Shown here: in pieces, positions 1 through 64,000 of the stretch
How the letters are laid out: every line of letters begins with the position of its first letter
How positions within the stretch are numbered: position 1 is the first letter of the stretch
Assembly: GCA_964558935.1 (NCBI GenBank)
Contig: CAZLFP010000003.1
Span: forward strand, 39,684 to 103,683
Length of the DNA: 64,000 nucleotides
Reading direction: 5' to 3'
Origin: an uncultured Gammaproteobacteria bacterium
GTDB taxonomy: Bacteria; Patescibacteriota; Patescibacteriia; 2-01-FULL-39-33
The notes under the pieces: model-generated
Seen by the model: the letters and a program-made list of their open reading frames with translations, nothing else
Told to the model about the DNA's origin: nothing
Databases searched by the model: none
Program-made: the position numbers and the translations under genes

Positions 1-2
1 CC

Positions 3-632
3 TTAGGTAGAATAGATATTGAAGGGTTGACTCAGCAAACTGTGATTCGAGGCTCACAAGGCTACAATAAATATGGGCATAAACTTATAGTTCAAGGTGA
101 TATTACAAATATGGATTTAGACAACACTGTAGTTGTGATCAATAATGATTTGACAATCGGTAGTGATGTGACTTTTAATAACGGAGACACCAATGGCAGT
201 GGCCTGATCGTTGTCAGGGGAGATCTCAAAATTAACAAGAATATAATGTATGAGAATGCACCTCCGGCTAGCTTGAAGCAATTAGCTTCAGTTGCCTGGG
301 TTGTGGAGGGAGATATTATTGTCGGACCCGAGGTAGAACAGATTGCCGGCGCTTTCATTGCGGTTGGCAAAGATGATACTGCATGTACCTATTCTGGACC
401 TGATAATGACATAGTTAATATCAACAAATGCGGAGTTTTCCGGAGCCAGACCAGTAATAAATTTTTGGATGTATACGGCTTAATTGCAGCTGCCGGCTAC
501 AAATTTGAACGAACTCGAGCAGCTGTGGATCGAGGTTCTGAACTGATCATTTACGACGGTCGTTTAATTGCCAATCCACCTCCCGGCATGTCTGGATTTG
601 CTGAAGGTTTACCGGTAGTGAGAGAATTTTAG
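3..632 (+). CDS. Hypothetical protein, 3' portion. The reading frame is open to the window edge, so the gene is 5'-truncated. Gly/Asn/Asp-rich beta-strand-like repeats.
   Basis: ORF 27..632 starts at a TTG with no in-frame stop upstream to position 3. Repetitive V/I-x-G-D and NGDTNGSG motifs suggest a beta-helix-like fold. No recognisable catalytic motif. Confidence 0.35.
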   Translation, partial: LGRIDIEGLTQQTVIRGSQGYNKYGHKLIVQGDITNMDLDNTVVVINNDLTIGSDVTFNNGDTNGSGLIVVRGDLKINKNIMYENAPPASLKQLASVAWVVEGDIIVGPEVEQIAGAFIAVGKDDTACTYSGPDNDIVNINKCGVFRSQTSNKFLDVYGLIAAAGYKFERTRAAVDRGSELIIYDGRLIANPPPGMSGFAEGLPVVREF

Positions 633-665
633 GCTGTTTGGTTTGTAGATTTAAATATTATTTCA

Positions 666-1763
666 ATGGGACTTTTTTCTAAAAAAACAAGTTATTTGGG
701 GATAGATATTGGTTCTTCTTCAGTTAAGGTAGTGGAGTTGGAGAATTTCAACGGACGGCCCAAATTGGCCACCTATGGCTTTACCGAGAAGAGCTTGTCG
801 GACTGGAACGGCGACAGTTCTTTGGGCAATCCTGAAGATATGGCAGCTGTGGTTAAGGAAGTGTGTCAGAAAGCCAAAACCAATTCCACCAAAGTCATAG
901 CGGCCTTGTCTAATTTTACGGTTTTTACCAGCATTATTTCCCTGCCGGAAATGTCCAAAAAGGAACTGGCTTCAGCCATTTCCTGGGAGGCCAAGAAAGT
1001 TATACCCGTCCCTTTGGAAGATATTATTTTAGACTGGAAAATCATTGAAGACAGCCAGCCGGAAGCAGTTACGACCGAGGCAGATAATAACCAGGTGGCC
1101 AATAAGATCAAATCCAAACCCAAAAAGAATTTAAAGATCTTGTTGACCGGAGCCAGTAAGAGTTTGGTTAAGAAATATATGGATATCTTTGCCCAGGCCA
1201 ATCTGTCTTTACTGAGTTTGGAAACAGAGAATTTTGCTTTAATCAGATCTTTAATCGGGAATGACAAGTCAGTCATGGCTTTAATAGATTTGGGGGCTTC
1301 GACTTCCAGTATTGCCATTGTAGACAAGGGAGTGCCGGTCTTAAGCCGGTCTTTGGATCTGGGTGGCCTGATGCTGACCAGGAATATTAGCAACAGTTTA
1401 AATGTCAATTTGGAGCGGGCTGAACAGTTTAAGCAGGATTTGGCCCTGGAATCGGATTCAGCCGCTGATGCTATGCCGCAATTGGTGGAAAAGTCCATGT
1501 CTTCCATTGTCAACGAGATTAAATACACCATTGGTTCCTTTCAAGAACAACAAGGCAAAAAAGTGGAAAAAATCATTTTAACCGGCGGCGGTTCTTTGTT
1601 GGGTAATTTAACCGGTTACATGTCGCGGGTTTTAAATGTCAACACCTATGTGGGAGATCCTTGGGCCAGAGTCATCTATCCGACCGAGTTAAAGCCGGTT
1701 TTGGATCGGTTGGGAGCGAGATTTGCGGTTGCCATCGGACTGGCCATGCGAAATATTGAATAA
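666..1763 (+). CDS. pilM: Type IV pilus assembly protein PilM (actin-like ATPase fold)
   Basis: N-terminal LGIDIGSSSVKVVEL sugar-kinase/actin fold motif. Size ~365 aa. Immediately upstream of an INLLP-motif PilN-like gene. Confidence 0.85.
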   Translation: MGLFSKKTSYLGIDIGSSSVKVVELENFNGRPKLATYGFTEKSLSDWNGDSSLGNPEDMAAVVKEVCQKAKTNSTKVIAALSNFTVFTSIISLPEMSKKELASAISWEAKKVIPVPLEDIILDWKIIEDSQPEAVTTEADNNQVANKIKSKPKKNLKILLTGASKSLVKKYMDIFAQANLSLLSLETENFALIRSLIGNDKSVMALIDLGASTSSIAIVDKGVPVLSRSLDLGGLMLTRNISNSLNVNLERAEQFKQDLALESDSAADAMPQLVEKSMSSIVNEIKYTIGSFQEQQGKKVEKIILTGGGSLLGNLTGYMSRVLNVNTYVGDPWARVIYPTELKPVLDRLGARFAVAIGLAMRNIE

Positions 1764-1774
1764 CTTTCGGGATT

Positions 1775-3394
1775 ATGCCAAATATTAACCTATTACCTGA
1801 CGATCTGCGCCAAGCCGAAGAAAAAGAATTGCGTAAGTTGGCTAAACAGCCGAAAATAGAAACCATTGAATTGTCTCAAGTACACAAGCAAGATCGGATT
1901 AAAGAGAGAACAGATAAGCCCAAGCAATCTTGGTGGAAAAAAGTCTTTGGTGAAGCACCGGCTAAGCCCAAGGTGGAATCAGCAGCGCCGGCAACACCTG
2001 CAGTGGCTCAAAGTATGAGCAGTGACCTATTATCTCAGGCCAAGAAGCAAAAGATCAGTTGGAGCAAACCAGTTACAAAGGCCAAGGCAAAGGTTAAGCA
2101 ACCGGTACTGGGCAAGCCTGCTCAGATTATCAAGCCGGTGGAACTCAAAGAGATGGCCAAACCTCAGCCTAAATTGAAAGAGGTTAGACCTCTGGCACCT
2201 CGACCCGTTAAGGTAGTGGAGAAATTGCTGTCTCAAGACAAGCCCAAAAAATGGCCTCAGACACAGCCGGTAGTCAAAACAAAGCCTAAAAAACTGCCTC
2301 AGCCGGTTAAACTGCCTCAGCCAGTGAAGCCGTTGCCACCCAAGGTTAAACCCGTTGCAATACACAAAGCCGGACAGGTCAGTTGGTGGCAAAAGCTGAA
2401 AGATTACTTTGCACCCCGAGCTGACAAGAGTAAAGAGCTGGACTTAAAGGCGGCGAAACTACCCACTTATGCACCAGTCAAGGAGCTACCCAAATTGGAA
2501 CAGTTGCCGGATACTCCACCTCCGGTGGTCGAGCTCAAATTAAAGCCCAAACCCCAGCCTAAACCGGCTCCGGCACCCAAACCGCCCAAACCGGTTAAAC
2601 TCAAACCAGTTAAACAACCTAAAATAAAACCAATTAAACAACCTAGAGTCAAGCGGGATAATTGGTGGAAATATCTTAAACAATGGCTTATGCAACCAAC
2701 TAAGCAAACACAACCTAAACCAGCGACGCCGCCTGCAGCGCCACGGCCGTCCCAACCGACAGCTCCTCAGGGTAAATACCACGTAGTTGAAGAAACAGCC
2801 AAACAAGGCTGGGGAGGGGTTAATCTATTGCCTAATGCAGCTGAAACTCGCAAAGTTTCTCCGACCATGAAGGGTCTGGGCTTAAGTGCGGCTGTCATTA
2901 TTCCCATTCTGCTCTTAATGGGCTGGTATTATGTAATTGGCTACCAAGAGGATATGTTAGACAAGCAAATCTTAACGGCTGAAAAGGAAATGGACAGTAT
3001 TTCTTCAGGTTTGGAAATTAAACGCCAGGTAGCGGAACAGAATGCTTTTTTGGAGAAAAAGATGCTGGCCATTAAAGGACTGTTGGATGACCATATTTAT
3101 TGGTCTGATTTCTTTAATCTGTTGGAAAAGTACACTTTGGATGAGGTGCATTATACGGATTTTACGGCAGATATTGGCGGAGAACTGTCTTTACCGGCCA
3201 TTGCTCAAGGCAACAGCATTGCCGATACCTATGCTGTGATCGCTCAACAGTTGCAAGCTCTGGAACAGGCTGATGATTTTGTTAAAACCGTGACAGTCGA
3301 GAATATTGATTTGGAAGTGGAGGAAGGCCAAGGTGTCACCGGTGCCTCCTTTGAAATCCAGTTGACATTGGTCGATGATGTGTTTGTTAAATAA
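1775..3394 (+). CDS. pilN: PilN-like inner-membrane pilus assembly protein with a ~330-aa Pro/Lys-rich low-complexity spacer
   Basis: N-terminus MPNINLLPDDL carries the conserved PilN INLLP motif. A single TM segment (LGLSAAVIIPILLLMGWYYVIGY) sits ~365 aa in, followed by a coiled-coil periplasmic domain. The intervening region is a PxKP/KPxP repeat (KPKPQPKPAPAPKPPKPVKLKPVKQPKIKP). Confidence 0.7.
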   Translation: MPNINLLPDDLRQAEEKELRKLAKQPKIETIELSQVHKQDRIKERTDKPKQSWWKKVFGEAPAKPKVESAAPATPAVAQSMSSDLLSQAKKQKISWSKPVTKAKAKVKQPVLGKPAQIIKPVELKEMAKPQPKLKEVRPLAPRPVKVVEKLLSQDKPKKWPQTQPVVKTKPKKLPQPVKLPQPVKPLPPKVKPVAIHKAGQVSWWQKLKDYFAPRADKSKELDLKAAKLPTYAPVKELPKLEQLPDTPPPVVELKLKPKPQPKPAPAPKPPKPVKLKPVKQPKIKPIKQPRVKRDNWWKYLKQWLMQPTKQTQPKPATPPAAPRPSQPTAPQGKYHVVEETAKQGWGGVNLLPNAAETRKVSPTMKGLGLSAAVIIPILLLMGWYYVIGYQEDMLDKQILTAEKEMDSISSGLEIKRQVAEQNAFLEKKMLAIKGLLDDHIYWSDFFNLLEKYTLDEVHYTDFTADIGGELSLPAIAQGNSIADTYAVIAQQLQALEQADDFVKTVTVENIDLEVEEGQGVTGASFEIQLTLVDDVFVK

Positions 3395-3415
3395 TTAGAT
3401 TAATAAATTACAGAT

Positions 3416-4027
3416 ATGGCACAGGATAAGAATACTAAAAAAACTAAAAAGTCGACTAACCTGCCAGGAATTGTGGATAACTTTTTTTTGCCGGTGCTCA
3501 TACTCTTGGCGGTTGCCGTCTTTATGGGTGGGTATATGTACCTGCTCAAGCAAGCCTACACAGACCTTGTGACCGTCCAACAGAAGCGCTTGAACCAGGT
3601 GGAAAAAACCATTGAGGATTTAAAAAAGCAAGAACAAGATCTGGACAAACTGAAAACAGCCGGAATTTCCTTTGACCAGTCGGAAAAAGAGCTGTTAAAT
3701 GCGGCTTTACCAGATGAATATGATTTTGCCTCCATTGTCATTCAGTTGACCTACTTGGCTGAAGAGTACGGCTTTACAGTTACCAGTTTGGAAATTGAAC
3801 CGGCTAAACCGGCTAAAAACGAAGACAACCAGATTACCTTACCTGCCGGCGTTAAGGCGGTTGACATTAGTCTGGAAGCGCAAGGCGTGGATTATCTGGG
3901 TTGGAAGCGTTTGGTGTCTGCTTTGGAAGGCAGTGCCATGATTATTGATGTTAAAGCGGTTAACATGGTAGTTGAAGAAGGCACCTATTCCTTGGAGTTA
4001 ACGTCATATTACTATCCAAAATCATAA
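3416..4027 (+). CDS. pilO: PilO-like pilus assembly protein (N-terminal TM plus coiled coil)
   Basis: N-terminal TM (FFLPVLILLAVAVFMGGYMYLL), then a coiled-coil segment, ~200 aa, directly after pilM-pilN. Assigned by position and architecture. Confidence 0.55.
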   Translation: MAQDKNTKKTKKSTNLPGIVDNFFLPVLILLAVAVFMGGYMYLLKQAYTDLVTVQQKRLNQVEKTIEDLKKQEQDLDKLKTAGISFDQSEKELLNAALPDEYDFASIVIQLTYLAEEYGFTVTSLEIEPAKPAKNEDNQITLPAGVKAVDISLEAQGVDYLGWKRLVSALEGSAMIIDVKAVNMVVEEGTYSLELTSYYYPKS

Positions 4028-4036
4028 TTTAAAGCT

Positions 4037-4306
4037 ATGAAGAGTCAAAATTTAATTATTGGGTTGGTCATTTTGGTGGGTGTAGCCGGCTATCTAGCTT
4101 GGGATATTTACCAGATTCATCAGTCCATTAAATATGCCAGTTCTTTAGCTCCCGGTTTAAGGTTTTCCCAATCGGTTGGCAATGACAAAGTCAAGGCTGA
4201 AGTTATTGCCATGTTGGCAGATATGAAAGTGCATCGGTATGGAGAGTGGCCATTGGGACCGGTGGTTTTAAGCAGTGAGCGGGGCAATCCTTTTGCCGCT
4301 AAATAA
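4037..4306 (+). CDS. Small single-pass membrane protein in the pilus operon (PilP-like position), hypothetical
   Basis: 89 aa with an N-terminal TM (LIIGLVILVGVAGYLAW). Sits between the pilO-like gene and pilB. No recognisable motif. Confidence 0.4.
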   Translation: MKSQNLIIGLVILVGVAGYLAWDIYQIHQSIKYASSLAPGLRFSQSVGNDKVKAEVIAMLADMKVHRYGEWPLGPVVLSSERGNPFAAK

Positions 4307-4315
4307 TTTCCAGAC

Positions 4316-6043
4316 ATGACACAGACTTCCCAGCTTAAAATTAAAGATTATTTAATTGCTCAGAATTTAGTGACTGAGGAGAAATTGGCTGAATTGGTGT
4401 CTCCCGGCCAGAATATGGAAGAGACATTGGTGAAGAAAAAAAAGTTCTTTTCACATCAGGAATTCACGAATATTAAAAGTCAGGTTTTTAATCTGCCGGT
4501 GGCGGATTTGTCGGATTTGGACGTCGAATCCAGTGTCTTGAATATTTTGAGCCAAAAAGCGGCTCAGAACTACCAAGTCTTGATTTTCGAGCGTCAAGGC
4601 AACCAGATTAAGGTTGGCATGGTGGACCCCGGTAATTTCCAAGCCAAAGAAGCGATTGAGTTCTTAGCTGCCCAGCAAGGCTTGAAACCGGAGTATTATG
4701 TCATTTCCTTCCAGGATTTTGTTAAAGTGTTCCGGTCTTACAGTGGTTTCCAGGAAGAGATTGGCACGGCATTGGAGTCGGCGAAAGTTAAGTTTGAACA
4801 AAAGGTGGAAAAGCTAAAAACCGTCAGTGATGCCGATTTACAGTCAGTGGTTAAAAGTGCGCCCGTAGCTAAGATCGTGTCTGTTATTATCCAGCATGCA
4901 GTGGAGGGTCGAGCTTCAGATATCCACATTGAACCCTCGCGCAATGCCGGTCGGGTTAGATACCGGGTGGACGGGGTATTGCATACTTCTTTGGAAGTGC
5001 CAGGTTACTTGTATTCTTCCATCGTGTCTCGCATCAAAGTTTTGGCCAGTATGAAGCTGGATGAAACGCGTATTCCACAGGATGGCAGAATTAGAGTGAG
5101 CGTGGATGAGAGGGAAATTGATTTAAGAGTTTCTGTTTTACCAACTCTTGATCTGGAAAAGGTGGTTATGCGGGTGTTGGATACTTCAGCCGGAGTGCCG
5201 ACTTTGAAAGAATTAGGTTTTAGCGACCAGCAGATAGAGGTTATTGACCGGAATATGAAAAAGCCGTATGGCTTATTCTTAATGACCGGTCCGACCGGTT
5301 CCGGTAAAACCACCACTTTGTATTCGATCTTGAATAACCTGAATTCCGAGACGTTTAATATTACCACTCTGGAAGATCCGATAGAATACTATGTTCAAGG
5401 CGTTAACCAGTCTCAGATCAACCATACGGTTGGCTACACCTTTGCTTCCGGTTTGAGAGCGATTTTAAGGCAAGATCCGAATATTATCATGGTGGGTGAG
5501 ATTAGAGATAATGAAACGGCTGAGCTGGCCATTCATGCCGGTTTGACCGGTCACTTGGTTTTTTCCACTTTACACACCAACAGCGCTTGGGGAGCCGTGC
5601 CTCGGTTAATAGATATGAAGTGCGAACCATTCTTGTTGGCTTCCACCTTGAATTTGGTTATGGCTCAAAGATTGGTTAGAACCATTTGTCCGGACTGCAA
5701 GGTAGAGGACCGGGTTTCTGACAAGATCAGACAAAGATTGGACAATGAACTAGCAGCTATGCCACCGGAGATATTGGCCAAATTTAACGGTCAGCATACT
5801 TTTTACAAAGGCAAGGGTTGTCAGTCTTGTGCCAATTCCGGCTATCTGGGCAGAACGGTGGTGGCAGAGATCTTGGAGATTAACCGAGATTTGAAAGATT
5901 TGATTGCGGAAGGCAGTACGTCCAAGAAGCTGGATGAGATTCAAAAGGAGCAGAAATTCCTGACTCTGGTTCAAGATGGGGTCTTAAAAGCTTTGGAAGG
6001 CAAGACGACCGTCGAAGAAGTGGTTCGTGTATCTCAGCTATAA
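4316..6043 (+). CDS. pilB: Type IV pilus assembly (extension) ATPase PilB/GspE
   Basis: Canonical Walker A GPTGSGKTTT, Asp box EDPIEY, Walker B IIMVGEIRD, His box HLVFSTLHT and a C-terminal tetracysteine motif (CPDC...CQSC). N-terminal GSPII-type domain. Confidence 0.92.
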   Translation: MTQTSQLKIKDYLIAQNLVTEEKLAELVSPGQNMEETLVKKKKFFSHQEFTNIKSQVFNLPVADLSDLDVESSVLNILSQKAAQNYQVLIFERQGNQIKVGMVDPGNFQAKEAIEFLAAQQGLKPEYYVISFQDFVKVFRSYSGFQEEIGTALESAKVKFEQKVEKLKTVSDADLQSVVKSAPVAKIVSVIIQHAVEGRASDIHIEPSRNAGRVRYRVDGVLHTSLEVPGYLYSSIVSRIKVLASMKLDETRIPQDGRIRVSVDEREIDLRVSVLPTLDLEKVVMRVLDTSAGVPTLKELGFSDQQIEVIDRNMKKPYGLFLMTGPTGSGKTTTLYSILNNLNSETFNITTLEDPIEYYVQGVNQSQINHTVGYTFASGLRAILRQDPNIIMVGEIRDNETAELAIHAGLTGHLVFSTLHTNSAWGAVPRLIDMKCEPFLLASTLNLVMAQRLVRTICPDCKVEDRVSDKIRQRLDNELAAMPPEILAKFNGQHTFYKGKGCQSCANSGYLGRTVVAEILEINRDLKDLIAEGSTSKKLDEIQKEQKFLTLVQDGVLKALEGKTTVEEVVRVSQL

Positions 6044-6062
6044 TTAAATAATTTAGATATTT

Positions 6063-6449
6063 ATGCCGAAAAAAGACAAAATCGCGATCCTGATCATTGA
6101 AGATGATGTTTTTTTAGCTGATTTGTATCGCGCTAAGTTTGAAATGGAGGGATTTGATGTCTTCTTGGCCCATGATGGTGAAAAGGGGCTGGAAGCGACT
6201 AAGAAAAAAATGCCGGATGCCATTTTATTGGATCTGGTTTTACCGAAGATTGACGGCTTCAGTGTTTTGGATGAACTGAAGAAAAATGCTAAATTAAAAT
6301 CCATTCCGGTTATTTTGCTGACCAATTTGAGTCAAAAGGCGGATGTGGATAAGGGTATTGCCAAGGGAGCAGATGATTATTTAATTAAAGCTCATTTCAT
6401 GCCATCTGAGGTGGTAACCAAGATTATGAAGCTGGTTAAAAAGAGTTAG
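6063..6449 (+). CDS. Single-domain CheY-like response regulator (REC only)
   Basis: 128 aa with an acidic pocket (EDD), a phosphoacceptor Asp in LLDLVLPKIDGF and a conserved Lys (KAHF). No output domain. Confidence 0.85.
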   Translation: MPKKDKIAILIIEDDVFLADLYRAKFEMEGFDVFLAHDGEKGLEATKKKMPDAILLDLVLPKIDGFSVLDELKKNAKLKSIPVILLTNLSQKADVDKGIAKGADDYLIKAHFMPSEVVTKIMKLVKKS

Positions 6450-6450
6450 T

Positions 6451-7521
6451 ATGGACACTGCTCAAGCTTTGTCAATTCGTAAGATTTTGACCCAGGCGAT
6501 TGCCCGGGGCGCGGCTGATCTCCACTTTTCAGTCGGTAATCGTCCGACTTTAAGGATTAACGGAGATCTGGCCGGTATGGAAGACCAGGATATTATTGAC
6601 ATGGCTTTTATGGAACAGCTGGTGTCTTGGCTGTTGACCCCGGAACAGAGCAAGCTGTTAAAGCAGAATAGGGAGATTATCATAACGCATGATTTTGACA
6701 AACAGCTCAGGTTTAAAATTAATATTTTTTACCAACGGAATTTTTTGTCAGCCACTTTAAGGCATATTCCCTGGCAAGTACCGGTTTTAGATTCACTGAA
6801 TTTAAATCCTAAAGTCAAGGCACTGACCAATTTACAGAAAGGCTTGGTTATTGTAGCAGGTTCCTTCGGTTCCGGTCGGTCAACCACGGTGGCTGCCATG
6901 CTGGAAGAGATTAATTTAAGCCGTAAAGAGTATATTATTACCATTGAAGACCCGATTGAGTATTTGTATATCAACAAGCAGAGTATTATTGAACAAAGAC
7001 AGGTGGGCAGAGATGTTAGAACTATGGCTGATGCCATTAAGTACTTTGAAGAAGAGGATGGAGACATTTTGTATCTGGAAGGCATGGAAGATCCCAAGAT
7101 CATACCTCAGGTGTTGGAAATTGCCAGAGCTGGCGCTTTGGTTATAACCCATGTCACGGCTGCGACGGCAGCGGAAACCATATCGCGGATTATAGACAGT
7201 TTCACCAGTTTGGATCAGGAGAGGATCCGCGATTTACTGGCTTCAGCGCTCCAGGCGGTGGTGTGCCAGAAAGTCATACCCCAAATGGGCGGAGGAGTGA
7301 TGGTGATCCAGGAAATATTAATGGTGAATGACACTGTTAAGTCCATTATATTGGACGGTCGAACCAACCAGTTGGCCAGTGTCATTATGAATTCAGCTGA
7401 AGACGGCATGGTTTCATTTGACCAGATCTTAGCCAAATTAGTGGCAGAGCGGCGCATTTCTCTGGTTGATGCTTTGGACAATGCCACCGATCGCAAAAGA
7501 TTAGAAAAAATGATTAGATAA
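6451..7521 (+). CDS. pilT: PilT-like twitching-motility ATPase paralog with degenerate catalytic motifs
   Basis: PilT-size (356 aa) with a PilT-like layout and Asp box EDPIEY. Walker A reads GSFGSGRSTT (Lys replaced by Arg), Walker B reads LEGMED instead of VGEMRD, and the His box reads ALVITHVTA instead of HLVFGTLHT. Confidence 0.8.
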   Translation: MDTAQALSIRKILTQAIARGAADLHFSVGNRPTLRINGDLAGMEDQDIIDMAFMEQLVSWLLTPEQSKLLKQNREIIITHDFDKQLRFKINIFYQRNFLSATLRHIPWQVPVLDSLNLNPKVKALTNLQKGLVIVAGSFGSGRSTTVAAMLEEINLSRKEYIITIEDPIEYLYINKQSIIEQRQVGRDVRTMADAIKYFEEEDGDILYLEGMEDPKIIPQVLEIARAGALVITHVTAATAAETISRIIDSFTSLDQERIRDLLASALQAVVCQKVIPQMGGGVMVIQEILMVNDTVKSIILDGRTNQLASVIMNSAEDGMVSFDQILAKLVAERRISLVDALDNATDRKRLEKMIR

Positions 7522-7539
7522 GAAATAAGCTAAAAAAAT

Positions 7540-8748
7540 ATGCCGGTATTTGAATATAAGGCGAAAAATCAAGCGGGGGAAGTGCAAGAGGGCTTAGTGG
7601 AGGCTGCCAGTGAAGAAGCGGTGGCTGTTTTGTTGGGGGATAAGAATCTGTCTGTCGTATCCATTACAGCCAAGGAAGAGGCGGGTTTAGGTGGCATCAG
7701 TCTGACGTTAACCAAGGTTAAGACCAAGGATTTGGTGGTGTTCTTTCGTCAATTATCTGTCATGGTGGAAGCTAATCTGCCGATTGTCAAAGCCATGCGG
7801 ATTTTGACTCGTCAAACAGACAACCGGTATTTAAAAGCTGTAATAGCCAGTATTGCGGATGAAGTCGAAGGTGGTGCCAAACTGTCTCAGGCCATGTCCA
7901 CATATCCGGAAGTGTTTTCCAATTTTTACACCAATGTGGTGGCCTCCGGTGAAACTTCCGGTCGTTTAAGTGATGTTATGAATTATTTGGCTGATCAGGC
8001 TGAAAAGGATTATGATTTAAAATCCAAACTGCAGGGTGAAATGATTTATCCGGCTTTTATTTTTGGCATGTTGGGCATTGTTGGTTTTGTGATCATGACT
8101 TGGGTAATACCTCAAATTACGGAAATGGTGACTCAATCCGGAGCTGAACTCCCGATTGCCACTCAGATTCTAATTGCCGTATCCAAGTTTTTTGGCAGTT
8201 ATTGGTGGGCAGTGTTGTTGGGTTTGGTTGGTTTGGGTGGAGGTCTGTTTTACTTCGTTAAAAAAACCGAAGGTGGCAAACAAATGTTTGACCAGCTGAT
8301 TGTCAACATTCCCATTTTTGGTTCTGTTTTCAGAATTATTTACATTGTTAGGATTACCCAGTCTTTCCATACGCTGTTGGTCGGTGGTGTACCTGTCTCT
8401 CAAGCCTTGGAAACGGTTAAGGAGGTTGTGGATAACGTGGTCTACAAAGCAGTCATTGAACAAGCCATTCAAGATGTGGATGAGGGTACTTCTTTAGCTG
8501 AAAGTTTAATTGTCAGCAAATACATTCCCAACATGGTGGCTCAAATGATCAGTATTGGAGAAGAAACAGGTAAATTAGACCAAATTTTAGGTAGAATTTC
8601 TGATTTTTATACCCGAGAGATTAATAATTCACTTAAGAATTTAACCTCTTTGATCACACCAATCATTATGGTGATCTTAGCGGTTGCGATCGGTGGTTTT
8701 GTGGCAGCTGTGATTATGCCGATGTGGCAGTTATCTGCTGCTTTCTAG
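7540..8748 (+). CDS. pilC: Type IV pilus inner-membrane platform protein PilC/GspF
   Basis: 402 aa with two GspF repeats and three TM segments, typical of the PilC/GspF family. Follows the ATPase genes. Confidence 0.9.
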   Translation: MPVFEYKAKNQAGEVQEGLVEAASEEAVAVLLGDKNLSVVSITAKEEAGLGGISLTLTKVKTKDLVVFFRQLSVMVEANLPIVKAMRILTRQTDNRYLKAVIASIADEVEGGAKLSQAMSTYPEVFSNFYTNVVASGETSGRLSDVMNYLADQAEKDYDLKSKLQGEMIYPAFIFGMLGIVGFVIMTWVIPQITEMVTQSGAELPIATQILIAVSKFFGSYWWAVLLGLVGLGGGLFYFVKKTEGGKQMFDQLIVNIPIFGSVFRIIYIVRITQSFHTLLVGGVPVSQALETVKEVVDNVVYKAVIEQAIQDVDEGTSLAESLIVSKYIPNMVAQMISIGEETGKLDQILGRISDFYTREINNSLKNLTSLITPIIMVILAVAIGGFVAAVIMPMWQLSAAF

Positions 8749-8765
8749 GTTTTTAGGTGAAAATT

Positions 8766-8774
8766 TGGTATAAT
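8766..8774 (+). promoter_or_regulatory. Extended -10 promoter element (TGgTATAAT) upstream of the major pilin gene
   Basis: TG-n-TATAAT at 8766-8774 within a 143-nt AT-rich intergenic region, unusually long for this compact window. Confidence 0.35.
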
Positions 8775-8844
8775 TAAATTATCTAATTACTAGTTGTTGA
8801 TAAGTAATTAACAAAGGTCGAGATGTACTTTAAACAATTTTCCT

Positions 8845-8856
8845 CCACTCGAGTGG
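8845..8856. promoter_or_regulatory. Perfect 12-bp palindrome CCACTCGAGTGG, candidate operator upstream of the major pilin
   Basis: Exact inverted repeat 36 nt upstream of the pilin start codon, between the putative -10 and the ATG. Confidence 0.3.
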
Positions 8857-8891
8857 GAAAAAATTTATACTAATTAATAATTCATAATAAT

Positions 8892-9314
8892 ATGAAGCAA
8901 AAAGGTTTTACTTTAATTGAGTTGTTGGTGGTTATTGCCATTATTGGTCTGTTGTCTTCTTTGGCGGTTGTCTCTTTAGGCGGTGCCAGAAATAAGGCCT
9001 ATGATGCCCAGATTAAGAGTGATTTGGGACAGGTTAGGACTTTAGCTGAGGTTCATTATGTCGGAGCAGGTTCATATGCTGGTTTTTCTAACATCCAAGG
9101 CTTAACTCCTCCGGCTTGCTCAACAGGCGGTGATTATACACCATCTATCAGTAGTAACGGTGTTGAATATAGATCACATGCTCCGTTATGTGGTGAATCT
9201 GGTAAATATTTTTGTGTAGACTCTTCAGGTAATGCTTGTCAAACAGATGGGGCATCTGCAGATGAAGATTTAGAAGATGAAGACACATCTACCGCTCCTT
9301 GTGTCTGTGAATAG
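8892..9314 (+). CDS. pilA: Type IV (major) pilin
   Basis: Class III signal MKQKG^FTLIELLVVIAIIGLL with G at -1 and E at +5. C-terminal Cys pair (APCVCE) and an acidic tail. It has its own promoter region and a strong terminator. Confidence 0.88.
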   Translation: MKQKGFTLIELLVVIAIIGLLSSLAVVSLGGARNKAYDAQIKSDLGQVRTLAEVHYVGAGSYAGFSNIQGLTPPACSTGGDYTPSISSNGVEYRSHAPLCGESGKYFCVDSSGNACQTDGASADEDLEDEDTSTAPCVCE

Positions 9315-9328
9315 TTTTTTTCATCAAA

Positions 9329-9355
9329 TCCCCCTTAATCGGGGGATTTTTTTAT
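9329..9355 (+). terminator. Rho-independent terminator after the major pilin
   Basis: Hairpin ATCCCCC-TTAATC-GGGGGAT followed by a T7 run. Confidence 0.8.
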
Positions 9356-9371
9356 GCTATAATATCTGTAT

Positions 9372-9791
9372 ATGACCCAAAGGACCAAGTTTAAATTAGT
9401 GATCTACCTTATTTTACTCATCATTGGCATTAGCTTGGTGACTTGGTTATGGTTGCATAACCTGGCGGTTCAAAGAGATTATGAGAGAATCTCAGATATG
9501 CGCAACCTGCAAAGCAGATGGCTAAGCTATTTTGCCAAATATAATACTTTTGAGATCTCTCATTGCCAAGCTGGGCGCTTAATATCCAGTTGTGGTGGCG
9601 GCAATGGCCAAGTGTTAGACACAACCGGTTTAGTCGATCCCTTAAACCAAGATCAGTACAGGTATGTGGTGGAAGCTGTGACTCAAGATGATTTTAGCGT
9701 CAGTTTTTATTTGGAAACACAAATTGGTAATTTATTGCCGGGTCAATATCTGTTGGATTCACAGGGAATTTCCATTCCAACTCAATCTTAA
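9372..9791 (+). CDS. Hypothetical N-terminally anchored membrane protein between the pilin gene and pilD
   Basis: 139 aa with an N-terminal TM (KLVIYLILLIIGISLVTWLWL) and a Cys pair (SHCQAGRLISSCGGG). No prepilin G/E motif. Confidence 0.45.
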   Translation: MTQRTKFKLVIYLILLIIGISLVTWLWLHNLAVQRDYERISDMRNLQSRWLSYFAKYNTFEISHCQAGRLISSCGGGNGQVLDTTGLVDPLNQDQYRYVVEAVTQDDFSVSFYLETQIGNLLPGQYLLDSQGISIPTQS

Positions 9792-9794
9792 ATT

Positions 9795-10577
9795 ATGCTT
9801 CTAATTGTCTTAACTTTTATCTTTGGACTGCTGGTGGGCAGTTTTTTAAATGTGGTGATACTGCGCCTCAAATCTCAAGAGGATATCATGTTGGCCAGGT
9901 CTCATTGTCCCAAGTGCCGAACGACTTTACAGGTGTGGGATTTACTGCCGGTTATAAGTTTTGTGTTGCTCAGAGGCCGCTGTCGTTACTGCCAGACTCG
10001 GATTGCTTGGCAGTATCCACTTATTGAACTGGCCACTGCCAGTTTGATGGCCGGCACCACTTATGTGGTGACTCAAGGTCAAGGTTTAAGCTCTTTGACG
10101 GACAGTTATGCAGTCATTGCCTGGCTGAGAGATTTGTATATTGTCGGACTTTTGATTGTCATCTTTGTGTATGATCTAAAATATTATTTAATTTTAGATA
10201 AAGTCACTTTACCGGCTATAGTTATTCTTTTAATCATTAATTGGTATTTAGGCTGGCCGGTTTTAGACATGCTGTTGGCGGCCGGTTTGGGTGGCGGTTT
10301 TTTTGGTCTGCAGTTTGTACTTTCAAAAGGCCAATGGATTGGAGGAGGGGATTTGCGTTTGGGGGTGTTAATGGGGATTATCTTAAGTTGGCCCAATATT
10401 CTGGTCGGTTTGTTTTTAGCTTATATCATCGGGGCGGTGATTTCCCTGTTGCTGGTGGCTGTTAAAAGAAAAACTGCCAAGTCAGCCGTACCTTTTGGCA
10501 CTTTCTTAACCATTGGCACATATCTGAGTATGTTGTTTGGCAGTCAGATTGTGACTTGGTACCTAAATATGTTATAA
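9795..10577 (+). CDS. pilD: Prepilin peptidase (A24 family) PilD
   Basis: N-terminal tetracysteine zinc motif (CPKC...CRYC) and a multi-TM body with the conserved Asp-containing loops of the A24 family. It is the only prepilin peptidase in the window. Confidence 0.9.
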   Translation: MLLIVLTFIFGLLVGSFLNVVILRLKSQEDIMLARSHCPKCRTTLQVWDLLPVISFVLLRGRCRYCQTRIAWQYPLIELATASLMAGTTYVVTQGQGLSSLTDSYAVIAWLRDLYIVGLLIVIFVYDLKYYLILDKVTLPAIVILLIINWYLGWPVLDMLLAAGLGGGFFGLQFVLSKGQWIGGGDLRLGVLMGIILSWPNILVGLFLAYIIGAVISLLLVAVKRKTAKSAVPFGTFLTIGTYLSMLFGSQIVTWYLNML

Positions 10578-10584
10578 TATAGGT

Positions 10585-11112
10585 ATGTTAATGTCTGAGA
10601 AGGGCTTTACTTTTATTGAAATCCTCTTGGTCGTGGCGATTGCGGCCGTGTTTTCTGGTATGGCAATTCTTAATTTCAGAGTCAATGATGCTAACCGCGA
10701 CTTAAATAACCAAGCTCTCATTATTGTCAGTAAGCTTAAAGATATGCAGAATGCGGCTTTAACCGGAACCGTTGCCGGCTCAGGGGTTCAGAGTGAGTAT
10801 CGGGTTAGTTTTGAAGATAACGATGGTAGTCGAGATAGTTTGGTAGTGGGAACAATTGCAGGTTTCAAAGAAACCAAATTGGATTCGAATATAGATATCA
10901 ACTATTATGATGCAGATTATAATCAAGTTTCTATGAGGCTAATGACCATTGCATTTAAACCGCCGAGAGCTGATGTATTCATGAGATTTGGTGGCAATAG
11001 TTATACCCAAAACAGTCTAATCATTGGCCTTAGTCATTCCAACACATCTCAGCAGCGCTTTGTGGAGGTTAATCGTATCTCTGGACGCATCGATATTCGT
11101 AATGAACGTTAA
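10585..11112 (+). CDS. Minor pilin / pseudopilin
   Basis: Prepilin signal MSEKG^FTFIEILLVVAIAAV (E at +5). Confidence 0.72.
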   Translation: MLMSEKGFTFIEILLVVAIAAVFSGMAILNFRVNDANRDLNNQALIIVSKLKDMQNAALTGTVAGSGVQSEYRVSFEDNDGSRDSLVVGTIAGFKETKLDSNIDINYYDADYNQVSMRLMTIAFKPPRADVFMRFGGNSYTQNSLIIGLSHSNTSQQRFVEVNRISGRIDIRNER

Positions 11113-11122
11113 GTGATTTATC

Positions 11123-11809
11123 ATGTCTGACATGCAAAAAATGTCTAATCAATCTGGTTTCACCCTCTTGGAACTGTTAGTTGCTCTAACCATTATTACG
11201 GTCGGCCTGTTTGCGGTTTGGAGTTTGTTTTTAGCTAACTATAACTCAGAAAAAGAAGCGCGTAGTCGAGTGATTGCCGTTAATCTGGCTCGGGAAGGTA
11301 TTGAAGTGGTCAGGAATATCCGAGATTCTAATTGGATGAAGATTAATGAAAATGTGTATCAAAATGTTTCGACACCCTACCAATGGTACGATGGATTGCT
11401 GGCAGCAGGAGATGCTACTTCTGTCATTCGCGATCTTGACGGAGAAGCTTATTTGTATTTTGATGCCGTTCACATAGATGATCCATCGTCAGATTTAAAG
11501 TTAAATGACGACGGTTTTTATGTTAACCAAGCTGACGCTTCAGGCGGAAAAAATACTCCCTATCGTCGCATTATTATGACTAAAAGTATTTGCTGTGATG
11601 ACGTGAATATTGTTGATAATCAGTGTGATAAGGATGCTCAAGGTCGGTTTAAACCGTTTACAGGATCCAATGTCGGTGGAGTTTTCCCGCTCTGTAACCC
11701 AGATAACCAGCTGACAATTGGGATTGATGTGAGTGTTGCCATTCGCTGGCAAATAGACGGACAGGATAGGAATCTGGTCGTTAAAGATCAACTTTTTAAT
11801 TGGCGTTAA
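11123..11809 (+). CDS. Minor pilin / pseudopilin
   Basis: Prepilin signal NQSG^FTLLELLVALTII. Confidence 0.72.
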   Translation: MSDMQKMSNQSGFTLLELLVALTIITVGLFAVWSLFLANYNSEKEARSRVIAVNLAREGIEVVRNIRDSNWMKINENVYQNVSTPYQWYDGLLAAGDATSVIRDLDGEAYLYFDAVHIDDPSSDLKLNDDGFYVNQADASGGKNTPYRRIIMTKSICCDDVNIVDNQCDKDAQGRFKPFTGSNVGGVFPLCNPDNQLTIGIDVSVAIRWQIDGQDRNLVVKDQLFNWR

Positions 11810-12366
11810 TTATGTTTAACCAAAGATCACAATCCGGCTTTACTCTAATAGAAATCATTTTATCCATTGGTGTTTTTGCTGTTTTGTCAATCATTATTTC
11901 AGGCATTTATTTAAACACCAGCAATCTGCAAAGAACCACCGCTAATTTTCAATTACTGCAGAACGATGGCCGGTATATTTTGGACAAGATCGCCAAAGAA
12001 TTTAGAGCCAGGGAATTGGATTATACCCAAATTGATGAAAGTATAAACACGGCAATTTATTTTAAACCTGACCAAACCGGCAAAGAGGTGTCTTTAATAT
12101 ATGATGAAGATACTCAAGATTTAATGTATTGGGAAGACAGCTTGTCTGCACCCTTAAACGCGGGTAACGTGGAAGTGATCAACTTGAAGTTTTTGGTCTA
12201 TCCAGCTGAATATGACCCCACTATTTTTGATAATGACTACACTCCCATTTTAAACCAACCCAGACTAACCATCTTGCTCAGTTTAAGAAATCGGGATTTA
12301 GATCCCAGATACCAGCAAGAACTAACCTTGCAAACCACCATCTCAAGTAAAGTTTACCTAAGATAA
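11800..12366 (+). CDS. Minor pilin / pseudopilin
   Basis: Prepilin signal RSQSG^FTLIEIILSIGVFA. Overlaps the previous gene by 10 nt. Confidence 0.7.
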   Translation: MALIMFNQRSQSGFTLIEIILSIGVFAVLSIIISGIYLNTSNLQRTTANFQLLQNDGRYILDKIAKEFRARELDYTQIDESINTAIYFKPDQTGKEVSLIYDEDTQDLMYWEDSLSAPLNAGNVEVINLKFLVYPAEYDPTIFDNDYTPILNQPRLTILLSLRNRDLDPRYQQELTLQTTISSKVYLR

Positions 12367-12369
12367 CCT

Positions 12370-13200
12370 ATGCGTAACCAACAAGGAGTCATTCTGCTGA
12401 TCGCTCTCATCATTATGTCAATTCTGCTATCCACTGCGGTGGCTTTTGGCATTATTATCATGTCTTCTCTCAGACAGGCCAAGGCGACAGATGATGCTGT
12501 GGTGGCGTATTATGCGGCTGATGCCGGGTTGGAAAGAAGCTTGTTTCATCTGAGAAAGAATGATGTGATAAACTTTGTCGGCAGTGATGAAACTGAAGTC
12601 AATTCTCTAAAAGAATATTATAGCGATTATGACGGATTGGAAGTTGAGCTTGGCACTAACCAGGCCAGTTGGAATATTTTAAACTCGTCAGATACTAGAA
12701 GTGCCATTTACCGTCAAAGATTGTTTAACGGCCAGAGTCTTAAGGTGTATCTGTTAAAATTAGATGATTACGTTGGTGGTGAGAATGAGCCCAATAATGT
12801 TTGGATAGATTGGAATCCAATAGATAATCCAGCGGTTAGAATTCAGGTGACTTTAACCAGTTTGACCTATCCGTTTGATATTGAATATAGTCAGGTCTTT
12901 TTTACACCCGGAGAAGAATATATAGAGCTACCGGATTTAGGCAATGATTATGTGTTAGAAATTAAAGTCTTGGGCAATTCAGAAGATGATTTTCTGGATG
13001 AGTTGGAAGTTATGGTGCAGAATGATGCTACTGATTTTTTACAGGGAGAAAATGCTAAATTGTATGTTACCACTTTGCATTCTGAGGGCAATTACCGTGG
13101 GTCCAGGCAGGTTATTCAAGCGGAGATCCCACCTTTTGATCCGGTATCCGGAGTCTTAGGTTTTGTTCTATTCTCAGATCAAGATATTATTAAGCAATAA
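12370..13200 (+). CDS. PilX-like minor pilin (large, non-canonical N-terminus)
   Basis: N-terminus MRNQQGVILLIALIIMSILLSTAVAF resembles a PilX/PilK-type hydrophobic helix without E at +5. Last gene of the minor pilin set. Confidence 0.5.
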   Translation: MRNQQGVILLIALIIMSILLSTAVAFGIIIMSSLRQAKATDDAVVAYYAADAGLERSLFHLRKNDVINFVGSDETEVNSLKEYYSDYDGLEVELGTNQASWNILNSSDTRSAIYRQRLFNGQSLKVYLLKLDDYVGGENEPNNVWIDWNPIDNPAVRIQVTLTSLTYPFDIEYSQVFFTPGEEYIELPDLGNDYVLEIKVLGNSEDDFLDELEVMVQNDATDFLQGENAKLYVTTLHSEGNYRGSRQVIQAEIPPFDPVSGVLGFVLFSDQDIIKQ

Positions 13201-15189
<1,989 letters not shown>

Positions 15190-15532
15190 AAAAACCACTG
15201 AAGCGATTCAGTGGCAGTATCAAGGCAAGCACTGCGTGTCATAATGCCGAGTTAGCCGGAGGCAGGCTCACTTAAGAGTGAGCTTGGTTGCCGGTTAGGT
15301 AGCTATGGGGGTAGAAGTGGTCTATCGGCTGACCAGCATTACTTGGCACCCAGTCATCACCGGGTCAAACACCGCAGCTGTTTGCCATCGCAAACAGGCT
15401 CAACCGAGCATTAATACTTACCTTGACTTAACAACCATAACACAGGCGTGTTCTGGGGTCAAGCTAACCCCTTGCCATTTTGAGGTCAACCATGCTAAAA
15501 TAGGCCATAGATTGCTGAAACCAACATTTACT
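15190..15532 (+). ncRNA. Candidate structured non-coding RNA or leader of unknown class. Strand uncertain.
   Basis: A 343-nt non-coding gap with several perfect hairpins: 15198-15216, a nested extended helix at 15250-15300, an 8-bp stem at 15378-15397 and GGGGT-N7-ACCCC at 15455-15471. The track ORF 15305..15826 is an artefactual upstream extension of gatC. Confidence 0.3.
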
Positions 15533-15826
15533 ATGCAGTTAACCCAAGAACAAGTTGAGCACATAGCTCAGCTAGCCAGATTAAACTTAACTGACCAAGA
15601 AAAGATTACTTACCAACAAGAGTTATCTTCCATTTTGGATTATGTGGATAAATTGCAGGCTGTTGATACAACCAATGTTCAAGAGACTTCACAAGTGACC
15701 GGTTTACAGAATGTAACCAGATCTGATACAGTGATTGACCAAGGATTGAACGAACAACTGTTGGAACAAGCGCCTCAGGCCAAGCATGGCTATTATGTTA
15801 TCCCTAAGATTTTTGACAACAAGTAA
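15533..15826 (+). CDS. gatC: Glu-tRNA(Gln)/Asp-tRNA(Asn) amidotransferase subunit C
   Basis: 97 aa starting MQLTQEQVEHIAQLARLNLTDQEK, the typical GatC N-terminus, immediately upstream of gatA. The track ORF start at 15305 is rejected. Confidence 0.85.
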   Translation: MQLTQEQVEHIAQLARLNLTDQEKITYQQELSSILDYVDKLQAVDTTNVQETSQVTGLQNVTRSDTVIDQGLNEQLLEQAPQAKHGYYVIPKIFDNK

Positions 15827-15828
15827 AC

Positions 15829-17292
15829 ATGGATTTACACCAATTATCTGTCCTTCAAGCTTTTGAAGGCTTAAGAGATAAACAATTTACCGCTCAGGAC
15901 TTAACCCAAGCCAGTTTAGATCAAATTGCCCGTTTGGATGAGCAAGTCAAAGCCTATATCACCGTCACTTCAGATTTGGCTTTGCAGACGGCCAAAGAAG
16001 TGGACGCAAAAATTGCTGCCGGGGATGAATTGCCTCCCTTGGCCGGTATTCCGGTTGGCATTAAAGATGTTTTTTGCACACAAGGTGTGACCAGTACAGC
16101 CGGTTCTAAGATTTTGGAACATTACGTACCGGCTCAAAATGCTACCGCTGTGGCTAAATTGGTGGCTAACCAGGCAGTGATGGTGGGTAAAACAAATATG
16201 GATGAATTTGCCATGGGTGGTTCGACTGAGAATTCCGGTTTTTTTCCAACCAAGAATCCGTGGGATTTGGACCGGGTACCGGGCGGCAGTTCGGGTGGTA
16301 GTGCAGCAGCTGTGGCGGCTTGCATGTGTCAGTATGCTTTGGGCACAGACACCGGTGGTTCTATTCGTCAGCCGGCTGCTTTTTGCGGTATTGCTGGATT
16401 GAAAGTTTCCTATGGTCGAGTTTCCAGGAGTAATGTGATGGCAATGGCTTCTTCCCTGGATACCATTGGACCCATGGCCAGGCGAGTGGAAGATCTGGCC
16501 GTGGTTTTGTCTCAAATTGCGGGTTTGGATCCTCAAGATGCGACCACCCCTGATGTGGCTGTACCGGATTATACTCAGTTTTTAAATCAAGATATTACCG
16601 GTCTGAAAATCGGTCTGCCCAAGGAGTATTTTATTGAAGGTATGGATCCGGAAGTCAGACAGGTTGTTTTGGACGCTGCCAAACAACTGGAAGCCATGGG
16701 AGCTCAAGTTGTGGACATTTCTCTACCGCACACTGATTTGGCTGTTGCCGTGTATTATATCCTGGTACCGTCAGAAGTTAGTTCCAATTTGGCCAGATAT
16801 GATGGTATACGATATGGTTTGTCAGACAGAGAGAGTGGCAATTTGGCAGATATTTATCTCAAGAATCGTTCCTTAGGCTTGGGCAAGGAAGTTAAAAGAC
16901 GGATTATGATCGGCAGTTATGCTTTGTCGGCCGGCTACTATGATGCCTATTACAAAAAAGCCATGCAAGTCAGAACTCTGGTTAAACAAGATTTTGACCG
17001 AGCGTTTGAACAAGTGGATGCCATTTTAACACCGGTGGCTCCCACCCCGGCCTTTAAATTGGGTGAGAACATCAATGATCCACTGAAGATGTATCTGGCC
17101 GATGTCTTTACCATTCCTGCTTCTTTGGCCGGTATCTGTGGTTTGTCTTTACCGGCTGGCCGAGTTAATAATCTACCGGTCGGTATTCAGTTGCTGGGCA
17201 AGAGAATGGATGAAGCCATGGTATTGAGAATTGGCCATCAGTATGAGCAAGCCACAGACTGGCATCTTAAACAACCAGATTTAATTCAATAA
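15829..17292 (+). CDS. gatA: Glu-tRNA(Gln)/Asp-tRNA(Asn) amidotransferase subunit A (amidase signature family)
   Basis: Amidase signature GGSSGGSAAAVAA, a Ser-cisSer-Lys catalytic context, 487 aa, located after gatC. Confidence 0.95.
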   Translation: MDLHQLSVLQAFEGLRDKQFTAQDLTQASLDQIARLDEQVKAYITVTSDLALQTAKEVDAKIAAGDELPPLAGIPVGIKDVFCTQGVTSTAGSKILEHYVPAQNATAVAKLVANQAVMVGKTNMDEFAMGGSTENSGFFPTKNPWDLDRVPGGSSGGSAAAVAACMCQYALGTDTGGSIRQPAAFCGIAGLKVSYGRVSRSNVMAMASSLDTIGPMARRVEDLAVVLSQIAGLDPQDATTPDVAVPDYTQFLNQDITGLKIGLPKEYFIEGMDPEVRQVVLDAAKQLEAMGAQVVDISLPHTDLAVAVYYILVPSEVSSNLARYDGIRYGLSDRESGNLADIYLKNRSLGLGKEVKRRIMIGSYALSAGYYDAYYKKAMQVRTLVKQDFDRAFEQVDAILTPVAPTPAFKLGENINDPLKMYLADVFTIPASLAGICGLSLPAGRVNNLPVGIQLLGKRMDEAMVLRIGHQYEQATDWHLKQPDLIQ

Positions 17293-17305
17293 TTATTCAT
17301 AACCT

Positions 17306-17932
17306 GTGACTATGGAAGAAGACAAACAAGTTAGTCGTAACCAATTTTGGACCGGTTTCCTGGGGGGAGTGGCCATTGTCTCTGTAATTGGTTTAGTTAT
17401 TCTAGGCGTAGCCTATGTGAGTAAAGATAATAACAATTCAGGCGAGGTGGCCGGTGAACAAGCGGCTCCTGAAGCTCCTGCTCAAAACCAAGCTGCCGGC
17501 CAGATGGAATTGCCCCAAGGTTTAAAATGGGCAGCAGGCGAGGGTATTTCCACATTTTTGGAATTGGAAGCAGCTGAGATTTGCCAACAAGATGGTGTGC
17601 CAATGGTTTTCCTATTTACCACCACCTGGTGTCCGCATTGTTCTTGGGTCAAAGATACTTTTGACACTACCATGCGCGAGTTAGAATCTCAGGGTAAGGT
17701 TAAAGCTTTCCATTATGAAGTGGATACCGGAGACGACACCATTACCGAAGCAGTGGAAAGTGAAGTGCCAGCCGATCATTTGGCGATTTTCAGTCAATTT
17801 AATCCCGAAGGTTCCATTCCAACCTTTGTGTTTGGTTGTAAGTACTTTCGAATTGGCAATGGGCATGAGAGACAAGATGATCTAGCGGCTGAGGCTAAAG
17901 AATTTGAAAGCTTAGTCGATTTAATGCAATAG
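17306..17932 (+). CDS. Membrane-anchored thioredoxin-like protein
   Basis: N-terminal TM, a thioredoxin-fold active site WCPHC and an acidic linker. Confidence 0.65.
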   Translation: MTMEEDKQVSRNQFWTGFLGGVAIVSVIGLVILGVAYVSKDNNNSGEVAGEQAAPEAPAQNQAAGQMELPQGLKWAAGEGISTFLELEAAEICQQDGVPMVFLFTTTWCPHCSWVKDTFDTTMRELESQGKVKAFHYEVDTGDDTITEAVESEVPADHLAIFSQFNPEGSIPTFVFGCKYFRIGNGHERQDDLAAEAKEFESLVDLMQ

Positions 17933-17943
17933 CGTATCAGATT

Positions 17944-17972
17944 AAAGGCGGCTGTTGAGCCGCCTTTTTTGT
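17944..17972 (+). terminator. Rho-independent terminator
   Basis: AAAGGCGGC-TGTTGA-GCCGCCTTT hairpin followed by a T-run. Confidence 0.8.
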
Positions 17973-17973
17973 C

Positions 17974-18002
17974 TGGACAAAAAGCTCCATTTGTGGTAAA
18001 AT
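17974..18002 (+). promoter_or_regulatory. Sigma70-like promoter for tRNA-Ser (TGGACA-N17-TAAAAT with an upstream TG)
   Basis: -35 TGGACA at 17974-17979 and -10 TAAAAT at 17997-18002, 14 nt upstream of the tRNA 5' end. Confidence 0.45.
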
Positions 18003-18015
18003 CCAACTGTTGTCC

Positions 18016-18105
18016 GGAGAGGTGGCCGAGTGGTTGAAGGCGCACGCTTGGAAAGCGTGTATACGTGTTAATAGCGTATCAAGGGTTCGAATCCCTTTCT
18101 CTCCG
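18016..18105 (+). tRNA. tRNA-Ser (anticodon GGA), long variable arm
   Basis: GGAGAGG acceptor stem, D-arm GCCGAGTGGTTGAAGGC, anticodon loop TTGGAAA, a long variable arm, T-arm AAGGGTTCGAATCCCTT and a 3' acceptor strand TCTCTCC. CCA is not encoded. Confidence 0.9.
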
Positions 18106-18164
18106 CATTTGGCTTTTGTGCATTATGTGCTAAAATACTAGCAGTTAAATCATAACCAGATTTT

Positions 18165-18749
18165 ATGCGTCAAACTTTAGACAATTTAACCAAAGCTTTC
18201 ATTGGCGAATCTCAAGCCAGAAACCGCTACGATTTCTACGCTAAGGTGGCCAGTAAAGAAGGTTACGAAAAAGTAAGTCAAATCTTTGCTCTGACAGCCG
18301 CTCAAGAAAAAGAGCATGCCAAAAGATTGTTTGAACATATTCAGGAAGTCAAGGAGAAATTAAATGAAACCGGCTCAGAAATCGTAGTCGAGGCCCAGTC
18401 GCCCAATGTCTATGGTACGACTGTAGAGAACCTTAAAGCTGCCATGGCCGGAGAAAAATATGAATACACCCAGATGTATCCAGAATTTGCCCAAACTGCT
18501 CAGGAAGAAGGTTTGAACAAGATCGCTGACAGAATGCTGGCCATTGCCAAAGCGGAAGAGCATCATGAAGAAAGATACCAAAAACTGTTAGCACATATTG
18601 AGGCCGGTACCATGTTCAAGCGTAACCAAGAGGTTTGGTGGGTGTGTTTGGAATGCGGTTATATTCATTTGGGCTTGGAAGCGCCGGAGAAATGTCCGTC
18701 TTGCGATCATGACCGAGCTTTCTACGAATTCAAATGTGAAGACTATTAA
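18165..18749 (+). CDS. rbr: Rubrerythrin
   Basis: Ferritin-like diiron domain with E...EKEH and EEHHEERY motifs, plus a C-terminal rubredoxin-like CLECG...CPSCD motif. Confidence 0.9.
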   Translation: MRQTLDNLTKAFIGESQARNRYDFYAKVASKEGYEKVSQIFALTAAQEKEHAKRLFEHIQEVKEKLNETGSEIVVEAQSPNVYGTTVENLKAAMAGEKYEYTQMYPEFAQTAQEEGLNKIADRMLAIAKAEEHHEERYQKLLAHIEAGTMFKRNQEVWWVCLECGYIHLGLEAPEKCPSCDHDRAFYEFKCEDY

Positions 18750-18803
18750 TTCTCAAGCGGCAGGTTTCTGTCGCTTTTGCTCATAAGACATAACTATATT
18801 CGT

Positions 18804-19190
18804 ATGACTAAACTACACGAAGTGTATAAATGTGAAGTGTGTGGCAATATTGTAGAAATGCTTCACACCGGTGTTGGCCAGTTAATTTGCTGTGGCCAAC
18901 CCATGCAGCTGCAAGCGGAGAACACAGTGGATGCAGCGACAGAAAAACATGTGCCTGTAGCTACCCAAACAGAACAAGGAGTTAAGGTGGTTGTTGGTTC
19001 AGAATTGCATCCCATGGAAAACGATCATTACATAGAATGGATCGAAGTCATTACCGGAGCTGGCAGTTTAAAACACTTTTTAAAACCAGGAGATAATCCG
19101 GAAGTGGAGATTAAACTCCAGGGAGAGATTGAGTCAGTCAGAGAATATTGCAATCTGCATGGATTGTGGAAGACAGATCAAATAAAATAA
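18804..19190 (+). CDS. dfx: Desulfoferrodoxin-type superoxide reductase
   Basis: N-terminal desulforedoxin motif CEVCGN...CCG followed by an SOR domain with His ligands and HPMENDHYIEW. Start chosen at the ATG at 18804, because the track ORF begins in the upstream spacer. Confidence 0.85.
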   Translation: MTKLHEVYKCEVCGNIVEMLHTGVGQLICCGQPMQLQAENTVDAATEKHVPVATQTEQGVKVVVGSELHPMENDHYIEWIEVITGAGSLKHFLKPGDNPEVEIKLQGEIESVREYCNLHGLWKTDQIK

Positions 19191-19195
19191 GGTAG

Positions 19196-21001
19196 ATGAG
19201 CAGTCAAACTGAACAGATTAAAGCCAAATTGGACTTGGTTGATTTTATTGCCGGCTACACAAAAATTACACCCGCCGGCATAGATAATTTTAAGGCGGTG
19301 TGTCCTTTTCATAACGAAAAAACACCGTCTTTAATGATCAGTCGGTCCAAGCAAATCTGGAAATGCTTTGGCTGTGGTGCGGGTGGAGATATTTTTGACT
19401 TTGCCATGAAAATGGAAGGTTTGGATTTTAGTCAGGCTTTGCACATGTTGGCCGGTAAAGCCGGTGTTACTTTAGACCGGCAATCCAATCCGCAGTCTAA
19501 CGCGAAAACAAAACTTATGGAAGTCTGCCGTTGGGCAGCTGCTTTTTGGCATAAGATTTTAGTGGACGCGGAGCAAGCACAACCGGTCAGAGACTATTTG
19601 CTCAACAGGGGGATTGAAGAAACCAGTTGGGAAGATTGGCAGTTAGGCTATGCTTTAGATAAATGGGATAGTTTGTACCAATTCTTAATTAAAAAAGGTT
19701 TTAAAGCTCAAGATCTGGTTCAAGCTGGTTTGGTGGTACCCAAAAAAAGCGGAGTTGGCTATTATGATCGTTTCCGTCATAGAATAATTTTTCCCATCCA
19801 GGATGTTAGCGGTCAGGTGGTTGGTTTTGGAGGACGCGCTTTAGATCCTCAGGAGCCGGCCAAGTATCTAAACTCTCCTCAAACTCCCATCTACAACAAG
19901 AGTCAAGTCGTGTATGGCTTGTACCAAGCCAAGAACCAGATCAAGCAGCAGGATGCCGCTATTGTCGTTGAAGGCTACATGGATGTCATACCTTCCCACC
20001 AGCTGGGCATTAAAAACGTGGTCGCCATCTCCGGTACTGCTCTGACAGCTGAACAATTAAAATTACTGAAAAGATATTCACAGAATTTACTCTTAAGTCT
20101 GGATATGGACCAGGCCGGCCAGTTGGCTGCCAAGCGCAGTTTGGAATTAGCTTTAGCTTCGGATTGCAACGTTAATATGATAGTCCTGCCGGCAGGTAAG
20201 GATCCGGGGGAATGCATTGCTCAAGATCCGGCGGCCTGGACCACCGCCATCCAAGCGGCTCAGCCGGCAATGGATTATTTGTTTCAGCAAGCCATGGCGC
20301 AAGCTGACAGTTCCACTCCTCAGGGTAAAAAGCAGATTGTCAACCAATTATTGCCTTGGATTGTTAAAATTGGCAACGGGGTAGAAAAAGATTATTGGCT
20401 GAAAAGATTGGCTCAAGATTTGGCTGTGACTGAAAGTGTTCTAAGAGAAACAGTCAGTCAGTTAACGGTTAATCGTTCCGAGGTACAGACTGAAACTTTA
20501 AAAAAAGAACAACCAGACCAGCAAAGCCAATTGTTTGTTAAAATCATGGCTATTATTCAGTTAATTCCGCCTGAACTACCTCGGTTAATAGACATGATTC
20601 AACCAGTTCATTGGACTTCAGACAGTCTGCAAAACCTTTACAAAAAACTGATAATATTCTATACTAAGAATAATCATGTGTTTAAGGATTTATCTGTGGA
20701 TAAGTCTGGATTTGATGTATATACGTTACTTACCACTAGTTTTAAGGATGATTTAACCAAACAGGAATTGAAAATACTCCAAGACGCTAGTTGGTTGGCA
20801 GACACAGATTACCATGCTCTGTCTGAAACAGATTTGCAAGTAGAGTTGAGGCAGTTAATAAAACTGTTACAGACAAAATATTGGCAGAGTCAGGTCGCTA
20901 ATTTAAAGCAAAAATTACAGCAAGCTGAAGCTCAACAGGATGCTGACCAAGTGAGTCGGATCTATGAGCAGTTAAGTCAATTGTTACATCAGAAAGTATA
21001 A
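19196..21001 (+). CDS. dnaG: DNA primase DnaG
   Basis: Zinc-ribbon CPFHNEKTPS...CFGCG, a TOPRIM domain (EGYMDV...DMDQAG) and gene order dnaG-rpoD. Confidence 0.92.
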   Translation: MSSQTEQIKAKLDLVDFIAGYTKITPAGIDNFKAVCPFHNEKTPSLMISRSKQIWKCFGCGAGGDIFDFAMKMEGLDFSQALHMLAGKAGVTLDRQSNPQSNAKTKLMEVCRWAAAFWHKILVDAEQAQPVRDYLLNRGIEETSWEDWQLGYALDKWDSLYQFLIKKGFKAQDLVQAGLVVPKKSGVGYYDRFRHRIIFPIQDVSGQVVGFGGRALDPQEPAKYLNSPQTPIYNKSQVVYGLYQAKNQIKQQDAAIVVEGYMDVIPSHQLGIKNVVAISGTALTAEQLKLLKRYSQNLLLSLDMDQAGQLAAKRSLELALASDCNVNMIVLPAGKDPGECIAQDPAAWTTAIQAAQPAMDYLFQQAMAQADSSTPQGKKQIVNQLLPWIVKIGNGVEKDYWLKRLAQDLAVTESVLRETVSQLTVNRSEVQTETLKKEQPDQQSQLFVKIMAIIQLIPPELPRLIDMIQPVHWTSDSLQNLYKKLIIFYTKNNHVFKDLSVDKSGFDVYTLLTTSFKDDLTKQELKILQDASWLADTDYHALSETDLQVELRQLIKLLQTKYWQSQVANLKQKLQQAEAQQDADQVSRIYEQLSQLLHQKV

Positions 21002-21015
21002 TATATTGCTAGTTA

Positions 21016-22398
21016 ATGCCCAGAAAAAAAAGCGTCGGTCAGAGTAAAACAGTTAAGAAAAAGACAGCTGTTGCTCGCCGCAAATCCAGTGTAAAACGGG
21101 CAAAGAAAAAAACTACTCGGAAGACAACTAGTTCTAAACCCCAAAAAACTCAGTCAGTTTCTAGAAAAAAGTCCACGTCTAAATCTAAAAAGGCGACAGG
21201 TAAACGGACCACTAGAAAGACTACCCTTCAGAGAACTAGAAAAACCAAAACTCCGAGAGTTAAAATAAGTCCAGACCAAGAAGCGATTGTAACCTTAATT
21301 CGAAAGGGTAGATCGCGTGGTTTTGTGACGGAACAAGAAATACTCTTGGCTCTACCTGAAATAGAAGAGTATGTTTTAGACTACGAAGCTTTGTTGGAAT
21401 CTTTAGACAGATTAAGTGTTAATGTGGTGGAAACAGGTGGTTTCTTGGGCCAATTTAAGTCGGCTTTGGATCGTCAAGAACAAGCTCAAGCACCTAAAGT
21501 TAAAGGAAAAAGCATTAAGGAAAAGACCATTTCTCCGGTTAGTGGCATGCTGTCCTCTGTTAATTTGGGGGATATTTCCGCTGATTCCATTCAAATGTAT
21601 TTGAGGGAAATTGGACAAGTGCCACTGTTGAGCTCAGAAGAAGAAGTTTCGCTGGCTAAGAGAATTGAAAGGGGAGATATTGAAGCAAGACAGCAGTTAA
21701 TACGGGCTAATTTAAGGTTGGTTGTTTCAATTGCCAAAAGATTTACCGGTAAATCATTGTCTTTATTGGATCTCATCCAGGAAGGAAATATTGGACTGTT
21801 TAGAGCGGTGGATAAGTTTGACTACCGTAAGGGGTATAAGTTTTCCACGTATGCCACTTGGTGGATTAGGCAGGCGATTTCCCGGTCTTTAGCCGATCAG
21901 TCTCGGACAATTCGGATTCCGGTCCATATGGTGGAAAATATTAACAAATTCCAACAGGTCGAGAGAAGGTTGGTTCAGGATTTGGGTCGGGAACCTATGC
22001 CAGAGGAGATTGCGGCTGAAATGGGAGAGGATCTGGACCGTATTAATCATATTATTAAGATTTCACAGGAAACGATTTCTTTGGGCACTCCGGTTGGAGA
22101 TGACAGCGATGATTCGATTCTGGAAGATTTCATTGAAGACCGGAAAACCATTACGCCCGACAGAACAGCGGCTTTGCAAATATTAAGAGATTATGTGAAT
22201 GAAGTGATTGCTGAATTAACGCCTCGTGAGCAGAAAGTGTTGGAGATGAGATTCGGGTTAAGAGATGGTGTAGCGCACACTCTGGAAGAAGTGGGTCGCG
22301 AATTTGATGTCACGCGTGAGAGAATCAGGCAGATTGAAGCAAAAGCCCTGGAGAAAATCGAGAAATTCAAAGGCGTGGAAAAATTGAGAGATTTTTAA
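21016..22398 (+). CDS. rpoD: RNA polymerase primary sigma factor (sigma-70 family) with a ~90-aa highly basic N-terminal extension
   Basis: Regions 2-4 are present ([10 protein letters not shown], the RLVVSIAKR motif, C-terminal [26 protein letters not shown]). The first ~90 aa are a Lys/Arg/Thr/Ser-rich low-complexity stretch. Confidence 0.95.
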
Positions 22399-22448
22399 TT
22401 ATTGTTTAATTATAGCTAAATAATTAGGCTGTTGCTGTTTGTTTAACA

Positions 22449-22477
22449 TTGACAAGGTTGAGATTATTTGCTAAAAT
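22449..22477 (+). promoter_or_regulatory. Consensus sigma70 promoter (TTGACA-N17-TAAAAT) for tRNA-Asn
   Basis: Perfect -35 TTGACA at 22449-22454, a 17-nt spacer and -10 TAAAAT at 22472-22477. Confidence 0.5.
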
Positions 22478-22517
22478 TGGATAGTGAATCATGAAGATGA
22501 TTTTTTTTATTGAATCT

Positions 22518-22589
22518 TCCGCGATAGCTCAATGGTAGAGCAACCGGCTGTTAACCGGTAGGCTACTGGTTCGAGTCCAGTTCGCGGAG
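22518..22589 (+). tRNA. tRNA-Asn (anticodon GUU)
   Basis: Acceptor TCCGCGA/TCGCGGA, D-arm TAGCTCAATGGTAGAGCA, anticodon stem-loop ACCGG-CTGTTAA-CCGGT and T-arm CTGGTTCGAGTCCAG. Confidence 0.9.
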
Positions 22590-22597
22590 CATTACAG

Positions 22598-22621
22598 AAA
22601 TCCCTGCAAAGGGATTTTTAT
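22598..22621 (+). terminator. Rho-independent terminator after tRNA-Asn
   Basis: AAATCCCT-GCAA-AGGGATTT hairpin followed by a T-run. Confidence 0.7.
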
Positions 22622-22762
22622 ATTTGGTTAAAATCTCCAATTTATGGTATAATTATACTATCCATAACTGTGGATAGGTGATATTTTTATTAAACTTCTA
22701 CAATTGTCTAAACCCCACTAAACAAGCAGATTAATTTGGTTGTTTGGTTTGAAATAGATATT

Positions 22763-24025
22763 ATGCCCGCCAATTTTTTAAACAAACATTTAGATGTAAA
22801 AGTGTTGCAATACTTGGATATTATTAGCGCTATTGTGGTGGTTATTAACACGCGCGGTCAAGTTGCGTACATCAACAAACTGGGAGCTAAAGCCATGGGC
22901 TATACACCTCAGGAAATGATTGGCCAGGATTGGGTAGTCAATTTTTTACCCAAGGATATCCAGGCGGAAGTAAAGCAGTTGTCCCAAAAAATGCTGAAGG
23001 GAAAGATCAAGGTTGTGGAGCATTTTGAAAACCCAATTGTAACCAAAACCGGTCAGCAGCGTATCATTGCTTGGAGCGGTCAGATTCTAAAAGATGACCA
23101 GGGTAAGATTACCGGACATATGAGTACCGGCATAGACATTACAGATTTAAAGGAATCTCAACATCTTTTTCAGACAATTGTGGAACACAGTCATGATGCC
23201 ATTATGGTCACACAAATGAATGGTGTAGTCAGTTATCTAAGTCCATCGGCCAAAAGAGTGCTGGGTCATGACCCTAAGCGAATAGTCGGTATAGATCCGG
23301 ATATTATTGATCCTCAAGACAAGGATAAGGTGGCTCAAGCTTTCCAGAGTGCCCTGCAGGGTCAGTCTGGCTCACAGCTGGAATACCGGATTGTCACTGA
23401 TCAGGGACAGTCTAAATGGATTTCTCATTCTTGGTCACCCATTATATCGCAAGGTAAAATTAAAGAGATTGTGAGTATTATCTCTGATATTGATGAAACT
23501 AAACGCCGGACTGAACAGGAAGCGCAGAGAAAGGATCAGTTAATTGATGCACTTAGAAAATATGAGATCATGTTTAATATCAACCGAGACATTATTATCC
23601 AATTGGATCCCAAGGGCAAGATTTTAGACATTAACAACCGAGTAGAGGATTATGGCTATGCCAAATCTGATTTTATTGGAAAAAGCACTTTTAAGCTGGC
23701 CGGTGTTATTCCCAAGAAATGGTGGCCGAAAATCGTTCAAGTGTATGCACAGCGAATGAAAAAAGCAGAGGTGGAGAATTACGAGATACAGATTAAGGAT
23801 AAGCAGGGTAGTTTGTATGATGTGGAAATCAGCCCGGTTTCCATTCGAAATGACCAAGGCAAGGTTATTGGTGCCTTTGTCAGTCTACACGACATAACTC
23901 AGTTGAAAAAAAGTCAGCAAGAATTGAAAGATAAAATCAAGGATTTGGAAAGATTGAATGAACTGATGGTGGGTCGGGAATTAAAAATGGCTGAGTTAAA
24001 AAAGAAATTAAAGCAGTATGAATAA
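22763..24025 (+). CDS. Multi-PAS sensor protein with no catalytic output domain and a C-terminal coiled coil
   Basis: Three PAS-like modules (two PAS/PAC-like repeats with NTRGQVAYINKLGAKAMGYTPQEMIGQDW, MVTQMNGVVSYLSPSAKRVLGHDPKRIVG and DPKGKILDINNRVEDYGYAKSDFIGKS). Ends in a coiled coil ...ERLNELMVGRELKMAELKKKL. Start chosen at MPANFL (22763). Confidence 0.8.
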   Translation: MPANFLNKHLDVKVLQYLDIISAIVVVINTRGQVAYINKLGAKAMGYTPQEMIGQDWVVNFLPKDIQAEVKQLSQKMLKGKIKVVEHFENPIVTKTGQQRIIAWSGQILKDDQGKITGHMSTGIDITDLKESQHLFQTIVEHSHDAIMVTQMNGVVSYLSPSAKRVLGHDPKRIVGIDPDIIDPQDKDKVAQAFQSALQGQSGSQLEYRIVTDQGQSKWISHSWSPIISQGKIKEIVSIISDIDETKRRTEQEAQRKDQLIDALRKYEIMFNINRDIIIQLDPKGKILDINNRVEDYGYAKSDFIGKSTFKLAGVIPKKWWPKIVQVYAQRMKKAEVENYEIQIKDKQGSLYDVEISPVSIRNDQGKVIGAFVSLHDITQLKKSQQELKDKIKDLERLNELMVGRELKMAELKKKLKQYE

Positions 24026-24034
24026 TCCAAAAAT

Positions 24035-24520
24035 ATGACCAATATTTTAATTGTTAGTTTGGGAGTTGTTTGTTTTATAATCACCATTGCCAGTTATCCC
24101 AAACTGTTGAAACTGATGACGAATGTCAATCTGAAATCAGCCTGGCTGGTCATGTTGGGTTTTGTTATCAGTTTTACTCTGGGATATGCCTTGTTCATTT
24201 ATCTCTTATTATTTGAACTCACGATCGAAAATATTGATCTATTGGAAACCATAGTGAGTTTAATCTTTTTTTTAGGTGCTGTCTTTGTGGTTTTGTCTAC
24301 CCAGATTTTAATGTTGACCATCGAGAAGTTCAATAATTTGAATCAGGATTGTCAGCAGGTTAACGACAAGCTGGAAAAATTGAAAGATAGTTTAGATCAG
24401 AAGGTCAGAGAGAGAACAGCTCAATTGGAGAGAATCAGCAGTGCAACCATTAATCGGGAATCCAAAATGCTCAAGCTAAAAAAGGAATTGGACAGTATTA
24501 AGAAAAAATTGAATGATTAG
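24035..24520 (+). CDS. Small 4-TM membrane protein with a C-terminal signalling-helix-like coiled coil
   Basis: Four hydrophobic segments, then VRERTAQLERISSATINRESKMLKLKKEL, an S-helix-like ERT motif. Overlaps the histidine kinase start by 8 nt. Confidence 0.55.
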   Translation: MTNILIVSLGVVCFIITIASYPKLLKLMTNVNLKSAWLVMLGFVISFTLGYALFIYLLLFELTIENIDLLETIVSLIFFLGAVFVVLSTQILMLTIEKFNNLNQDCQQVNDKLEKLKDSLDQKVRERTAQLERISSATINRESKMLKLKKELDSIKKKLND

Positions 24521-27500
24521 CTTACTGTTAAACTTTTATTTTGTATCTGAACTGCTGTATGTGGTAGTGATTTTGGTGTTATTGTTATTACTTCTGCTGC
24601 AGTCGAAAAAAGATCAAAAAGCCTATTCTCTGGGTTGGTTAATGTACTTTGCGGTTATGTGGATGGGTCTTGATTTGATCAATTTGTTTTTTTCCGGACT
24701 AGACGTCAGTCTGCTGATATGGAAATTGATTCTCTTCTTTGGTTTGGCTATGGCCGTGTTTGCTTTGCGATTTATCGTCATTTATCTGTATAACCGGATC
24801 GGGTGGTATTGGGACTTGCTGTTTTTCTGCGTGCTTGCTGTTTTTTTTGGTGTCATTACCTTTACAGATCTTTTCATGATTGGGGTTAAGCCACTGGAGT
24901 ACTTTGGACAATCTAATTTCATAGTCGGCCCCTATTACTGGTTGTCTGCTTTGATTATCGTGCTGTCGGTTGTGATTGGCATTGTTTTGCTGGTAATTCG
25001 GTATTTTACAGAACAGAATCCTCAAGAGAAAAAAGATACCCGCAGCCTGTTACTGTCTTTCATTATGATCTTGGCGATAGCACCGGTGACCAATTTGTTG
25101 ATGCCCATGATGGGTATGGGTGGTTTCCGACTGGCGAATGTCGCTGTGACTGTTATCATTATTGTTTTTTTCTATATTATTTACCGACGCAATGCTTTGG
25201 GAATTGTTCTAAACAGAATTAAAATTAGAACCAAGATTTACTTAATATCTTTGATCCAGTTTATGCTCTTTACGCTGTGTCTGATCGTGATTATCGGCAG
25301 CGTATCGATCGGCCAGTTGGAACAAGAAATCGCCAATCATTTGGAATCGATCGCTTCAGCCAGAGCCAGTCATATTCAAACCTATTTTAATCAGAATTTG
25401 GATCGTTTACGTCTCATTACCAGTCGCACCCAGTTGAGAATGTTAGTTCGAGAGTATCAAAGCGAGCCTAGCTATGAAACTCAACAGCAGATGAATCGAA
25501 TTTTGCAAGATGCGATTATTCCGGTTCAAGAGCTGAGGTTCATCTCCATTGTTGATATAAACGGCCGGATCATCGCTTCGACCGATGAATCCATGTTGGG
25601 CCAGAATGTAAGTCAAGATCATTATTTTATCCATGGCCTTAAAGATGAACATGTTTCCTTTGAAAAACATATTGGCCATAATCATCATGACCTGTATTTT
25701 GCAGGACCTTTGACCTTAAATGATGAACTGATTGGCATAGGCGTATCTGCCATCGGACCTTTTGAGCTGTCAGACATTATTCGAGATCGGACCGGTTTGG
25801 GACAGACCGGTGAAGTCATGCTCGCTTTTCAAGACTTGGCCGGTAATTGTATTTTTCCCCTTGAGCGGCGTTTTGAGAGCCAAGCTTTGGAACCCGCTTG
25901 TATAGATGATCAGGATACAGCCATGGGCCGAGCTTTAAATCAAGAAGAGACGTTGTTGTTGGATCAGCAAGATTACCGGGGACAGACTGTGATTGCCGTC
26001 ACCAGGTACATACCCGGCATTGATCTGGGACTGGTGGCTAAGATTGATCGAGATGAAGCCTTGTCCGCTGTCTACAGTCTGGCTCTAATCTTGTTGCTGG
26101 CGGGTGTTAGTTTTTCTGCATTGTATTTTGTGGTGAACTATTTCATTGCCCGCTTCATTTCCCAGCCCATTGAAAATTTGAGAAAGGGTGCTCAAGAATT
26201 TGAAAAAGGCAATTATAACTTCCAGATAGACACAATTTCGCAAGATGAAGTCGGAGATTTGGGTCGTTCTTTCATTCAATTGATTGAATCAATCCGGAAA
26301 TCTCGTTCTGAGGTTGAGAAGAAGGTGGCTAAACAAACCAAAGAGATTGTGGCCTCCAACAAGAGGATGGCTTCTCAGCAGGAGGCGGTTTTAAATATTC
26401 TGGAGGATATTGAAGAAGAAAAAGACAGAACAGAGCAAGAAAAGGACAAAGCAAATACGATTTTGCAAGGTATTGGTGACGGAGTGATGGTGATTGATAA
26501 TGATCTGAGAATTACCCTGTTCAATAAAATGGCGTCTGAGATTTCCGGTTATTCTGCCAAAGAGGTTTTAAACAAAAAATACAATCAGTTCATTAAATTT
26601 GTAGATGAGAAGAATAAGAAGTCAAATGACGATTATATTAAAGAGGCCATGGCTACCAACAGTATTATGGAGATGCCGGATGATACTCTGTTGATCAAAA
26701 AAGACGGTAGTTTCGTACCGGTTAATGATTCAGCCGCTGCCCTATCTGACCGGGAAGGACATAGTATCGGTTGTGTGATTGTATTTAGAGATGTAACCAA
26801 AGAGAGAGAAGTCGACAAAATGAAGACAGAGTTTGTGTCGCTGGCTTCCCATCAGTTAAGAACTCCGCTGTCAGCCATTAAGTGGTTTTTGGAAATGCTT
26901 TTGGAGGGTGATGCCGGCAGAATTACCAAAAACCAGAAGAATTACTTACAGCAGGCTTTTGACAGTAATGAAAGGATGATTTCTTTGGTTAATGACTTGT
27001 TAAATATCTCCCGAATTGAATCCGGCCGGTTGTCACTGGTGCCCAAGCCTACGGATTTAATTGAATTGTCTCAAACTGTGATTGATGAATTAATGCCTTC
27101 CATCCGAGCCCATAACCAGATTTTTAAGTTCATTAAGCCTAAAAAATTGCCTAAAATTAAGCTGGATACCAATTTAATCGGGCAGGTTATTGCCAACTTG
27201 CTGTCAAATGCGATAAAATATACACATAGACAAGGTGAGATAGTTTTAAAGATTGAACGGAAAGACGGCCAAGTGGCGATTTCGGTTAAAGATCAGGGAG
27301 TGGGCATTCCCCAGAACCAGCAGAGTAAAGTTTTCCAAAAGTTCTTCAGAGCGGATAATGTCGTCACTTTGGAAACCGAAGGTTCCGGATTGGGTTTGTA
27401 TGTAGCTAAAAAGGTAGTTGAAGCATCAGGCGGACATATTGGATTTGTGTCTCAGGAGGGTAAGGGCTCCACTTTTACCTTTACTTTGCCGCTGTCTGGC

Positions 27501-27551
27501 AGTAAAGCCATCAAAGGTGAGAAATCTTTGGAAAAAATCAAGTTTAAATAA
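24513..27551 (+). CDS. Large membrane sensor histidine kinase (multi-TM N-terminal module, extracytoplasmic sensor domain, HAMP, PAS, HisKA, HATPase_c)
   Basis: ~7 N-terminal TM helices, a periplasmic Cache-like region, a second TM plus HAMP, a PAS module, an H-box ASHQLRTPLSAIKWF, an N-box LLSNAIKYT and G-boxes DQGVGIP / GSGLGLYVAKK. Confidence 0.9.
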   Translation: MISLLLNFYFVSELLYVVVILVLLLLLLLQSKKDQKAYSLGWLMYFAVMWMGLDLINLFFSGLDVSLLIWKLILFFGLAMAVFALRFIVIYLYNRIGWYWDLLFFCVLAVFFGVITFTDLFMIGVKPLEYFGQSNFIVGPYYWLSALIIVLSVVIGIVLLVIRYFTEQNPQEKKDTRSLLLSFIMILAIAPVTNLLMPMMGMGGFRLANVAVTVIIIVFFYIIYRRNALGIVLNRIKIRTKIYLISLIQFMLFTLCLIVIIGSVSIGQLEQEIANHLESIASARASHIQTYFNQNLDRLRLITSRTQLRMLVREYQSEPSYETQQQMNRILQDAIIPVQELRFISIVDINGRIIASTDESMLGQNVSQDHYFIHGLKDEHVSFEKHIGHNHHDLYFAGPLTLNDELIGIGVSAIGPFELSDIIRDRTGLGQTGEVMLAFQDLAGNCIFPLERRFESQALEPACIDDQDTAMGRALNQEETLLLDQQDYRGQTVIAVTRYIPGIDLGLVAKIDRDEALSAVYSLALILLLAGVSFSALYFVVNYFIARFISQPIENLRKGAQEFEKGNYNFQIDTISQDEVGDLGRSFIQLIESIRKSRSEVEKKVAKQTKEIVASNKRMASQQEAVLNILEDIEEEKDRTEQEKDKANTILQGIGDGVMVIDNDLRITLFNKMASEISGYSAKEVLNKKYNQFIKFVDEKNKKSNDDYIKEAMATNSIMEMPDDTLLIKKDGSFVPVNDSAAALSDREGHSIGCVIVFRDVTKEREVDKMKTEFVSLASHQLRTPLSAIKWFLEMLLEGDAGRITKNQKNYLQQAFDSNERMISLVNDLLNISRIESGRLSLVPKPTDLIELSQTVIDELMPSIRAHNQIFKFIKPKKLPKIKLDTNLIGQVIANLLSNAIKYTHRQGEIVLKIERKDGQVAISVKDQGVGIPQNQQSKVFQKFFRADNVVTLETEGSGLGLYVAKKVVEASGGHIGFVSQEGKGSTFTFTLPLSGSKAIKGEKSLEKIKFK

Positions 27552-27569
27552 ATCATAATCATTTAACAT

Positions 27570-27935
27570 ATGAAAAAACACAAGATTTTGGTGGTTGAAG
27601 ATGAAAAGACTTTGGCTCAAGCCTTGCTGGACAAACTGACGCGAGCCGGTTTTGATGTCATGGCTGCCTATAACGGTGAGGAGGGATTAAGTAAAGTTAA
27701 GTCCGAGAAGCCGGATTTGGTTTTGTTGGATATTGTCATGCCGGTTATGGATGGTTTGACCATGCTGACGGAATTGAGAAAAACCTCTCAAGTACCGGTC
27801 ATCATTTTGACCAATTTGTCTTCCGAAGAAAGTTTAAGCGATGCCATGAGTGGCGGCAGTTATGAGTACTTAGTCAAATCCAATTATTCCTTAGATGAAG
27901 TGATTGAACGCATAAATAATACTTTAAACAAGTAG
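27570..27935 (+). CDS. Single-domain response regulator (REC only)
   Basis: Acidic pocket EDE, phosphoacceptor Asp in VLLDIVMPVMDG, conserved T/K (ILTNL...K). No output domain. Confidence 0.85.
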   Translation: MKKHKILVVEDEKTLAQALLDKLTRAGFDVMAAYNGEEGLSKVKSEKPDLVLLDIVMPVMDGLTMLTELRKTSQVPVIILTNLSSEESLSDAMSGGSYEYLVKSNYSLDEVIERINNTLNK

Positions 27936-27936
27936 C

Positions 27937-28302
27937 ATGACTAAAGTTTTGGTGGTTGAGGATGATAAATTCCTGTTGGCTGCCTATTCTGCAAAACTTA
28001 AGAATTCCGGCTTTGAAACGATTTTAGCGGTCGACGGTGAAGAAGCTATGACCAAAGTTCAAGCTGAAAAACCAGATATTATTCTGCTGGATTTGGTGTT
28101 GCCCAAAAAAGACGGTTTTGATGTCTTATTTGACATTAAGCAAAATCCAGATACCAAGAGTATCCCGGTGATTATTTTGTCAAATTTGGGCCAGGAAGAA
28201 GATGTAGCCAAGGGTAAGAAACTGGGTGCGACTCACTATCTGGTTAAATCCAATATTGCCATTAAAGATGTGGTGGCAAAAATTAAAGAAGTTCTAGCAT
28301 AG
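27937..28302 (+). CDS. Single-domain response regulator (REC only), paralog of the previous gene
   Basis: EDD pocket and an Asp in ILLDLVLPKKDGF. 121 aa with no output domain. Start overlaps the previous stop. Confidence 0.85.
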   Translation: MTKVLVVEDDKFLLAAYSAKLKNSGFETILAVDGEEAMTKVQAEKPDIILLDLVLPKKDGFDVLFDIKQNPDTKSIPVIILSNLGQEEDVAKGKKLGATHYLVKSNIAIKDVVAKIKEVLA

Positions 28303-28304
28303 TT

Positions 28305-29996
28305 ATGACTTTATCCAGTTCCAAACTCAAATCTTTGTTGGTTGAGTCGGGTATTCTAACGCCGGCTGATTTTAAAAAAGCCGAGCAGTTGGCTAAATCA
28401 CAAAAGAAAACTCTAGCTTCAGCTTTAGTCGAGTTGGAATTGATCAAAGACGAACAACTGGGACAGTTAACGGCAGAAGAATGGGAAGTGCCATTTTTTA
28501 GCTCCAAGCGAGAAAAAATCGATGAAGAAGTTTTAAATCTGATTCCGGAGATTATGGCTCGCAGTCAAAAAGTCATTGCTTTTGACAGGACTCCTGACGC
28601 GGTTAAGGTCGCTATGGTTGATCCGGCTGATTTGGAAACCAAGCATATGATTGAAAAAAGGGTGGGTCAGGATATTGTTGTGCATTACATTACACCCTTG
28701 GATTTGGAAGAAGCTTTAACTACCTACAAGGCGGATTTAAGACAAGAGTTTCAGACGATTTTGGAAGAATTGAAAGACGAGTCATTGAGCCGAGAACAAA
28801 GAGACGGGATTGTGGTTAAAATGGTTGATGTGTTAATCGCCTATGGCTACCAAAACAGATCTTCTGATGTCCATATTGAACCCTATGCCAAAAAAATCGT
28901 GGTTCGGTTCCGAATTGACGGTATCATGCATGATGTTTTGGATATTCCCAAGCAGTTAAGCGAATATATTTTAACCAGAATTAAAATACTGGCAAAGTTA
29001 AGAACAGACGAGCATCGGGCGGCTCAAGACGGTAAGTTTCGTTTCGATACCGGCAAAGAGAAAATAGATATTCGTGTTTCCATTGTACCTGTGACTCAAG
29101 GTGAGAACGTAGTCATGCGTTTGCTGTCTTCCAGGGCCAGACAGTTTAATTTGCCTGATTTGGGCTTTTCCGACCGAGACTACAAATTGCTGTCCCAAGC
29201 GATTAAAAATCCGCATGGCATGGTGCTGGTAACCGGACCGACCGGTTCCGGTAAAACCACCACCTTGTATGCCATTTTAAAGATTTTAAATAAAAGGGAA
29301 GTTCATGTTTCCACCATTGAAGATCCGGTTGAATACGATATTGAAGGCGTGAGTCAGATTCAGGTTAATTCCAGAACCAATTTATCTTTTGCCAAAGGTT
29401 TAAGATCCATTGTACGTCAAGATCCGGATATTATCATGGTCGGTGAAATCAGAGATAAGGAAACAGCCAATATTGCGGTTAACGCCGCCATGACCGGTCA
29501 TTTGGTTTTGTCGACTTTGCACGCCAATGATACGGCCACTACCTTGCCCAGATTACTGGATATGGAAATCGAGCCTTTTTTGGTTTCTTCCACCGTCAAT
29601 ATTATTATTGCTCAAAGATTGGTTAGAAAGATTTGTCAAAACTGTCGGGTGTCATACAGCTTTAAGGAGCATGCCAAGGAACTGACAGCTCATCGTCAGC
29701 ATATAGAGAAAATATTCCAGGCGAGTGGTAAAAAGATAGAGTCAATTAGATTATACAAAGGTAAGGGTTGTAAGATTTGCGGTGGCACCGGCTATGTCGG
29801 CCGGATTGGTATTTTTGAAATCATGTTAATGAATGAAGAAATCAAAGAAATGGTCATGAAAAATGCTTCTTCCAACGAGATTATGGCTGTAGCAAAAGCC
29901 GAAGGCATGGTAACCATGTTTGAAGATGGTTTACTGAAAGTTAAACAGGGTTTGACGACCATTGAAGAAGTATTGCGGGTGGTTAAAACAGAATAA
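28305..29996 (+). CDS. Second GspE/PilB-family type IV filament assembly ATPase
   Basis: Walker A GPTGSGKTTT, Asp box EDPVEY, Walker B IIMVGEIRD, His box HLVLSTLHA and a tetracysteine motif CQNC...CKIC. All catalytic motifs are intact. Confidence 0.9.
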   Translation: MTLSSSKLKSLLVESGILTPADFKKAEQLAKSQKKTLASALVELELIKDEQLGQLTAEEWEVPFFSSKREKIDEEVLNLIPEIMARSQKVIAFDRTPDAVKVAMVDPADLETKHMIEKRVGQDIVVHYITPLDLEEALTTYKADLRQEFQTILEELKDESLSREQRDGIVVKMVDVLIAYGYQNRSSDVHIEPYAKKIVVRFRIDGIMHDVLDIPKQLSEYILTRIKILAKLRTDEHRAAQDGKFRFDTGKEKIDIRVSIVPVTQGENVVMRLLSSRARQFNLPDLGFSDRDYKLLSQAIKNPHGMVLVTGPTGSGKTTTLYAILKILNKREVHVSTIEDPVEYDIEGVSQIQVNSRTNLSFAKGLRSIVRQDPDIIMVGEIRDKETANIAVNAAMTGHLVLSTLHANDTATTLPRLLDMEIEPFLVSSTVNIIIAQRLVRKICQNCRVSYSFKEHAKELTAHRQHIEKIFQASGKKIESIRLYKGKGCKICGGTGYVGRIGIFEIMLMNEEIKEMVMKNASSNEIMAVAKAEGMVTMFEDGLLKVKQGLTTIEEVLRVVKTE

Positions 29997-30005
29997 ACAT
30001 ATATT

Positions 30006-31088
30006 ATGGCAGGTGGCAAAAGCATGTTTTCCGCAGATATTTCTATCGGCGGAGTTAATTTAACTCAAAAGGCGTTGTTTGCCAAACATTTGGCAGTCAT
30101 GCTTCGGTCCGGACTGACCATTACCGAAGCTTTGGGTATTGCGGCAGATTCTTCGACCGGTAAAATGAAGCGAGTCTCGGCCAATCTGCTTAAGTCTGTG
30201 GAAGCCGGCAATCCCTTATCTGAAGCCATGCAAAGATTCCCCAAGGTTTTTTCCGGTTTGTTTGTATCTGCTGTGTATTCGGGTGAAGAATCCGGTACTT
30301 TGGAGGAAAATTTGGAAAACATAGCGGAACAGTTGGAGAAGCAAAAAGAGCTCAGTGGCAAGATCAAGGGTGCGATGCTGTATCCCATTGTTGTCTTAGT
30401 GGCTGCCTTTATATTGGGCATGGCCATGGCTTTCTTGGTTTTACCCAAAATTGTGCCTTTGTTTGAAGGCTTGAGAGTGGAACTGCCTTTTACAACCAAA
30501 GCTTTAATTTGGTTTGCTAAAATTGTGCAAGAACAGGGCTTATGGTTGTTTGGCGGTATTATAGTCGGAGTCATCTTTTTAATCTGGTTATTTCGTCAAA
30601 AGTTTACCCGTCCCATTTCTCATGGCTTAGCTCTGCGCTTTCCGGTGGTAAAAAGCATCACTCGCAATGCTAATTTATCTGAATTCTGCCGAACTTTGGG
30701 CACCTTGCTCAAATCCGGTCTCAATATTGATGAAGCCCTGAGGATAACCGGAGAAAGCTTGAACAATTACCATTACAAACGAGCAATTAAAAGCGTTACC
30801 GGTAGGGTGTCTAAGGGGACAAAGCTGTCAGATAATCTAAAAGCGCATGGTGATTTATTTCCCAAACTGGTCACGAGAATGATTAGGGTGGGTGAAGAAT
30901 CCGGCAAATTGGATGAAACTTTAACCTATTTGGCCGATTTTTATGACACGGAAGTGGAAATTGCCACCAAAACCCTGTCCACTGCCATTGAACCTATATT
31001 GTTGATTGTGATTGGTTTAATCGTTGGTTTTTTAGCTTTGTCTATTATTACCCCTATTTACCAAATCACCGGCAGTGTTAAACGTTAA
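30006..31088 (+). CDS. Second GspF/PilC-family platform protein
   Basis: 360 aa with two GspF repeats and three TM segments. Directly follows the ATPase. Confidence 0.85.
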   Translation: MAGGKSMFSADISIGGVNLTQKALFAKHLAVMLRSGLTITEALGIAADSSTGKMKRVSANLLKSVEAGNPLSEAMQRFPKVFSGLFVSAVYSGEESGTLEENLENIAEQLEKQKELSGKIKGAMLYPIVVLVAAFILGMAMAFLVLPKIVPLFEGLRVELPFTTKALIWFAKIVQEQGLWLFGGIIVGVIFLIWLFRQKFTRPISHGLALRFPVVKSITRNANLSEFCRTLGTLLKSGLNIDEALRITGESLNNYHYKRAIKSVTGRVSKGTKLSDNLKAHGDLFPKLVTRMIRVGEESGKLDETLTYLADFYDTEVEIATKTLSTAIEPILLIVIGLIVGFLALSIITPIYQITGSVKR

Positions 31089-31533
31089 AGATATGGCTAA
31101 AGGCTTTTCCATGGTCGAACTCTTAATTGTAATCGGTATTCTACTGATTATTTTTTTAGCTGCCATCCCGGTGTATGGTAATTTTCAAGCGTTGGCCCAA
31201 TTAAACAATACCACCAGCCAAATGGTGCAGAATATTAGAACCGCTAAGGGTTTGGCTGGGGTGAGATATAATAATTCTAGGCACGGAGTTAAGTTTTTCA
31301 ACAACAGTTATACCGTGTATCAAGGAGCAACCTATGCCGGTAGAGATACGGATTATGACAGAGTTTTTGATTTGGATGATGTTTTTAATCTGACCACTAC
31401 TCTGGCTTCGGATGAGGTTAATTTTAGAAGAGGATCGGGTTTGCCGGACAATACCGGTACCATAACTCTAGTGCATGATGTAGAAGGTACTAAACAGATT
31501 ACGATCAATGAATGGGGACTGATAGAAGAATAG
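31075..31533 (+). CDS. Pseudopilin / minor pilin
   Basis: Prepilin signal MAKG^FSMVELLIVIGILLI (E at +5). An alternative start is the ATG at 31093. Confidence 0.7.
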   Translation: MLNVKDMAKGFSMVELLIVIGILLIIFLAAIPVYGNFQALAQLNNTTSQMVQNIRTAKGLAGVRYNNSRHGVKFFNNSYTVYQGATYAGRDTDYDRVFDLDDVFNLTTTLASDEVNFRRGSGLPDNTGTITLVHDVEGTKQITINEWGLIEE

Positions 31534-31598
31534 GAGTTGGGTGTTTAGAAATTAAGCCATTTAGTTTCTAAATCCTGACTCTTAATTCACAACTGCGG

Positions 31599-34500
31599 AT
31601 GAGATTTTCAGTTTTTAACAGGTTAGTTAAAAACCACAATGGACAAGGTTTGTTGGAGGTTATTTTGGCTTTGGCCATTTTTTCTTTTATTGCAGCTGCG
31701 ATGATGAGCATGGCTCTCGGCGGATTTCAAGCATTGGAAAGAGGAGGAGAACAAACAGAAGCTGAAGCTTTGGCTCAAGAAGGACTGGAGGCGGTCAAGG
31801 CCATTCAAGAAAGAGCCTGGAATGAAATGGAGTATGGAGTCAGTGCCGTCTCCAATGTTTCTTCCCAGTGGGAGTTTGTGGGAGAAGGTACGACTGAAAA
31901 TATTGGTCAGTTTACCCGAACCATTACCATCGCTGATGTCTGTCGTGACGCTTCAGATAATATTGACACCTGCCCCAGCAATTATACGGATGAACATACC
32001 AAAAGAGTGATTGTGGAAGTGACTTGGGATACTCTTCAAGGCAATATCAATACTGTGCGGCAAGAAGGCTATCTTACCAATTGGGATTCTACAGACTGGA
32101 CTCAAACCGATTGGGTGGGTGGAGACGGACAATCTATTTGGAGCGATACCACTCAGTATGACACCGGTAGTAATGTGGATGATACAATTGCCGGTCAAAT
32201 TTCTTTGGCTGCTATTTTAGGTGATGGCTGCGGTTTAAAAGTATGGCCTTTTACGACTGCCGGCAATTATACGTACGATAGTCAAGACATTGAAGTAACC
32301 GGAGGCAATGCTCAATTGGTTGGAACCGTTGTGAGTGGTTCAATACAGGATTCAGGTTTTAATAATACCTCAGACACTGATTACAATTGGCCTTTTACGA
32401 CTGCCGGCAATTATACTTATGATTCAAACAAAATAACCGTAACCGGTGGAGCGGCACAGTTGTATGAAATTTCTGAAGTATGCCAAGGTACACCGGATCC
32501 TTGTGCGGGCATTGGAGTGCAGGGTACTTGTACTTCTCAGGGGGGTTGTTCTTGGGATCCGGCGGATTGTTCCGGATCTCCAACTGCCTGCGGCAGTTTG
32601 CCGGAAGGGGATTGTTCAGCCTGTGGCTGTTCTTTAGTGCCTGGTAATTGTAGCAACAATGGTGCATGTGGAGATAATGGCGCTGAAGGAGCTTGCACTA
32701 ATTGCAGTTGTGCCACTTGCAGTTGGGATGCCACTAGTTGTCCTTATGTGGAAGCTTGGGATGGACAGAAATGGGTTAAGGAACATGAAGCTTTTCCTTA
32801 TGCAGTATTTAAATCTGTTGTTAACACAACATATGATTCTCTACCAAGTTTAGCGTGTATTGATGGACACGCTAGGGTTAGGATTTATGAGAGTTTGCCA
32901 GAAATAACATATTTACAATATTTTCAAGTCTTCGCTGCCAAACAAACAGGTGGTTATATTAAACCTGATGTTGAGGGTAGACCTAGGGTTATGAATAATT
33001 GGAATAGTCCAGATTTTTGTATTACCTCCTTGGGTCAGTCAGGTCAAGATTGTTTAAATATAATCAAGGATCATGATGAAGAATTTTTTGAACCAGAAAT
33101 AGATAAATCTAAAATAGACGAATGGATTGAGATGGAATTTAGAGATGTGAAAAACGATGAAGCTAAGCTGTACTTGGTAGCTAGAAACCAGCAATTGATA
33201 GCTATTTATTATCAGTACATAGCTCATATTTTGGGTCGTAAGCAGGCAGATCTTTTTTCTGAGGTTTCAGCTTGGCCGGGTTTCTATCAGTTGACGAATA
33301 ATTGGTGGACCAATAGTCTTAAGGTTCAGGTTGAAGTTTGGGATGGCAGTAATTGGCAAAGACAAGGAGTAATATCTGCTGGTTTTCATATGCCGGGTAG
33401 TGGAGCTGATGATTTCTTAGTTAGTTTAAAGAAGTTAGATGATTCAAACAATTTAAAGGTTAGAATTCGTTTTATGTCTGGTGCCTACGGAATTGATTAT
33501 ATTGCTCTAGATGATAGTCTTGATCAAGAACTAGATATCAAAGCAGTCAATCCTAAAGAAATATATGTTAATGGAAAATTATCTGATGATTATTTGGTTT
33601 CTATTGGATATAATGAATATGTTGAATTGGTTTATGATTGCAATCTTGATGAAGATTATTATTTTGGTATTGGTGGTTATTATAATATAGATTTTTATGA
33701 TTCTAGTCGTCAAAAAGATCCGATTTCTGCCTGGTCTGAATTAATGGATTTATTTACAGGTGGAAAAAAATACTTAATACGTACCGCAGTTGATAAAGGT
33801 TTGTATAAAAAAGATAATTGTAATCAAAACTATACCACTGCTGAATTGGCTGCTCAGGCTCAGTTAAGTCCCATTGCATACGTCATATATTTTGAAATAC
33901 TGTTAATTCTGGTTTCAGGTATACTATTTATCGTTGGATATGATAGAAGAAGGTTAGTTATTGGATTTACCATTGGCACGACAATTACCATTGTTTTGTT
34001 ATATGGTTTTACAGTTGTTATTGCCGGCGGAACATGTGGTGGCACCTTAAATTGTTCCGGGTGTAATGAAACAGCTTGTAATTTATGTGCGACATGTACC
34101 TGGAATGCAGGATCATGTAGTGGAACACCAAGTGTTTGTACTACGCATAGCACAGAAGATCAGTGCTCAGATTGCGGATGTTCATGGGATGAGGCCAATT
34201 GTTTTGGTACTTCAAGTGTTTGTTCAACGTACGCAACTGAAGGCAACTGTAACGGACAGCAAGGCTGTATTTGGTCTGGTGAGTATGCGACCACTTCTCC
34301 AAGCATATATCCAACTAGCTCATATTCTGCCCCCGGTGTTTTTAGCTGGGACAGTTTTTCGGCAACAACCACCGTTAGCGGTTCTCCATTTGTGGATGAT
34401 GAATCTTCAGAATTTAATGGTGCCAAGAGCAACACTCAGTATGACTCTGCCAATTATTGGTTGGAATTAACATCTGCGGGTCAAACTGCCGGCAGCGGTA

Positions 34501-37500
34501 CCTATACTTCACCCATCCGCAATGTCGGAGCCAATGCATCATGGGATAGTATCGCTTGGATTCCCACCATGCCTTTTGGTAAAGAACTGCCCAATGGCGG
34601 TTCGGCTGAAACAGCCTATTTAATGGGTAACGTTGATATGTCAGACAATGTACTCCTTTTGCATCTGAGTGCCACTTCCACTTCTATTATTGATTGGTCA
34701 GGCAATGGCTATAATGGAACATACAATGGAGCCTTAACTGGTCAGACTGGAAAATTGAATGGTGCTTTAGGCTTTGACGGTACAGATGATATTGTGACTT
34801 TTACGTATAATTTGAATAGTACCTTGGGTGGTACTGCCTCACTTGCATTCTGGATTAATACCACAGACACCGGTAATAACAATGTTGCTGATGCTCCGGC
34901 AGTGACCGGTGTTGAAGAGTCGGGTGGAGATGATGATGTTTTTTGGGGTTCTTTAAATGCTTCCGGTAAGTTTGTTATTCAGGCAGGTAATACAGCCGGT
35001 GCAGTTAGTAGTACGACTATTAATGACGGCAGTTGGCATCACGTTGTTATGACCAGAAACTCCACCACGGGAGAGGTTAAAATATATGTTGATGGTGTTT
35101 TAGAAGATACGGCTATCTCAGATTTGGGAGTCAAGGGCAATGCGTTCTATACGATTGGCCGTTTAACCGATACCGGATTTCCAGCTAATCATTACTATTT
35201 ACAAGGCACTTTAGATGAACTGGCCATCTTTGATACTGTGATTGATGAGGATATGGTAATGGAATTATATAAACGAGGAGCCTTGAGAATTAAGTATCAG
35301 GTAAAGTCATGTAATGATAGCGGTTGTGTCGGAGAGTCTTTTATTGGACCTGATGGTACGACCGGTGATTATTACGATGAAACAGATAATACTACCAATG
35401 GGTTGCCAAGTCTAACTTTAACCAATGTGTCAGATAATCCATACTTTCAATACCGAGCGACTTTGGAAACGGACGATACTGCTTTAACTCCAGAGCTCAG
35501 AAGTTTTACGACTAACTATACCGGAGGAGGTTTAGCTAATGTCACTTATCAGTTATCAGATGATGATGGCACTACTTGGTACTATTGGGGTGGCTCATCT
35601 TGGGATGTAGCCGGAGCGTCCAATTCAAGCACAGAAGCTACAGTTGATGCTAACATTAGTGACTTTAGTACCAGTACGGAACAAATTAAATTTAAAGCCT
35701 TTCTAAACAGTGAAGGCACTCAGAATGTTGAACTGGATAATGTCTTCCTAGGCTTTACTCCCGGTGGCTCACCTTGGACATATAGTGACTGGGATGCCGG
35801 TGGTGGAGAAGTTAATCCGGATGGAACAATAGATGCCAGCGGAGGCAATCCGGGTTCGTTTGCCAAAATAACCGTTCCCAATGGTCAAAATGATGAATTG
35901 GGTGGCTATTTTGAACAAGCTTTTACCACCACGGTAGATAATCCTTCCGGTACCGTTGATTTTGACTATAAGATGATTGCTTTTAATGCCACGGCTAATG
36001 TGTCGCAAATTAGAATATTTGTAGATACTTCATCTGGTGCACCAACTAATCAGGTAGGTAGTTCAATAGATGTGACTAGTGCTGGAAACTGGACAAGTGC
36101 CTCTCAAATAGATATTTCTTCTGACTTGGGAACTGCAGGAACATACTATTTAAAAGTTGCCTATTGGGTTGAAACTCCAGGCGGTGGCGGAGGTGGTCCT
36201 TTTGTGGTTGGTTTTGACAATGTGGATTTAAACTGGACTTTAACTACATATCCGGATGATGAACCAACGATACAGCCAACCGAATCGTATGAGGGTCCTG
36301 GTGTTAATTTCTGGTCATCTTTCTCTGAAACTGCCACCAAAGGAACAGGGGAAATCTACTACCAACTTTCAGATGACGATGGTTCCAATTGGTATTATTG
36401 GGGTGGTTCTTCATGGGTCAGTGCCGGAGCTTCGAACTATAACACGGCTAGCGTAATTAATTCCAATATTGGCACTTTTAGCACTTCAACCGAAACTATT
36501 TTATTTAAAGCTTTCTTAGACAGCGATGGCACACAACAAGTTCAATTGGATCAGGTTGCCATCTATTGTTCCAAATTATATGATTGGCCTTTTTCTACGC
36601 CGGGAGATTATACCTATGATGACCAGAAGATAGAGGTAACCGGTGGTCAAGCTCAATTGGTTGAGTCTGGAGGATATGTTATTAGATCGACTGAGTACGC
36701 AATAACAGACTATACTGGTGTTACAGGAGAAATTACACTGACCAATGATTTATCCTCCAATTATTTTGTTATGGTTAAAGGTAGTGATGGTGATGGTACT
36801 GATACTGGTAATAGGGGTCCAGATGAAAACTATTTTGCTTTAACTTCAGATCCGTTTGGCACCGGAGATTTAGCTGTCACAGGAGAAAATAATACACTAG
36901 GCTTCACTCGCGGAGGTAATGTAGACGGCTGGACCGGTGTGATTACAGTCGTGGAGTGTTTAAATAATTGTTCATCAGATGGTTTTGAACTGTTAGATGT
37001 GGCCAGGGTGACCCACAGTGGAACAACTTTAACCGGTACAGACACTTTTACTAGCGGTTGGGGATCGGATATAGACCAGGTCATGTTATTTGGCGGATAT
37101 GATGGAGCAGGCTGTAATACCGCAGATACAGATAATTCAGATCATAAGGTCTGTCATGCTCGCATTTGGCCGTCAGGAACTAACACTATTAATTGGCAGA
37201 GAAACGATACGGATGTCAGCAGCATGACAACTGCCTATTCAACTGTTATGGCTTTAAAGTGGGGTAGTAATTGGACAGTTCAAAGAGTCACAGTTTCCGG
37301 CAGTGCCGGTGGTGCTGGTGCTAATGCCACCGGTGAGTACAATACTGCTACAATTAATTCTGTAGCTAGAGATAATACCTGGGTATGGGGAACTGGTTGG
37401 ACTAATGACCAGGGTATTGGCGATGCGTCCGAGGGTACCTTAATCACTCTTGGTGATGGAGTTAATCAAAATACCAATGAAACCAGTGTTGCAGTTGGTC

Positions 37501-38498
37501 AGGAGTATTCAGATACCAGAGAATTTGAAGTTTATGCTTTGACCCATGATGATATTTCTGTGGATTATCGGTTTAAAGCAGATGGCAATGGTGCAGATTT
37601 AACTTATGATCAAACTGTTGATACAGCTGCCAGTTCTACAGCTAGAATGGCTTTGGGGTATAATACCTGTAATGGTACTGGTGATGCTTATCCTCGTCCC
37701 ATTTTTTCAGCCAGATATACTTCAAATACCAATATTCAACTACTCAGAAATCGTTGGAATCAAGCTTTTGTGGCCTGGACCCAGAGTATTGATTTCTCCG
37801 GTATTAATAAGCCAATTACCTATCCCTCGGATGATCCGACCATCCAACCCAGTGCTTTCTATAATCTAGGAGGTGTAAGTGAGTTAACTGCTTTTGAGGA
37901 AACAGCCAATAAAGATGGGGGAGAGATATATTATCAGTTATCCAATAATAACGGAGCCACCTGGTTATACTGGGGAGGATCAAATTGGACCACAGCTGGG
38001 GCTTCAGACTATAATACAGCCAGTGTGGTCAATACTAATATTGGAAGTTTTCCCACTTCAACCACTCAATTCCTATTCAAAGCTTTCTTGAGTGGTAATG
38101 GTTCTCAACAAGTGGCTTTAGATAATGTTAGAATCTTTTGGGGTGAAGATGCCGGAGGTGGAGGTTCAGTCGGTTATGAGACCAGTGGTTTTTTGGTGTC
38201 TTCAGCCTTGGACATGGGAGACGCATCTCCGGTGCAAGTCATTGAATGGAGCGAAGACAGACCGGCTGATACTGAAATCAAGCTACAAGTTAGAACTGCA
38301 CCGGACAGTGGTGGCAGTCCCGGTACTTGGACAGATTGGTTTGGAGAAACAGGATCTGGTACTTTTTTTACAACCACCAGTCCTACCTTAATACCAACCA
38401 CCATTAATGCTAACCAGTGGTTGCAGTACAGAGCCGAATTAAGTGGAGATGGCACGGTAACTCCTGTGTTATATGATATAAATCTTAATTACAAATAA
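31599..38498 (+). CDS. Giant (2,299-aa) modular pseudopilin-like surface protein: prepilin-type N-terminus, Cys-rich modules, an AT-rich insert with a TM hairpin, a LamG/ConA-like lectin domain and triplicated ~100-aa repeats
   Basis: A single uninterrupted ORF. The N-terminus NG^QGLLEVILALAIFSFIAAAMMSMAL has E at +5 followed by a hydrophobic alpha1 helix. A LamG-type motif set spans ~34870-35350 (LAFWINT...SWHHVVMTRN...IYVDGVL...LDELAIFDTV). Three YYQLSDDDG.WYYWGGSSW...FKAFL...G.Q.V.LD.V repeats. Embedded in the second filament locus. Confidence 0.85.
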   Translation: MRFSVFNRLVKNHNGQGLLEVILALAIFSFIAAAMMSMALGGFQALERGGEQTEAEALAQEGLEAVKAIQERAWNEMEYGVSAVSNVSSQWEFVGEGTTENIGQFTRTITIADVCRDASDNIDTCPSNYTDEHTKRVIVEVTWDTLQGNINTVRQEGYLTNWDSTDWTQTDWVGGDGQSIWSDTTQYDTGSNVDDTIAGQISLAAILGDGCGLKVWPFTTAGNYTYDSQDIEVTGGNAQLVGTVVSGSIQDSGFNNTSDTDYNWPFTTAGNYTYDSNKITVTGGAAQLYEISEVCQGTPDPCAGIGVQGTCTSQGGCSWDPADCSGSPTACGSLPEGDCSACGCSLVPGNCSNNGACGDNGAEGACTNCSCATCSWDATSCPYVEAWDGQKWVKEHEAFPYAVFKSVVNTTYDSLPSLACIDGHARVRIYESLPEITYLQYFQVFAAKQTGGYIKPDVEGRPRVMNNWNSPDFCITSLGQSGQDCLNIIKDHDEEFFEPEIDKSKIDEWIEMEFRDVKNDEAKLYLVARNQQLIAIYYQYIAHILGRKQADLFSEVSAWPGFYQLTNNWWTNSLKVQVEVWDGSNWQRQGVISAGFHMPGSGADDFLVSLKKLDDSNNLKVRIRFMSGAYGIDYIALDDSLDQELDIKAVNPKEIYVNGKLSDDYLVSIGYNEYVELVYDCNLDEDYYFGIGGYYNIDFYDSSRQKDPISAWSELMDLFTGGKKYLIRTAVDKGLYKKDNCNQNYTTAELAAQAQLSPIAYVIYFEILLILVSGILFIVGYDRRRLVIGFTIGTTITIVLLYGFTVVIAGGTCGGTLNCSGCNETACNLCATCTWNAGSCSGTPSVCTTHSTEDQCSDCGCSWDEANCFGTSSVCSTYATEGNCNGQQGCIWSGEYATTSPSIYPTSSYSAPGVFSWDSFSATTTVSGSPFVDDESSEFNGAKSNTQYDSANYWLELTSAGQTAGSGTYTSPIRNVGANASWDSIAWIPTMPFGKELPNGGSAETAYLMGNVDMSDNVLLLHLSATSTSIIDWSGNGYNGTYNGALTGQTGKLNGALGFDGTDDIVTFTYNLNSTLGGTASLAFWINTTDTGNNNVADAPAVTGVEESGGDDDVFWGSLNASGKFVIQAGNTAGAVSSTTINDGSWHHVVMTRNSTTGEVKIYVDGVLEDTAISDLGVKGNAFYTIGRLTDTGFPANHYYLQGTLDELAIFDTVIDEDMVMELYKRGALRIKYQVKSCNDSGCVGESFIGPDGTTGDYYDETDNTTNGLPSLTLTNVSDNPYFQYRATLETDDTALTPELRSFTTNYTGGGLANVTYQLSDDDGTTWYYWGGSSWDVAGASNSSTEATVDANISDFSTSTEQIKFKAFLNSEGTQNVELDNVFLGFTPGGSPWTYSDWDAGGGEVNPDGTIDASGGNPGSFAKITVPNGQNDELGGYFEQAFTTTVDNPSGTVDFDYKMIAFNATANVSQIRIFVDTSSGAPTNQVGSSIDVTSAGNWTSASQIDISSDLGTAGTYYLKVAYWVETPGGGGGGPFVVGFDNVDLNWTLTTYPDDEPTIQPTESYEGPGVNFWSSFSETATKGTGEIYYQLSDDDGSNWYYWGGSSWVSAGASNYNTASVINSNIGTFSTSTETILFKAFLDSDGTQQVQLDQVAIYCSKLYDWPFSTPGDYTYDDQKIEVTGGQAQLVESGGYVIRSTEYAITDYTGVTGEITLTNDLSSNYFVMVKGSDGDGTDTGNRGPDENYFALTSDPFGTGDLAVTGENNTLGFTRGGNVDGWTGVITVVECLNNCSSDGFELLDVARVTHSGTTLTGTDTFTSGWGSDIDQVMLFGGYDGAGCNTADTDNSDHKVCHARIWPSGTNTINWQRNDTDVSSMTTAYSTVMALKWGSNWTVQRVTVSGSAGGAGANATGEYNTATINSVARDNTWVWGTGWTNDQGIGDASEGTLITLGDGVNQNTNETSVAVGQEYSDTREFEVYALTHDDISVDYRFKADGNGADLTYDQTVDTAASSTARMALGYNTCNGTGDAYPRPIFSARYTSNTNIQLLRNRWNQAFVAWTQSIDFSGINKPITYPSDDPTIQPSAFYNLGGVSELTAFEETANKDGGEIYYQLSNNNGATWLYWGGSNWTTAGASDYNTASVVNTNIGSFPTSTTQFLFKAFLSGNGSQQVALDNVRIFWGEDAGGGGSVGYETSGFLVSSALDMGDASPVQVIEWSEDRPADTEIKLQVRTAPDSGGSPGTWTDWFGETGSGTFFTTTSPTLIPTTINANQWLQYRAELSGDGTVTPVLYDINLNYK

Positions 38499-38992
38499 TG
38501 AATAAAGGCTTTACTTTAGTTGAATTAATCATTTACATTGCCATTATTGGTCTCATGGTGGTGTCTTTTGCTACTTTTAGCATTGCCATCTCAGATTCAA
38601 GAGAAAAGTCATATGTCGTGTCAGAAGTCCATCACAATTTAAGGGATCCGTTTACCTTAATGACTAAGAGAGCCAGGTTTGCCAGTAGCGTAGTTACACC
38701 AACAGCCGGTAATTCTTCTACCACTCTGGAGTTAGACATGCCGGGAGCCAGTCCTAATTTAACCTTTAAAGTCATTGATGATATCTTAACTGTGCAAGAA
38801 GGAGTCGGTACACCCGTCGCTGTGACCAGTGACGAGGTTCAAGTCACTGAGTTAGCTTTTACCAATTATGCCAGTCCCGGCTTAAGATCCAATTTAAAAA
38901 TCGAGTATACGGTTGAATATGCTCATGAAGATGGAGATCCCATCTATACTTATGACAAAAGCATTGAAACCACAGTCAGAGTTAGAAAATAA
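38498..38992 (+). CDS. Pseudopilin / minor pilin
   Basis: Prepilin signal MNKG^FTLVELIIYIAIIGL. Its start overlaps the stop of the giant gene. Confidence 0.75.
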   Translation: MNKGFTLVELIIYIAIIGLMVVSFATFSIAISDSREKSYVVSEVHHNLRDPFTLMTKRARFASSVVTPTAGNSSTTLELDMPGASPNLTFKVIDDILTVQEGVGTPVAVTSDEVQVTELAFTNYASPGLRSNLKIEYTVEYAHEDGDPIYTYDKSIETTVRVRK

Positions 38993-38993
38993 T

Positions 38994-39401
38994 ATGAATA
39001 TTTTAAACAATCAAAAGGGAATAGCGGCTTTTCTGGTGATTGTGATGATTTCGGCCGTAGCTTTAATTATGGCATATTCAGCAGCTATCTTAGGTTTGGG
39101 TGAAATTGAAATGGGTTTTGACTCGCAACAAGGCGGACAGGCTTTTGCCCTTGCCGATGGTTGTATTGAAGAAGCCATGCGCAGATTGAGATTGGACACT
39201 GATTACACAGGCAGTTCTTTGAGTTTTGGAGCCAATTCCTGTATAATTAGTGTAACCGGAGCTGGCAGTAATCGTACTATATATACTACCAGTACTGTTG
39301 GTGAATATTATAAAAAGATTGAAGCTCAAGTTTCTTTTACAGACAGTCCGACAACTGGTGTAGTTTTAAGTTTAGACAGTTGGGAAGAAAGCGATCAATA
39401 G
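38994..39401 (+). CDS. PilX-like minor pilin
   Basis: N-terminus MNILNNQKGIAAFLVIVMISAVALIMAYSAAILGLGEI is PilX/GspK-like. Start chosen at 38994, because the track start at 38913 would overlap the previous gene by 80 nt. Confidence 0.55.
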   Translation: MNILNNQKGIAAFLVIVMISAVALIMAYSAAILGLGEIEMGFDSQQGGQAFALADGCIEEAMRRLRLDTDYTGSSLSFGANSCIISVTGAGSNRTIYTTSTVGEYYKKIEAQVSFTDSPTTGVVLSLDSWEESDQ

Positions 39402-39406
39402 CAGAC

Positions 39407-40750
39407 ATGTTACAATACGGCCAACAATCTGTAGGTATCGATATTTCAGATCAAACCATTGAGGTGGCTGAAATTCTTAGTGGTTTTCGCAAAAAAATCA
39501 CGAGCTTGGGTCAAAGAAAATTACCAACCGGTTTGGTGGAAAGGGGTAGAATAAAAGATGTCAAAGCTTTAACCAAGGAATTGGATGCCTGTTTCAAACA
39601 AGCCAAACCCAAACCCATTAATTATCGACGAGCTGTTTTTTCTTTGCCGGAAAGCCAAGTTTATACGCATGATTTTATCCTTAAGGAAGCTAACAAAAAG
39701 AAATGGGAGGATCTGATCAAACAAGAAGCACTGGCTAATTTTCCCATTCCTGAGAATGATTTGGTTTATGCCTATACCATACTCACTCACAACAAGCAAG
39801 GAGCCACGGTTTTGTTGGCAGCCAGCAGTTACCAAGTGATTAATGAATGGCGAGCATTCTTTCGACAAGCTAAAATCCGAGTTGATTATTTTGCGGTTGA
39901 AGCTTTGGCTATCTTCAGAGGTTTGTTTGTCGGTGGTGTTAAAGAGCCGGTGGCTATAATTGATTTGGGAGCTTATACAACTTTAATCTCTATCTTTGAC
40001 AAACATGGTTTGGAATTCACTTATTCCGTGAATACAGCCGGCAACAGATTGAACAGTGAAATTGCCAAAGCTCTTAATATAGGTCAGGATCAAGCTGAAA
40101 AAATGAAGATTAAGCTGGGTCTTACAGATCCGGACAGCCAGGTTTTCAATGTTATTTTAAAGACTTTGGAGAAAATTACAAGAGGTATTGATGTGTCTGT
40201 GGATTACTACCAGAACAAGTCAGGTCAACAAATAAAAAAAGCGGTGTTAATTGGGGGTACGAGCCGATTAAAAGGCTTATTGGAATACTTTCAGAGTAAT
40301 TTAGAGTATGAGGTACAATTGGGTTCATCCAAATTGTTTAAAACCCATAAACTGGACTTGGGCTATATTGAAGCCATTGGTTTGGCCAATATTGGATTAA
40401 AAGAAAAATGGTTGAAAAAAGACCCGGTCTTTGTATTAAAAGATGTTAAAAAACCGTCAAAAAAGTCTAAATCTAGCGGAAAAAAAGCGGGAAAAAAGAC
40501 TCGGGATGTTGAGTCGATGTCTAGCGAGTATTATACTCTTGAGGATCAGGAAATTGAATTTGAAGCGAAAAAATTGCGCCGACAACAGATTACTTTTTTA
40601 ATTATTGTTATCATTGGAGCGATCGCTATCAGTTTGGCTTTTTGGTACCAGAATGAACAGAAGAAAAAGAAAGCCCAGGAATATGAACAGCAACTGGAAA
40701 CTTTTTTGGAAGATCGGCAGCGTGAGATTCAGTACAATATTGAACAGTAG
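39407..40750 (+). CDS. PilM-like actin-fold assembly protein fused to a Lys-rich linker and a C-terminal TM anchor (PilM-PilN-like fusion)
   Basis: N-terminus SVGIDISDQTIEVAEI matches the PilM fold. C-terminus has KKPSKKSKSSGKKAGKK followed by a TM (ITFLIIVIIGAIAISLAFWY) and a coiled coil. No separate pilN or pilO in this locus. Confidence 0.75.
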   Translation: MLQYGQQSVGIDISDQTIEVAEILSGFRKKITSLGQRKLPTGLVERGRIKDVKALTKELDACFKQAKPKPINYRRAVFSLPESQVYTHDFILKEANKKKWEDLIKQEALANFPIPENDLVYAYTILTHNKQGATVLLAASSYQVINEWRAFFRQAKIRVDYFAVEALAIFRGLFVGGVKEPVAIIDLGAYTTLISIFDKHGLEFTYSVNTAGNRLNSEIAKALNIGQDQAEKMKIKLGLTDPDSQVFNVILKTLEKITRGIDVSVDYYQNKSGQQIKKAVLIGGTSRLKGLLEYFQSNLEYEVQLGSSKLFKTHKLDLGYIEAIGLANIGLKEKWLKKDPVFVLKDVKKPSKKSKSSGKKAGKKTRDVESMSSEYYTLEDQEIEFEAKKLRRQQITFLIIVIIGAIAISLAFWYQNEQKKKKAQEYEQQLETFLEDRQREIQYNIEQ

Positions 40751-40831
40751 TGGATAATTTAGGACATTTGCTTGTATTTTAAACTGTGTTATAATATAAT
40801 TAACATAAATATTAGAAATAAGTTTGCTACT

Positions 40832-41323
40832 ATGAAAAAAACTGGTTTTACCTTAATTGAATTATTAATTGTGATTGCCATTATTGCAATTATCGCAGCT
40901 GTGGCTTTTGTGGCTTTGGATCCTCTAACACGTTTTAGAGACTCAAGAGATTCAGCCAGATGGTCTGATGTAACGGCTATGTTATCTGCGATTGTGGTTG
41001 ATCAGGTTGACAATGGAGGTAATTATCTCTGGTCGATTCAAAATGCGACAACGGCGACAAATGTTATGATCAGCAATGCTACCACTACCACTGGTTGTAA
41101 TGCCACTGCTTGTGATACAGCCGTAACCAGTACAGCTGCTTGCATTAACATGCAAGGCTTGGTGGATGAGGGTTATCTGGGCACTATGCCAGTTAGTCCG
41201 AACGGCAGCGGCAGCTGGGATTCCGCTTTAACCGGTTATTATTTGACCAAGAACACGAATGGCTCGATTACAATCACGGCATGCGAAGCTGAGAATTCCG
41301 GTACAATCAGTTTGACAAGGTAA
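40832..41323 (+). CDS. Type IV pilin paralog 1 (Thr/Ala/Asn-rich globular domain, three Cys in the C-terminal half)
   Basis: Prepilin signal MKKTG^FTLIELLIVIAIIAII. Start chosen at 40832, not the track start at 40772. Preceded by an AT-rich promoter-like region. Confidence 0.85.
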   Translation: MKKTGFTLIELLIVIAIIAIIAAVAFVALDPLTRFRDSRDSARWSDVTAMLSAIVVDQVDNGGNYLWSIQNATTATNVMISNATTTTGCNATACDTAVTSTAACINMQGLVDEGYLGTMPVSPNGSGSWDSALTGYYLTKNTNGSITITACEAENSGTISLTR

Positions 41324-41339
41324 GAAATTTATAATCTAA

Positions 41340-41852
41340 ATGCGGAGGCTTAAGGATCAAAGAGGTTTAACTTTAATAGAGCTGCTAGTCGTTGTAACGA
41401 TATTGGGTATACTAGCAGCTGCTATTTTTGTGGCTTTAAATCCGGTTAAATTGTTTAAAGACTCCAGAGACGTGGTCAGAAGGCAGGATGTGGAAACGAT
41501 TCTAACGGCAATTGGTTTGTACCAGGTTAACAGCGGAGGTATTAATCCGACCGAGATTCAGGGTTTAACTGCGGGTCGAGTGTATATGATCACCGACGGA
41601 GCCCAAGCCACCGGCTGTGATGATTACGGAACCAATGGCTGTGATACCGAGGTATACGGTGATAGTTATTGTGCTGATTTGGATGAATTGGTGGATAATG
41701 GCTATTTGGGCGATATTCCGATCAGTCCCACCGGCACGACCACTTGGTCTGAAGACATGACCGGTTACACGATTGAAAAATCATCCAACGGCAACATCTT
41801 CATTCGAGCCTGTGAATCTGAAAGCGGAGATGAAATTTGGGTAGTAAGATAA
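41340..41852 (+). CDS. Type IV pilin paralog 2
   Basis: Prepilin signal QRG^LTLIELLVVVTILGILAAAIFVALNP. Shares DSRD, GLYQV and C-terminal GYLGDIPISPTGTTTWSEDMTGYTIEK blocks with paralog 3. Confidence 0.85.
   Translation: MRRLKDQRGLTLIELLVVVTILGILAAAIFVALNPVKLFKDSRDVVRRQDVETILTAIGLYQVNSGGINPTEIQGLTAGRVYMITDGAQATGCDDYGTNGCDTEVYGDSYCADLDELVDNGYLGDIPISPTGTTTWSEDMTGYTIEKSSNGNIFIRACESESGDEIWVVR
41703..41770 (+). repeat. 68-nt exact repeat (copy 1) shared by pilin paralogs 2 and 3
   Basis: TATTTGGGCGATATTCCGATCAGTCCCACCGGCACGACCACTTGGTCTGAAGACATGACCGGTTACAC is identical to 42199-42266. Confidence 0.9.
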
Positions 41853-41853
41853 T

Positions 41854-42348
41854 ATGAATACAAAAGGTTTAACTTTAATTGAATTATTGATCGTGGTGGC
41901 CATTTTGGCCATTTTGGCTTCAATTATTTTTTTAGCTTTGAATCCGGTTAAGAGATTCCAAGATTCTCGCGATGCGGTTAGAGCTGAAGATATTGAGAAT
42001 ATCATTAATGCCATTGGTTTGTACCAGGTGGATAATGGTGGTATTTTGCCGTCTGAAATTCAAGGTTTGACAGCTGACAGAGTGTATATGATTACCGACG
42101 GAGATGAAACCAGCGGTTGTGATGATTATAATGATTGCGATACGGAGGTGTATGCAGATAACTACTGTGCTGATTTGGATATTTTAGTCACGGAAGGTTA
42201 TTTGGGCGATATTCCGATCAGTCCCACCGGCACGACCACTTGGTCTGAAGACATGACCGGTTACACAATTGAAAAGACAGCAGCCGGTAATATTTTTATT
42301 CGTGCTTGTGAATCTGAGGGCGGGGATGAGCTTTGGTTATCCAGATAA
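41854..42348 (+). CDS. Type IV pilin paralog 3
   Basis: Prepilin signal NTKG^LTLIELLIVVAILAILASIIFLALNP. C-terminal 26 aa are identical to paralog 2 (24-codon conversion tract, two silent differences). Confidence 0.85.
   Translation: MNTKGLTLIELLIVVAILAILASIIFLALNPVKRFQDSRDAVRAEDIENIINAIGLYQVDNGGILPSEIQGLTADRVYMITDGDETSGCDDYNDCDTEVYADNYCADLDILVTEGYLGDIPISPTGTTTWSEDMTGYTIEKTAAGNIFIRACESEGGDELWLSR
42199..42266 (+). repeat. 68-nt exact repeat (copy 2)
   Basis: Identical to 41703-41770. Flanks diverge except for about 10 further nt with two mismatches. Confidence 0.9.
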
Positions 42349-42363
42349 TTGATGAGTGTTAAA

Positions 42364-42386
42364 CCAGCTCATAAGAGCTGTTTTTT
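42364..42386 (+). terminator. Rho-independent terminator closing the pilin paralog array
   Basis: CCAGCTC-ATAA-GAGCTG hairpin followed by a T6 run. Confidence 0.8.
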
Positions 42387-42419
42387 GATTTCTGGCGATT
42401 TTTTTGCTAAGATAAAGTC

Positions 42420-43157
42420 ATGATTTATGCATTAATTAGTGTTTTCTTAGTCAGTTTAACGGCTTTTATTGGAGCTTTAAGCTTGGCTTTAACAGATAAG
42501 TTGCTTAAGAAAGTCATCATTTATTTAGTGGCTTTTTCTGCCGGCGGTTTGCTGGGTGGCGCTTTTTTTCATTTAATTCCTGAATCATTGGAAGATATTT
42601 CAGATCCTGATTTATTGTTTGTTTATGTGTTGGTAGGTTTTAGTTTGTTTTTTATCTTGGAAAGAATATTAAGATGGCACCATTGCCACCAACCCGACTG
42701 TCAAACTCATCGTCATCTGGGATGGATGAATTTGGTGGGAGACGGCATTCATAATCTGATTGACGGGTTGGTGATTTACGCTGCCTTTGCAGTTGGTCCT
42801 GAGTTGGGTATTCCTGTCACCGTGTCCATTATTTTTCACGAAATACCACAGGAATTGGGAGATTTTGGAGTACTGATTTATGCCGGTTTTTCTAAAGCCA
42901 GAGCTTTGATGTATAATTTTATTTCAGCTCTGTTTGCGGTCTTCGGTGTTTTAATTGGTTTTTTTGTATTTAATCTGACACAGTGCGGCAGTTGCTTTTT
43001 ATTGCCTTTAGCGGCCGGTGGTTTTATTTATATCGCAGCTTCAGATTTAATACCGGAAATTCATAAGCAAGAGCAGAATGTAAAAGCTGTCATTTCGTTT
43101 TTTGTCTTTATTTTGGCAGCTGTCATGATGCTCGTCATTAAAATATTAAGTCATTGA
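42420..43157 (+). CDS. ZIP-family metal (zinc) transporter
   Basis: 8-TM protein with ZIP signature HNLIDGLVI and HEIPQELGDF, plus a His-rich loop (WHHCHQPDCQTHRH). Confidence 0.85.
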   Translation: MIYALISVFLVSLTAFIGALSLALTDKLLKKVIIYLVAFSAGGLLGGAFFHLIPESLEDISDPDLLFVYVLVGFSLFFILERILRWHHCHQPDCQTHRHLGWMNLVGDGIHNLIDGLVIYAAFAVGPELGIPVTVSIIFHEIPQELGDFGVLIYAGFSKARALMYNFISALFAVFGVLIGFFVFNLTQCGSCFLLPLAAGGFIYIAASDLIPEIHKQEQNVKAVISFFVFILAAVMMLVIKILSH

Positions 43158-43158
43158 T

Positions 43159-43425
43159 ATGCGAGTTATTAAAGTTGGGGCCGATTGGTGCCCGGAATGT
43201 TTAATCATGAAGCCTCGGTGGGCTGAAATTGAGCAAGAATTGACTTGGCTCCAGACGGAGTTTGTCGATTTGGACCAACAGTCAGCTATTAAGCAAAAGT
43301 ACCAGATAGACAAGGTGCCGGTTTTTATTTTTTTAGACAAAAATGGTCAGGAATTCGCACGCAAAGAGGGTTTGGTGGAAAAGAAAGACCTTATTGATTT
43401 TATTCAGCAAAACCGAGACAAGTAA
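43159..43425 (+). CDS. Small thioredoxin-like protein
   Basis: 88 aa with active site WCPEC and a thioredoxin-fold length. Confidence 0.75.
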   Translation: MRVIKVGADWCPECLIMKPRWAEIEQELTWLQTEFVDLDQQSAIKQKYQIDKVPVFIFLDKNGQEFARKEGLVEKKDLIDFIQQNRDK

Positions 43426-43429
43426 GCAT

Positions 43430-44611
43430 ATGTTAAAAAAAATAGTTTATTGCATAATTGTGTTGTTAGGCCTAAGTCTAGGCAATCTCACTCAAGCTGC
43501 CGAGTCGGTTGAGTTGCATTTTTTCTATTCTCCCACCTGTCCACACTGTGCTGATGAGAAAGTCTTGTTGGATGAGTGGGAAAACAAGTATCCTGATTTG
43601 CAGATCTACAGATACAATATTGTGGAACCTGACACGGTGGATATTATTGGGGATTTCTACGCTCGTTACCAAGTACCGGCAGAAGAAAAAGGTAGGACAC
43701 CGGTTACTTTTATTCAAAAACCGAACAGCTTGGGTAAATATCTGTTGGGTTACAGCCAAGTGGCAGGTCAGGCCTTGGAAGAATATGTGGTGGCTCTAAT
43801 GGAAAACGGATTACACAACGGTGGTCAGGTAACAGATATCAGTTCCACAACCCAATTCACCCTTCCCTGGATTGGCCAAATAAATCCAACAGGTTTGTCG
43901 CCTTTGGCTTTAAGTATGATTGTGGGAGCCTTAGACGGCTTTAATGCCTGTGCCATGGTGGCTTTGGGTTTTTTACTCATGATTCTAGTTTCAACCGGTA
44001 TACGCCAACGCGTTTTTTGGATAGGTGGTACTTTTATTTTTGTTTCCGGATTGGTTTATTTTCTGTTCATCACCGCTTGGTTAAATTTATTTTTATTTCT
44101 AGGTTATTTAAAGGTCATTACAATCATTGTGGGCGTGTTTATCATTGCTTTCAGCCTGTTTGTGCTGAAAGATTATTTTTCGGGTATTGTGTGTCAGATT
44201 TGCCAAGTTAAAGAACATGAAGGTGTATTAACTAAGTTTCAAAGAAAATTGTTTGCCAAAATGACTCAGCTGGCTCAAACAGACATGCCACTGATTTGGT
44301 TACTGCTGGGAGTAGCGGTGGTGGCGGCCGGTATAAACTTAGTGGAACTGTTTTGTTCGTTGGGTTTTCCGTTGGCATACACTAAGATTTTAACCAATTA
44401 CCAATTGCCCACTTGGCAGTACTATGGCTATTTGGTAGTCTATGTGATCTTTTATATGCTGGATGATTTTTTAATTTTTGTCTTAGCTTTATTTACTTTA
44501 AGAGTCACAAAATTGAGTGACCGATATCTGAAGATTATTAAACTAATAAGTGGCATTATTTTATTGATTTTAGGCGTTTTAATCATCTTTCGTCCGGAAA
44601 TCTTAGCCTAA
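43430..44611 (+). CDS. Signal-anchored thioredoxin-like domain fused to a DsbD/CcdA-type transmembrane electron-transfer domain
   Basis: Signal or TM at the N-terminus, then a Trx-like CPHC motif (FFYSPTCPHCADEK). A multi-TM C-terminal domain has the conserved TM cysteines (GFNACAMVALGF and LVELFCSLGFP) typical of CcdA/DsbD. Start chosen at 43430. Confidence 0.65.
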   Translation: MLKKIVYCIIVLLGLSLGNLTQAAESVELHFFYSPTCPHCADEKVLLDEWENKYPDLQIYRYNIVEPDTVDIIGDFYARYQVPAEEKGRTPVTFIQKPNSLGKYLLGYSQVAGQALEEYVVALMENGLHNGGQVTDISSTTQFTLPWIGQINPTGLSPLALSMIVGALDGFNACAMVALGFLLMILVSTGIRQRVFWIGGTFIFVSGLVYFLFITAWLNLFLFLGYLKVITIIVGVFIIAFSLFVLKDYFSGIVCQICQVKEHEGVLTKFQRKLFAKMTQLAQTDMPLIWLLLGVAVVAAGINLVELFCSLGFPLAYTKILTNYQLPTWQYYGYLVVYVIFYMLDDFLIFVLALFTLRVTKLSDRYLKIIKLISGIILLILGVLIIFRPEILA

Positions 44612-44619
44612 AACGACTT

Positions 44620-45714
44620 ATGTACAAAATACTTGTTACAATCTGTTGTTTTTTCATCTGCTGGCCAGTCATGAGTTTGGCGAGCCAGGGTCAAACTTTC
44701 CAAGCCAGAGTTATTCAGATTCTTGAGACAAGACAGCTGACCACAGATCAGGGTCAAGTTGTGAGTCAACAAAATCTTAAACTCAAGGGTTTGTCTGGAG
44801 ACTACCAAGGACAAGAATTTAACTATTTGGGTATAGATGATTACCAACTTGTAGACAGCCAGGTTTACCAAATAGGAGATAAGGTTTGGGTGAGTGCTGA
44901 GTCAGACGTAGACAACCAGGTGGTTTTTTATGTTTTGGATCATGTGAGAACCAATAGTCTGTATCTGCTGATCTTGGTATTTTGTTTGGCAGTGATTCTG
45001 ATCGGAGGCTGGCAGGGCATGAGGTCTCTGTTGAGCTTACTCGTTAGTCTGGTCATTATCTGTGGATTGATTATTCCGGCTATCTTGAGCAATTACCCTG
45101 TCCTACCGGTGGGCATTGGCGGTGCCATGCTTATTCTCATCTGCATTATCTATCTCACTGAAGGTATTAATCTTAAGTCCCACTTAGCCATATTTAGTAT
45201 TTTAATCTGCTTGGTTATCACCAGTGCCCTAGCTGTAGTGTTTACGAATCTAACTCAATTAAATGGCTTGGCCCAAGATGAAGTGGCCTACCTCATTACC
45301 ATTCCCGGTTTAAACCTTAATTTTCAAGGTCTGTTGCTGGTCGGTATTATATTGGGCACTTTAGGTGTCTTGGACGATGTGGTGATTGGTCAAATAGAAG
45401 CTGTTAAGCAGCTTAAGATTGCTAACCAACAGTTAAGCCGGATTAAAGTTTTCAGCCTGGGTATGCAGGTCGGCAAGGCACACTTGGGTGCGATTATTAA
45501 TACCTTGTTTTTGGCCTATGCCGGTGCTGCCCTGCCTTTACTGCTCCTGATCAATCTCAATCCGACCGGGGTCAGTCTGGAGCAAATTTTAAGCAATCCC
45601 GTGATGATGACTGAAATTGTCAGAACCATTGTGGGCAGTTTAGGCTTGGTTTTAGCCGTACCCATAGCCACTTTTTTGGCCAGTCAGTTTCTCAAACCCG
45701 GCCAGTTGCAATAA
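44620..45714 (+). CDS. YibE/F-like multi-TM membrane protein with an N-terminal extracytoplasmic domain
   Basis: Signal peptide, ~110-aa soluble domain, then 7-8 TM helices. The assignment is tentative. Confidence 0.5.
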   Translation: MYKILVTICCFFICWPVMSLASQGQTFQARVIQILETRQLTTDQGQVVSQQNLKLKGLSGDYQGQEFNYLGIDDYQLVDSQVYQIGDKVWVSAESDVDNQVVFYVLDHVRTNSLYLLILVFCLAVILIGGWQGMRSLLSLLVSLVIICGLIIPAILSNYPVLPVGIGGAMLILICIIYLTEGINLKSHLAIFSILICLVITSALAVVFTNLTQLNGLAQDEVAYLITIPGLNLNFQGLLLVGIILGTLGVLDDVVIGQIEAVKQLKIANQQLSRIKVFSLGMQVGKAHLGAIINTLFLAYAGAALPLLLLINLNPTGVSLEQILSNPVMMTEIVRTIVGSLGLVLAVPIATFLASQFLKPGQLQ

Positions 45715-45762
45715 TCGGTTAAATGTAATAAAATTTAAGATACAGATAAGTAACACAAAAAT

Positions 45763-46602
45763 ATGTTTAATCCTTTTAAAAAGGCTCAAGAGCGAGAAAA
45801 AAAAGAACGTTCTTTCATTGAAGGCCTCAGCTACGGTCTAGGCGGTTCATTAATTATACTGGTTGTTATTCTGGCTATCATGTTTGCCGTTAACAGACAA
45901 CCGGAGCAAGTCACGGATACTCCGGGAGCGGATTTGAGAATTACCATTATTACGTCCAAGAATTGCCAAGATTGTTTTGATATTAACATGGTTTTAGACG
46001 CCATTTTCCAAGCTGATGTTAATGAAACAGGCAGAGAAACTTTATACATTGAAGATAAGGCTACTCAGAAACTGATAGATAAGTACCAGATTGAAAAAGT
46101 CCCATCTTTGTTGATTGCCGGTGAGCTGTATGAAAACGAGGAATTGAAAAGTTTTTGGCCGATTATCGGAGAAGTGGTAGATAATGTTTTTGTGTTTAGA
46201 CAACTTATCCCTCCTTACATAGAAACTGCCACCGGTAACCTGAGAGGTCGAGTGGAAGTCACTTATTTAACAGACAACAGCTGTCAGGAGTGCTATGATG
46301 TTTTTGACCATCGAGACGCTTTAACCGGTTTGGGCTTAACTTTGAGGCAGGAAAGTGAAATTGATGTTGATTCTGAAGCCGGACAAGCTTTGGTTGATCA
46401 GTATGGTATTACCCAAGTGCCAACCATTATTTTAACCGGAGATGTTGATGTTTACCAGTCTGTACAACAGATTTGGCCGATGTATGGTACGATAACAGCT
46501 GACGGGGCCTATGTTTTTTCAGCTCTGGATTTGATAGGCACTTACCGTGATTTGGAGACCGGTGAAATAGTCGAATTTGATGAGGCCAGTTTGACACAAT
46601 AA
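45763..46602 (+). CDS. Membrane-anchored protein with two tandem thioredoxin/DsbA-like CxxC repeats
   Basis: N-terminal TM, then two internally similar modules: ITIITSKNCQDCFD...IEKVPSLLIAG and VTYLTDNSCQECYD...ITQVPTIILTG. Confidence 0.5.
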   Translation: MFNPFKKAQEREKKERSFIEGLSYGLGGSLIILVVILAIMFAVNRQPEQVTDTPGADLRITIITSKNCQDCFDINMVLDAIFQADVNETGRETLYIEDKATQKLIDKYQIEKVPSLLIAGELYENEELKSFWPIIGEVVDNVFVFRQLIPPYIETATGNLRGRVEVTYLTDNSCQECYDVFDHRDALTGLGLTLRQESEIDVDSEAGQALVDQYGITQVPTIILTGDVDVYQSVQQIWPMYGTITADGAYVFSALDLIGTYRDLETGEIVEFDEASLTQ

Positions 46603-46628
46603 AGGGTTTTAAAAGTTTAAAGATATCC

Positions 46629-46660
46629 AACCCCGTTAACTGCTAGCGGGGTTGCTTTTT
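46629..46660 (+). terminator. Probable rho-independent terminator
   Basis: AACCCCG-(11-nt loop)-CGGGGTT followed by GCTTTTT. Confidence 0.55.
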
Positions 46661-46689
46661 AACCTTAAAATTGGTAAGATTTTAGTATT

Positions 46690-47373
46690 ATGACAGGAAA
46701 ACTTTATATCATTGCCACTCCAATTGGGAATCTCAAAGATCTGACTTTGAGAGCTTTGGAAGTTTTACAGCAAGTTGAGATAGTGGCTTGTGAAGATACC
46801 AGAGTATCCAAGAAATTATGGGATCATTATGAGTTGAAAACTCAAATGATTTCATATCATCAACATAGCACAGACAGTAGGGTGAGACAGATTATGGATT
46901 GGCTGAAGCAAGGTAAGGAAATAGGCTTGATTACTGATGCCGGTACACCTGGCATTGCCGATCCTGGTAACAAATTAATCGCCGATATTCTAAAGGAGTT
47001 GCCAGACTGTCAAATTATACCGGTCCCGGGTCCTTCAGCTGTGATTGCCGCTTTGAGCGTATCAGGTTTTAAAACTGATAGATACACATTTTTCGGTTTT
47101 ATTCCAAACAAGAAGGGTAAACAGACTATGTTACGGCAAATAGTCGATAGCCAGTACACGGCTGTTTTTTATGAGTCATGTCATCGGATTATGAAAACCT
47201 TAAATATGTTAAAAGAGCTGATGCCCCTTGGGGCTCAGAAACAGATAGTCGTGACTCGCGAACTGACTAAAAAATTTGAAACCATTTATCGCGGGACCTT
47301 GGATCAGGTTATGGATCAATTACAAGTCGGCGCCACTAAAGGTGAATTCGTGGTGGTTGTCGGTGCTAAATAA
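46690..47373 (+). CDS. rsmI: 16S rRNA (cytidine1402-2'-O)-methyltransferase RsmI (tetrapyrrole methylase fold)
   Basis: N-terminal GKLYIIATPIGNLKDLTLRALEVL and DTRVSKKL motifs typical of RsmI. Confidence 0.9.
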   Translation: MTGKLYIIATPIGNLKDLTLRALEVLQQVEIVACEDTRVSKKLWDHYELKTQMISYHQHSTDSRVRQIMDWLKQGKEIGLITDAGTPGIADPGNKLIADILKELPDCQIIPVPGPSAVIAALSVSGFKTDRYTFFGFIPNKKGKQTMLRQIVDSQYTAVFYESCHRIMKTLNMLKELMPLGAQKQIVVTRELTKKFETIYRGTLDQVMDQLQVGATKGEFVVVVGAK

Positions 47374-48902
47374 TGAATATTAATATGTCTAAATTCTATA
47401 TCACAACACCTATCTATTACGTGAATGACAAGCCGCATATCGGTCATGCTTACACAACCATTGCGGCTGATGTCTTAGCGCGCTATCATCGGTTGAGAGG
47501 AGAGGACACCTACTTTTTGACCGGCACGGATGAACACGGAGCCAAAGTGGCTCAAACAGCTGAAGAGCAGGGTAAGTCTCCTCAAGAGTTTTGCAATGAA
47601 AACTCTGCCAAGTTTCAGCTCTTGTGGGATCGGTTGAATATTTCCAATGACCAGTTTATCCGAACCACGTCAGATCTTCATAAGCAAGGGGTGAAGCAAT
47701 TTTTAACTAAGTTAAAGGACAAGGGGGCCATCTATGAAGGCGATTATGAGGGCTTGTACTGTACGGGCTGTGAAAAATTCATGACGGAAAAAGATTTGGT
47801 GGACGGCAAGTGTCCAGATCACCAGACAGCACCTGAGGTGGTGAAAGAAAAAAATTATTTCTTTAGTTTGAATGAATATATTCAACAAGTGAAAGAACTG
47901 ATTGACCAGGACAAGATTAAAATTCTGCCTGCTCACCGCAAGAATGAAGTTTTGGGTCTAATCAAACAGGGTTTGGAAGATTTTTCCATTTCCAGAGAAA
48001 GTGTGAAATGGGGCATTGAGCTGCCTTTTGACGAACGGCAAGTCACTTATGTTTGGGTGGAAGCATTACAAAACTATTTGACCGCCATTGGTTATGGTTC
48101 GAATCAGGACAAATTTATCAGGTATTGGCCGGCTAACATTCATCTCATGGCCAAAGATATCATTAAGTTCCATGCTTTGTATTGGCCGGCTCTGTTGTTG
48201 GCAGCGGATTTACCACTACCGTCAGTCATTTATGCTCATGGCTTTTTTACGGTGGATGGACAAAAGATGAGCAAATCTTTGGGCAACACCATAGATCCAG
48301 ACGCTTTAATCGATGCTTTAGGTACGGATGCGGTCAGATATTTATTGTTATCTCAGTTTCCTTTTGGACAGGATGGTGATGTTAAAGCCAGTGCTTTTGC
48401 CATTCAATACAATGCGGATTTGGCAAATGGTTTGGGTAATTTGGTCTCCAGAGTAATTGCCATGACAGACAAATATTTCAATGGCCTGGTGCCGCAAAAA
48501 GATTATGAATTTGCAGATGAAGTGGCTGGTATTTGGGGACAGTATGAAGAGGCTTTAAACAATTTTCAAGTAGATAAAGCCATTGAAACCATTAAGAAAT
48601 TAAATGCCTTTGCAGACGGTTATGTGGAAAGGCAAAAACCGTGGGAATTAGCCAAAGATGAAGCCAATCAAGAGCAGTTGGCTAAAGTTATCTATAATCT
48701 GTTGGAAATTGTCAGACAGTTATCCATTATGATTTTTCCCATCATGCCAGATACTTCAGATAGGATTGCCGGTAGTTTGAACCAAACAAATTGGAAGGAT
48801 AAGACTTACCCAGAATTGAAAAAGTGGGGTGGTTTAGAGTCGGGAGTTAAAGTTGAAAAAGGCGAGTCTTTATTCCCCAGATTGGATAATCAGGCTAAAT
48901 AG
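47373..48902 (+). CDS. metG: Methionyl-tRNA synthetase (class I)
   Basis: HIGH motif (PHIGHAYTT), KMSKS motif (KMSKSLGN) and a Zn knuckle CTGC...CPDH. Confidence 0.95.
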   Translation: MNINMSKFYITTPIYYVNDKPHIGHAYTTIAADVLARYHRLRGEDTYFLTGTDEHGAKVAQTAEEQGKSPQEFCNENSAKFQLLWDRLNISNDQFIRTTSDLHKQGVKQFLTKLKDKGAIYEGDYEGLYCTGCEKFMTEKDLVDGKCPDHQTAPEVVKEKNYFFSLNEYIQQVKELIDQDKIKILPAHRKNEVLGLIKQGLEDFSISRESVKWGIELPFDERQVTYVWVEALQNYLTAIGYGSNQDKFIRYWPANIHLMAKDIIKFHALYWPALLLAADLPLPSVIYAHGFFTVDGQKMSKSLGNTIDPDALIDALGTDAVRYLLLSQFPFGQDGDVKASAFAIQYNADLANGLGNLVSRVIAMTDKYFNGLVPQKDYEFADEVAGIWGQYEEALNNFQVDKAIETIKKLNAFADGYVERQKPWELAKDEANQEQLAKVIYNLLEIVRQLSIMIFPIMPDTSDRIAGSLNQTNWKDKTYPELKKWGGLESGVKVEKGESLFPRLDNQAK

Positions 48903-48919
48903 AAATTAACTTGTGAGTC

Positions 48920-49408
48920 ATGTTGTTTACCCTCACCGACTTAGTTTTAGTTGGTATTATTATCTTCTTTGCCACTTTGGGGTTGGTTTTGGGTTTAATT
49001 CAAGCTATTGGAGCTTTAATTGGTTTGGCTGTGGGTATTTGGACTGCTCTGGCTTTTTACGTACCGGTAGCTAGCTGGTTGGAACCGATGCTAATTGGCA
49101 ATACCACGGCTGCTCAAATTTTGGCTTTCATTGCCTTATTCCTCATTACCAGTCGTTTGATAGCCTTAGCCTTTTGGGTGATTAATAAGATATTTAAACT
49201 ATTAGCCTTAATACCTTTTTTGGGTTCTATCAACCGGATTGGCGGTTTTTTACTCGGGATTATTGAGGGTATCTTATTTTGTGGAATCAGTATTTATGTT
49301 GTAGTCAACCTTTCCCATGAAGCCGGTTGGTTAATTGAATCTTTAAATCAGTCTCAAGTCGCTCATAGCTTAGTCTGGTTAATTCATTATTTAACGAATT
49401 TAATTTAA
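48920..49408 (+). CDS. CvpA-family membrane protein
   Basis: 162 aa with 4 TM helices and a CvpA-like N-terminus (LTDLVLVGIIIFFATLGLVLGLI). Confidence 0.55.
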   Translation: MLFTLTDLVLVGIIIFFATLGLVLGLIQAIGALIGLAVGIWTALAFYVPVASWLEPMLIGNTTAAQILAFIALFLITSRLIALAFWVINKIFKLLALIPFLGSINRIGGFLLGIIEGILFCGISIYVVVNLSHEAGWLIESLNQSQVAHSLVWLIHYLTNLI

Positions 49409-49409
49409 T

Positions 49410-50237
49410 ATGTTGGTAGATTCTCATGCTCATTTGAACTTTCAAGCTTTTGAAGCTGACAGACAGCAAGTGATTGCCCGTTGTCTAAAGCAGGATATGA
49501 AAGTTATAAACGTGGGTTCACAATCTCTGACTTCCCAAATGGCGGTTAAAATTGCCGGCCAATATCCGGATATGTACGCGGCGGTTGGCATTCACCCCAT
49601 TCATGTTGGTCAATACGAATATGATCCACATGAGAGCCAGGCTCATGAGCAAATCGAACAATTGACCACCGAGCAAATGTTTGAACAAATCAGTCAATTG
49701 GCCAAGCAAGCCAAGGTGGTGGCTATCGGTGAAACCGGTTTAGATTATTATAGATTGAAAGGAGAAAAGGAAGCAACTCAGCAGTTGCAACGAGACTGGT
49801 TTGTACAACACTTAGACCTGGCGCAATCTCTTAAACTGCCGGTTATCTTGCACTGTAGAACCGAAGAGGGTTACCGAGATATGTATGAGCTGATCCGTCG
49901 CAGAAGCTTAACCGGAGTTGTTCATTGTTTTGGTTCAGATGCTGTCATGGCTCAGAAATTTGTGGATTTAGGTTACTATATTGGCTTAACCGGGATTGTT
50001 ACTTTTAGAAAAAATGCTGAAGAACTTCAACGGGTGGCCATAGATATGCCACTGGACAGGATTTTAATTGAAACAGACTGTCCATACCTGACACCGGAAC
50101 CGCATCGGGGAGAAAGAAATGAACCGATATACGTTAAATACATTGCTGGCAAAATAGCTCAGCTTAAAGGCTTAAGCGTGGAACAAGTCGCCCAGGCGAC
50201 GTCTGACAATGCAATTGAATTATTTAATCTAAGTTAA
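49410..50237 (+). CDS. tatD: TatD-family metal-dependent hydrolase/DNase
   Basis: N-terminal DSHAHL and an internal ETGLDY, plus HCF and IETDCPYL motifs. Confidence 0.9.
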   Translation: MLVDSHAHLNFQAFEADRQQVIARCLKQDMKVINVGSQSLTSQMAVKIAGQYPDMYAAVGIHPIHVGQYEYDPHESQAHEQIEQLTTEQMFEQISQLAKQAKVVAIGETGLDYYRLKGEKEATQQLQRDWFVQHLDLAQSLKLPVILHCRTEEGYRDMYELIRRRSLTGVVHCFGSDAVMAQKFVDLGYYIGLTGIVTFRKNAEELQRVAIDMPLDRILIETDCPYLTPEPHRGERNEPIYVKYIAGKIAQLKGLSVEQVAQATSDNAIELFNLS

Positions 50238-50238
50238 T

Positions 50239-51840
50239 ATGAGGAAAATTAATTCACCCTTAATCATCTTAAGTCTGGTGGGTGTTGTCATGCTGGTGGT
50301 CTATTCATCCCTGTATCTTAGTTTAAGACCAGCCATGTTTAACAATGATATGTGGATTTTTAACACACCGGATGAAACGGCCAACTATTACTTTATTCAG
50401 CAAGCCACTTTAACCAGTCAGTTTCAAGCGTACGAGCCATTGAATGAATTGTCTGGTGATTTAAACTTGGTTCATCCCAGAAGTACCACAGTGGTGGATA
50501 ATTATCTGATGCCCGGCAGTTTATTGGGTTTTTTACTGATCATGAGATTATTTGCCCGCATTTTTTCATTGGGAGTTGTCCCGGTGGTTATTCCAATTTT
50601 ATCTGTCATAACTGTAATCTATTATTACAAATTGATCAGATTGGTTTTTACTCAACGGGTTGCATTTTATTCCGCACTCAGTCTGTATGTCTTACCGGCT
50701 TTTTGGTATTACTCTTCACGTTCTTTGTTTAACAATCTGATGTTTATAGATCTGCTGATTATCGGCTTGTATTATTTGATCAGCTATTACACGGTCAGTA
50801 AAAGTTATAAATTGGTTGTCTCAGCTATTCTGCTGGGTTTGGCCTTAACTGTTCGGACCACTGATTTGATCTGGGTGGTGGCTATGGTTTTTTTAATTAT
50901 AATTTTCAATTACCATCAGTTCAAACCATCTCAATTCATTGCTTTGGTTTTGTTCGGAGCCTTAGCTTTTGTGCCGGTCTTGGCTTACCAACAACATTTG
51001 TACGGGAACCCTTTGACCACCGGCTATACACCGCAGTTGGCGGAGCAAACCGCACACAGCCTTAATTATTATCTAGCCCTGGCCCAAAAGCTGTTTTTAC
51101 CTTTTGGTTTAAATCTCAAAAATATTGGTCTCAATGTGTATCATTATGGACTGAAGATGTTTTGGTGGTACTTAATACCGGCGATTATGGGAGCTTGTAT
51201 TTTACTGGTCAAGTGGTTCAGAGGCAAGTTGCCTGCCAAACAACGGGCGTACTGCATTCTCAGTCTGGTCGTCTGCAGTCTAATTCTGCTCTCGTACGGT
51301 AGCTGGTGGTTCTACAATAATCTCATGGCTAAAGCCTTGATCGGCTCTTCACAAGTCAGATATTTTCTGCCCATCTATATTTTGTCCCTACCGTTTATGG
51401 TGAGTGCTTTAATTTCTGCAGTCAAACAATTTAAGTTTCAGACAGTCAAGTATGTTGTCAGCATAATGTTAATTGCCGGCGTTGTATATCTGTCTGTAAA
51501 CAGCGTGTTATTTCAAGGTGAAGAAAGCTTAACAGCCATCGCCGGTACGATCAGTGAGTACCATGGTATTAACAAGCAGGTTAGGCAGTTGACTGAGCAT
51601 GATGCTGTTATTGTCAGCAGTTACAACGACAAAGTTTTTTTTCCGAAACGTAAAGTTATTGTCTATTGGAGACAACTGGAGTATTTGGCTAATATCAGTC
51701 AGTTATCTGATTACGTTTCCATTTATCTCTACAGCATTAATCCTGAAGACGTGGAATATGTCTCAGCTAATTCAGATCTGTATCTGGATGTGATCAAACA
51801 GATTAACCAGACAGAAACTTTATACCAATTTAAAAAATAA
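50239..51840 (+). CDS. Polytopic membrane protein, possibly a GT-C-type (ArnT/PMT-like) glycosyltransferase
   Basis: 533 aa with ≥10 TM helices and a C-terminal soluble domain. The family call is tentative. Confidence 0.4.
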   Translation: MRKINSPLIILSLVGVVMLVVYSSLYLSLRPAMFNNDMWIFNTPDETANYYFIQQATLTSQFQAYEPLNELSGDLNLVHPRSTTVVDNYLMPGSLLGFLLIMRLFARIFSLGVVPVVIPILSVITVIYYYKLIRLVFTQRVAFYSALSLYVLPAFWYYSSRSLFNNLMFIDLLIIGLYYLISYYTVSKSYKLVVSAILLGLALTVRTTDLIWVVAMVFLIIIFNYHQFKPSQFIALVLFGALAFVPVLAYQQHLYGNPLTTGYTPQLAEQTAHSLNYYLALAQKLFLPFGLNLKNIGLNVYHYGLKMFWWYLIPAIMGACILLVKWFRGKLPAKQRAYCILSLVVCSLILLSYGSWWFYNNLMAKALIGSSQVRYFLPIYILSLPFMVSALISAVKQFKFQTVKYVVSIMLIAGVVYLSVNSVLFQGEESLTAIAGTISEYHGINKQVRQLTEHDAVIVSSYNDKVFFPKRKVIVYWRQLEYLANISQLSDYVSIYLYSINPEDVEYVSANSDLYLDVIKQINQTETLYQFKK

Positions 51841-51849
51841 TTATTAGAT

Positions 51850-52263
51850 ATGGACTGTCTTTTTTGTCGAATTATCGCCGGTGACATACCGGCGTATAAG
51901 GTGTACGAGGATGAGCAGGTACTGGCTTTTTTAGATATCAATCCTGTCAATCCCGGACACACCCTGGTTATTCCCAAAACGCATTTTGCCAATTTTGCGG
52001 ATACACCGGTAGACGTTATATGCCAACTGATGGCAGTAATAAAAAAAATAACGCCGGCTATTTTAAACGGCGTGGGAGCTTCTGCTTTCAATCTTGGTTT
52101 AAACAACGGTCAGGTTGCCGGACAGGTCATAGAGCATGTCCATTTCCATATCACACCCAGATTTCCCCAAGATGGACATCAGCTTTTCAAAGGCCAAACT
52201 TACGCACAAGGGGAAGCAGAGCGAGTTTTAGAGCAGATTAAGCAGAACTTATCTGATGTTTAA
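51850..52263 (+). CDS. HIT-family (HINT) nucleotide hydrolase
   Basis: Histidine triad HVHFHITPR. 137 aa. Confidence 0.9.
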   Translation: MDCLFCRIIAGDIPAYKVYEDEQVLAFLDINPVNPGHTLVIPKTHFANFADTPVDVICQLMAVIKKITPAILNGVGASAFNLGLNNGQVAGQVIEHVHFHITPRFPQDGHQLFKGQTYAQGEAERVLEQIKQNLSDV

Positions 52264-53571
52264 TTGAATAATTTCTGGCTGGTTGGTTATTTCCGCCTGC
52301 AGATAAAGATCAGTACCCTTGTGGTTAATTTCCAGTTTATCTAACTGGTTAAAATGTACCAATTCAACCATATTTCTCAGCTCACGATTATCCAATTCAA
52401 TCACTTTCAGCGTGTTGTCGCAGGCGAAGATAATATGTCTGCCTTCAGGATGCCAGATTGCTTGCTGGATTTGACTGCCGAGTCTGGTAATTAATTCCGG
52501 CTCATTTTTATTGAGATCGAAGATCCACAATTCCCAATCTGTATAATATAACAAGGTATTGTTATCCAGCCAGTCCAGAGCCTTGGCCTTGGCTTGTACT
52601 GGCTTAACCGTATTGTCCGGATCAATGACCAGCAAATCTTGACTCTTTGGATCATGCAGTATGAGTTTGTCCAGATCTTTGTTGATAAACGAATAGCGTT
52701 GGCAATTCGAATCATAGATAGTGCGTGTTTCGTTTAAGTTGGACAGACTACTTTCAACCAAAGTTTGTTCTTGGCAGGTGTAGAGTTTGTTTTGTTTGAT
52801 TAAGAAATTATGCTCAATTAACGGTCCAATTAAACTGGTGGTATCTTGAAATAAATCTATCTGCCACAACCCTTGTTGGTTTAGAGCATACACAAGACTG
52901 TCATTGCTGGTGTCCCATTTAACCTTGGTGTATTTATTATCCGGAATTTTCATTAGTTTGGGACGAGGTTGTTGTTCAATATTGATAACATAATAATTAG
53001 TAACCGTTTCATCCTGAGCGGCTAATAAGATTTTTTTACTGGTGTTGGACCAGCCTAAAATTTTAACTTCCAAGTAGCGGCTCAAATCTGCCAGATTGGA
53101 GAGTTGGTTGAAATTAAACTCGACCATAATGACCTGGTTATTCTGGTCTATGGTCACAATTTTTTGCTGGTCTGGAGCCGCCAGCCAGTCTTGACTGACA
53201 TGTTGAGTTAAAGTAATGGGTCCGGTTTGCTTCCACAGTATGATGTCTTCCGCAAAGGTGGTCGTATTCTCGTAAACCCGCAATTTTTTTTGCCATGAAT
53301 GGTAACCTTCTTTGGTAACCTTAATTTCGTAATCTGCCGGTAGCAGCTGTTCAATTCTAGTCGGGGTAGGATCACCGGCGACTAATTGATTGTTTAAATA
53401 GACGTCAGCCCTTTTGGGCAGGGAGCTGACAATTAGAATACCTGTTTTTTGGATAGTACCTCTTTTAATGTTCAGCCTGTAGCCTTGGGTGTAGAGAATG
53501 ACACTAGGTGCTGTCACCAGGAAGATTATTAGGAAAAAGAGATAAACTAAGCGTCTGTAGATTAATTTCAT
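52249..53571 (-). CDS. N-terminally anchored PEGA-domain protein with a C-terminal beta-propeller-like (TolB/WD40-like) region
   Basis: N-terminal TM, a PEGA-like module (ILIVSSLPKRADVYLNNQLVAGDPTP...YEIKVTKEGYHSWQKKLRV) and a repetitive beta-strand region with W/D-rich blades. Confidence 0.55.
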   Translation of the reverse strand: MKLIYRRLVYLFFLIIFLVTAPSVILYTQGYRLNIKRGTIQKTGILIVSSLPKRADVYLNNQLVAGDPTPTRIEQLLPADYEIKVTKEGYHSWQKKLRVYENTTTFAEDIILWKQTGPITLTQHVSQDWLAAPDQQKIVTIDQNNQVIMVEFNFNQLSNLADLSRYLEVKILGWSNTSKKILLAAQDETVTNYYVINIEQQPRPKLMKIPDNKYTKVKWDTSNDSLVYALNQQGLWQIDLFQDTTSLIGPLIEHNFLIKQNKLYTCQEQTLVESSLSNLNETRTIYDSNCQRYSFINKDLDKLILHDPKSQDLLVIDPDNTVKPVQAKAKALDWLDNNTLLYYTDWELWIFDLNKNEPELITRLGSQIQQAIWHPEGRHIIFACDNTLKVIELDNRELRNMVELVHFNQLDKLEINHKGTDLYLQAEITNQPEIIQLNIR

Positions 53572-53924
53572 ATTGGCTGACCGCTAATTAAATGAAAATG
53601 GAGATGAGGCGAGTCTTGGAATTTACCCAGATTGGTGACCAGACGGATGCCCTGTGTTTTGCCCAGCTTCCTAGATAGGTTTCTGGCTACAACCAGAATT
53701 TCTTGCATCAGACTCAGATCCTGATCTTCAAAGGCTGCAAAATCATCGATATGTTGTTTGGGGAGAATGACAATATGAGTAGCATACTTCGGTTTTGTGT
53801 GGTAGAAAGCCAGAACCCGATCTGATTCATACAAGATATCAACCGGCAAGTGACCGTTTAAGATTTCTTGGCAGTAGATATCATATTTGGGCATATTAGT
53901 CTTGTTTCTGAATTTTAGCTCCAA
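53568..53924 (-). CDS. HIT-family (HINT) protein, second copy
   Basis: Histidine triad PHLHFHLI. 118 aa. Convergent with the other HIT gene. Confidence 0.85.
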   Translation of the reverse strand: MELKFRNKTNMPKYDIYCQEILNGHLPVDILYESDRVLAFYHTKPKYATHIVILPKQHIDDFAAFEDQDLSLMQEILVVARNLSRKLGKTQGIRLVTNLGKFQDSPHLHFHLISGQPI

Positions 53925-55146
53925 TGCTTTGCAATCTCTCTACAATATTCTGGTAACCTCGTTCAATTTGGTAAATATTTTCAATTTCTGTCGTACCTTC
54001 AGCCACTAAGCCGGCTAAAACCAAAGCCATACCAGCTCTTAAGTCCGGACTTTCCAATTTACGACCAATCAAAGGTGTTGGACCGCTCACAATCACTCTG
54101 TGAGGATCACACATAATTATCTTGGCACCCATGGCGACCAACTTGTCTGTGTAGAATAATCTGCCCTCATAAATCATTTCATGGATCAGGGTTTGTCCGT
54201 GAGCTTGAGTCATTAGAACGGTATAGGGGGCTTGTAAATCAGTTGGGAAGCCGGGATATTCATGAGTTCGCAGTTCGGTTGCTCTGAATCGGCTTTTTTT
54301 GGTCAGAATATAATCCGGACCGATTTCCAAATTGGCTCCGGCTCTTTGCAAAGTATGCAGTACGGTTTCCAAATGTTGAGGCTGACACTGACTCACTTTG
54401 ATCTGACTGCCAGTAATTAAACCGGCCATCACCAGTGAACCAGCTTCAATTCTGTCCGGTATTAAATTGTATGTACCGCCTGTTAACCGGTTAACACCTT
54501 GGATGCGAATGGTTGGACTGCCGGCTCCGGTTATTTTTGCTCCACAGTTGTTGAGATAATCGGCTAAAGACGGTATTTCCGGTTCCATGGCTGCATTCAC
54601 AAGTGTGGTAGTCCCTTCTGCCAAGCAGGCTGTCATCATCAGAGCTTCAGTGGCTGTTACAGAAATCCACGGTAAAACAATTTTAATACCTCGCAATTTT
54701 TTACATTTTAAAGTGAAAAAATCATCATGGTCGTACACCTCAGCTCCCATCTGTTTGAAATTGTCCAAAAACAAATCGATGGGTCTTTGGCCAATGACAC
54801 AGCCTCCAGGATGAGACATGGTAACTTCTCCAAATCTGGCTAACAGGGGACCAACCAGCATAATGGAAGATCTGAGTTTTTTGACCAAATCCGGATCCGG
54901 ATTAGCCTTCTTAAGGTTTTGACTCTTAACAGTCAAGCTGGATTCTTGCCAGCTTACTTCAACTCCCATTTTTTCTAAGATTTCCACCAGTCTTTTAATA
55001 TCCTCAATCTGAGGAACATTCTGGATCTGACAATCTTCTTGAGACAACAAAGCTGCCGCTAAGATTTTTAAAGCAGCATTTTTGGCTCCGGCGACAGCAA
55101 TTTCTCCGGCTAAGGGAAAACCACCTTGTATTACGTATTTAGCCAT
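53896..55146 (-). CDS. murA: UDP-N-acetylglucosamine 1-carboxyvinyltransferase
   Basis: 416 aa with the EPSP synthase fold and a MurA N-terminus (MAKYVIQGGFPLAGEIAVAGAKNAALKILAA). Confidence 0.95.
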   Translation of the reverse strand: MAKYVIQGGFPLAGEIAVAGAKNAALKILAAALLSQEDCQIQNVPQIEDIKRLVEILEKMGVEVSWQESSLTVKSQNLKKANPDPDLVKKLRSSIMLVGPLLARFGEVTMSHPGGCVIGQRPIDLFLDNFKQMGAEVYDHDDFFTLKCKKLRGIKIVLPWISVTATEALMMTACLAEGTTTLVNAAMEPEIPSLADYLNNCGAKITGAGSPTIRIQGVNRLTGGTYNLIPDRIEAGSLVMAGLITGSQIKVSQCQPQHLETVLHTLQRAGANLEIGPDYILTKKSRFRATELRTHEYPGFPTDLQAPYTVLMTQAHGQTLIHEMIYEGRLFYTDKLVAMGAKIIMCDPHRVIVSGPTPLIGRKLESPDLRAGMALVLAGLVAEGTTEIENIYQIERGYQNIVERLQSIGAKIQKQD

Positions 55147-55290
55147 ATATATGAGCTATTATGACACAGATTACGAGATTTTAATAGTTGACATAATACT
55201 AATAATATACTCAAATTAATTTCCTTTGAATTCAATATTATGCTAAAATAATAGCATCATTTTACCCTTAAGTTGTTAACTAAAGTTTAA

Positions 55291-56577
55291 ATGCCAGATC
55301 AAGAGAAGATACCCGTACCCACCTCTCATCACCAGCCAACCCAGAGGACTGTCAATCTTAAAGTCTATCTGCTGTCATTGGTGATCGTCTTTGGTATAGG
55401 TGGTTATCTGGGCTATATATACACGCCCAAGCCCAATTACACCATTAAAGGAGCCAGTCCGGAACAAGCTGCGGAATATGGCAACGTAGTCAACGAAGAC
55501 GAAGCGATTCCAGAGTATTTAACCCAAGACGTAGATTTTAATCTTTTTTGGGATGTTTGGGATTTAATTAATTCCAAGTATTATGACAAAAATGTGCCTC
55601 AGACCCAGTTGTTTTACGGAGCTTTGGCTGGTTTGGTCAATTCCTTGGGTGATCCCCACACCGTTTTTATGACCGCTCAGGATTCAGATAGTTTTGAAGA
55701 GGAGTTACAGGGCCATTTTGAAGGCATTGGAGCTGAAATTGGGATTAGAAATGAGCAGTTGAGTGTTATTTCACCCCTGCCGGATCATCCGGCCATTAAA
55801 GCCGGTTTAAGAGCCAAAGATTTAATTTTGCAAATAGACGGTGAAGACACTCAGGGAATGTCTCTGCACGAGGCTGTTTCAAAAATTAGAGGGCCCAAAG
55901 GAACTGAGGTAGTTTTAACCATTTATCGCCAAGGTTTAACTCAGCCTCAAGATTATGCCATTACCAGGCAGGAGATTAATGTTAAAAGCTTAACCTTGGA
56001 ATACCAAGATAAGGTTGGAGTGATTAAAATCAGGCAATTCAATGGAGACACCGTACCGCTTTTAAATGATGCCATCTTGGATGTTACCAGTCGTTCAGAC
56101 GTTAAAGGTTTAATTGTGGATTTAAGGAACAATCCCGGTGGTTATCTGCAAGCGGCCATTGAAGTGGCCGGGGAATGGATAGATGGTCAAACCGTTGTGG
56201 TAGAGAAAGATCGTGTCGGTAATGAATTAAAACATCGCTCGAATCGTCCAGCCAGATTAGATAACTATCCAACCATTGTTTTAATCAACGCCGGCAGTGC
56301 CTCTGGTTCAGAGATTTTAGCCGGTGCTTTGCAGGATTACGGACAGTGCCAAGTTGTAGGAGAAACTTCATATGGCAAAGGTTCAGTTCAAGAGTTGATT
56401 TATCTGGACAATGATGCTTCTGTTAAGCTGACAGTGGCCAAATGGTTTACACCCAACGGTCGCAGTATTGAGGGCAATGGCATTCAACCGGATTTTGTAA
56501 TAGAAATGTCAGAAGAGGATTACAACCAATTCCAGGATCCGCAAATGGTAAAAGCTTTGGAATTACTGAGCCAATGA
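55291..56577 (+). CDS. ctp: Carboxyl-terminal processing protease (S41) with a PDZ domain
   Basis: N-terminal TM, a PDZ domain, an S41 catalytic region with the Ser in GSASGSEILAGAL and the Lys region in GKGSVQ. Confidence 0.9.
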   Translation: MPDQEKIPVPTSHHQPTQRTVNLKVYLLSLVIVFGIGGYLGYIYTPKPNYTIKGASPEQAAEYGNVVNEDEAIPEYLTQDVDFNLFWDVWDLINSKYYDKNVPQTQLFYGALAGLVNSLGDPHTVFMTAQDSDSFEEELQGHFEGIGAEIGIRNEQLSVISPLPDHPAIKAGLRAKDLILQIDGEDTQGMSLHEAVSKIRGPKGTEVVLTIYRQGLTQPQDYAITRQEINVKSLTLEYQDKVGVIKIRQFNGDTVPLLNDAILDVTSRSDVKGLIVDLRNNPGGYLQAAIEVAGEWIDGQTVVVEKDRVGNELKHRSNRPARLDNYPTIVLINAGSASGSEILAGALQDYGQCQVVGETSYGKGSVQELIYLDNDASVKLTVAKWFTPNGRSIEGNGIQPDFVIEMSEEDYNQFQDPQMVKALELLSQ

Positions 56578-56846
56578 CAGCTGTAAGGTTAAAGATTACC
56601 GGAGCCGTTCAAGGAGTTGGTTGTCGCTATGCCTTTCAAAGGCTAGCTCAAACTCTCAAACTGGTGGGTTGGGTAAAAAATGAACCGGATGGTAGTGTGA
56701 GTGCGTGGATTCAGGGTCCAGACCAAGCTGTTCAAGAATTAATTGCTGTCTGCCGAGCAGGATTTGGCCGAATACGGGTGGAGCAAGTAGCTGTTACCCA
56801 AATGACTCTTGACAAAAAACTTGCAGATTTTAAAATAATCTTTTAA
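56574..56846 (+). CDS. acyP: Acylphosphatase
   Basis: 90 aa with signature VQGVGCRY and GWVKNEPDGSV. Confidence 0.85.
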   Translation: MTAVRLKITGAVQGVGCRYAFQRLAQTLKLVGWVKNEPDGSVSAWIQGPDQAVQELIAVCRAGFGRIRVEQVAVTQMTLDKKLADFKIIF

Positions 56847-56887
56847 AATGATACATAAATTAAATAATGGGAGGGAATTAATCGGTT

Positions 56888-57328
56888 ATGCAGGTAATTT
56901 TACTCAAAAATATTCCCAGTTTAGGCAACCGAGGTGATATTAAAGACGTCACCCCTGGTTATGCGCGCAATTATTTAATACCACAGGGTTGGGCTGAGGT
57001 GGTGACTGAAGCCAGAGTGGCTGCATTAGCCAAAACCAATCAGCAGCAAGCCAAGCGAGCTGTTAAAGATTTGGTCGCCACAGAACAGTTGGCTGACAAA
57101 TTAAATGGCCGGTTGATTGAAATATCTGCAAAAGCCAATGAAGACGGCAAGTTGTATGCTGCCGTATCGCCGGCTGCCATTGTAAAAATTTTGAAGAACC
57201 AGGGTTTTAACATACACAAGACACAAATTGTGTTGCCGGCACCCATTAAGGAGTTGGGAGAAGTGCCAGTTACCATTAGCTTAGATCATGGCTTAGAAGC
57301 TGAAATAACTTTAAACGTACATGATTAA
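56888..57328 (+). CDS. rplI: 50S ribosomal protein L9
   Basis: MQVILLKNIPSLGNRGDIKDVTPGYARNYLIPQG matches the conserved L9 N-terminal domain. Confidence 0.92.
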   Translation: MQVILLKNIPSLGNRGDIKDVTPGYARNYLIPQGWAEVVTEARVAALAKTNQQQAKRAVKDLVATEQLADKLNGRLIEISAKANEDGKLYAAVSPAAIVKILKNQGFNIHKTQIVLPAPIKELGEVPVTISLDHGLEAEITLNVHD

Positions 57329-57357
57329 CCAGATTTACGTTTCAGTTTAGACAGACC

Positions 57358-57380
57358 AAGGGGAGTTTGCCCCCTTTTTT
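57358..57380 (+). terminator. Rho-independent terminator after rplI
   Basis: AAGGGG-AGTTTG-CCCCTT hairpin followed by T8. Confidence 0.75.
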
Positions 57381-57385
57381 TATTT

Positions 57386-57976
57386 ATGCAAAAAATAGTT
57401 ATCACCGGCGGACCATGCGCCGGCAAAACCAGTATTACTCAAGCTTTAGCTCAGCAGATGCCGGACCAACTGTTGAGTGTACCTGAAGCAGCTACCATTA
57501 TCTTGTCTGGCGGTTTTTCTCCTCAATTGGGTTTTGAAGCTGTTTTACGAGATAATTGGCAGATTAAGTTCCAAAAAGCCGTTGTTGCTTTGCAAAAACA
57601 GTTGGAAGACTTTTATTTGGATTGGGCTCATGCCAAAGGTTGTGATTTAATTCTGTGTGACAGTGGAAGTTTAACCGGTGCTGCCTATTTCCCGGGTACT
57701 TTCGAAGAGTTTTGTCAGCACGTTCAACTGGATCCAAGAGATGAATTAAACAATTACACCGCCATTATCCACTTGGAAAGTTTGGCGGTCAGCCAGCCGG
57801 ATAAATACGGCCAAATCAACAATCTAGCCAGATTTTATGATGTGGCGGGGGCTAAACAGGCAGATGCAATTTTAAAGCAGGTTTGGTCTCAGCATACGAA
57901 TTACTCTTATATTCCATCTCAATTGAGTTTGGCTGACAAGATTAAACAGGTTGTAAATATTTTAAATAATAATTAA
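57386..57976 (+). CDS. P-loop NTPase (AAA_28 / NadR-like kinase fold), function unknown
   Basis: Walker A GGPCAGKTS at the N-terminus and a Walker B-like LILCDSG. 196 aa. Confidence 0.55.
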   Translation: MQKIVITGGPCAGKTSITQALAQQMPDQLLSVPEAATIILSGGFSPQLGFEAVLRDNWQIKFQKAVVALQKQLEDFYLDWAHAKGCDLILCDSGSLTGAAYFPGTFEEFCQHVQLDPRDELNNYTAIIHLESLAVSQPDKYGQINNLARFYDVAGAKQADAILKQVWSQHTNYSYIPSQLSLADKIKQVVNILNNN

Positions 57977-57988
57977 CGGGAAGGTGCT

Positions 57989-59620
57989 ATGAACAAAAAT
58001 AAATTTATCTTTGTAATTGGAGGAGTGATGTCCGGTGTTGGTAAGGGGATTGCCAGCGCTTCCATCGGTAAAATCCTGCAAAGCAAAGGGTATGCCGTCA
58101 CAGCCATTAAGATCGATCCATATCTAAATGTGGATGCCGGCACTATGAATCCAGTCGAACACGGTGAAGTTTTTGTCACCAAAGACGGTGATGAAACCGA
58201 CCAAGACATTGGTAATTATGAACGCTTTTTAGACCAAGATATTCTGCGGGATAATTACATGACCAGCGGGCGTGTGTATTGGACAGTCTTGGAAAAGGAA
58301 AGAAATTTGGAGTATGGCGGTAAATGTGTGGAAGCAGTACCGCATATACCTTACGAGATTATACGTAGAATCAGACGAGCGGCCAGCAAAGCCAAAGCAG
58401 AGATTACCATTGTGGAAATTGGCGGAACGGTTGGGGAATACCAGAATATACTGTTTTTTGAAGCGGCCCGTATGATGCATTTGGAAAAGCCAAATGATGT
58501 TCAATTCGTATTGGTGTCGTATTTGCCCATTCCATCCAAGATTGGTGAAATGAAGACCAAGCCGACTCAGAACGCGGCTAAAACCCTTAATTCATTTGGC
58601 ATTCAACCGGATTTTGTACTCTGTCGGGCGGAACAGTCGGTAGACGCTCCCAGGAAAGAAAAAATTGCCTTATTCTGCAATGTCACCAAAGAGGCCATTA
58701 TCTCAGCTCCGGATGTGGATAATATCTACGAGATACCGCTTAATTTTGAAAAGGACAAGCTGTCTGAGAAGATTTTAAAGGGCTTTAACTTAAAACCCAA
58801 GAAAAAAGATTTGGTAGAGTGGAAAGCTTTTGTCAAAAAAGCTAAGAATGATCATAAACAGGTTAAGGTTGGCATAATTGGCAAATACTTTGCCAGTGGA
58901 GATTTTATACTGCCGGACGCATATATATCTGTCATTGAAAGCATTAAGCATGCGGCTTGGCATAATGATTGCCAACCAAAGATCGATTGGATCAATTCCG
59001 ATGTGTATGAAAAGGATAAGAATAAGTTAGCAGAATTAAAGAAATATGACTGTTTAATTGTACCGGGCGGTTTTGGCAGTCGAGGTATCGATGGCAAAAT
59101 TGCAGCCATTCAATATGCTAGAGAAAAGAAGATTCCTTTCCTGGGTTTATGTTATGGTATGCAATTGGCCTCCATTGAATTTATTCGCCATGTGTGCGGT
59201 AAAACACAGGCCCACACTGAAGAAATAGATCCTAAAACCAAAGATCCGGTCATTCACATCATGCCGGAACAGGCCGAGAAGCTGGCTAAAAAACAATATG
59301 GCAATACCATGCGTCTGGGTGCGTATCCGTGTGTTTTAGCCAAAGATTCCTTTGCCATGGAACTCTATGGAGTGACCAGGATCAGTGAAAGACACAGGCA
59401 TAGATATGAGTTTAACAACAAGTACCGGCCCCTTGTGGAAAAACATGGTTTAGTCATTTCAGGCACTTCACCGGACAAAAAATTGGTTGAGATGATAGAG
59501 TTGCCTAAGGCGATTCATCCATTTTTTGTTGCGGTTCAATTTCATCCGGAACTTCAATCCAGGCCTCTTAGACCGCACCCTTTGTTTATGGGACTGATTA
59601 GAGCCGGGATTGGGAAATAA
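57989..59620 (+). CDS. pyrG: CTP synthase
   Basis: N-terminal synthetase domain (GGVMSGVGKGI) and a C-terminal class-I glutamine amidotransferase with the catalytic Cys in GLCYGMQ and HPE near the end. Confidence 0.95.
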   Translation: MNKNKFIFVIGGVMSGVGKGIASASIGKILQSKGYAVTAIKIDPYLNVDAGTMNPVEHGEVFVTKDGDETDQDIGNYERFLDQDILRDNYMTSGRVYWTVLEKERNLEYGGKCVEAVPHIPYEIIRRIRRAASKAKAEITIVEIGGTVGEYQNILFFEAARMMHLEKPNDVQFVLVSYLPIPSKIGEMKTKPTQNAAKTLNSFGIQPDFVLCRAEQSVDAPRKEKIALFCNVTKEAIISAPDVDNIYEIPLNFEKDKLSEKILKGFNLKPKKKDLVEWKAFVKKAKNDHKQVKVGIIGKYFASGDFILPDAYISVIESIKHAAWHNDCQPKIDWINSDVYEKDKNKLAELKKYDCLIVPGGFGSRGIDGKIAAIQYAREKKIPFLGLCYGMQLASIEFIRHVCGKTQAHTEEIDPKTKDPVIHIMPEQAEKLAKKQYGNTMRLGAYPCVLAKDSFAMELYGVTRISERHRHRYEFNNKYRPLVEKHGLVISGTSPDKKLVEMIELPKAIHPFFVAVQFHPELQSRPLRPHPLFMGLIRAGIGK

Positions 59621-59622
59621 AA

Positions 59623-59650
59623 AACAACCCCCTATTAACAGGGGGTTGTT
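59623..59650. terminator. Bidirectional rho-independent terminator shared by pyrG (+) and rpmA (-)
   Basis: AACAACCCCC-TATTAACA-GGGGGTTGTT stem. A-run on the plus-strand upstream side gives a T-run on the minus strand. Confidence 0.7.
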
Positions 59651-59660
59651 TGAATAAAGA

Positions 59661-59933
59661 TTATTCAACACTCACAATTTGAACATATTCCAATTTGCCA
59701 TTAAATTTTTTTACTCTTTTCTTGGTATATTTTACAACTCCATCGGCTGTTGAAAATAAAGTGTCATCTTTGCCTTTTCTGACATTGTCTCCTGGTCGGT
59801 ACTTGGTACCTCTTTGTCGAACAATAATTGCGCCTTTTTTGGCTTTTTGACCGCCATACAGCTTGACACCCAGTCTTTGAGCATTGGAATCGCGGCCTAA
59901 CCTGGTACTACCACCAGCTTTCTTATGTGCCAT
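59661..59933 (-). CDS. rpmA: 50S ribosomal protein L27
   Basis: [29 protein letters not shown] is the conserved L27 N-terminus. Confidence 0.95.
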
Positions 59934-60028
59934 ATGTCATATTTATTAATAATAGCTTGTCAACCATTATTGTAGCCAATATTAGTTAATTTGTCAAGGT
60001 GAAATTCCAATGGTATAATATCCATAAT

Positions 60029-60694
60029 ATGGATAGAATGAAACTCATAACTTTATTAATCATTACCAGCTGCTTGCTGGTTGGTTGTTTTCAGTCCCGG
60101 GAAGAACCTCTTAAGACTGAGTCACCAACCAGTACCGGTCAGTCAGGAACTGAAGATCAGGCTCTGGAATCAGGGAATGACTCTTCTGTTGAGTTAAATC
60201 AGGATGAAATGTCAGCCAACCAGCCAACTGAACCTGCGCCTACCGATGAACCGGTCATTAAAAAGTATTATCCCAAGCAAACCTCGACTCAAACGAAATC
60301 ATCTGGGTCAGAGGAACAAGCTGAGCGCCAATTTACTTTAACCAATGAATTGGCGGCCAAACTCTATTTGGCAGACAAATATGATCCGGGAATCTGCTAT
60401 GGCATGCCGGGCCCCGTACCCCAGCAATCCATTGACAGTGTCTTAAGTCATGATCCCGGATTGACTCTGTACCTCAGAACCAATTACGATCTGCCGACAG
60501 ACCTGGATGTTTACACTAAAATCAAGCAACTAAACGGCATACGGTTGGATGAAATCGCCGGTGGTAAGTATTCTTTTAATTTTACAGATGGCCAGTGCTG
60601 CACGTTGACTGCTTACCAGGGTGAAATATCCATCATTGGACAAAATATTACAGATAACATTTTGCAGCAAGAAACCAAGAATAATCCGTGTTAA
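60029..60694 (+). CDS. Putative lipoprotein, function unknown
   Basis: Lipobox LLVGC after a hydrophobic signal (MDRMKLITLLIITSCLLVGC), then a Ser/Thr/Glu/Gln-rich linker and a Cys-containing C-terminal domain. Confidence 0.5.
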   Translation: MDRMKLITLLIITSCLLVGCFQSREEPLKTESPTSTGQSGTEDQALESGNDSSVELNQDEMSANQPTEPAPTDEPVIKKYYPKQTSTQTKSSGSEEQAERQFTLTNELAAKLYLADKYDPGICYGMPGPVPQQSIDSVLSHDPGLTLYLRTNYDLPTDLDVYTKIKQLNGIRLDEIAGGKYSFNFTDGQCCTLTAYQGEISIIGQNITDNILQQETKNNPC

Positions 60695-61474
60695 ATGATG
60701 AGGTTGTTTATACTTTTCTCTTTAATTCTGATATTGGCCGGTTGTGGACAGCAACCGACTTTAGTTAAGGTTAATTTGGATCGTCAAGAGCTGGAGCAAT
60801 TAAGTACCACTTCCGAGAGTTTGATAGAAGATATTAAAACAGGATTCAGTCAAGAAGTTAGCGGCCAAATTCCAACTGAGCTGACCATACCCGGCAAGGT
60901 TCTGTTGGATGTAGATTTTGCCATGCAGGCTCCTTTTTCTGACTGGTCACCGCCATATGACGAAGCGTGCGAAGAAGCCGCCATGATTATGGCTTATTAT
61001 TATTTTTCGAACAAAGAATTGACCAAGGATCTGATGAATGAAGAGATATTGGCATTGGTTGAATGGGAAGCCAAGCACGGGTACCAGATAGATTTAACGG
61101 CAGCGCAAACAGTCGAGGTTTTACGAGACTATTTTAATCTCAAAGCCTGGCTGGAAGATGAGGTCACAGCCGATAGAATTAAATATGAGCTCTCGCTCGG
61201 TCACTTAGTAATTCCACCCACAGCTGGTCGAGAGTTGGAGAATAAGTTTTTCAGGCAACCGGGACCCATTTACCATATGTTTGTGGTTAAGGGTTATGAT
61301 GACCAAGATTTTATCGTCAATGATGTCGGGATAGGAAAGGGGGAAAGCTTTCGCTACAGCTATGATGATTTAATCGATGCTGTCCATGATTGGGATCATG
61401 ATTTAGCTAAGGATGAGATGAGTGCTGAAGAGATTAAGACTACGCCTAAGGTTTTAGTCATTGTAGCGAAGTAG
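60695..61474 (+). CDS. Putative lipoprotein with a papain-like (C39-like) peptidase fold
   Basis: Lipobox ILAGC. Candidate catalytic Cys in DEACEEAAMIMAYYY and a later His/Asp in IYHMFVVKGYDD. The family call is tentative. Confidence 0.4.
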   Translation: MMRLFILFSLILILAGCGQQPTLVKVNLDRQELEQLSTTSESLIEDIKTGFSQEVSGQIPTELTIPGKVLLDVDFAMQAPFSDWSPPYDEACEEAAMIMAYYYFSNKELTKDLMNEEILALVEWEAKHGYQIDLTAAQTVEVLRDYFNLKAWLEDEVTADRIKYELSLGHLVIPPTAGRELENKFFRQPGPIYHMFVVKGYDDQDFIVNDVGIGKGESFRYSYDDLIDAVHDWDHDLAKDEMSAEEIKTTPKVLVIVAK

Positions 61475-61498
61475 CAGTTAACTTGTCCACAGACAGGC

Positions 61499-61522
61499 TT
61501 GACAGCCTGTTTTTTTATTGTT
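61499..61522 (+). terminator. Rho-independent terminator
   Basis: ACAGGCT-TGAC-AGCCTGT hairpin followed by a T-run. Confidence 0.8.
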
Positions 61523-61557
61523 ACAGTAATAATACCAACTAAAATAGTAGGAATTAT

Positions 61558-61965
61558 ATGTTATTTACGACAAAAACTGAATATGGTATGCGGGCTATGG
61601 TGGAATTGGCTAAAAAAGCCAGTCAAGATCAACCCTTGCCTGTTTCGCAAATTGCTCGTGACCAACATTTGTCTCAAGCCTACTTGGAAAGATTATTTGC
61701 CAAATTGAAAGCGGATGGCTTGATTATGAGCACTAAAGGTTCGGGTGGTGGATATTATTTGGCTCGTCCTCCCAAACAGATTAATATCTTTGAAATCATT
61801 GAGGCTTTGGACGGTCCACTGATGGTTTTTTCCTGTATTTCTGAAGATGAGAATAAACTGGCTTGTTCCGCTAAAAATTGTTTGACCAAGCAAGTTTGGC
61901 ATGAATTGCAAAAGCAGATTATTCACACCTTGCGTCAGTTTACATTAAAAGATTTAGTTAATTAA
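61558..61965 (+). CDS. Rrf2-family transcriptional regulator (IscR-like)
   Basis: N-terminal winged-helix (LFTTKTEYGMRAMVELAK...PLPVSQIARDQHLSQAYLERLFAKLKADGLI) and a Cys cluster (FSCISEDENKLACSAKNC). Heads an iscU/nfu/iscS operon. Confidence 0.85.
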   Translation: MLFTTKTEYGMRAMVELAKKASQDQPLPVSQIARDQHLSQAYLERLFAKLKADGLIMSTKGSGGGYYLARPPKQINIFEIIEALDGPLMVFSCISEDENKLACSAKNCLTKQVWHELQKQIIHTLRQFTLKDLVN

Positions 61966-61968
61966 ACT

Positions 61969-62358
61969 ATGTATACAGACAAGGTTTTAGATCATTTTCA
62001 CCATCCCAGGAACCAGGGTCGCATTCAAGCAGCAGATGGCATTGGTCAGGTAGGCAATCCGGTGTGCGGTGATGTGATGAAAATATATATTAAGGTAAAA
62101 GACCAGCCAGAGCCGGTTATTCAGGACATTAAATTTGAAACTTTGGGTTGTGGAGCAGCCATTGCCACGTCCTCCATGCTCACAGAGATGGTCAAAGGAC
62201 AAACCATTCAGCAGGCTCTGAAGATCAGTAAAACACAAATTGCTCAAGAGTTGGGTGGGTTACCGCCAGCCAAGTTGCATTGCTCGGTACTGGCTCACGA
62301 TGCCCTGCGTGAAGCCATTTTGGATTACCAGTCAAAAAATAATTATAAATATGCCTAA
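61969..62358 (+). CDS. iscU: Fe-S cluster assembly scaffold IscU/NifU-like
   Basis: The three conserved Cys (NPVCGDVM, LGCGAAIA, KLHCSVLAHDAL). 129 aa. Confidence 0.9.
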   Translation: MYTDKVLDHFHHPRNQGRIQAADGIGQVGNPVCGDVMKIYIKVKDQPEPVIQDIKFETLGCGAAIATSSMLTEMVKGQTIQQALKISKTQIAQELGGLPPAKLHCSVLAHDALREAILDYQSKNNYKYA

Positions 62359-62506
62359 ACAAACAACAGTACACAGGCAAGAGTGCGAAATTTATTCACG
62401 AGTTGTCGGCTATTTACGGCCAACCCAGAGCTGGAATGCCGGTAAACAGGCTGAATTTCATGATCGCAGTGTGTACCAGGCCAAAACCACAACCAATCAT
62501 AAATAA
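62351..62506 (+). CDS. 51-aa ORF resembling the extreme C-terminal glycyl-radical segment of the anaerobic ribonucleotide reductase NrdD (candidate spare-part protein or gene remnant)
   Basis: MPKQTTVHRQECEIYSRVVGYLRPTQSWNAGKQAEFHDRSVYQ matches the RVxGYL...NxGKxxE...R glycyl-radical tail of NrdD. Lacks the Zn ribbon and catalytic body. Overlaps the iscU stop by 8 nt. Track ORF 62240..62506 trimmed to the ATG at 62351. Confidence 0.5.
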   Translation: MPKQTTVHRQECEIYSRVVGYLRPTQSWNAGKQAEFHDRSVYQAKTTTNHK

Positions 62507-62511
62507 ATTCT

Positions 62512-62739
62512 ATGGAAGATAAGATTAAAGCAGCTTTAGATCAACTAAGGCCTCATTTGCAAATGGACGGGGGAGATGTAGACTTTGTATCTTTTGATCA
62601 AGAGCAAGGTATTTTAAAATTAAAATTGCAAGGCGCTTGTCAAGGCTGTCCCATGTCTCAGATTACCTTGCAGGAAGGCATTGGCAAAGTTTTAAAACAA
62701 GACATGCCTGAGATTAAACAAGTCATAGCTGTCACTTAA
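62512..62739 (+). CDS. NifU-like (Nfu-type) Fe-S cluster carrier domain protein
   Basis: 75 aa with a CxxC motif (GACQGCPMS) and a typical Nfu C-terminal domain (LRPHLQMDGGDVDFVSF). Confidence 0.8.
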   Translation: MEDKIKAALDQLRPHLQMDGGDVDFVSFDQEQGILKLKLQGACQGCPMSQITLQEGIGKVLKQDMPEIKQVIAVT

Positions 62740-62741
62740 AT

Positions 62742-63935
62742 ATGCCTGATACAGACCTGATATACTTAGACAATGCAGCCACCACTCAAATGGATGACCG
62801 CGTCATGTCAGCAATGCTGCCGTATTTAACAACCGAGTATGGCAATGCTTCTTCTTTGCATTCTGCCGGTTTAAACAACCGGGTGGCAGTAGATCGATCT
62901 CAGGCACTCATTGCCGCTTACCTGGGTGTAAATAAGGATGAAGTGTTTTTTACTTCTGGTGCGACTGAGAGTAATAATTTGGCGCTTTGGGGAGTGGTTA
63001 AAGCCTTGCAAACCAAACACAGCCAGATCCATATTATTACCTCTGCCATTGAGCATGACGCTGTTTTGGAACCGTGCCAGGCTTTAGAAAAACAGGGCAT
63101 AGCGGTGACCTATTTGCCTGTTAATAGTCGAGGTGTAGTCAGTCTGGAAGCTATTAAAAAAGCTATTCGACCACAGACTCGCTTGATTTCAATCATGTAC
63201 GTCAACAATGAAATCGGCACCATTCAGCCGATTGCACACATTGGACGTTTGGTTAGTCAATTGAATGCCGAGAGAAAAAACCAAATCTACTTACATACGG
63301 ATGCCACCCAAGCGTTAAATGCCTGTTCTTGTCGGTTGACTGATTTAAAGGTGGATTTAATGTCATTTTCCGGGCATAAGATATATGGTCCCAAAGGAAT
63401 TGGTGTTCTGTATTTGAAAAAGGGTACACCCTTGATTCCTTTGTTCTATGGCGGACATCAGCAACATAATGTCCGGCCGGGTACTTACAACGTGCCAGGT
63501 ATTGTTGGCTTGGCTGAAGCGATTAAAATACTACAACAACCTCAGCACCAAGCGGAAATAGATAAGATTCAGACAATTAAAAGATACTTAATAGACCAGT
63601 TGCAAGCTAAAATTCCTCAGGTTAGACTCAATGGTGATGTTACTAAATCCATACCTCATATTTTAAACTTAAGTTTTCTTGGCGTGGAAGGAGAGAGTTT
63701 GTTGCTTATGCTGTCAAAACAAAAAATAGCAGTCTCGACAGGATCTGCTTGTTCGGCCGGTTCTTTAAAACCCTCCCATGTTTTAACGGCTTTGGGTTTG
63801 AAGCCGGAAGTCGCTCATGGTAGCCTGCGTATGAGTTTGGGCAGATTTAACCGGTTAAGCCAGGCTAGACAATTAGTTCGAGTCTTGCCCCCCTTGGTAG
63901 CTAAATTGAGAAGCATGTCGCCTTTAGCCGATTAA
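62742..63935 (+). CDS. iscS: Cysteine desulfurase (class V aminotransferase, IscS/NifS-like)
   Basis: PLP-Lys motif SFSGHKIYGPKGIGVLY and catalytic Cys loop STGSACSAGS. 397 aa. Confidence 0.9.
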   Translation: MPDTDLIYLDNAATTQMDDRVMSAMLPYLTTEYGNASSLHSAGLNNRVAVDRSQALIAAYLGVNKDEVFFTSGATESNNLALWGVVKALQTKHSQIHIITSAIEHDAVLEPCQALEKQGIAVTYLPVNSRGVVSLEAIKKAIRPQTRLISIMYVNNEIGTIQPIAHIGRLVSQLNAERKNQIYLHTDATQALNACSCRLTDLKVDLMSFSGHKIYGPKGIGVLYLKKGTPLIPLFYGGHQQHNVRPGTYNVPGIVGLAEAIKILQQPQHQAEIDKIQTIKRYLIDQLQAKIPQVRLNGDVTKSIPHILNLSFLGVEGESLLLMLSKQKIAVSTGSACSAGSLKPSHVLTALGLKPEVAHGSLRMSLGRFNRLSQARQLVRVLPPLVAKLRSMSPLAD

Positions 63936-64000
63936 GTCTGGTCAGGATTAATTGGTTGTTCGTAGAGAAAAGGATTTCTGGTGGTCAGTTCAGAGCTGGT

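What the first reader, a model, noticed from the sequence alone, without database searches (positions are those of the whole stretch)
31599..38498. Giant 2,299-aa modular pseudopilin: prepilin-type N-terminus fused to Cys-rich modules, a LamG/ConA-like lectin domain and repeat domains
The ORF starts with a prepilin-like leader plus hydrophobic alpha1 helix (NG^QGLLEVILALAIFSFIAAAMMSMAL, E at +5). It runs uninterrupted for 6.9 kb. It contains two Cys-dense modules with recurring CS.CGCSWD spacing at aa ~290-380 and ~815-880. It has a Laminin-G/ConA-like domain (WHHVVMT..., IYVDGV..., LDELAIFDT...). It also has at least three ~100-aa repeats and three copies of WPF(T/S)T(A/P)G(N/D)YTYD...IEVTGG(N/Q)AQLV. 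Modular pilins with grafted lectin or vWA modules are known at ~50-100 kDa in Gram-positive T4P. A ~250-kDa version would be an extreme case. If it is incorporated in or at the tip of the filament, it is a candidate adhesin for host-cell or surface glycan binding.
Basis: partly seen in the sequence, partly recalled or inferred. Interest (0 to 1): 0.85.

Follow-up and report, generated by a model that had tools for sequence, protein, structure and literature searches.

The report
Giant minor pilin with membrane hairpin
This 2,299-residue gene is a real, unusually large minor subunit of a type IV pilus in an ultrasmall (Patescibacteria-type) bacterium, carrying sugar-binding modules and, unexpectedly for a pilin, a conserved pair of internal membrane-spanning helices that should tie it to the cell's own membrane.

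Summary
ORF 31599-38498 (+) is uninterrupted (2,299 aa, 247.6 kDa). It has a G15|Q16 prepilin motif with Glu at +5, two Cys-rich modules, a Laminin_G_3 lectin domain and the reported repeats.

The N-terminal 170 aa model as a GspI/XcpV-like pilin fold. The gene occupies the second slot of a four-gene minor-pilin block between PilB/PilC and PilM. A prepilin peptidase is encoded in the same window.

The protein is not a singleton. A Patescibacteria family shares the pilin module and a C-terminal domain, and ranges from about 200 to 2,299 aa. Modular lectin-bearing minor pilins are already described.

The same cassette also exists as stand-alone ~750-aa membrane proteins in CPR bacteria, and embedded in large proteins from two archaeal MAGs. 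The pilin-cassette fusion recurs in at least three other genomes at the same operon position.

TM2 has the anatomy of an internal signal peptide. The protein is probably tethered to its own membrane, or cleaved there, rather than carried freely on a pilus tip. I rate it a new variant of a known kind, of moderate-to-high interest.

The parts
31599..31643 (+). Class III (prepilin-type) leader peptide, aa 1-15, ending in Gly15
   Evidence: Sequence MRFSVFNRLVKNHNG|Q. The motif is conserved in homologues. The database copy P0001 starts later, at an internal TTG at 31665 that follows a GGAGG created by the L-E-V codons.
31644..32108 (+). Pilin module, aa 16-170: alpha1 helix (aa 18-72) with Glu at +5, plus an antiparallel beta-sheet (aa 81-160). 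GspI/PilV class.
32109..32474 (+). Conserved connector (W.QTDW.GG.GQ..WSD) and two WPF..YTYD..IEVTGG.AQL units (aa 216-245 and 264-292)
   Evidence: Invariant columns W162-Y187 in alignment A2. Internal repeats.
32481..32738 (+). Cys-rich module 1: three ~28-aa Cys-rich units (aa 295-380)
   Evidence: The same units precede domain X in all stand-alone cassette proteins. AF2 confidence is low here.
32739..33854 (+). Domain X (aa 381-752): an unannotated ~370-aa extracellular domain of beta-sandwiches with a helical insert. It includes a CBM32/CBM35/discoidin-like fold.
33873..34025 (+). Transmembrane hairpin: TM1 aa 759-780, cytoplasmic loop YDRRR aa 781-785, TM2 aa 786-809 ending in V-I-A, followed by GGT-C
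   Evidence: KD peaks 2.61 and 2.01. Modelled as two helices. A hairpin follows domain X in 18 of 18 close relatives. In 20 of 20 sequences the loop is K/R-rich and TM2 ends with a small-x-small motif.
34035..34283 (+). Cys-rich module 2: three Cys-rich units (aa 813-895)
   Evidence: Homologous to module 1 (E 1e-9 to 1e-11). Present after the hairpin in all cassette proteins.
34284..35522 (+). Beta-rich region aa 896-1308 containing the Laminin_G_3 / ConA-like lectin domain (aa ~1060-1218, nt 34776-35252)
   Evidence: PF13385 62 bits vs 27.6. 49% identical to P0002 s1500-1888. aa 1231-1307 resemble the C-terminal domain.
35523..36674 (+). Repeat copy 1 (to aa 1384), a ~165-aa 'GGNPG..Y' beta domain (aa 1385-1549, unannotated), repeat copy 2 (aa 1551-1655), and the third WPF unit (aa 1663-1692)
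   Evidence: No Pfam, NCBIfam or PDB sequence hit.
36675..37805 (+). Unannotated ~380-aa domain (aa 1693-2069), 60% identical to the Magasanikbacteria homologue P0002
   Evidence: No family or PDB hit.
37818..38498 (+). Repeat copy 3 (aa 2075-2179), the family-wide C-terminal ~107-aa domain (aa 2193-2299) and the stop codon
   Evidence: The C-terminal domain is shared by P0002-P0016, P0018 and P0020, and follows the cassette in archaeal P0017.
28305..31533 (+). Upstream operon partners: PilB ATPase (28305-29996), PilC platform (30006-31088), and a short minor pilin that is GspH/ComGD-like (31075-31533)
   Evidence: T2SSE 427 bits, T2SSF 211 bits, N_methyl 24.4 bits. Weak GspH/ComGD/ComGE hits.
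38498..42348 (+). Downstream operon partners: a minor pilin (38498-38992, weak GspH/J-type hits); a pilin-like ORF without Glu+5 (probable start 38994, end 39401, GspK/PilX-like by position); PilM with a C-terminal TM (39380-40750); three major-pilin paralogues (40772-42348)
9795..10577 (+). Prepilin peptidase PilD, the enzyme needed to process the leader. It lies in the window's other T4P cluster.
   Evidence: A24_N_bact 112.6 bits plus Peptidase_A24 47.6 bits.

Best explanation
The ORF encodes the GspI/PilV-class core minor pilin of a Patescibacteria type IV pilus operon, with the gene order PilB-PilC-[H-like]-[this gene]-[J-like]-[K-like]-PilM-major pilins. It has grown to 248 kDa through grafted extracellular modules: a LamG lectin, several unannotated beta domains and three ~105-aa repeats.

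In this subfamily a ~600-aa cassette is inserted between the pilin module and the adhesive modules. Its order is three Cys-rich units, a CBM32-like domain X, a TM hairpin, then three more Cys-rich units.

Proposed mechanism:
1. The precursor is inserted by Sec with three membrane segments. Alpha1 runs N-in. TM1 acts as a stop-transfer anchor. TM2 re-starts translocation and has the n/h/c anatomy and V-x-A end of a signal peptide.
2. PilD removes the 15-residue leader.
3. The pilin module joins the H/J/K partners in the complex that primes pilus assembly.
4. The lectin-type modules bind glycans on the host or partner cell.
5. The hairpin's Arg-rich loop sits in the cytoplasm, so the pilin module, and the distal arm unless signal peptidase cuts after TM2, stays tethered to the bacterium's own membrane. 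The 1,490-aa adhesive arm is therefore presented from the membrane at the pilus base, or released there, rather than riding out on a long filament.

What is shown: ORF continuity, pilin motif, predicted pilin fold, synteny, PilD gene, LamG domain, hairpin conservation, and recurrence of the fusion.

What is inferred: PilD cleavage, membership of the priming complex, glycan binding, topology, tethering, and possible cleavage at TM2.
For: - Operon context. PilB, PilC, three other short pilin-like ORFs, PilM and three pilins surround the gene. The synteny is identical around the homologues in L005, L007/L008, L009 and L010.
- A PilD gene is in the window.
- Lectin module: PF13385 at 62 bits.
- The hairpin is real and conserved. 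KD peaks are 2.6 and 2.0. All 18 close domain-X relatives have it. In 20 of 20 sequences the loop is K/R-rich and TM2 ends in a small-x-small motif, mirroring the N-terminal signal-peptide ends of the stand-alone proteins.
- The fusion is not an artefact. Three further genomes carry colinear pilin-cassette ORFs at 45-49% identity, and two of them are complete at 1,740 and 1,238 aa. There are no long DNA repeats at the junctions.
- Published precedent exists for lectin-type minor pilins as adhesins in Saccharibacteria and S. sanguinis (PMC11623550, PMC9934059, PMC8179133).
Against: - Nothing here is experimental. PilD cleavage, topology and localisation are all inferred.
- The N_methyl score is borderline, and the GspI model is below its cut-off (23.8 vs 44.35 bits).
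- Residue +1 is Gln, not Phe or Met.
- The H/J/K assignments of the neighbouring ORFs rest on weak HMM hits and gene order.
- A priming minor pilin that cannot leave the membrane would seem to block pilus extension. Yet the architecture is conserved, so the tethering model may be missing a step, such as cleavage before TM1 or mechanical extraction.
- Family members without the cassette (for example P0002) carry the same distal modules directly on the pilin. That fits tip display better than base display.
- The CBM-like fold of domain X matches only ~110 of its ~370 residues.
Confidence: 0.6

Rival explanations
1. One reading: the whole ~246-kDa processed protein is incorporated at the pilus tip and carried away from the cell as a giant tip adhesin. 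In this model the internal hydrophobic hairpin is either pulled out of the membrane by the assembly motor together with alpha1, or never stably inserts.
For: The pilin module, operon position and lectin modules are as in the best explanation. Cassette-free relatives such as P0002 have the adhesive modules directly on the pilin. Modular pilins are thought to be tip-exposed (PMC8179133). From general knowledge, not tested here: type IV pilus motors generate forces of the order needed to extract helix pairs from membranes.
Against: Two ~22-24-residue hydrophobic helices with an Arg/Lys-rich connecting loop are conserved in 20 of 20 sequences. That set includes stand-alone proteins that have no pilin and no motor, so the hairpin evolved as an ordinary membrane anchor. 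Moving a DRRR loop across the bilayer is costly. Pilins normally neutralise even their single N-terminal charge.
Confidence: 0.17
2. Polyprotein-like processing: TM2 is an internal signal peptide that signal peptidase I cleaves after V-I-A809 (or nearby). This would give a membrane-anchored pilin/domain-X fragment (aa 16-~809) and a separate secreted ~1,490-aa Cys-stalk-plus-lectin adhesin. That adhesin is then either released or held non-covalently or by disulfides. This is a sub-variant of the best explanation, singled out because it changes what the mature products are.
For: In all 20 sequences TM2 has a K/R n-region and a 22-24-residue hydrophobic stretch. It ends with V/Y/T-x-A/G/S 1-4 residues before the first Cys of the next module. 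The N-terminal signal peptides of the stand-alone proteins have the same layout and length (V-x-A then C[ST]GTP).
Against: No cleavage data exist. The hydrophobic stretch is long enough to act as an uncleaved anchor. Small residues at helix ends are common. Cleavage would uncouple the adhesin from the pilin, which makes conservation of the fusion harder to explain.
Confidence: 0.15
3. Not a pilin at all: the N-terminus is a plain signal anchor, and the protein is a polytopic membrane-anchored surface adhesin that merely lies within a pilus operon.
For: The PF07963 score is marginal (17.7 bits in the whole-protein scan). NCBI's gene call starts inside alpha1 (P0001). Residue +1 is an unusual Gln.
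Against: Gly-1 and Glu+5 are conserved across divergent homologues. The predicted fold matches GspI-class pilins rather than a bare anchor. The same module occurs as ordinary 200-370-aa minor pilins, one of which JGI names PilV. The gene holds a fixed position inside the minor-pilin block in five genomes.
Confidence: 0.05
4. Artefact: a chimeric assembly, or a sequencing error, fused a pilin gene to an unrelated membrane-protein gene.
For: The sequence is metagenome-derived. The cassette core has lower GC3 (0.23-0.25) than the rest of the gene (0.33-0.37). The cassette exists as a separate gene elsewhere.
Against: The frame is kept across both junctions. There is no DNA repeat longer than 18 nt at the junctions. 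The same colinear fusion is found in three other assemblies at 45-49% identity and in the same operon slot. Analogous in-frame embedding occurs in archaeal P0017 and in P0044, P0046 and P0047.
Confidence: 0.03

Closest known systems
Streptococcus sanguinis modular minor pilins PilC (ConA-like lectin module) and PilB (vWA module)
   Same: [quoted passage not shown] PilC's module belongs to the same ConA-like/LamG superfamily. The organisms are monoderm-type (PMC8179133, PMC9934059).
   Different: Those proteins are ~50 kDa and bimodular, with only the alpha1 membrane segment. This one is 248 kDa with more than ten modules and an internal TM hairpin. There is no detectable sequence homology outside the shared domain superfamily.
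Saccharibacteria (TM7x) minor pilins PilX1/PilX2
   Same: Patescibacteria T4P minor pilins with large lectin-like C-terminal domains (jelly-roll, beta-propeller), proposed as tip adhesins for host glycans. Those cells also have two T4P systems (PMC11623550), and this window also holds two clusters.
   Different: PilX1 and PilX2 are much smaller and were reported to lack a predicted PilD signal. No internal TM hairpin or Cys-rich stalk is described for them. Homology to this protein was not tested here.
T2SS minor pseudopilin GspI / XcpV / EpsI (and T4aP PilV)
   Different: GspI is ~100-130 aa with no extension. The curated HMM cut-off is not reached. Formation of a tip complex is not shown.
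Large minor pilins with extra domains: ETEC CofB, V. cholerae TcpB, Thermus ComZ; and the non-pilin tip adhesin PilY1/PilC
   Same: All attach bulky ligand-binding domains to the priming/tip complex of a type IV filament (as reviewed in PMC8179133).
   Different: None has an internal membrane hairpin. PilY1 has a C-terminal beta-propeller, which was not detected here. The sizes are 50-120 kDa.
Stand-alone hairpin-cassette proteins of CPR bacteria (P0032-P0042, e.g. Candidatus Dojkabacteria), and the copy embedded in a Woesearchaeota 2,877-aa protein (P0017)
   Same: Identical cassette order: Cys-rich units, domain X, TM hairpin, Cys-rich units. Identity is 43-51% over domain X.
   Different: They start with an ordinary signal peptide, are not in T4P operons, and are all annotated as hypothetical. 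Their function is unknown.

Membership tests
Type IV pilin / class III signal peptide proteins (PF07963, IPR012902) | A short, mostly polar leader ending in Gly, followed by ~20 hydrophobic residues with Glu at +5 | tested here: met
   MRFSVFNRLVKNHNG|QGLLEVILALAIFSFIAAAMM. G|Q[ST]L[LI]E is conserved in homologues. Residue +1 is Gln, which is atypical.
Type IV pilin / class III signal peptide proteins (PF07963, IPR012902) | Match to the N_methyl HMM at or above the curated threshold | tested here: met
   21.4 bits vs 21.2 on aa 1-170 alone, so only just met. The whole-protein scan gave 17.7 bits, below threshold.
Type IV pilin / class III signal peptide proteins (PF07963, IPR012902) | Lollipop fold: a ~50-residue alpha1 helix packed on an antiparallel beta-sheet | tested here: met
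Type IV pilin / class III signal peptide proteins (PF07963, IPR012902) | Leader cleaved, and the new N-terminus methylated, by prepilin peptidase | not testable with these tools
   A PilD gene is present at 9795-10577.
Type IV pilin / class III signal peptide proteins (PF07963, IPR012902) | Alpha1N is the only membrane anchor, so the subunit can be extracted into the filament (a typical property rather than a formal definition) | tested here: not met
   There are two further TM segments at aa 759-780 and 786-809. Cassette-free family members have only the N-terminal TM.
Core minor pilin GspI / PilV class | Match to TIGR01707 (GspI) or TIGR02523 (PilV) above the curated cut-off | tested here: not met
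   GspI is the best hit, but at 23.8 bits vs 44.35. PilV scores 10 bits.
Core minor pilin GspI / PilV class | Structural similarity to GspI, and a position in an H-I-J-K-type minor-pilin gene block next to the assembly genes | tested here: inconclusive
Modular pilins sensu Raynaud et al. 2021 (PMC8179133) | An N-terminal pilin module plus at least one additional domain that is not specific to T4P biology | tested here: met
   Pilin module plus PF13385 Laminin_G_3 at 62 bits.
Concanavalin A-like lectin/glucanase (Laminin_G_3, PF13385) | HMM match above the gathering threshold | tested here: met
   62.0 bits vs 27.6 at aa ~1060-1218. Actual sugar binding was not tested.
PilY1/PilC tip adhesins | C-terminal PilY1-type beta-propeller (IPR008707), and no pilin N-terminus | tested here: not met
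   No such Pfam hit on the whole protein or on segments. The protein does have a pilin N-terminus.
Hairpin-cassette proteins (unnamed; defined here) | Full-length domain X, immediately followed by two TM helices with a K/R loop, and flanked on both sides by Cys-rich units | tested here: met
   621 bits to the domain-X profile. The hairpin is present in 18 of 18 close relatives, including this protein. The flanking units are shown.

The most novel reading that the evidence does not exclude
The cassette (Cys-rich stalks, CBM32-like domain, TM hairpin) is a mobile, self-contained 'membrane module' exchanged between episymbiotic CPR bacteria and DPANN archaea. When it is built into the pilus-priming minor pilin it gives the pilus a new mechanical function. 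One possibility is a leash that converts the filament into a short membrane-tethered piston or anchor. A more radical one is a hydrophobic hairpin that the assembly motor pulls out and delivers at the pilus tip, where it inserts into the host cell membrane like a harpoon.
Probability: 0.08. Interest if true: 0.9.

Novelty: new variant of a known kind. Interest (0 to 1): 0.62.

Why it matters
Type IV pili are the best-supported host-contact organelles of Patescibacteria, a large group of ultrasmall bacteria whose cultivated members all live attached to other microbes. How their pili recognise hosts is still largely open.

This locus matters for four reasons:
1. The conserved GspI/PilV-class minor pilin of these operons can carry well over 1,000 residues of lectin-type modules. 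That is far beyond the 860-residue 'most extreme' modular pilin recorded in the 2021 InterPro survey. Such proteins are under-annotated because gene callers tend to clip the leader.
2. A subfamily carries a conserved internal membrane hairpin. Current models of pilin extraction and tip display do not accommodate this, which makes a concrete question directly testable: can a priming pilin be membrane-tethered or processed like a polyprotein?
3. A widespread domain (941 cluster representatives) has no annotation at all.
4. The hairpin cassette is shared between CPR bacteria and archaeal MAGs (Woesearchaeota and one unclassified). This points to exchange of surface modules between two lineages with similar lifestyles.

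Tried and rejected
- Contig lookup for the database copy P0001 found nothing, so the organism could not be named. The species-representative genome scan did not return the window's own genome. The closest full-length relative is from Candidatus Magasanikbacteria.
- The whole-protein Pfam and NCBIfam scans under-reported domains. Rescanning by segment recovered Laminin_G_3 and N_methyl but nothing for the Cys-rich units, domain X, the ~165-aa and ~380-aa domains or the C-terminal domain.
- Sequence searches against PDB with the family profile and with two distal segments were negative.
Foldseek against PDB on the cassette gave only weak partial jelly-roll matches.
- Assembly chimera was considered because of the GC3 drop in the cassette core. 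It was rejected because of the junction analysis and the three independent colinear orthologues.
- 'Recent insertion' was also dropped, because those orthologues are only 45-49% identical. The GC3 difference remains unexplained.
- Rough NJ trees, without support values, did not show the hairpin-bearing pilins as one clade by pilin module, and paired them only loosely by domain X. No claim is made about one fusion event versus several.
- Literature searches for pilins with a transmembrane hairpin or an internal signal peptide returned nothing in the held library.
- PilY1-type identity was rejected, since no beta-propeller was detected.
Full report
**1. The observation**

ORF 31599..38498 on the + strand is 2,299 codons with no internal stop. 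Its computed mass is 247.6 kDa and its pI is 4.07.

The N-terminus reads MRFSVFNRLVKNHNG|QGLLEVILALAIFSFIAAAMMSMAL. Gly is at position 15, Glu falls at +5 after it, and a strongly hydrophobic stretch follows (Kyte-Doolittle 2.47).

Of the 47 cysteines, most lie in two blocks, aa 295-381 and 813-890. Each block resolves into three ~28-aa units of the form C-x-G-[ST]-x2-3-C-x8-9-C-...-C-[ST]-W. The two blocks are homologous to each other.

The LamG call is correct. The whole-protein scan gave only sub-threshold hits. When the segment aa 896-1308 is scanned alone, PF13385 Laminin_G_3 scores 62 bits against a cut-off of 27.6, at aa ~1060-1218.

The three ~105-aa repeats (aa ~1280-1384, 1551-1655, 2075-2179) and the three WPF..YTYD..IEVTGG.AQL units (216, 264, 1663) are also real.

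These are aa 759-780 and 786-809, separated by YDRRR.

**2. The protein is a pilin**

Four independent lines of evidence agree.

(a) Motif. Homologues recovered from public data conserve G|Q-[ST]-L-[LI]-E at the same place. The isolated N-terminus just reaches the Pfam N_methyl threshold, at 21.4 vs 21.2 bits.

- many other pilins

The best NCBIfam hit is GspI, but it is below cut-off at 23.8 vs 44.35 bits.

(c) Context. The gene follows PilB (28305-29996), PilC (30006-31088) and a 152-aa pilin (31075-31533). It precedes:
- a 164-aa pilin (38498-38992)
- a pilin-like ORF lacking Glu+5, with a probable true start at 38994
- PilM (39380-40750)
- three ~170-aa pilin paralogues

This is the arrangement of a four-gene minor-pilin block, with the giant gene in second position. 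The same order surrounds the homologues in a Candidatus Magasanikbacteria genome (L005) and in three other MAGs (L007/L008, L009, L010).

(d) Processing enzyme. A prepilin peptidase gene (A24_N_bact plus Peptidase_A24) lies at 9795-10577, within a second T4P cluster in the same window.

The database copy of this protein (P0001) starts 22 residues later, at an internal TTG that follows a GGAGG. That GGAGG is itself created by the conserved Leu-Glu-Val codons. Several homologues are clipped in the same way (P0004, P0007, P0013, P0015, P0020). This helps to explain why the family is poorly annotated.

**3. It is one member of a family, not a singleton**

Proteins P0002-P0016, P0018 and P0020 are 1,300-2,009 aa long. 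They share the first ~200-290 residues and the last ~107 residues with this ORF, carry different mixtures of modules in between, and have only the N-terminal TM segment. One is named by NCBI as a Patescibacteria-group protein with a prepilin-type N-terminal cleavage/methylation domain, and another as a Magasanikbacteria hypothetical protein.

The bare pilin module also occurs as ordinary 200-370-aa proteins, one of which JGI calls PilV. The family therefore runs from plain minor pilins to giants, and this ORF is the longest found here.

Published work already establishes three relevant points:
- Modular pilins are widespread. A survey found more than 1,200 proteins in 264 architectures, with CPR examples prominent and an 860-residue Falkowbacteria protein as the extreme case (PMC8179133).
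- S. sanguinis PilC carries a ConA-like lectin module (PMC9934059).
- The Saccharibacteria minor pilins PilX1 and PilX2 have lectin-like domains and act in host binding (PMC11623550).

The general idea of a lectin-bearing modular minor pilin in a CPR bacterium is thus known. The scale is not documented in those surveys.

**4. The cassette**

Residues ~340-863 have no counterpart in the cassette-free pilins. In the first search their only match was one other protein, a 2,877-aa Candidatus Woesearchaeota protein (P0017; 41% identity over 524 aa, E 1.8e-126). That protein also has a TM pair at the equivalent place.

A dedicated search found stand-alone proteins of 690-965 aa (P0032-P0042; the named members of one cluster are Candidatus Dojkabacteria). 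Their order is fixed: signal peptide, three or four Cys-rich units, a ~370-aa domain ('domain X'), two TM helices, three Cys-rich units, and a ~180-aa C-terminal domain. They are not in pilus operons.

An exhaustive profile search with domain X alone returned 941 cluster representatives at E<=1e-3, and 310 at E<=1e-10. They fall into two tiers:
- All 18 close relatives (above 300 bits) have the full domain followed by a TM hairpin. Four of them carry it inside larger proteins (P0017, P0044, P0046, P0047).
- Distant relatives have only the beta-rich core (profile positions 1 to ~325), usually at the extreme C-terminus of secreted proteins, with no TM segment.

Neither Pfam nor NCBIfam has a model for domain X.

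**5. The fusion is real and conserved**

There is no DNA repeat longer than 18 nt around the junctions.

P0043 comes from assembly GCA_021106995.1 and is cut by the end of its contig. It is colinear with this ORF over aa 12-928 at 44.6% identity, through pilin module, Cys-rich units, domain X, hairpin and Cys-rich units into the first 105-aa repeat. It sits after two response regulators, PilB, PilC and a short pilin.

Two further species-representative genomes carry complete colinear ORFs of 1,740 and 1,238 aa (L009, L010; 45-49% identity). Both lie between PilB/PilC and PilM. Both have TM segments at the N-terminus and directly after domain X, and both end in the family's C-terminal domain.

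So at least four genomes encode a GspI-class minor pilin with this hairpin cassette. The cassette core has lower GC3 (0.23-0.25) than the rest of the gene (0.33-0.37). Given the divergence among the orthologues, this cannot be read as a recent insertion, and I leave it unexplained. Rough distance trees do not decide between one fusion event and several.

**6. How it probably works**

In all 20 hairpin sequences examined, the connecting loop is short and rich in Lys/Arg (YDRRR here). By the positive-inside rule this places the loop in the cytoplasm and both flanks outside.

TM2 has three features in every case:
- It is preceded by that basic stretch.
- It has a 22-24-residue hydrophobic run.
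- It ends with a V/Y/T-x-A/G/S motif 1-4 residues before the first Cys of the next module (V-I-A-GGT-C here).

The genuine N-terminal signal peptides of the stand-alone proteins have the same layout and similar length (for example ..V-Q-A-S-CSGTP). The simplest reading is that TM1 is a stop-transfer anchor and TM2 is an internal signal sequence that re-starts translocation. Whether signal peptidase cuts after TM2 cannot be decided here.

Either way, the pilin module and domain X remain attached to a membrane hairpin. My best explanation (confidence 0.6) has these steps:
- PilD processes the protein.
- Its pilin module joins the three neighbouring minor pilins in the complex that primes assembly.
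- Its LamG and other beta-rich modules bind glycans of a partner cell.
- Unlike its cassette-free relatives, it stays tethered to its own membrane, or is split there. The 1,490-aa adhesive arm is therefore presented at the cell surface near the pilus base, or released, rather than being carried out on a long filament.

The weak point is that a tethered priming pilin should hinder extension. The conservation of this architecture says some compatible mechanism exists, and I cannot identify it from sequence.

Rivals:
- Full tip display with mechanical extraction of the hairpin: 0.17.
- The cleavage variant: 0.15.
- A plain signal anchor: 0.05.
- An artefact: 0.03.

**7. Comparison, novelty and score**

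By function and architecture, the closest described systems are the modular minor pilins of S. sanguinis and Saccharibacteria. The N-terminal module is closest to GspI/PilV. Membership of the type IV pilin class is supported by motif, threshold-level HMM score, predicted fold and context. Cleavage is untestable here, and the usual 'single anchor' property is not met. Membership of GspI by curated HMM is not met. PilY1-type identity is excluded.

I found no description of a pilin with an internal TM hairpin or internal signal peptide in the held literature, although that library is incomplete.

I therefore rate this as a new variant of a known kind. The pilin-plus-lectin concept is known. What is new:
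- the conserved hairpin cassette within a core minor pilin
- its sharing with archaeal MAGs (one Woesearchaeota, one unclassified)
- the unannotated 941-representative domain family
- the size, 2.7 times the published 'extreme' modular pilin

Interest is 0.62. A pilus specialist would be surprised by the hairpin and could test it directly, but everything beyond sequence and predicted structure is inference.

Noticed in passing
window 666-13200 and 27570-42348: The window holds two separate type IV pilus clusters. Cluster A: PilM 666-1763, PilB-like 4316-6043, PilT-like 6451-7521, PilC 7540-8748, a pilin at 8892-9314, PilD 9795-10577, and pilins at 10585-12366. Cluster B contains the giant gene. 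Only cluster A has a PilT-like ATPase and PilD. This recalls the two T4P systems reported in Saccharibacteria (PMC11623550).
   Followed up: partly
window 22736-28302: Directly upstream of PilB lie a PAS-domain protein, a small membrane protein, a 1,012-aa multi-TM sensor histidine kinase and two single-domain response regulators. One or two response-regulator genes also precede PilB in the homologous loci L005 and L007, which suggests a conserved regulatory unit for this pilus.
   Followed up: partly
window 43343-44611, 45763-46602, 17306-17932: Thioredoxin-fold proteins lie next to the operon. One is a 422-aa membrane protein with an N-terminal CPHC motif and no Pfam hit. Another is a 279-aa protein with CQDC and CQEC motifs (Thioredoxin_3). 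A third, further upstream, is Thioredoxin_7-like. They may be extracytoplasmic disulfide machinery for the Cys-rich pilin, as in the MdbA/VKOR idea for CPR pilins (10.1101/335083).
   Followed up: no
window 38913-39401: This mechanically listed ORF overlaps the previous gene by 80 nt. The likely true start is the ATG at 38994, giving MNILNNQKG|IAAFLVIV... That is a pilin-like N-terminus without Glu+5, as expected for a GspK/PilX-type fourth minor pilin. It has no Pfam or NCBIfam hit.
   Followed up: partly
window 31599-31667; P0001, P0004, P0007, P0013, P0015, P0020: Gene callers repeatedly start these pilin genes inside alpha1, which removes the leader and the Gly/Glu motif. In this window the internal TTG at 31665 follows a GGAGG produced by the conserved Leu-Glu-Val codons. 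This systematic clipping probably hides many CPR pilins from motif-based surveys.
   Followed up: partly
window 32739-33854; P0041-P0187: Domain X is a large unannotated family, with 941 representatives at 50% clustering and E<=1e-3. The core (~325 aa) is usually the extreme C-terminal domain of secreted proteins of 500-6,000 aa. Several of those proteins also have pilin-like N-termini (P0074, P0096, P0097, P0100, P0116). It is a candidate for a new domain family definition.
   Followed up: partly
L006/L016 (Candidatus Woesearchaeota, JAFGDD010000018.1) and L018 (archaeon Bin_444, WJKC01000052.1): The complete hairpin cassette is embedded in large archaeal surface proteins. In L018 it follows FG-GAP repeats. 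In P0017 it is directly followed by a copy of the pilin family's C-terminal domain (q2193-2296, 34%). This suggests exchange of surface modules between CPR bacteria and DPANN-type archaea.
   Followed up: partly
window 34284-35522 versus 38175-38495: aa 1231-1307 resemble the second half of the C-terminal domain (aa 2227-2298; 37.5% identity, E 2e-9). By eye, aa ~940-985 resemble its first half. The LamG domain may therefore be inserted into a loop of an internal copy of that C-terminal domain.
   Followed up: no
window 32739-34034: The cassette core (domain X plus hairpin) has GC3 of 0.23-0.25, against 0.33-0.37 in the rest of the gene. Yet orthologous fusions in other genomes are only 45-49% identical, so the fusion is old. 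The compositional difference is unexplained.
   Followed up: partly
L009, L010, L012, L015: MAG records titled 'uncultured Gammaproteobacteria bacterium' or 'Christensenellaceae bacterium' carry loci whose genes are closest to Patescibacteria proteins: the giant pilin operon or the stand-alone cassette protein. These record titles are probably taxonomic mislabels.
   Followed up: no

What the first reader, a model, noticed from the sequence alone, without database searches (positions are those of the whole stretch)
32760..34020. Compositionally foreign AT-rich in-frame insert inside the giant pilin gene, encoding a positively-charged-loop TM hairpin
About 1.25 kb inside the giant ORF falls to roughly 30% GC, against ~45-55% in the flanks. 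Codon choice shifts with it (AGA/AGG Arg, ATA Ile, AAA/AAT-rich). The insert sits exactly between the two Cys-rich CS.CGCSWD modules, as if it interrupted an originally contiguous array. It keeps the reading frame. It ends with two strongly hydrophobic helices separated by DRRR (LSPIAYVIYFEILLILVSGILFIVGY-DRRR-LVIGFTIGTTITIVLLYGFTVVIAGG), which is unexpected inside a secreted pilus subunit. This looks like a laterally acquired or shuffled domain cassette. It could be a membrane-insertion or anchoring element, or a swappable variable module.
Basis: seen in the sequence. Interest (0 to 1): 0.7.

Follow-up and report, generated by a model that had tools for sequence, protein, structure and literature searches.

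The report
Membrane-hairpin domain cassette inside giant pilin
The AT-rich stretch is not a fresh foreign insert: it is the core of a conserved, previously undescribed module (a sugar-binding-like outer domain plus a two-helix membrane anchor, bracketed by cysteine-rich connectors) sitting in a swappable slot of a giant type IV pilus protein of an ultra-small (CPR) bacterium, and the same module occurs in free-standing proteins and in giant archaeal surface proteins.

Summary
The GC dip is real. 32760-34020 is 33.5% GC, against 43.5% for the rest of the gene, and it is the lowest 1.2-kb window of the 64 kb. About two thirds of the dip is amino-acid composition: the insert's GC2 is normal and the Gly/Thr/Ser/Cys-rich flanks are abnormal. 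About one third is a real GC3 deficit (0.19 observed, 0.40 expected, z about -8).

The two hydrophobic helices with a DRRR loop are real and conserved. The segment is not an interruption of a Cys array. Cys modules, a 375-aa beta-sandwich domain, a TM hairpin and further Cys modules form one colinear cassette (giant aa ~322-865). The same cassette occurs in ~750-aa stand-alone secreted proteins (Dojkabacteria and other CPR), in giant archaeal proteins (Woesearchaeota), and in three syntenic orthologous giant pilin genes.

In those three orthologs the cassette is compositionally native. It is as diverged from the window copy (50-53%) as PilB and PilC are (54-59%). So it was inherited, not recently acquired.

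Other giant-pilin relatives carry a different domain, or nothing, between the same outer Cys brackets. The site is therefore a swappable slot.

Best mechanism (inferred): a topology-neutral internal membrane anchor that keeps both flanks outside the cell and tethers the pilin/adhesin to its own membrane. The domain belongs to a large family absent from Pfam and NCBIfam.

The parts
31599..38498 (+). Giant modular type IV (minor) pilin-like gene, 2299 aa
   Evidence: Single ORF. Weak N_methyl, GspI and ComGE hits on aa 11-64. Lies between pilB/pilC/minor pilin and minor pilin/pilM/pilins. About 15 giant homologs share the N-terminal ~290 aa and the C-terminal ~105 aa.
31599..31706 (+). Class III signal peptide and hydrophobic alpha1N helix (…KNHNG|QGLLEVILALAIF…; Gly-1, Glu+5)
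   Evidence: Read directly from the sequence. Kyte-Doolittle maximum at aa 18-36. Same motif in homologs P0013, P0016 and P0020. The public gene call P0011 starts 22 aa too late.
32481..32555 (+). Outer Cys bracket module 1 (aa 295-319, CQGTPDPC…C…QGGCSW), of the pilin-family type
   Evidence: Motif scan. Equivalent to the modules of P0014, P0017, P0022 and P0034, and to the single module of P0036.
32568..32738 (+). Cassette N-side Cys modules (aa 324-380, CSGSPTAC…C..CGC… and C.NNG.C…C.C..C.W)
   Evidence: Colinear with the stand-alone homologs from aa 322. Cys columns are invariant.
32739..33863 (+). ~375-aa extracytoplasmic beta-sandwich domain (starts CPYVEAWDG; conserved EHEAFP, AG(F/Y)HMPGSGADDFLVS, GIDY..LD)
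33873..33941 (+). TM helix 1 (aa 759-781, IAYVIYFEILLILVSGILFIVGY), running outside to inside
   Evidence: Kyte-Doolittle 19-residue mean 2.61. Helical in the AF2 model. Present in all 17 close relatives.
33942..33953 (+). Cytoplasmic loop DRRR (aa 782-785)
   Evidence: Across 18 family members the loops hold 2-10 Lys/Arg each and one acidic residue in all (net +84). The outer flanks are net -26.
33954..34031 (+). TM helix 2 (aa 786-811, LVIGFTIGTTITIVLLYGFTVVIAGG), running inside to outside
   Evidence: Kyte-Doolittle 19-residue mean 2.01. Helical in the AF2 model. Conserved as a hydrophobic segment but not in sequence; no invariant column.
34035..34187 (+). Cassette C-side Cys modules (aa 813-863, C.GTLNC..C…C..C.W and CSGTPSVC…C.DCGCSW)
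   Evidence: Colinear with the stand-alone homologs up to aa ~865. Motif scan.
34200..34274 (+). Outer Cys bracket module 2 (aa 868-892, CFGTSSVC…C…QQGCIW), followed by the conserved junction 'Y..T.PSIYPTSSYSAPGV.SWDSF'
   Evidence: Aligns with the second bracket of P0014 and P0017 and with the single module of P0036.
28305..31533 (+). Upstream type IV pilus genes: pilB (28305-29996), pilC (30006-31088), 152-aa minor pilin (31075-31533)
   Evidence: Pfam T2SSE at 5.7e-128, T2SSF at 3.7e-63, N_methyl. Same order in L010, L012 and L013.
38498..42348 (+). Downstream type IV pilus genes: 164-aa pilin, 162-aa ORF, pilM-like gene, three pilins
   Evidence: Pfam N_methyl and PilM_2.

Best explanation
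The AT-rich 1.25 kb is the core of a conserved cassette with this order: inner Cys modules, a ~375-aa jelly-roll ectodomain, a two-helix transmembrane hairpin with a basic cytoplasmic loop, then inner Cys modules. It spans giant aa ~322-865 (window ~32562-34193). It sits between a pair of outer 4-Cys 'bracket' modules (aa 295-319 and 868-892). These brackets mark a swappable slot in a giant, modular type IV minor pilin of a CPR bacterium.

Shown:
- the cassette's extent and its conservation;
- its presence in three syntenic orthologs with native composition;
- its presence as a stand-alone protein and inside archaeal giant proteins;
- the alternative contents of the slot in other relatives;
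- the hairpin's positive-inside signature.

Inferred mechanism. After the N-terminal pilin helix is inserted N-in/C-out, aa 37-758 are exported. TM1 re-enters the membrane, DRRR stays in the cytoplasm, and TM2 exits again. The remaining ~1490 aa (LamG and other beta domains) are therefore also outside. Two helices leave the topology unchanged, so the cassette can be dropped into any exported protein. Its job is to tether a filament-subunit-bearing surface protein to the producer's own membrane, holding the jelly-roll domain at the membrane surface. It would act as a basal anchor or terminator, or as a membrane-retained adhesin, rather than as a subunit that travels out with the pilus.

The GC dip is mainly the contrast between an ordinary globular and membrane-spanning amino-acid composition and the Gly/Thr/Ser/Cys-rich flanks. 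A further GC3 deficit is peculiar to this genome's copy and has no established cause.
For: Cassette unit.
- Ten stand-alone homologs of 691-759 aa align colinearly from the Cys modules through the domain and hairpin to the Cys modules.
- The exhaustive profile search adds P0041-47. The archaeal giants P0027, P0044 and P0046 carry the same order, each bracketed by Cys modules.

Inheritance.
- L010 (GCA_021106995.1) has the same gene order: two response regulators, pilB, pilC, minor pilin, giant gene. It aligns with the window protein in one HSP over aa 12-928.
- L012 and L013 are likewise syntenic.
- Identity of the window copy to the orthologs: domain 50-53%, PilB 54-56%, PilC 55-59%, pilin N-terminus 47-52%.
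- Every segment of the orthologs has GC3 within |z| <= 2.7 of its neighbours.

Slot.
- Paired modules bracket a different domain in P0014, P0017, P0022 and P0034, while P0036 has a single module and no insert at the same junction.
- None of about 15 other giant homologs has aa 382-811.

Hairpin.
- The giant protein has three hydrophobic maxima only, and all 17 close relatives have the pair after the domain.
- Loops are net +84 and outside flanks net -26.
- There are no invariant residues in the hairpin, as expected for a lipid-facing anchor.
- The AF2 model shows a helical hairpin.

Link to filaments.
- The giant protein carries a type IV pilin module.
- The stand-alone proteins carry a C-terminal domain homologous to the secreted protein encoded just downstream (44% identity, E 2e-33).
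- Their operons also hold a signal-peptide protein with a weak PapD_N hit and a C-terminal TM helix. This resembles the membrane-anchored chaperones and the anchor protein PamR proposed for CPR Pam pili (bioRxiv 10.64898/2026.03.03.709456).

Composition.
- GC2 explains about two thirds of the dip.
Against: - No experiment or direct topology test exists. The anchor role rests on hydropathy and charge statistics.
- A stable two-TM anchor is hard to reconcile with the usual tip location of large modular minor pilins, such as Saccharibacteria PilX1/PilX2 (PMC11623550). The protein could be cleaved, or the hairpin could be extracted.
- The GC3 deficit of this copy (z -7.7 to -8.1) is not explained by inheritance alone.
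- Cassette similarity among the orthologs is discordant with PilB and PilC. L012-L013 are 66% identical in the domain, against 56% for L010-L013, whereas L010-L013 are 78-80% identical in PilB/PilC. Recombination therefore does occur in this gene.
- Homology of the stand-alone operons to the Pam system was not tested.
Confidence: 0.6

Rival explanations
1. Recent lateral acquisition or allele replacement. The window's cassette, or much of the giant gene, was brought in by recombination from a lower-GC relative (GC3 about 0.2) and has not yet drifted to the local base composition.
For: - Amino-acid-conditioned GC3 is 0.19 against 0.38-0.40 expected (z -7.7 to -8.1). The rest of the gene is at 0.30 (z -8.3). 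The minimum is 0.11 at aa 601-750.
- ATA and AGR codons are enriched.
- Orthologs in genomes of similar GC (L012, 41%) have a domain GC3 of 0.42-0.45.
- Low-GC relatives have the cassette at GC3 0.18-0.24 (L010, L018, L020).
- Cassette versus PilB/PilC discordance among L010, L012 and L013 shows that such exchange happens.
Against: - The window cassette is equidistant (50-53%) from all sampled copies, just as PilB and PilC are.
- No closer relative turned up in 15 billion proteins (the giant protein's 90%-identity cluster has one member), in GTDB species genomes or in the metagenome pattern scan (maximum 53% identity).
- There are no flanking repeats or mobility genes.
- The deficit is not confined to the cassette.
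Confidence: 0.25
2. Host-membrane insertion element. The giant pilin sits at the pilus tip, and the hydrophobic hairpin inserts into the membrane of the host cell to which the episymbiont attaches.
For: - CPR bacteria and DPANN archaea are mostly episymbionts, and CPR type IV pili mediate host binding (PMC11623550, PMC9894109).
- The cassette occurs in both groups.
- Large modular minor pilins are thought to be tip proteins.
Against: - The strong positive-inside loop (+84 net over 18 sequences) is the signature of co-translational insertion into the producer's own membrane.
- Stand-alone homologs have ordinary Sec signal peptides and no pilus-machinery genes nearby.
- The hairpin sequence is poorly conserved.
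- Once inserted, pulling the RRR loop back through the bilayer is energetically unfavourable (general membrane biophysics).
Confidence: 0.08
3. Purely compositional or selective effect. There was no transfer. The low GC3 reflects gene-specific codon usage, for example a weakly expressed giant gene under AT-biased mutation, or slow-codon selection around a membrane-inserted segment.
For: - The whole giant gene is GC3-poor and the downstream pilus genes are mildly so (0.33-0.38, against 0.43 for pilB/pilC).
- The deepest trough (aa 601-800) immediately precedes and covers the hairpin.
Against: The three orthologous giant genes show no such effect in any segment. A family-wide translational-pausing signal is therefore unlikely.
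Confidence: 0.2
4. Artefact: a chimeric assembly, or the hydrophobic pair is a buried core and not membrane-spanning.
For: The source is metagenome-derived (P0011 comes from a 124-kb NCBI contig).
Against: The same architecture occurs in 18 independent sequences from different assemblies and in four syntenic pilus loci. The frame and the junctions are conserved.
Confidence: 0.02

Closest known systems
Modular type IV minor pilins (Streptococcus sanguinis PilB/PilC, from my own knowledge; Saccharibacteria PilX1/PilX2, PMC11623550)
   Same: A class III signal peptide and pilin module with extra functional modules grafted on, including lectin/LamG-like ones (Laminin_G hits at aa 1126-1208). Encoded among the minor pilins of a type IV pilus operon. 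Thought to mediate adhesion.
   Different: 2299 aa with many shuffled modules. It contains an internal two-helix membrane hairpin and cysteine-rich bracket modules. I know of no described modular pilin with these features, and the papers read here mention none.
Galactose-binding-domain-like jelly rolls (CBM32/35/6/61, F5/8 type C, IFT25, Eph ligand-binding domain)
   Different: Identity is only 6-13%, with no sequence-profile hit. The domain is ~375 aa, with an inserted helical hairpin, a second beta subdomain and a long C-terminal helix. No ligand-site comparison was possible.
Uncharacterised 'SCP(F/W)(V/I)YSWDG…' ectodomain superfamily (no Pfam or NCBIfam entry found)
   Same: hmmsearch with the cassette-domain profile finds 1046 representative clusters (385 at E <= 1e-10), matched nearly end to end. 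They include ~500-aa lipoprotein-like proteins and archaeal-type proteins.
   Different: Only the closest ~10 clusters have the TM hairpin after the domain and the Cys modules. In a sample of 112 relatives, 39 have a TM helix just before the domain and 67 have none next to it.
Membrane-anchored components of CPR Pam pili (PamC/PamD chaperones, PamR anchor; bioRxiv 10.64898/2026.03.03.709456)
   Same: In monoderm CPR cells a filament is proposed to be assembled and tethered by TM-anchored proteins. The operons of the stand-alone cassette proteins hold a secreted beta-rich subunit-like protein and a PapD_N-like protein with a C-terminal TM helix.
   Different: Pam proteins use a single C-terminal TM helix, not an internal hairpin. 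Sequence or structural homology to Pam proteins was not tested here. The window gene is in a type IV pilus operon, not a Pam operon.
WxL / WxL-interacting-protein surface clusters of Firmicutes
   Same: A neighbour of stand-alone homolog P0005 hits WxLIP_PGBD (PF06030, E 1.9e-5), and the subunit-like proteins contain W-x-L motifs.
   Different: The score (25.1 bits) is below Pfam's cut-off (27.3). There is no WxL-domain hit. This concerns the homologs' neighbours and not the window.

Membership tests
Type IV pilin (class III signal peptide protein) | Short basic leader ending in Gly(-1), Glu at +5, and a ~20-residue hydrophobic alpha1N helix | tested here: met
   …KNHNG|QGLLEVILALAIFSFIAAAMM…. 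Kyte-Doolittle maximum at aa 18-36. The homologs share G|Q(S/T)L(L/I)E.
Type IV pilin (class III signal peptide protein) | Pfam N_methyl (PF07963) above the gathering score | tested here: inconclusive
   17.7 bits against a cut-off of 21.2. The neighbouring small pilins pass.
Type IV pilin (class III signal peptide protein) | Encoded with the pilus machinery (PilB, PilC, PilM, other pilins) | tested here: met
   The synteny is conserved in L010, L012 and L013.
Type IV pilin (class III signal peptide protein) | Cleaved by prepilin peptidase and incorporated into a pilus | not testable with these tools
   Needs biochemistry or imaging.
Helical-hairpin (two-TM) membrane anchor | Two hydrophobic segments of at least 19 residues separated by a short loop | tested here: met
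   aa 762-780 (mean 2.61) and 790-808 (mean 2.01). Helical in the AF2 model.
Helical-hairpin (two-TM) membrane anchor | Positive-inside charge distribution, conserved across relatives | tested here: met
   Loops net +84, outer flanks net -26, over 18 sequences.
Helical-hairpin (two-TM) membrane anchor | Experimentally determined topology | not testable with these tools
   None available.
Recently laterally acquired segment (genomic-island-like) | Synonymous-site composition unlike that of the host genes | tested here: met
   GC3 z -7.7 to -8.1, but the whole gene is also atypical.
Recently laterally acquired segment (genomic-island-like) | Absent from syntenic orthologs | tested here: not met
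   Present at the same position in L010, L012 and L013.
Recently laterally acquired segment (genomic-island-like) | Similarity to a donor higher than that of the flanking genes (phylogenetic discordance) | tested here: not met
   Window domain 50-53% against PilB/PilC 54-59%. No closer sequence was found.
Recently laterally acquired segment (genomic-island-like) | Flanking repeats or mobility genes | tested here: not met
   Only short, chance-level repeats.
Carbohydrate-binding module / galactose-binding-like domain | Beta-jelly-roll fold | tested here: met
Carbohydrate-binding module / galactose-binding-like domain | Sequence-family membership or a conserved ligand or Ca2+ site | tested here: not met
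   No Pfam, NCBIfam or PDB sequence hit. Ligand-site geometry was not examined.
CPR Pam (donor-strand) pilus operon (concerns stand-alone homologs only) | Homology of operon proteins to PamA-E, PamR and PamT | not tested
Only a weak PapD_N hit (E 1.5e-3) and an architectural resemblance.

The most novel reading that the evidence does not exclude
A rare, undescribed 'ectodomain + TM-hairpin' cassette, exchanged between CPR bacteria and DPANN archaea, converts filament subunits into membrane-tethered base or terminator subunits. In this clade it is fused to a type IV pilin; elsewhere it is fused to a subunit of a chaperone-type fibre. This would be the first type IV pilin with an internal membrane anchor. 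The paired 4-Cys modules would define a general plug-in slot for domain swapping in giant surface proteins of ultra-small symbionts.
Probability: 0.3. Interest if true: 0.75.

Novelty: new variant of a known kind. Interest (0 to 1): 0.55.

Why it matters
Type IV pili are the main known host-attachment device of CPR episymbionts, and their large modular minor pilins are the suspected specificity determinants. A conserved internal membrane anchor in such a pilin conflicts with the usual picture of a tip subunit being extruded. It suggests either a basal or terminator pilin, or a membrane-retained adhesin wired into the pilus machinery.

The work also defines three things:
- a domain family of about a thousand sequence clusters that has no Pfam or NCBIfam entry;
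- a rare subfamily with a TM hairpin that is shared between bacterial and archaeal ultra-small symbionts;
- a cysteine-module-bracketed slot that explains how these giant genes shuffle domains.

On method, it shows that a GC dip inside a gene with compositionally biased flanks must be broken down by codon position before it is called 'foreign'.

Tried and rejected
- Pfam, NCBIfam and PDB sequence searches of the insert found nothing. Pfam and NCBIfam on distant relatives also found nothing informative, apart from a T4SS_pilin fusion in P0087 and a LamG domain in P0050.
- Rfam on 31000-39000 gave no hit.
- A repeat search for flanking direct or inverted repeats found only short chance matches. 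One of them reflects the internal 'VE(A/V)WDG' motif, which occurs twice in the domain.
- Foldseek against the PDB gave no hit with E <= 1e-3. The afdb50 library was unavailable.
- The exact-sequence look-up of the window's own protein (P0011) was not on record, so the source organism is known only as a CPR-type genome through its relatives.
- The search for a closer, low-GC donor failed. The GTDB genome scan and the metagenome pattern scan gave nothing above 53% identity.
- I considered a WxL-cluster identity for the homologs' operon. It was rejected as unproven because the hit is below threshold.
- I considered an enzymatic role because of the conserved EHE and HMPGSGADD motifs. These motifs are not kept in distant relatives, so they are not a family-wide active site.
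- The Cys modules were modelled with pLDDT < 50, so no disulfide or packing inference was drawn.
Full report
**Observation.** The giant ORF runs from 31599 to 38498 (+) and encodes 2299 aa. The flagged stretch, 32760-34020, is 33.5% GC. The rest of the gene is 43.5% and the window mean is 41.7%. Over 1.2-kb windows the sd is 2.2%, so this is the lowest stretch in the 64 kb, and 300-bp windows fall to 27-31%. No other part of the gene drops below 38%. The two hydrophobic helices around DRRR are there. The protein has exactly three Kyte-Doolittle maxima: aa 18-36, 762-780 and 790-808. Cysteines are concentrated on both sides: 16 in aa 295-381 and 15 in aa 812-895, with none in the hairpin.

**What makes the GC dip.** By codon position, the domain (aa 382-755) has GC1 0.47, GC2 0.33 and GC3 0.23. 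The C-terminal 1404 aa have 0.46, 0.50 and 0.33. GC2 therefore accounts for about two thirds of the difference. A GC2 of 0.33 is typical of the window's other genes (0.28-0.41). The flanks are the unusual part (GC2 0.44-0.76) because they are rich in Gly, Thr, Ser, Ala and Cys.

A synonymous-site signal remains. Conditioned on amino-acid content and on the codon usage of 28 other genes, the domain's GC3 is 0.195 against 0.398 expected (z -8.1). In other genes, 374-codon windows deviate with sd 0.033 and a minimum of -0.053. The whole giant gene is GC3-poor (about 0.30, z -8.3 to -8.5). The deficit is deepest across aa ~350-900, with a minimum of 0.11 at aa 601-750. ATA (Ile) and, modestly, AGR (Arg) codons are enriched.

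**What the segment is.** The insert protein has no Pfam, NCBIfam or PDB sequence match. A search of 5.8 billion clusters returned ten proteins of 691-759 aa at 42-48% identity. These share one architecture: signal peptide, Cys modules, the same domain, two hydrophobic helices with a Lys/Arg loop, Cys modules, and a C-terminal beta-rich domain. The alignment is colinear over giant aa 322-865. So the inner Cys modules on both sides belong to the unit. The AT-rich part is only its non-Cys core.

An exhaustive profile search of 1.84 billion representatives found 1046 clusters (385 at E <= 1e-10). The close group with hairpin and Cys modules comprises only about ten clusters. It includes giant archaeal proteins: P0027 from a Woesearchaeota MAG, P0044 labelled 'archaeon', and P0046. 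The distant majority are proteins beginning the domain with 'SCPF(V/I)YSWDG'. In a sample of 112, 39 have a TM helix just before the domain and 67 have none adjacent. None has a Pfam or NCBIfam family for this region.

**Is it foreign?** The full-length search found about 15 giant pilin-like homologs that share the N-terminal ~290 aa and the C-terminal ~105 aa, with the other domains shuffled. None contains aa 382-811. However, three syntenic loci do carry it at the same position.
- L010 (GCA_021106995.1; two response regulators, pilB, pilC, minor pilin, giant gene) aligns with the window protein in one HSP over aa 12-928.
- L012 and L013 were found in the GTDB genome scan.

Identity of the window copy to these three is 50-53% for the domain, 54-56% for PilB, 55-59% for PilC and 47-52% for the pilin N-terminus. 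The cassette is therefore as old as the locus. In all three orthologs every segment of the giant gene has GC3 within |z| <= 2.7 of its pilus-gene neighbours, at genome GC of 32%, 41% and 46.5%. Their domains still show a 4-10 point total-GC dip that comes from GC2 alone.

No closer relative or low-GC donor was found, and there are no flanking repeats. The window-specific GC3 deficit remains unexplained. Recombination in this gene is plausible, because among the orthologs the cassette's similarities (L012-L013 66%, L010-L013 56%) disagree with those of PilB/PilC (L010-L013 78-80%).

**A bracketed slot.** A 4-Cys module, C-x-G-(S/T)-P-x-x-C-x(8-9)-C-x(3-4)-C-x-W, occurs in pairs around a domain.
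- Window: aa 295 and 324 on one side, aa 840 and 868 on the other. The outer pair is of the '…Q.GC.W' type and the inner pair of the 'C..CGC.W' type found in the stand-alone proteins.
- P0014 (272 | 475), P0017 (272 | 474), P0022 (244 | 449) and P0034 (160 | 361) bracket a different ~175-aa domain.
- P0027, P0044 and P0046 bracket the cassette.
- P0036 has one module joining the 'NYTYDS..IEVTGG.AQL' repeat directly to the 'YP.D.PTI.PT…SWDSFTE' domain. This is an empty slot at the same junction.

**How it probably works.** The N-terminus is a canonical class III signal (G-1, E+5), and the gene sits among the minor pilins of a pilB-pilC-…-pilM operon. The pilin helix inserts N-in/C-out, so aa 37-758 are outside. 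In 18 family members the inter-helix loop holds 2-10 Lys/Arg each and one acidic residue in all (net +84), while the outer flanks are net -26. The hairpin has no invariant residue. This is the signature of a lipid-facing anchor inserted co-translationally in the producer's membrane, with the loop in the cytoplasm. Both Cys-rich regions and the remaining ~1490 aa would then be outside. Two helices leave the topology unchanged, which explains why the cassette can sit inside different exported proteins.

In two of its three contexts the cassette is fused to a filament-subunit-like module. Here that module is a type IV pilin. In the stand-alone proteins it is a C-terminal domain homologous to the secreted protein encoded next door (44% identity, E 2e-33). 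Those operons also encode a PapD_N-like protein with a C-terminal TM helix. This arrangement recalls the membrane-anchored chaperones and the anchor PamR proposed for CPR Pam pili, but homology to them was not tested.

I therefore favour a membrane-tethering role, as a basal or terminator subunit or a membrane-retained adhesin, with the jelly-roll domain held at the membrane surface as a probable ligand- or envelope-binding module. This is inference. The main difficulty is that large modular minor pilins are usually placed at the pilus tip, which a stable anchor with an RRR loop would prevent unless the protein is cleaved.

**Verdict.** The feature is a new variant of a known kind: a modular minor pilin carrying an undescribed ectodomain + TM-hairpin cassette in a Cys-bracketed slot. 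It is not a recent foreign insert.

Noticed in passing
window 31599-31664: The public gene call for this protein (P0011, 2277 aa) starts at an internal Met. It omits the 22 residues that complete the class III signal peptide (…KNHNG|QGLLE…). The ORF from 31599 restores a motif shared with the homologs.
   Followed up: partly
window 45763-46602: A thioredoxin-domain ORF (PF13192, E 1.2e-7) lies 7 kb downstream of the cysteine-rich giant gene. It could be an extracytoplasmic disulfide oxidoreductase serving the Cys modules.
   Followed up: no
window 24513-28302: A 7TM-Cache-HAMP-PAS histidine kinase and two single-domain response regulators sit directly upstream of pilB. The response regulator-pilB arrangement is conserved in L010, L012 and L013, which suggests two-component control of this pilus.
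   Followed up: partly
window 32244-32462, 36579-36659 and three ~105-aa repeats (aa ~1302-1385, 1551-1655, 2075-2179): The giant protein contains internal repeats. One is a 'WPF(T/S)TAGNYTYDS..I.VTGG.AQL' motif, present three times. The other is a ~105-aa domain, also present three times. Both are also the units shuffled among homologs.
   Followed up: partly
window 33873-33941; L010, L012, L013 hairpins: TM1 of the hairpin carries a Glu 7-9 residues from its outer end in all four pilin-borne cassettes (FEIL, FELV, AEII, LELI) and in P0001, P0002 and P0042. It is absent from P0004-10. This echoes the Glu5 of pilin helices. Its significance is unknown.
   Followed up: no
L010 vs L013 vs L012 (giant genes and pilB/pilC): L010 and L013 have 78-80% identical PilB/PilC, yet their locus GC is 32% and 46.5%. 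The L013 cassette is closer to that of L012 (66%) than to that of L010 (56%). This implies rapid GC change and recombination within the giant pilin gene in this clade.
   Followed up: partly
L007 946-5777 and 6435-11602: The stand-alone cassette operon (245-aa, 701-aa, 167-aa, 197-aa and following genes) is tandemly duplicated on this contig.
   Followed up: no
L001 9342-14385; L005 9130-13368; L007 6435-10516: The stand-alone cassette genes sit in a conserved operon. It holds an upstream 219-245-aa secreted protein, a downstream 167-234-aa secreted protein homologous to the cassette protein's own C-terminal domain, and a protein with a signal peptide, a beta domain and a C-terminal TM helix (weak PapD_N or WxLIP_PGBD hits). 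It may be a Pam-like or chaperone-type fibre system.
   Followed up: partly
P0087 (524 aa): A distant relative fuses a T4SS pilin domain (PF18895, TrbC/VirB2-like, itself a two-TM hairpin) to the N-terminus of the same ectodomain.
   Followed up: no
L012 3880-4245; L013 3668-4033: A conserved 122-aa ORF (MTEFQERLKKLMDEYVHFVY…) is inserted between pilC and the minor pilin in these two orthologous loci. It is absent from the window and from L010.
   Followed up: no

Follow-up and report, generated by a model that had tools for sequence, protein, structure and literature searches.

A probable free-standing glycyl radical tail of anaerobic ribonucleotide reductase encoded within an Fe–S assembly operon

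What would a gene for little more than the radical-bearing end of an anaerobic ribonucleotide reductase (RNR) be doing in the middle of an Fe–S assembly operon? The question is raised by a tail mini-gene on the forward strand of the window (i.e. the whole 64-kb stretch of DNA that was analyzed), which runs from an ATG at 62351 to a stop codon that ends at 62506 (62351..62506, 51 codons plus TAA) and lies between a nifU/iscU gene and nfu. The open reading frame, read from the sequence, is present exactly as a first-pass annotation of this DNA described it, and its 51-aa product, MPKQTTVHRQECEIYSRVVGYLRPTQSWNAGKQAEFHDRSVYQAKTTTNHK, has the features of the glycyl radical tail of NrdD, the class III RNR, in free-standing form. 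That annotation left three explanations side by side; is the gene a spare part for NrdD, the remnant of a degraded nrdD, or a C-terminal fragment set apart by a rearrangement?

The proposed likeness to the C-terminus of NrdD proves to be well beyond chance. The Pfam family NRDD (PF13597) matches the tail with an E-value of 1.8e-10 and 40.6 bits (gathering threshold 26.2), and the alignment places tail residues 10–42 on model positions 531–562 of 562, i.e. on the last 32 positions; the NCBIfam NrdD model TIGR02487 matches with an E-value of 3.2e-9 at positions 549–579 of 581. Scored as a whole protein, the tail falls short of every NCBIfam cutoff, with 35.9 bits vs 326 for TIGR02487 and 13–32 bits vs 545–764 for the other NrdD equivalogs, and these models match it at their C-terminal ends only. 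When the PDB is searched with the single tail sequence, the sole structure reached is Prevotella copri NrdD (E-value 0.022), residues 710–737 of which (8p23) align with tail residues 15–41, so that Gly20-Tyr21 falls on the radical Gly711-Tyr712. The C-terminal radical motif of NrdD, RVxGY with its downstream N.GK..E...R, is present as SRVVGYLRPTQSWNAGKQAEFHDR, and the GGC codon at 62408..62410 (+) specifies Gly20, the predicted radical glycine, which sits in the invariant SRVVGY motif and aligns with Gly711 of P. copri NrdD (8p23; PMC11226230). Around this glycine, the conserved core from Cys12 to Arg39, CEIYSRVVGYLRPTQSWNAGKQAEFHDR (62384..62467, +), spans 16 invariant columns, and the window tail carries 16/16 of these family-invariant residues (alignment A1). 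The product also matches the pattern E[VI][YWF]SRVVGY..P...WN.GK..E...R, within a length of 40–150 aa and with its own start codon.

The rest of the enzyme is missing, as the first-pass annotation had it: the 51 residues hold neither the ten-stranded α/β barrel of NrdD with its finger-loop cysteine nor the structural Zn site (CxxC/CxxH ... CxxC), there being a single cysteine, C12, with 11 residues ahead of it. Pfam, NCBIfam and PHROGs contain no dedicated family for such a free-standing tail, only partial matches to the C-terminal end of NrdD models. AlphaFold2, run on the tail alone, returns a pLDDT of 59, a pTM of 0.16 and one helix at residues 25–32, which corresponds to helix 723–730 after the Gly loop of P. 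copri NrdD; the prediction is weak evidence that the tail is not an autonomous fold, and in the Cys12–Arg39 core a short helix would come after a buried Gly loop. The radical domain of P. copri NrdD behaves as a mobile rigid body that is able to leave the barrel (PMC11226230). A tail that may not fold by itself and a radical domain that is mobile in a full-length enzyme together lend structural plausibility to a tail supplied in trans. The exact protein is absent from a collection of 15 billion proteins in which the proteins of the neighboring genes are present; thus, gene calling had passed it over in that collection. One tryptic peptide of the tail is VVGYLRPTQSWNAGK.

The neighbors are indeed those of an Fe–S operon, with the refinement that the scaffold and desulfurase beside the tail are of the NifU/NifS-like type. 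The first gene encodes an Rrf2-family regulator (61558..61965, +; PF02082, E-value 2.7e-39) that scores 111.8 bits against the IscR model TIGR02010, under that model's cutoff, and whose translation has three clustered cysteines (C-x9-C-x4-C). The NifU_N/IscU-type Fe–S scaffold gene (61969..62358, +; PF01592, E-value 1.9e-50; TIGR03419, 187.6 bits) is immediately upstream of the tail, and its stop codon and the tail start codon share the 8 nt ATGCCTAA (62351..62358, +), an overlap that, as read from the sequence, is typical of translational coupling. The nfu gene (NifU C-terminal domain; 62512..62739, +; PF01106, E-value 3.5e-26) begins with an ATG at 62512, 5 nt past the tail stop, so both reported spacings are borne out. 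The last operon gene within the window encodes a NifS/IscS-type cysteine desulfurase of class V (62742..63935, +; PF00266, E-value 3.4e-80; TIGR03402, E-value 4e-137). Upstream of the Rrf2 gene, a consensus scan finds a promoter-like site with 10/12 matches (TTGACA-17-TACAGT, TG-extended; 61499..61527, +), which, as a consensus match, is the one good promoter candidate for the tail-bearing operon, and the same kind of scan finds no promoter-like or terminator-like site between iscU and nfu. The tail appears to be co-transcribed with the Rrf2 gene, nifU, nfu and nifS. No Shine–Dalgarno sequence is evident before the tail, and the neighboring genes are also without one.

In gene order, the slot of the tail is the place that the central domain of NifU takes between NifU_N and Nfu. 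Replacement of the [2Fe–2S]-binding middle domain of NifU (TIGR02000) by the tail was considered and rejected, as the tail has one cysteine and homology to NrdD only. No nrdD core, nrdG or RNR of any other class is found within the 64 kb by tblastn and Pfam searches, and no NrdR box is found upstream of the operon. Located between nifU/iscU and nfu and not between an nrdD core and nrdG, the window tail belongs with an orphan subset (L023, L092).

How unusual is a separately encoded tail? The homologues found by a word-index search of 5.8 billion proteins are all short (18/18, 41–90 aa), and a profile search yields 5055 relatives, with 148 of the best 150 being 42–149 aa long. Tails occur in four settings, namely as part of full-length nrdD, in split nrdD, as a second tail accompanying full-length nrdD, and as orphans in cellular genomes and phages; the same consensus is found in the full-length, split, extra-copy and orphan forms. 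Judged by sequence, the window tail is a member of a large family of separately encoded tails, none of which we have found described in the searchable literature. Tail genes of ∼50 aa are uncalled in the three public annotations checked, which are those of the window's source, Buchananbacteria MHHZ01 and Falkowbacteria MFGJ01.

Split nrdD, in which a tail-less core is followed by a 40–90 aa tail gene and then by nrdG, is the usual arrangement in Falkow-, Buchanan-, Kuenen- and Uhrbacteria, and it is in these groups that the best named matches of the window IscS fall; the source organism appears to be closest to this Candidate Phyla Radiation (CPR) clade with tail-less cores. Among the best 120 NrdD homologues of a Falkowbacteria-type core, 119 are without RVxGY and end in CPxCDEE[MI]GY, and a separately encoded tail is thus a normal subunit in that clade. 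The earlier idea of a fragment separated from its gene survives in this form, and it merges with the spare-part reading. We collected 58 split loci, and every tail in them starts at an ATG of its own. The core ends with TAA in 32 loci, TGA in 21 and TAG in 5; the tail frame differs from the core frame in 40/58; and the gaps between core and tail range from -4 to +199 nt, with ATGA or ATGxxTAA overlaps as the ordinary style of coupling. The Zn ribbon remains on the core, which ends ...CPxHGY...CPxC, and the N-terminus of the window tail resembles that of the split-type tails, likewise without a Zn ribbon. We considered whether the cysteine at G-8 of the tail could be a fourth Zn ligand given in trans; the cores already bear C, H, C and C, and at this position some full-length proteins have Thr. 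Three other accounts of the split were rejected: an intron or recoding (Rfam scans of nine loci find neither an intron nor any other family, TAA is the most frequent stop of the cores, and the frames differ), split inteins (the extensions are too short), and, as a general explanation, an alternative genetic code with UGA read as Gly (the core stop-codon counts). The sequences suggest that a whole CPR clade has a two-chain class III RNR, which we have not found described in the searchable literature. In five CPR loci, nrdD-(tail)-nrdG adjoins iscS-iscU-nfu.

Are there extra tails in genomes that already have one beside the core? The Falkowbacteria contig MFGJ01000007.1 carries nrdR, a tail-less core, a tail (A) and nrdG, and about 178 kb from the core, tail and nrdG it carries a second tail (B) in the order mraZ-rsmH-tailB-ftsL. 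The two tails are 74% identical, with pN 0.15 and pS 0.86; tail B is placed with its own genome's core-adjacent tail A, within the vertical CPR tail clade, and no NrdR box is found upstream of it. Tail copies away from nrdD thus do exist beside a core-tail-nrdG locus, in favor of the spare part that the first-pass annotation entertained; the partner core and nrdG that a spare part calls for are not seen in our window. Where a spare tail lies between nrdD and nrdG (at L055 the spare is a 92-aa protein), it matches the resident tail residue for residue (100% identity across 31 aa), although pS is 0.39–0.72. Additionally, free-standing tail genes of the Desulfobacterota type have NrdR boxes at 6/18 orphans, against a background of 0.017 per 370 nt; in 3 of these 6 the boxes are tandem pairs, 31 nt apart, and full-length nrdD carries the same boxes.

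We favor, with a probability of roughly 70%, the reading that the window gene is a free-standing glycyl radical tail of class III RNR that works in trans. Its presumed partner, a tail-less core, is most likely encoded elsewhere in the genome. Is the window copy the sole tail gene, moved from nrdD, or is it a second copy? We lean slightly toward the latter, for which the Falkowbacteria contig offers a parallel. As we picture the mechanism, a peptide of roughly 6 kDa, largely unfolded alone, would lose a hydrogen atom from Gly20 to NrdG, the radical-SAM activase with its [4Fe–4S] cluster, and the Gly loop would then dock in the barrel of the tail-less NrdD core, which would retain the ATP-cone, barrel and Zn ribbon; the docked tail would pass the radical to the active-site cysteine. 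We know of no class III RNR in which activation by NrdG and docking have been demonstrated for a tail supplied in trans. The use of such a split enzyme may be that oxygen would destroy only the small subunit, which could be replaced without remaking the 680-aa core. With nifU and nfu on either side and the candidate promoter of the gene for a cysteine-rich Rrf2 regulator ahead of them, the window copy would be made together with the Fe–S machinery that the NrdG cluster needs, and the conditions in which that machinery is expressed (oxidative or Fe–S stress) may be the very ones in which glycyl radicals are lost.

Could the peptide instead act as a decoy or regulator? It might compete for NrdG or for the NrdD barrel, and thereby throttle or protect RNR or buffer radicals, or it might have been recruited to Fe–S assembly. 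Such roles would suit a tail that sits in an isc operon, and not an nrd operon, with no NrdR box, and phage orphan tails, which have no core and no activase alongside, would also fit an inhibitor for host takeover. We nonetheless consider these roles unlikely: the conservation pattern is that of catalytic tails, including the radical Gly and the Tyr; a clade with tail-less cores needs some catalytic tail; and extra copies are identical to the resident tail, as expected of a replacement part. For Fe–S assembly in particular, the single cysteine makes a role as an Fe–S ligand unlikely.

A non-functional remnant, i.e. the 3' end of a degraded or rearranged nrdD that lies open by chance between iscU and nfu, seems to us improbable, and what happens at the same site in relatives bears on it in both directions. 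The three nearest syntenic relatives (IscU 69–71% and IscS 58–61% identical) have Nfu directly after IscU and no tail; presence at the site is thus patchy and not required for the isc operon. This pattern is what a remnant would predict, as are the lack of nrdD or nrdG nearby in the 64 kb and the fact that the tail was never called as a gene. On the other hand, contig L092 independently keeps the IscU-tail-Nfu order, and its tail compared with that of the window gives pN 0.29 against a saturated pS of 0.82, L092 being the only other isc-embedded example and a 2x-coverage contig whose left half looks chimeric. The first-pass annotation had taken absence of the gene from close relatives as telling against it, and absence is found only in part, in the three nearest relatives and not in L092. 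A remnant also sits poorly with a start codon coupled precisely to the iscU stop and an end 5 nt before nfu, with the retention of all 16 invariant residues in a fast-diverging genome (IscS is ∼60% identical to that of the nearest relatives), with GC and GC3 equal to the genome mean, and with the hundreds of comparable short genes that show the same constraint.

A selfish or hitch-hiking fragment, by which a conserved nrdD 3' end would have been spread by homing endonucleases or phages through horizontal transfer and with no benefit to the host, is in our view very unlikely. It draws on the phage tails, beside which NUMOD3 or HNH endonuclease genes are recurrent, on the patchy distribution among relatives, and on the tail closest to that of the window over the 31-aa core, which comes from phage contig L007 (81%). 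At the window tail, no flanking endonuclease gene or other mobile-element trace is found within the window and the packing is exact; the native base composition and the conservation in L092 also speak against such a fragment, which would account for arrival but not persistence. Finally, an IscU–tail fusion through a +1 frameshift within the 8 nt that the two genes share, suggested by the overlapping frames and the +1 position of the tail relative to iscU, is scarcely credible given that the iscU stop and tail ATG are apart in L092, that ATGA/ATGxxTAA overlaps are ordinary coupling in split loci, that no slippery motif is evident, and that all homologues have their own ATG.

How does a free-standing NrdD-type tail compare with known systems? 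The canonical NrdD radical domain (T4 Gly580, E. coli Gly681, P. copri Gly711) shares with the window tail the RVxGY...WN.GK..E...R motif, the short helix that is predicted to follow the Gly loop and the conserved Tyr next to the Gly; it is, however, part of a chain of 600–750 aa with a Zn ribbon ahead of it, whereas the window tail is 51 aa and has none. The autonomous glycyl radical cofactors GrcA/YfiD of E. coli and Y06I of phage T4 are spare parts for pyruvate formate-lyase (PFL), and the window tail is likewise a small free-standing radical domain. The comparison with GrcA made in the first-pass annotation stands as an analogy only, since GrcA is homologous to the PFL C-terminus and the window protein to NrdD; a Pfam scan at E-values up to 1 gives NRDD alone, with no match to Gly_radical (PF01228). 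GrcA is thought to be activated by the large enzyme's own activase and to replace that enzyme's radical domain, a logic that suits orphan tails as well as the loci where an extra tail accompanies nrdD and nrdG, and there is a phage-borne version on both sides. The two differ in that GrcA rescues a full-length enzyme after damage, whereas the relevant CPR clade makes its enzyme without a tail; the small protein is thus probably an obligate subunit there, unlike GrcA.

Split RNRs of other classes offer further parallels. The class II RNR NrdJa/NrdJb of Pseudomonas aeruginosa has its catalytic chain on two genes (PMC9669993). As in split NrdD, a C-terminal functional module is on a polypeptide of its own; unlike the window tail, the enzyme is B12-dependent, NrdJb bears reducing cysteines and Zn-finger and IscU-like domains but not the radical site, and its two genes lie side by side, while the window tail is in an unrelated operon. 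The class Ia NrdA of Aeromonas phage Aeh1 is reportedly split into two ORFs by the homing endonuclease MobE, with the enzyme still active. The endonuclease link recalls the NUMOD3/HNH genes beside phage tails, but the Aeh1 split lies inside the catalytic body and is a single known case, whereas the split at the radical domain is shared by an entire clade of bacteria.

More broadly, we regard it as an evenly balanced proposition that much of the CPR, along with some archaea and phages, has a two-polypeptide class III RNR whose radical would be borne by a replaceable ∼50-aa cartridge, one that goes uncalled in annotation pipelines, with extra cartridge genes serving as spare parts in Fe–S/oxidative-stress operons (as in the window), in cell-division operons, in the NrdR regulon, and alone in many phages and at least one archaeal virus. 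A 2026 review lists spare parts for formate lyases only, with those of other glycyl radical enzymes 'yet to be determined' (PMC13450708). We came across no description of a split class III RNR or of a spare part for NrdD in the searchable literature. Our collection of sequences points to separate genes for NrdD-type radical domains, kept under purifying selection; some of them belong to the NrdR regulon, and some adjoin a full-length nrdD and reproduce its tail exactly. With such domains in hand, the open question of spare parts becomes directly testable with a very small, defined protein. If the proposal is true, replaceable NrdD cartridges would be the first spare parts for a glycyl radical enzyme other than PFL. 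Metabolic reconstructions, in which the tail genes go uncalled, therefore include an NrdD that would be inactive by itself; conversely, a 144-aa protein of virus ANMV-1 that is tail only has been taken for a whole oxygen-sensitive RNR (PMC4372165). The orphan tails borne by phages would be a new kind of auxiliary gene, one that acts on the dNTP supply of the host.

The forward-strand gene at 62351–62506 of the window (ATG at 62351, stop codon ending at 62506) encodes a 51-residue protein, MPKQTTVHRQECEIYSRVVGYLRPTQSWNAGKQAEFHDRSVYQAKTTTNHK, which from its sequence appears to be a radical subunit of class III anaerobic ribonucleotide reductase (RNR) encoded apart from the enzyme body, i.e. a free-standing version (hereafter, tail) of the glycyl-radical C-terminus of NrdD. 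The gene is co-linear and tightly packed within a forward-strand operon that opens with an Rrf2 regulator gene (61558–61965); the NifU_N/IscU scaffold gene (61969–62358) lies directly 5′ of the tail and its stop overlaps the tail start by 8 nt (ATGCCTAA), the Nfu gene (62512–62739) starts 5 nt past the tail stop, and a NifS/IscS-type desulfurase gene (62742–63935) follows. The tail ORF is where the first-pass annotation had placed it. A promoter-like match (TTGACA-17-TACAGT) provides a candidate promoter 5′ of the Rrf2 gene, and a scan of the iscU–nfu interval returned no promoter-like and no terminator-like site. The GC (0.442) and GC3 (0.404) of the tail equal the coding mean of the genome, and the best named matches of the window IscS are from Patescibacteria, Buchananbacteria and Falkowbacteria. 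The genes of the window are compact and lie mostly on a single strand. Type IV pilus genes form two clusters in it (about 27–8748 and 28305–42348), the second of which contains a 2299-aa ORF (31599–38498) without a Pfam match.

The proposed similarity to the NrdD C-terminus around the radical glycine is borne out by the Pfam NRDD model (E 1.8e-10), which is matched over the last 32 of its 562 positions, and several NCBIfam NrdD models likewise align with the tail solely at their extreme C-terminal ends. Residues 15–41 align to residues 710–737 of Prevotella copri NrdD, such that G20-Y21 corresponds to the radical Gly711 and the conserved Tyr712. Also as proposed, the protein carries neither the Zn ribbon nor the NrdD core (the body without the radical tail); with 11 residues ahead of the conserved Cys, it has the minimal architecture of tails from split nrdD genes, and its N-terminus (…HRQECEIY) is similar to theirs (e.g. 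MSPIKTKRQECEIY). That Cys, residue 12 (62384–62386; the G-8 position), is kept in about 85–90% of tails of every category; the extra-copy proteins and some full-length enzymes have Thr in its place. Neither an nrdD core nor nrdG, the gene of the radical-SAM activase, nor any other RNR was found within the window.

The window tail belongs to a family of short proteins. A search of 5.8 billion proteins gave 18 matches, all of 41–90 aa, with the consensus CE[IV][YWF]SRVVGYLRPxxxWNxGKQAEFxDR; a profile of these 18 run against 1.84 billion cluster representatives gave 5055 matches (E up to 1e-3), and among the best 150, 148 were of 42–149 aa and just one was a full-length NrdD. Pfam, NCBIfam and PHROGs contain no model of the short form. 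Loci were taken from species-representative genomes, metagenomes and viral contigs and were classed by tblastn with NrdD core, NrdG and isc proteins. Four arrangements emerge, with counts that are biased, as each set comprises only the 80 loci most similar to the short query: A, an ordinary full-length nrdD followed by nrdG (39 genome and 30 metagenome loci); B, a split gene whose core ORF ends after the Zn ribbon, then a tail gene of 40–90 aa, then nrdG (25 and 23); C, a full-length nrdD, a second tail gene of 86–92 aa with its own Zn ribbon, and nrdG (2 and 3); and D, an orphan tail with neither core nor nrdG in its flanks (13 and 16). Of the 80 best loci in the viral set, 72 are orphans. 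The orphan tails of phages and prophages follow an AAA_24 ATPase gene within replication modules (loci L007, 2434–3264; L059, 8990–10147; L101, 5269–6890), often with NUMOD3, DUF559 or HNH endonuclease genes in their flanks.

The nrdD split is genuine. In the 58 split loci collected, the tail has its own ATG and the core its own stop (TAA in 32, TGA in 21, TAG in 5), tail and core frames differ in 40, and the two ORFs overlap by as much as 4 nt or are separated by up to 199 nt. No intron is evident at the split, since no Rfam family was detected in the nine split loci with longer gaps that were scanned, and a split intein would not fit into the short extensions flanking the split. A distinctive ending, CPxCDxE[IM]GY plus a short variable tail, is common to the split cores and speaks for the split being old and inherited. 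Among the 120 NrdD proteins closest to a Falkowbacteria-type core (68–100% identity; Falkowbacteria, Kuenenbacteria, Buchananbacteria, Uhrbacteria, Parcubacteria and other Patescibacteria), 119 wholly lack RVxGY. In Buchananbacteria MHHZ01 and Falkowbacteria MFGJ01, a tail gene lies in the core–nrdG gap and is uncalled in both public annotations; similarly, a 15-billion-protein collection includes the three neighbours of the window tail but not the tail itself. With tail genes of roughly 50 aa uncalled in the public annotations of three CPR genomes (window 62351–62506; L259, 8092–8232; L260, 8191–8343), NrdD is left, as annotated, without a radical site.

The nrdD genes of this clade often carry insertions of ~1 kb that are either in-frame and intein-like (one homologue has a precomputed PF14890 match) or break the tblastn match (1061-aa ORFs in L051, L135 and L138; also L016, L022, L037, L106, L141, L145 and L159), and nrdD would seem to attract mobile insertions as a hot spot. 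In a non-CPR bacterium (L008, 3696–5850; L009; L010; 24 contigs), a tail ORF of 57 aa shares 56 nt with the nrdD ORF but is read in another frame. The arrangement resembles a frameshift and may be either a programmed one or a true split; the adjacent genes are those for Nfu, hemerythrin, an HD protein, Rrf2 and a rubrerythrin-like protein. Another oxidative-stress association is found in a Smithellaceae locus (L083, 3182–4619), where a rubrerythrin gene and an Rrf2-similar region precede the free-standing tail gene.

Several observations support a role of free-standing tails in ribonucleotide reduction. The per-position consensus is equal among resident tails (those of full-length nrdD), split tails, and cellular and viral orphans. 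In arrangement C loci L055, L144 and L149, the resident tail and its spare agree at all 31 residues (100% identity) at pS 0.39–0.72, and in L085 they are 87% identical with pS saturated, a pattern that would be expected if both tails must fit one core and activase. In Desulfobacterota, orphan genes (105–166 aa) encode the tail together with an N-terminal helix and a Zn ribbon of its own (CHDC...KCxxC); NrdR-box-like palindromes precede 6 of 18 (L026, L031, L045, L048, L062 and L075), which are all distant from nrdD, and in three cases form tandem pairs with a 31-nt offset. An equal layout occurs 5′ of nrdR and, among 69 full-length nrdD genes, of 16, over a background of 0.017 boxes per 370 nt; these nrdD and nrdR upstream regions, as positive controls, validate the box consensus used. 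Falkowbacteria contig MFGJ01000007.1 encodes nrdR, a tail-less core, tail A and nrdG, and, about 178 kb off, tail B in mraZ-rsmH-tailB-ftsL. Both tails carry the lineage-specific residues LSPVxRWNKGKKAE; their 74% identity and pN of 0.15 against a saturated pS of 0.86 indicate old paralogues, both maintained. At the level of sequence, free-standing tails are under purifying selection, and some belong to the NrdR regulon.

Conservation at the isc site itself is divided. The three nearest retrievable syntenic relatives keep pyrG, L27, lipoprotein, C39-like peptidase, Rrf2, NifU_N, Nfu and IscS genes, but in them IscU directly abuts Nfu and the tail is undetectable, whereas metagenome contig L092 preserves the IscU C-terminus, a tail 56% identical to that of the window, and the Nfu start, at about equal divergence (tail pN 0.29, pS 0.82, saturated). 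In L092 (2767–4416), fabI and fabH precede a truncated pheT, which is joined to the last 28 iscU codons, then tail and nfu; the left half, at 2x coverage, is probably a chimeric assembly, and the right end alone was used as evidence. By these comparisons, the insertion is lineage-restricted yet maintained. In five CPR loci (L103, L141, L155, L128 and L027), nrdD-(tail)-nrdG directly adjoins iscS-iscU-nfu, and since the two gene sets are often neighbours, a tail gene could easily have come to lie inside the isc operon.

What else might these genes be? Hitch-hiking with homing endonucleases may account for how tails spread among phages, in which they recurrently adjoin NUMOD3 and HNH genes; the window bears no homing-endonuclease trace. 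A decoy or regulator would suit the phage orphans, but it is an improbable role, as it leaves unexplained why the conservation pattern is that of catalytic tails. The first-pass annotation had also offered a degraded nrdD remnant; decay is unlikely given the intact invariant residues, exact gene packing, native composition and parallel case in L092. An IscU–tail frameshift fusion, for which the ORF overlap is the sole support, is very improbable. The two other early proposals, a spare part and a fragment separated by rearrangement, are each partly right and merge in what appears to be a radical subunit with a gene of its own.

How might such a subunit work? The sequences show homology to the radical loop and the existence of tail-less cores with separate tails. 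AlphaFold2 of the window tail alone (pLDDT 59) gives a sole helix, 25–32, whose counterpart in P. copri NrdD is the one that follows the Gly loop, and the peptide alone would be unfolded. NrdG would generate the radical on Gly20, the Gly loop would dock into a core encoded outside the window, and the small subunit, once cleaved by oxygen, could be cheaply exchanged. An Fe–S-sensing type of regulator would tie tail supply to Fe–S repair, which the cluster of NrdG would need too. In the P. copri NrdD cryo-EM study, the glycyl radical domain is a mobile unit able to leave the barrel (PMC11226230), which makes a non-covalent version plausible. With the Falkowbacteria contig MFGJ01000007.1 as precedent, we lean slightly toward the window copy being a second tail rather than the sole one.

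The closest functional analogues are GrcA/YfiD and T4 Y06I; however, the GrcA/YfiD family, the sole spare part known among glycyl radical enzymes according to a 2026 review (PMC13450708), derives from PFL, whereas the window tail is homologous to NrdD. Among RNRs, the closest structural precedent is the split class II NrdJa/NrdJb (PMC9669993). Neither a split class III RNR nor an NrdD-type spare part is described in the literature searched, whose coverage leaves out many subscription-journal papers. Archaeal virus ANMV-1 (KP703175.1; L257/L258) encodes at 25525–25959 a protein of only 144 aa that is annotated as ‘anaerobic ribonucleoside triphosphate reductase’ and is made up of an N-terminal helix, a Zn ribbon and the tail; its publication took this protein as evidence of a complete oxygen-sensitive RNR and inferred an anaerobic host (PMC4372165). 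The 38.5-kb genome has neither NrdD core nor NrdG and, by its domain make-up, the protein was misread. The window tail is of clear interest for specialists in RNRs and glycyl radical enzymes.
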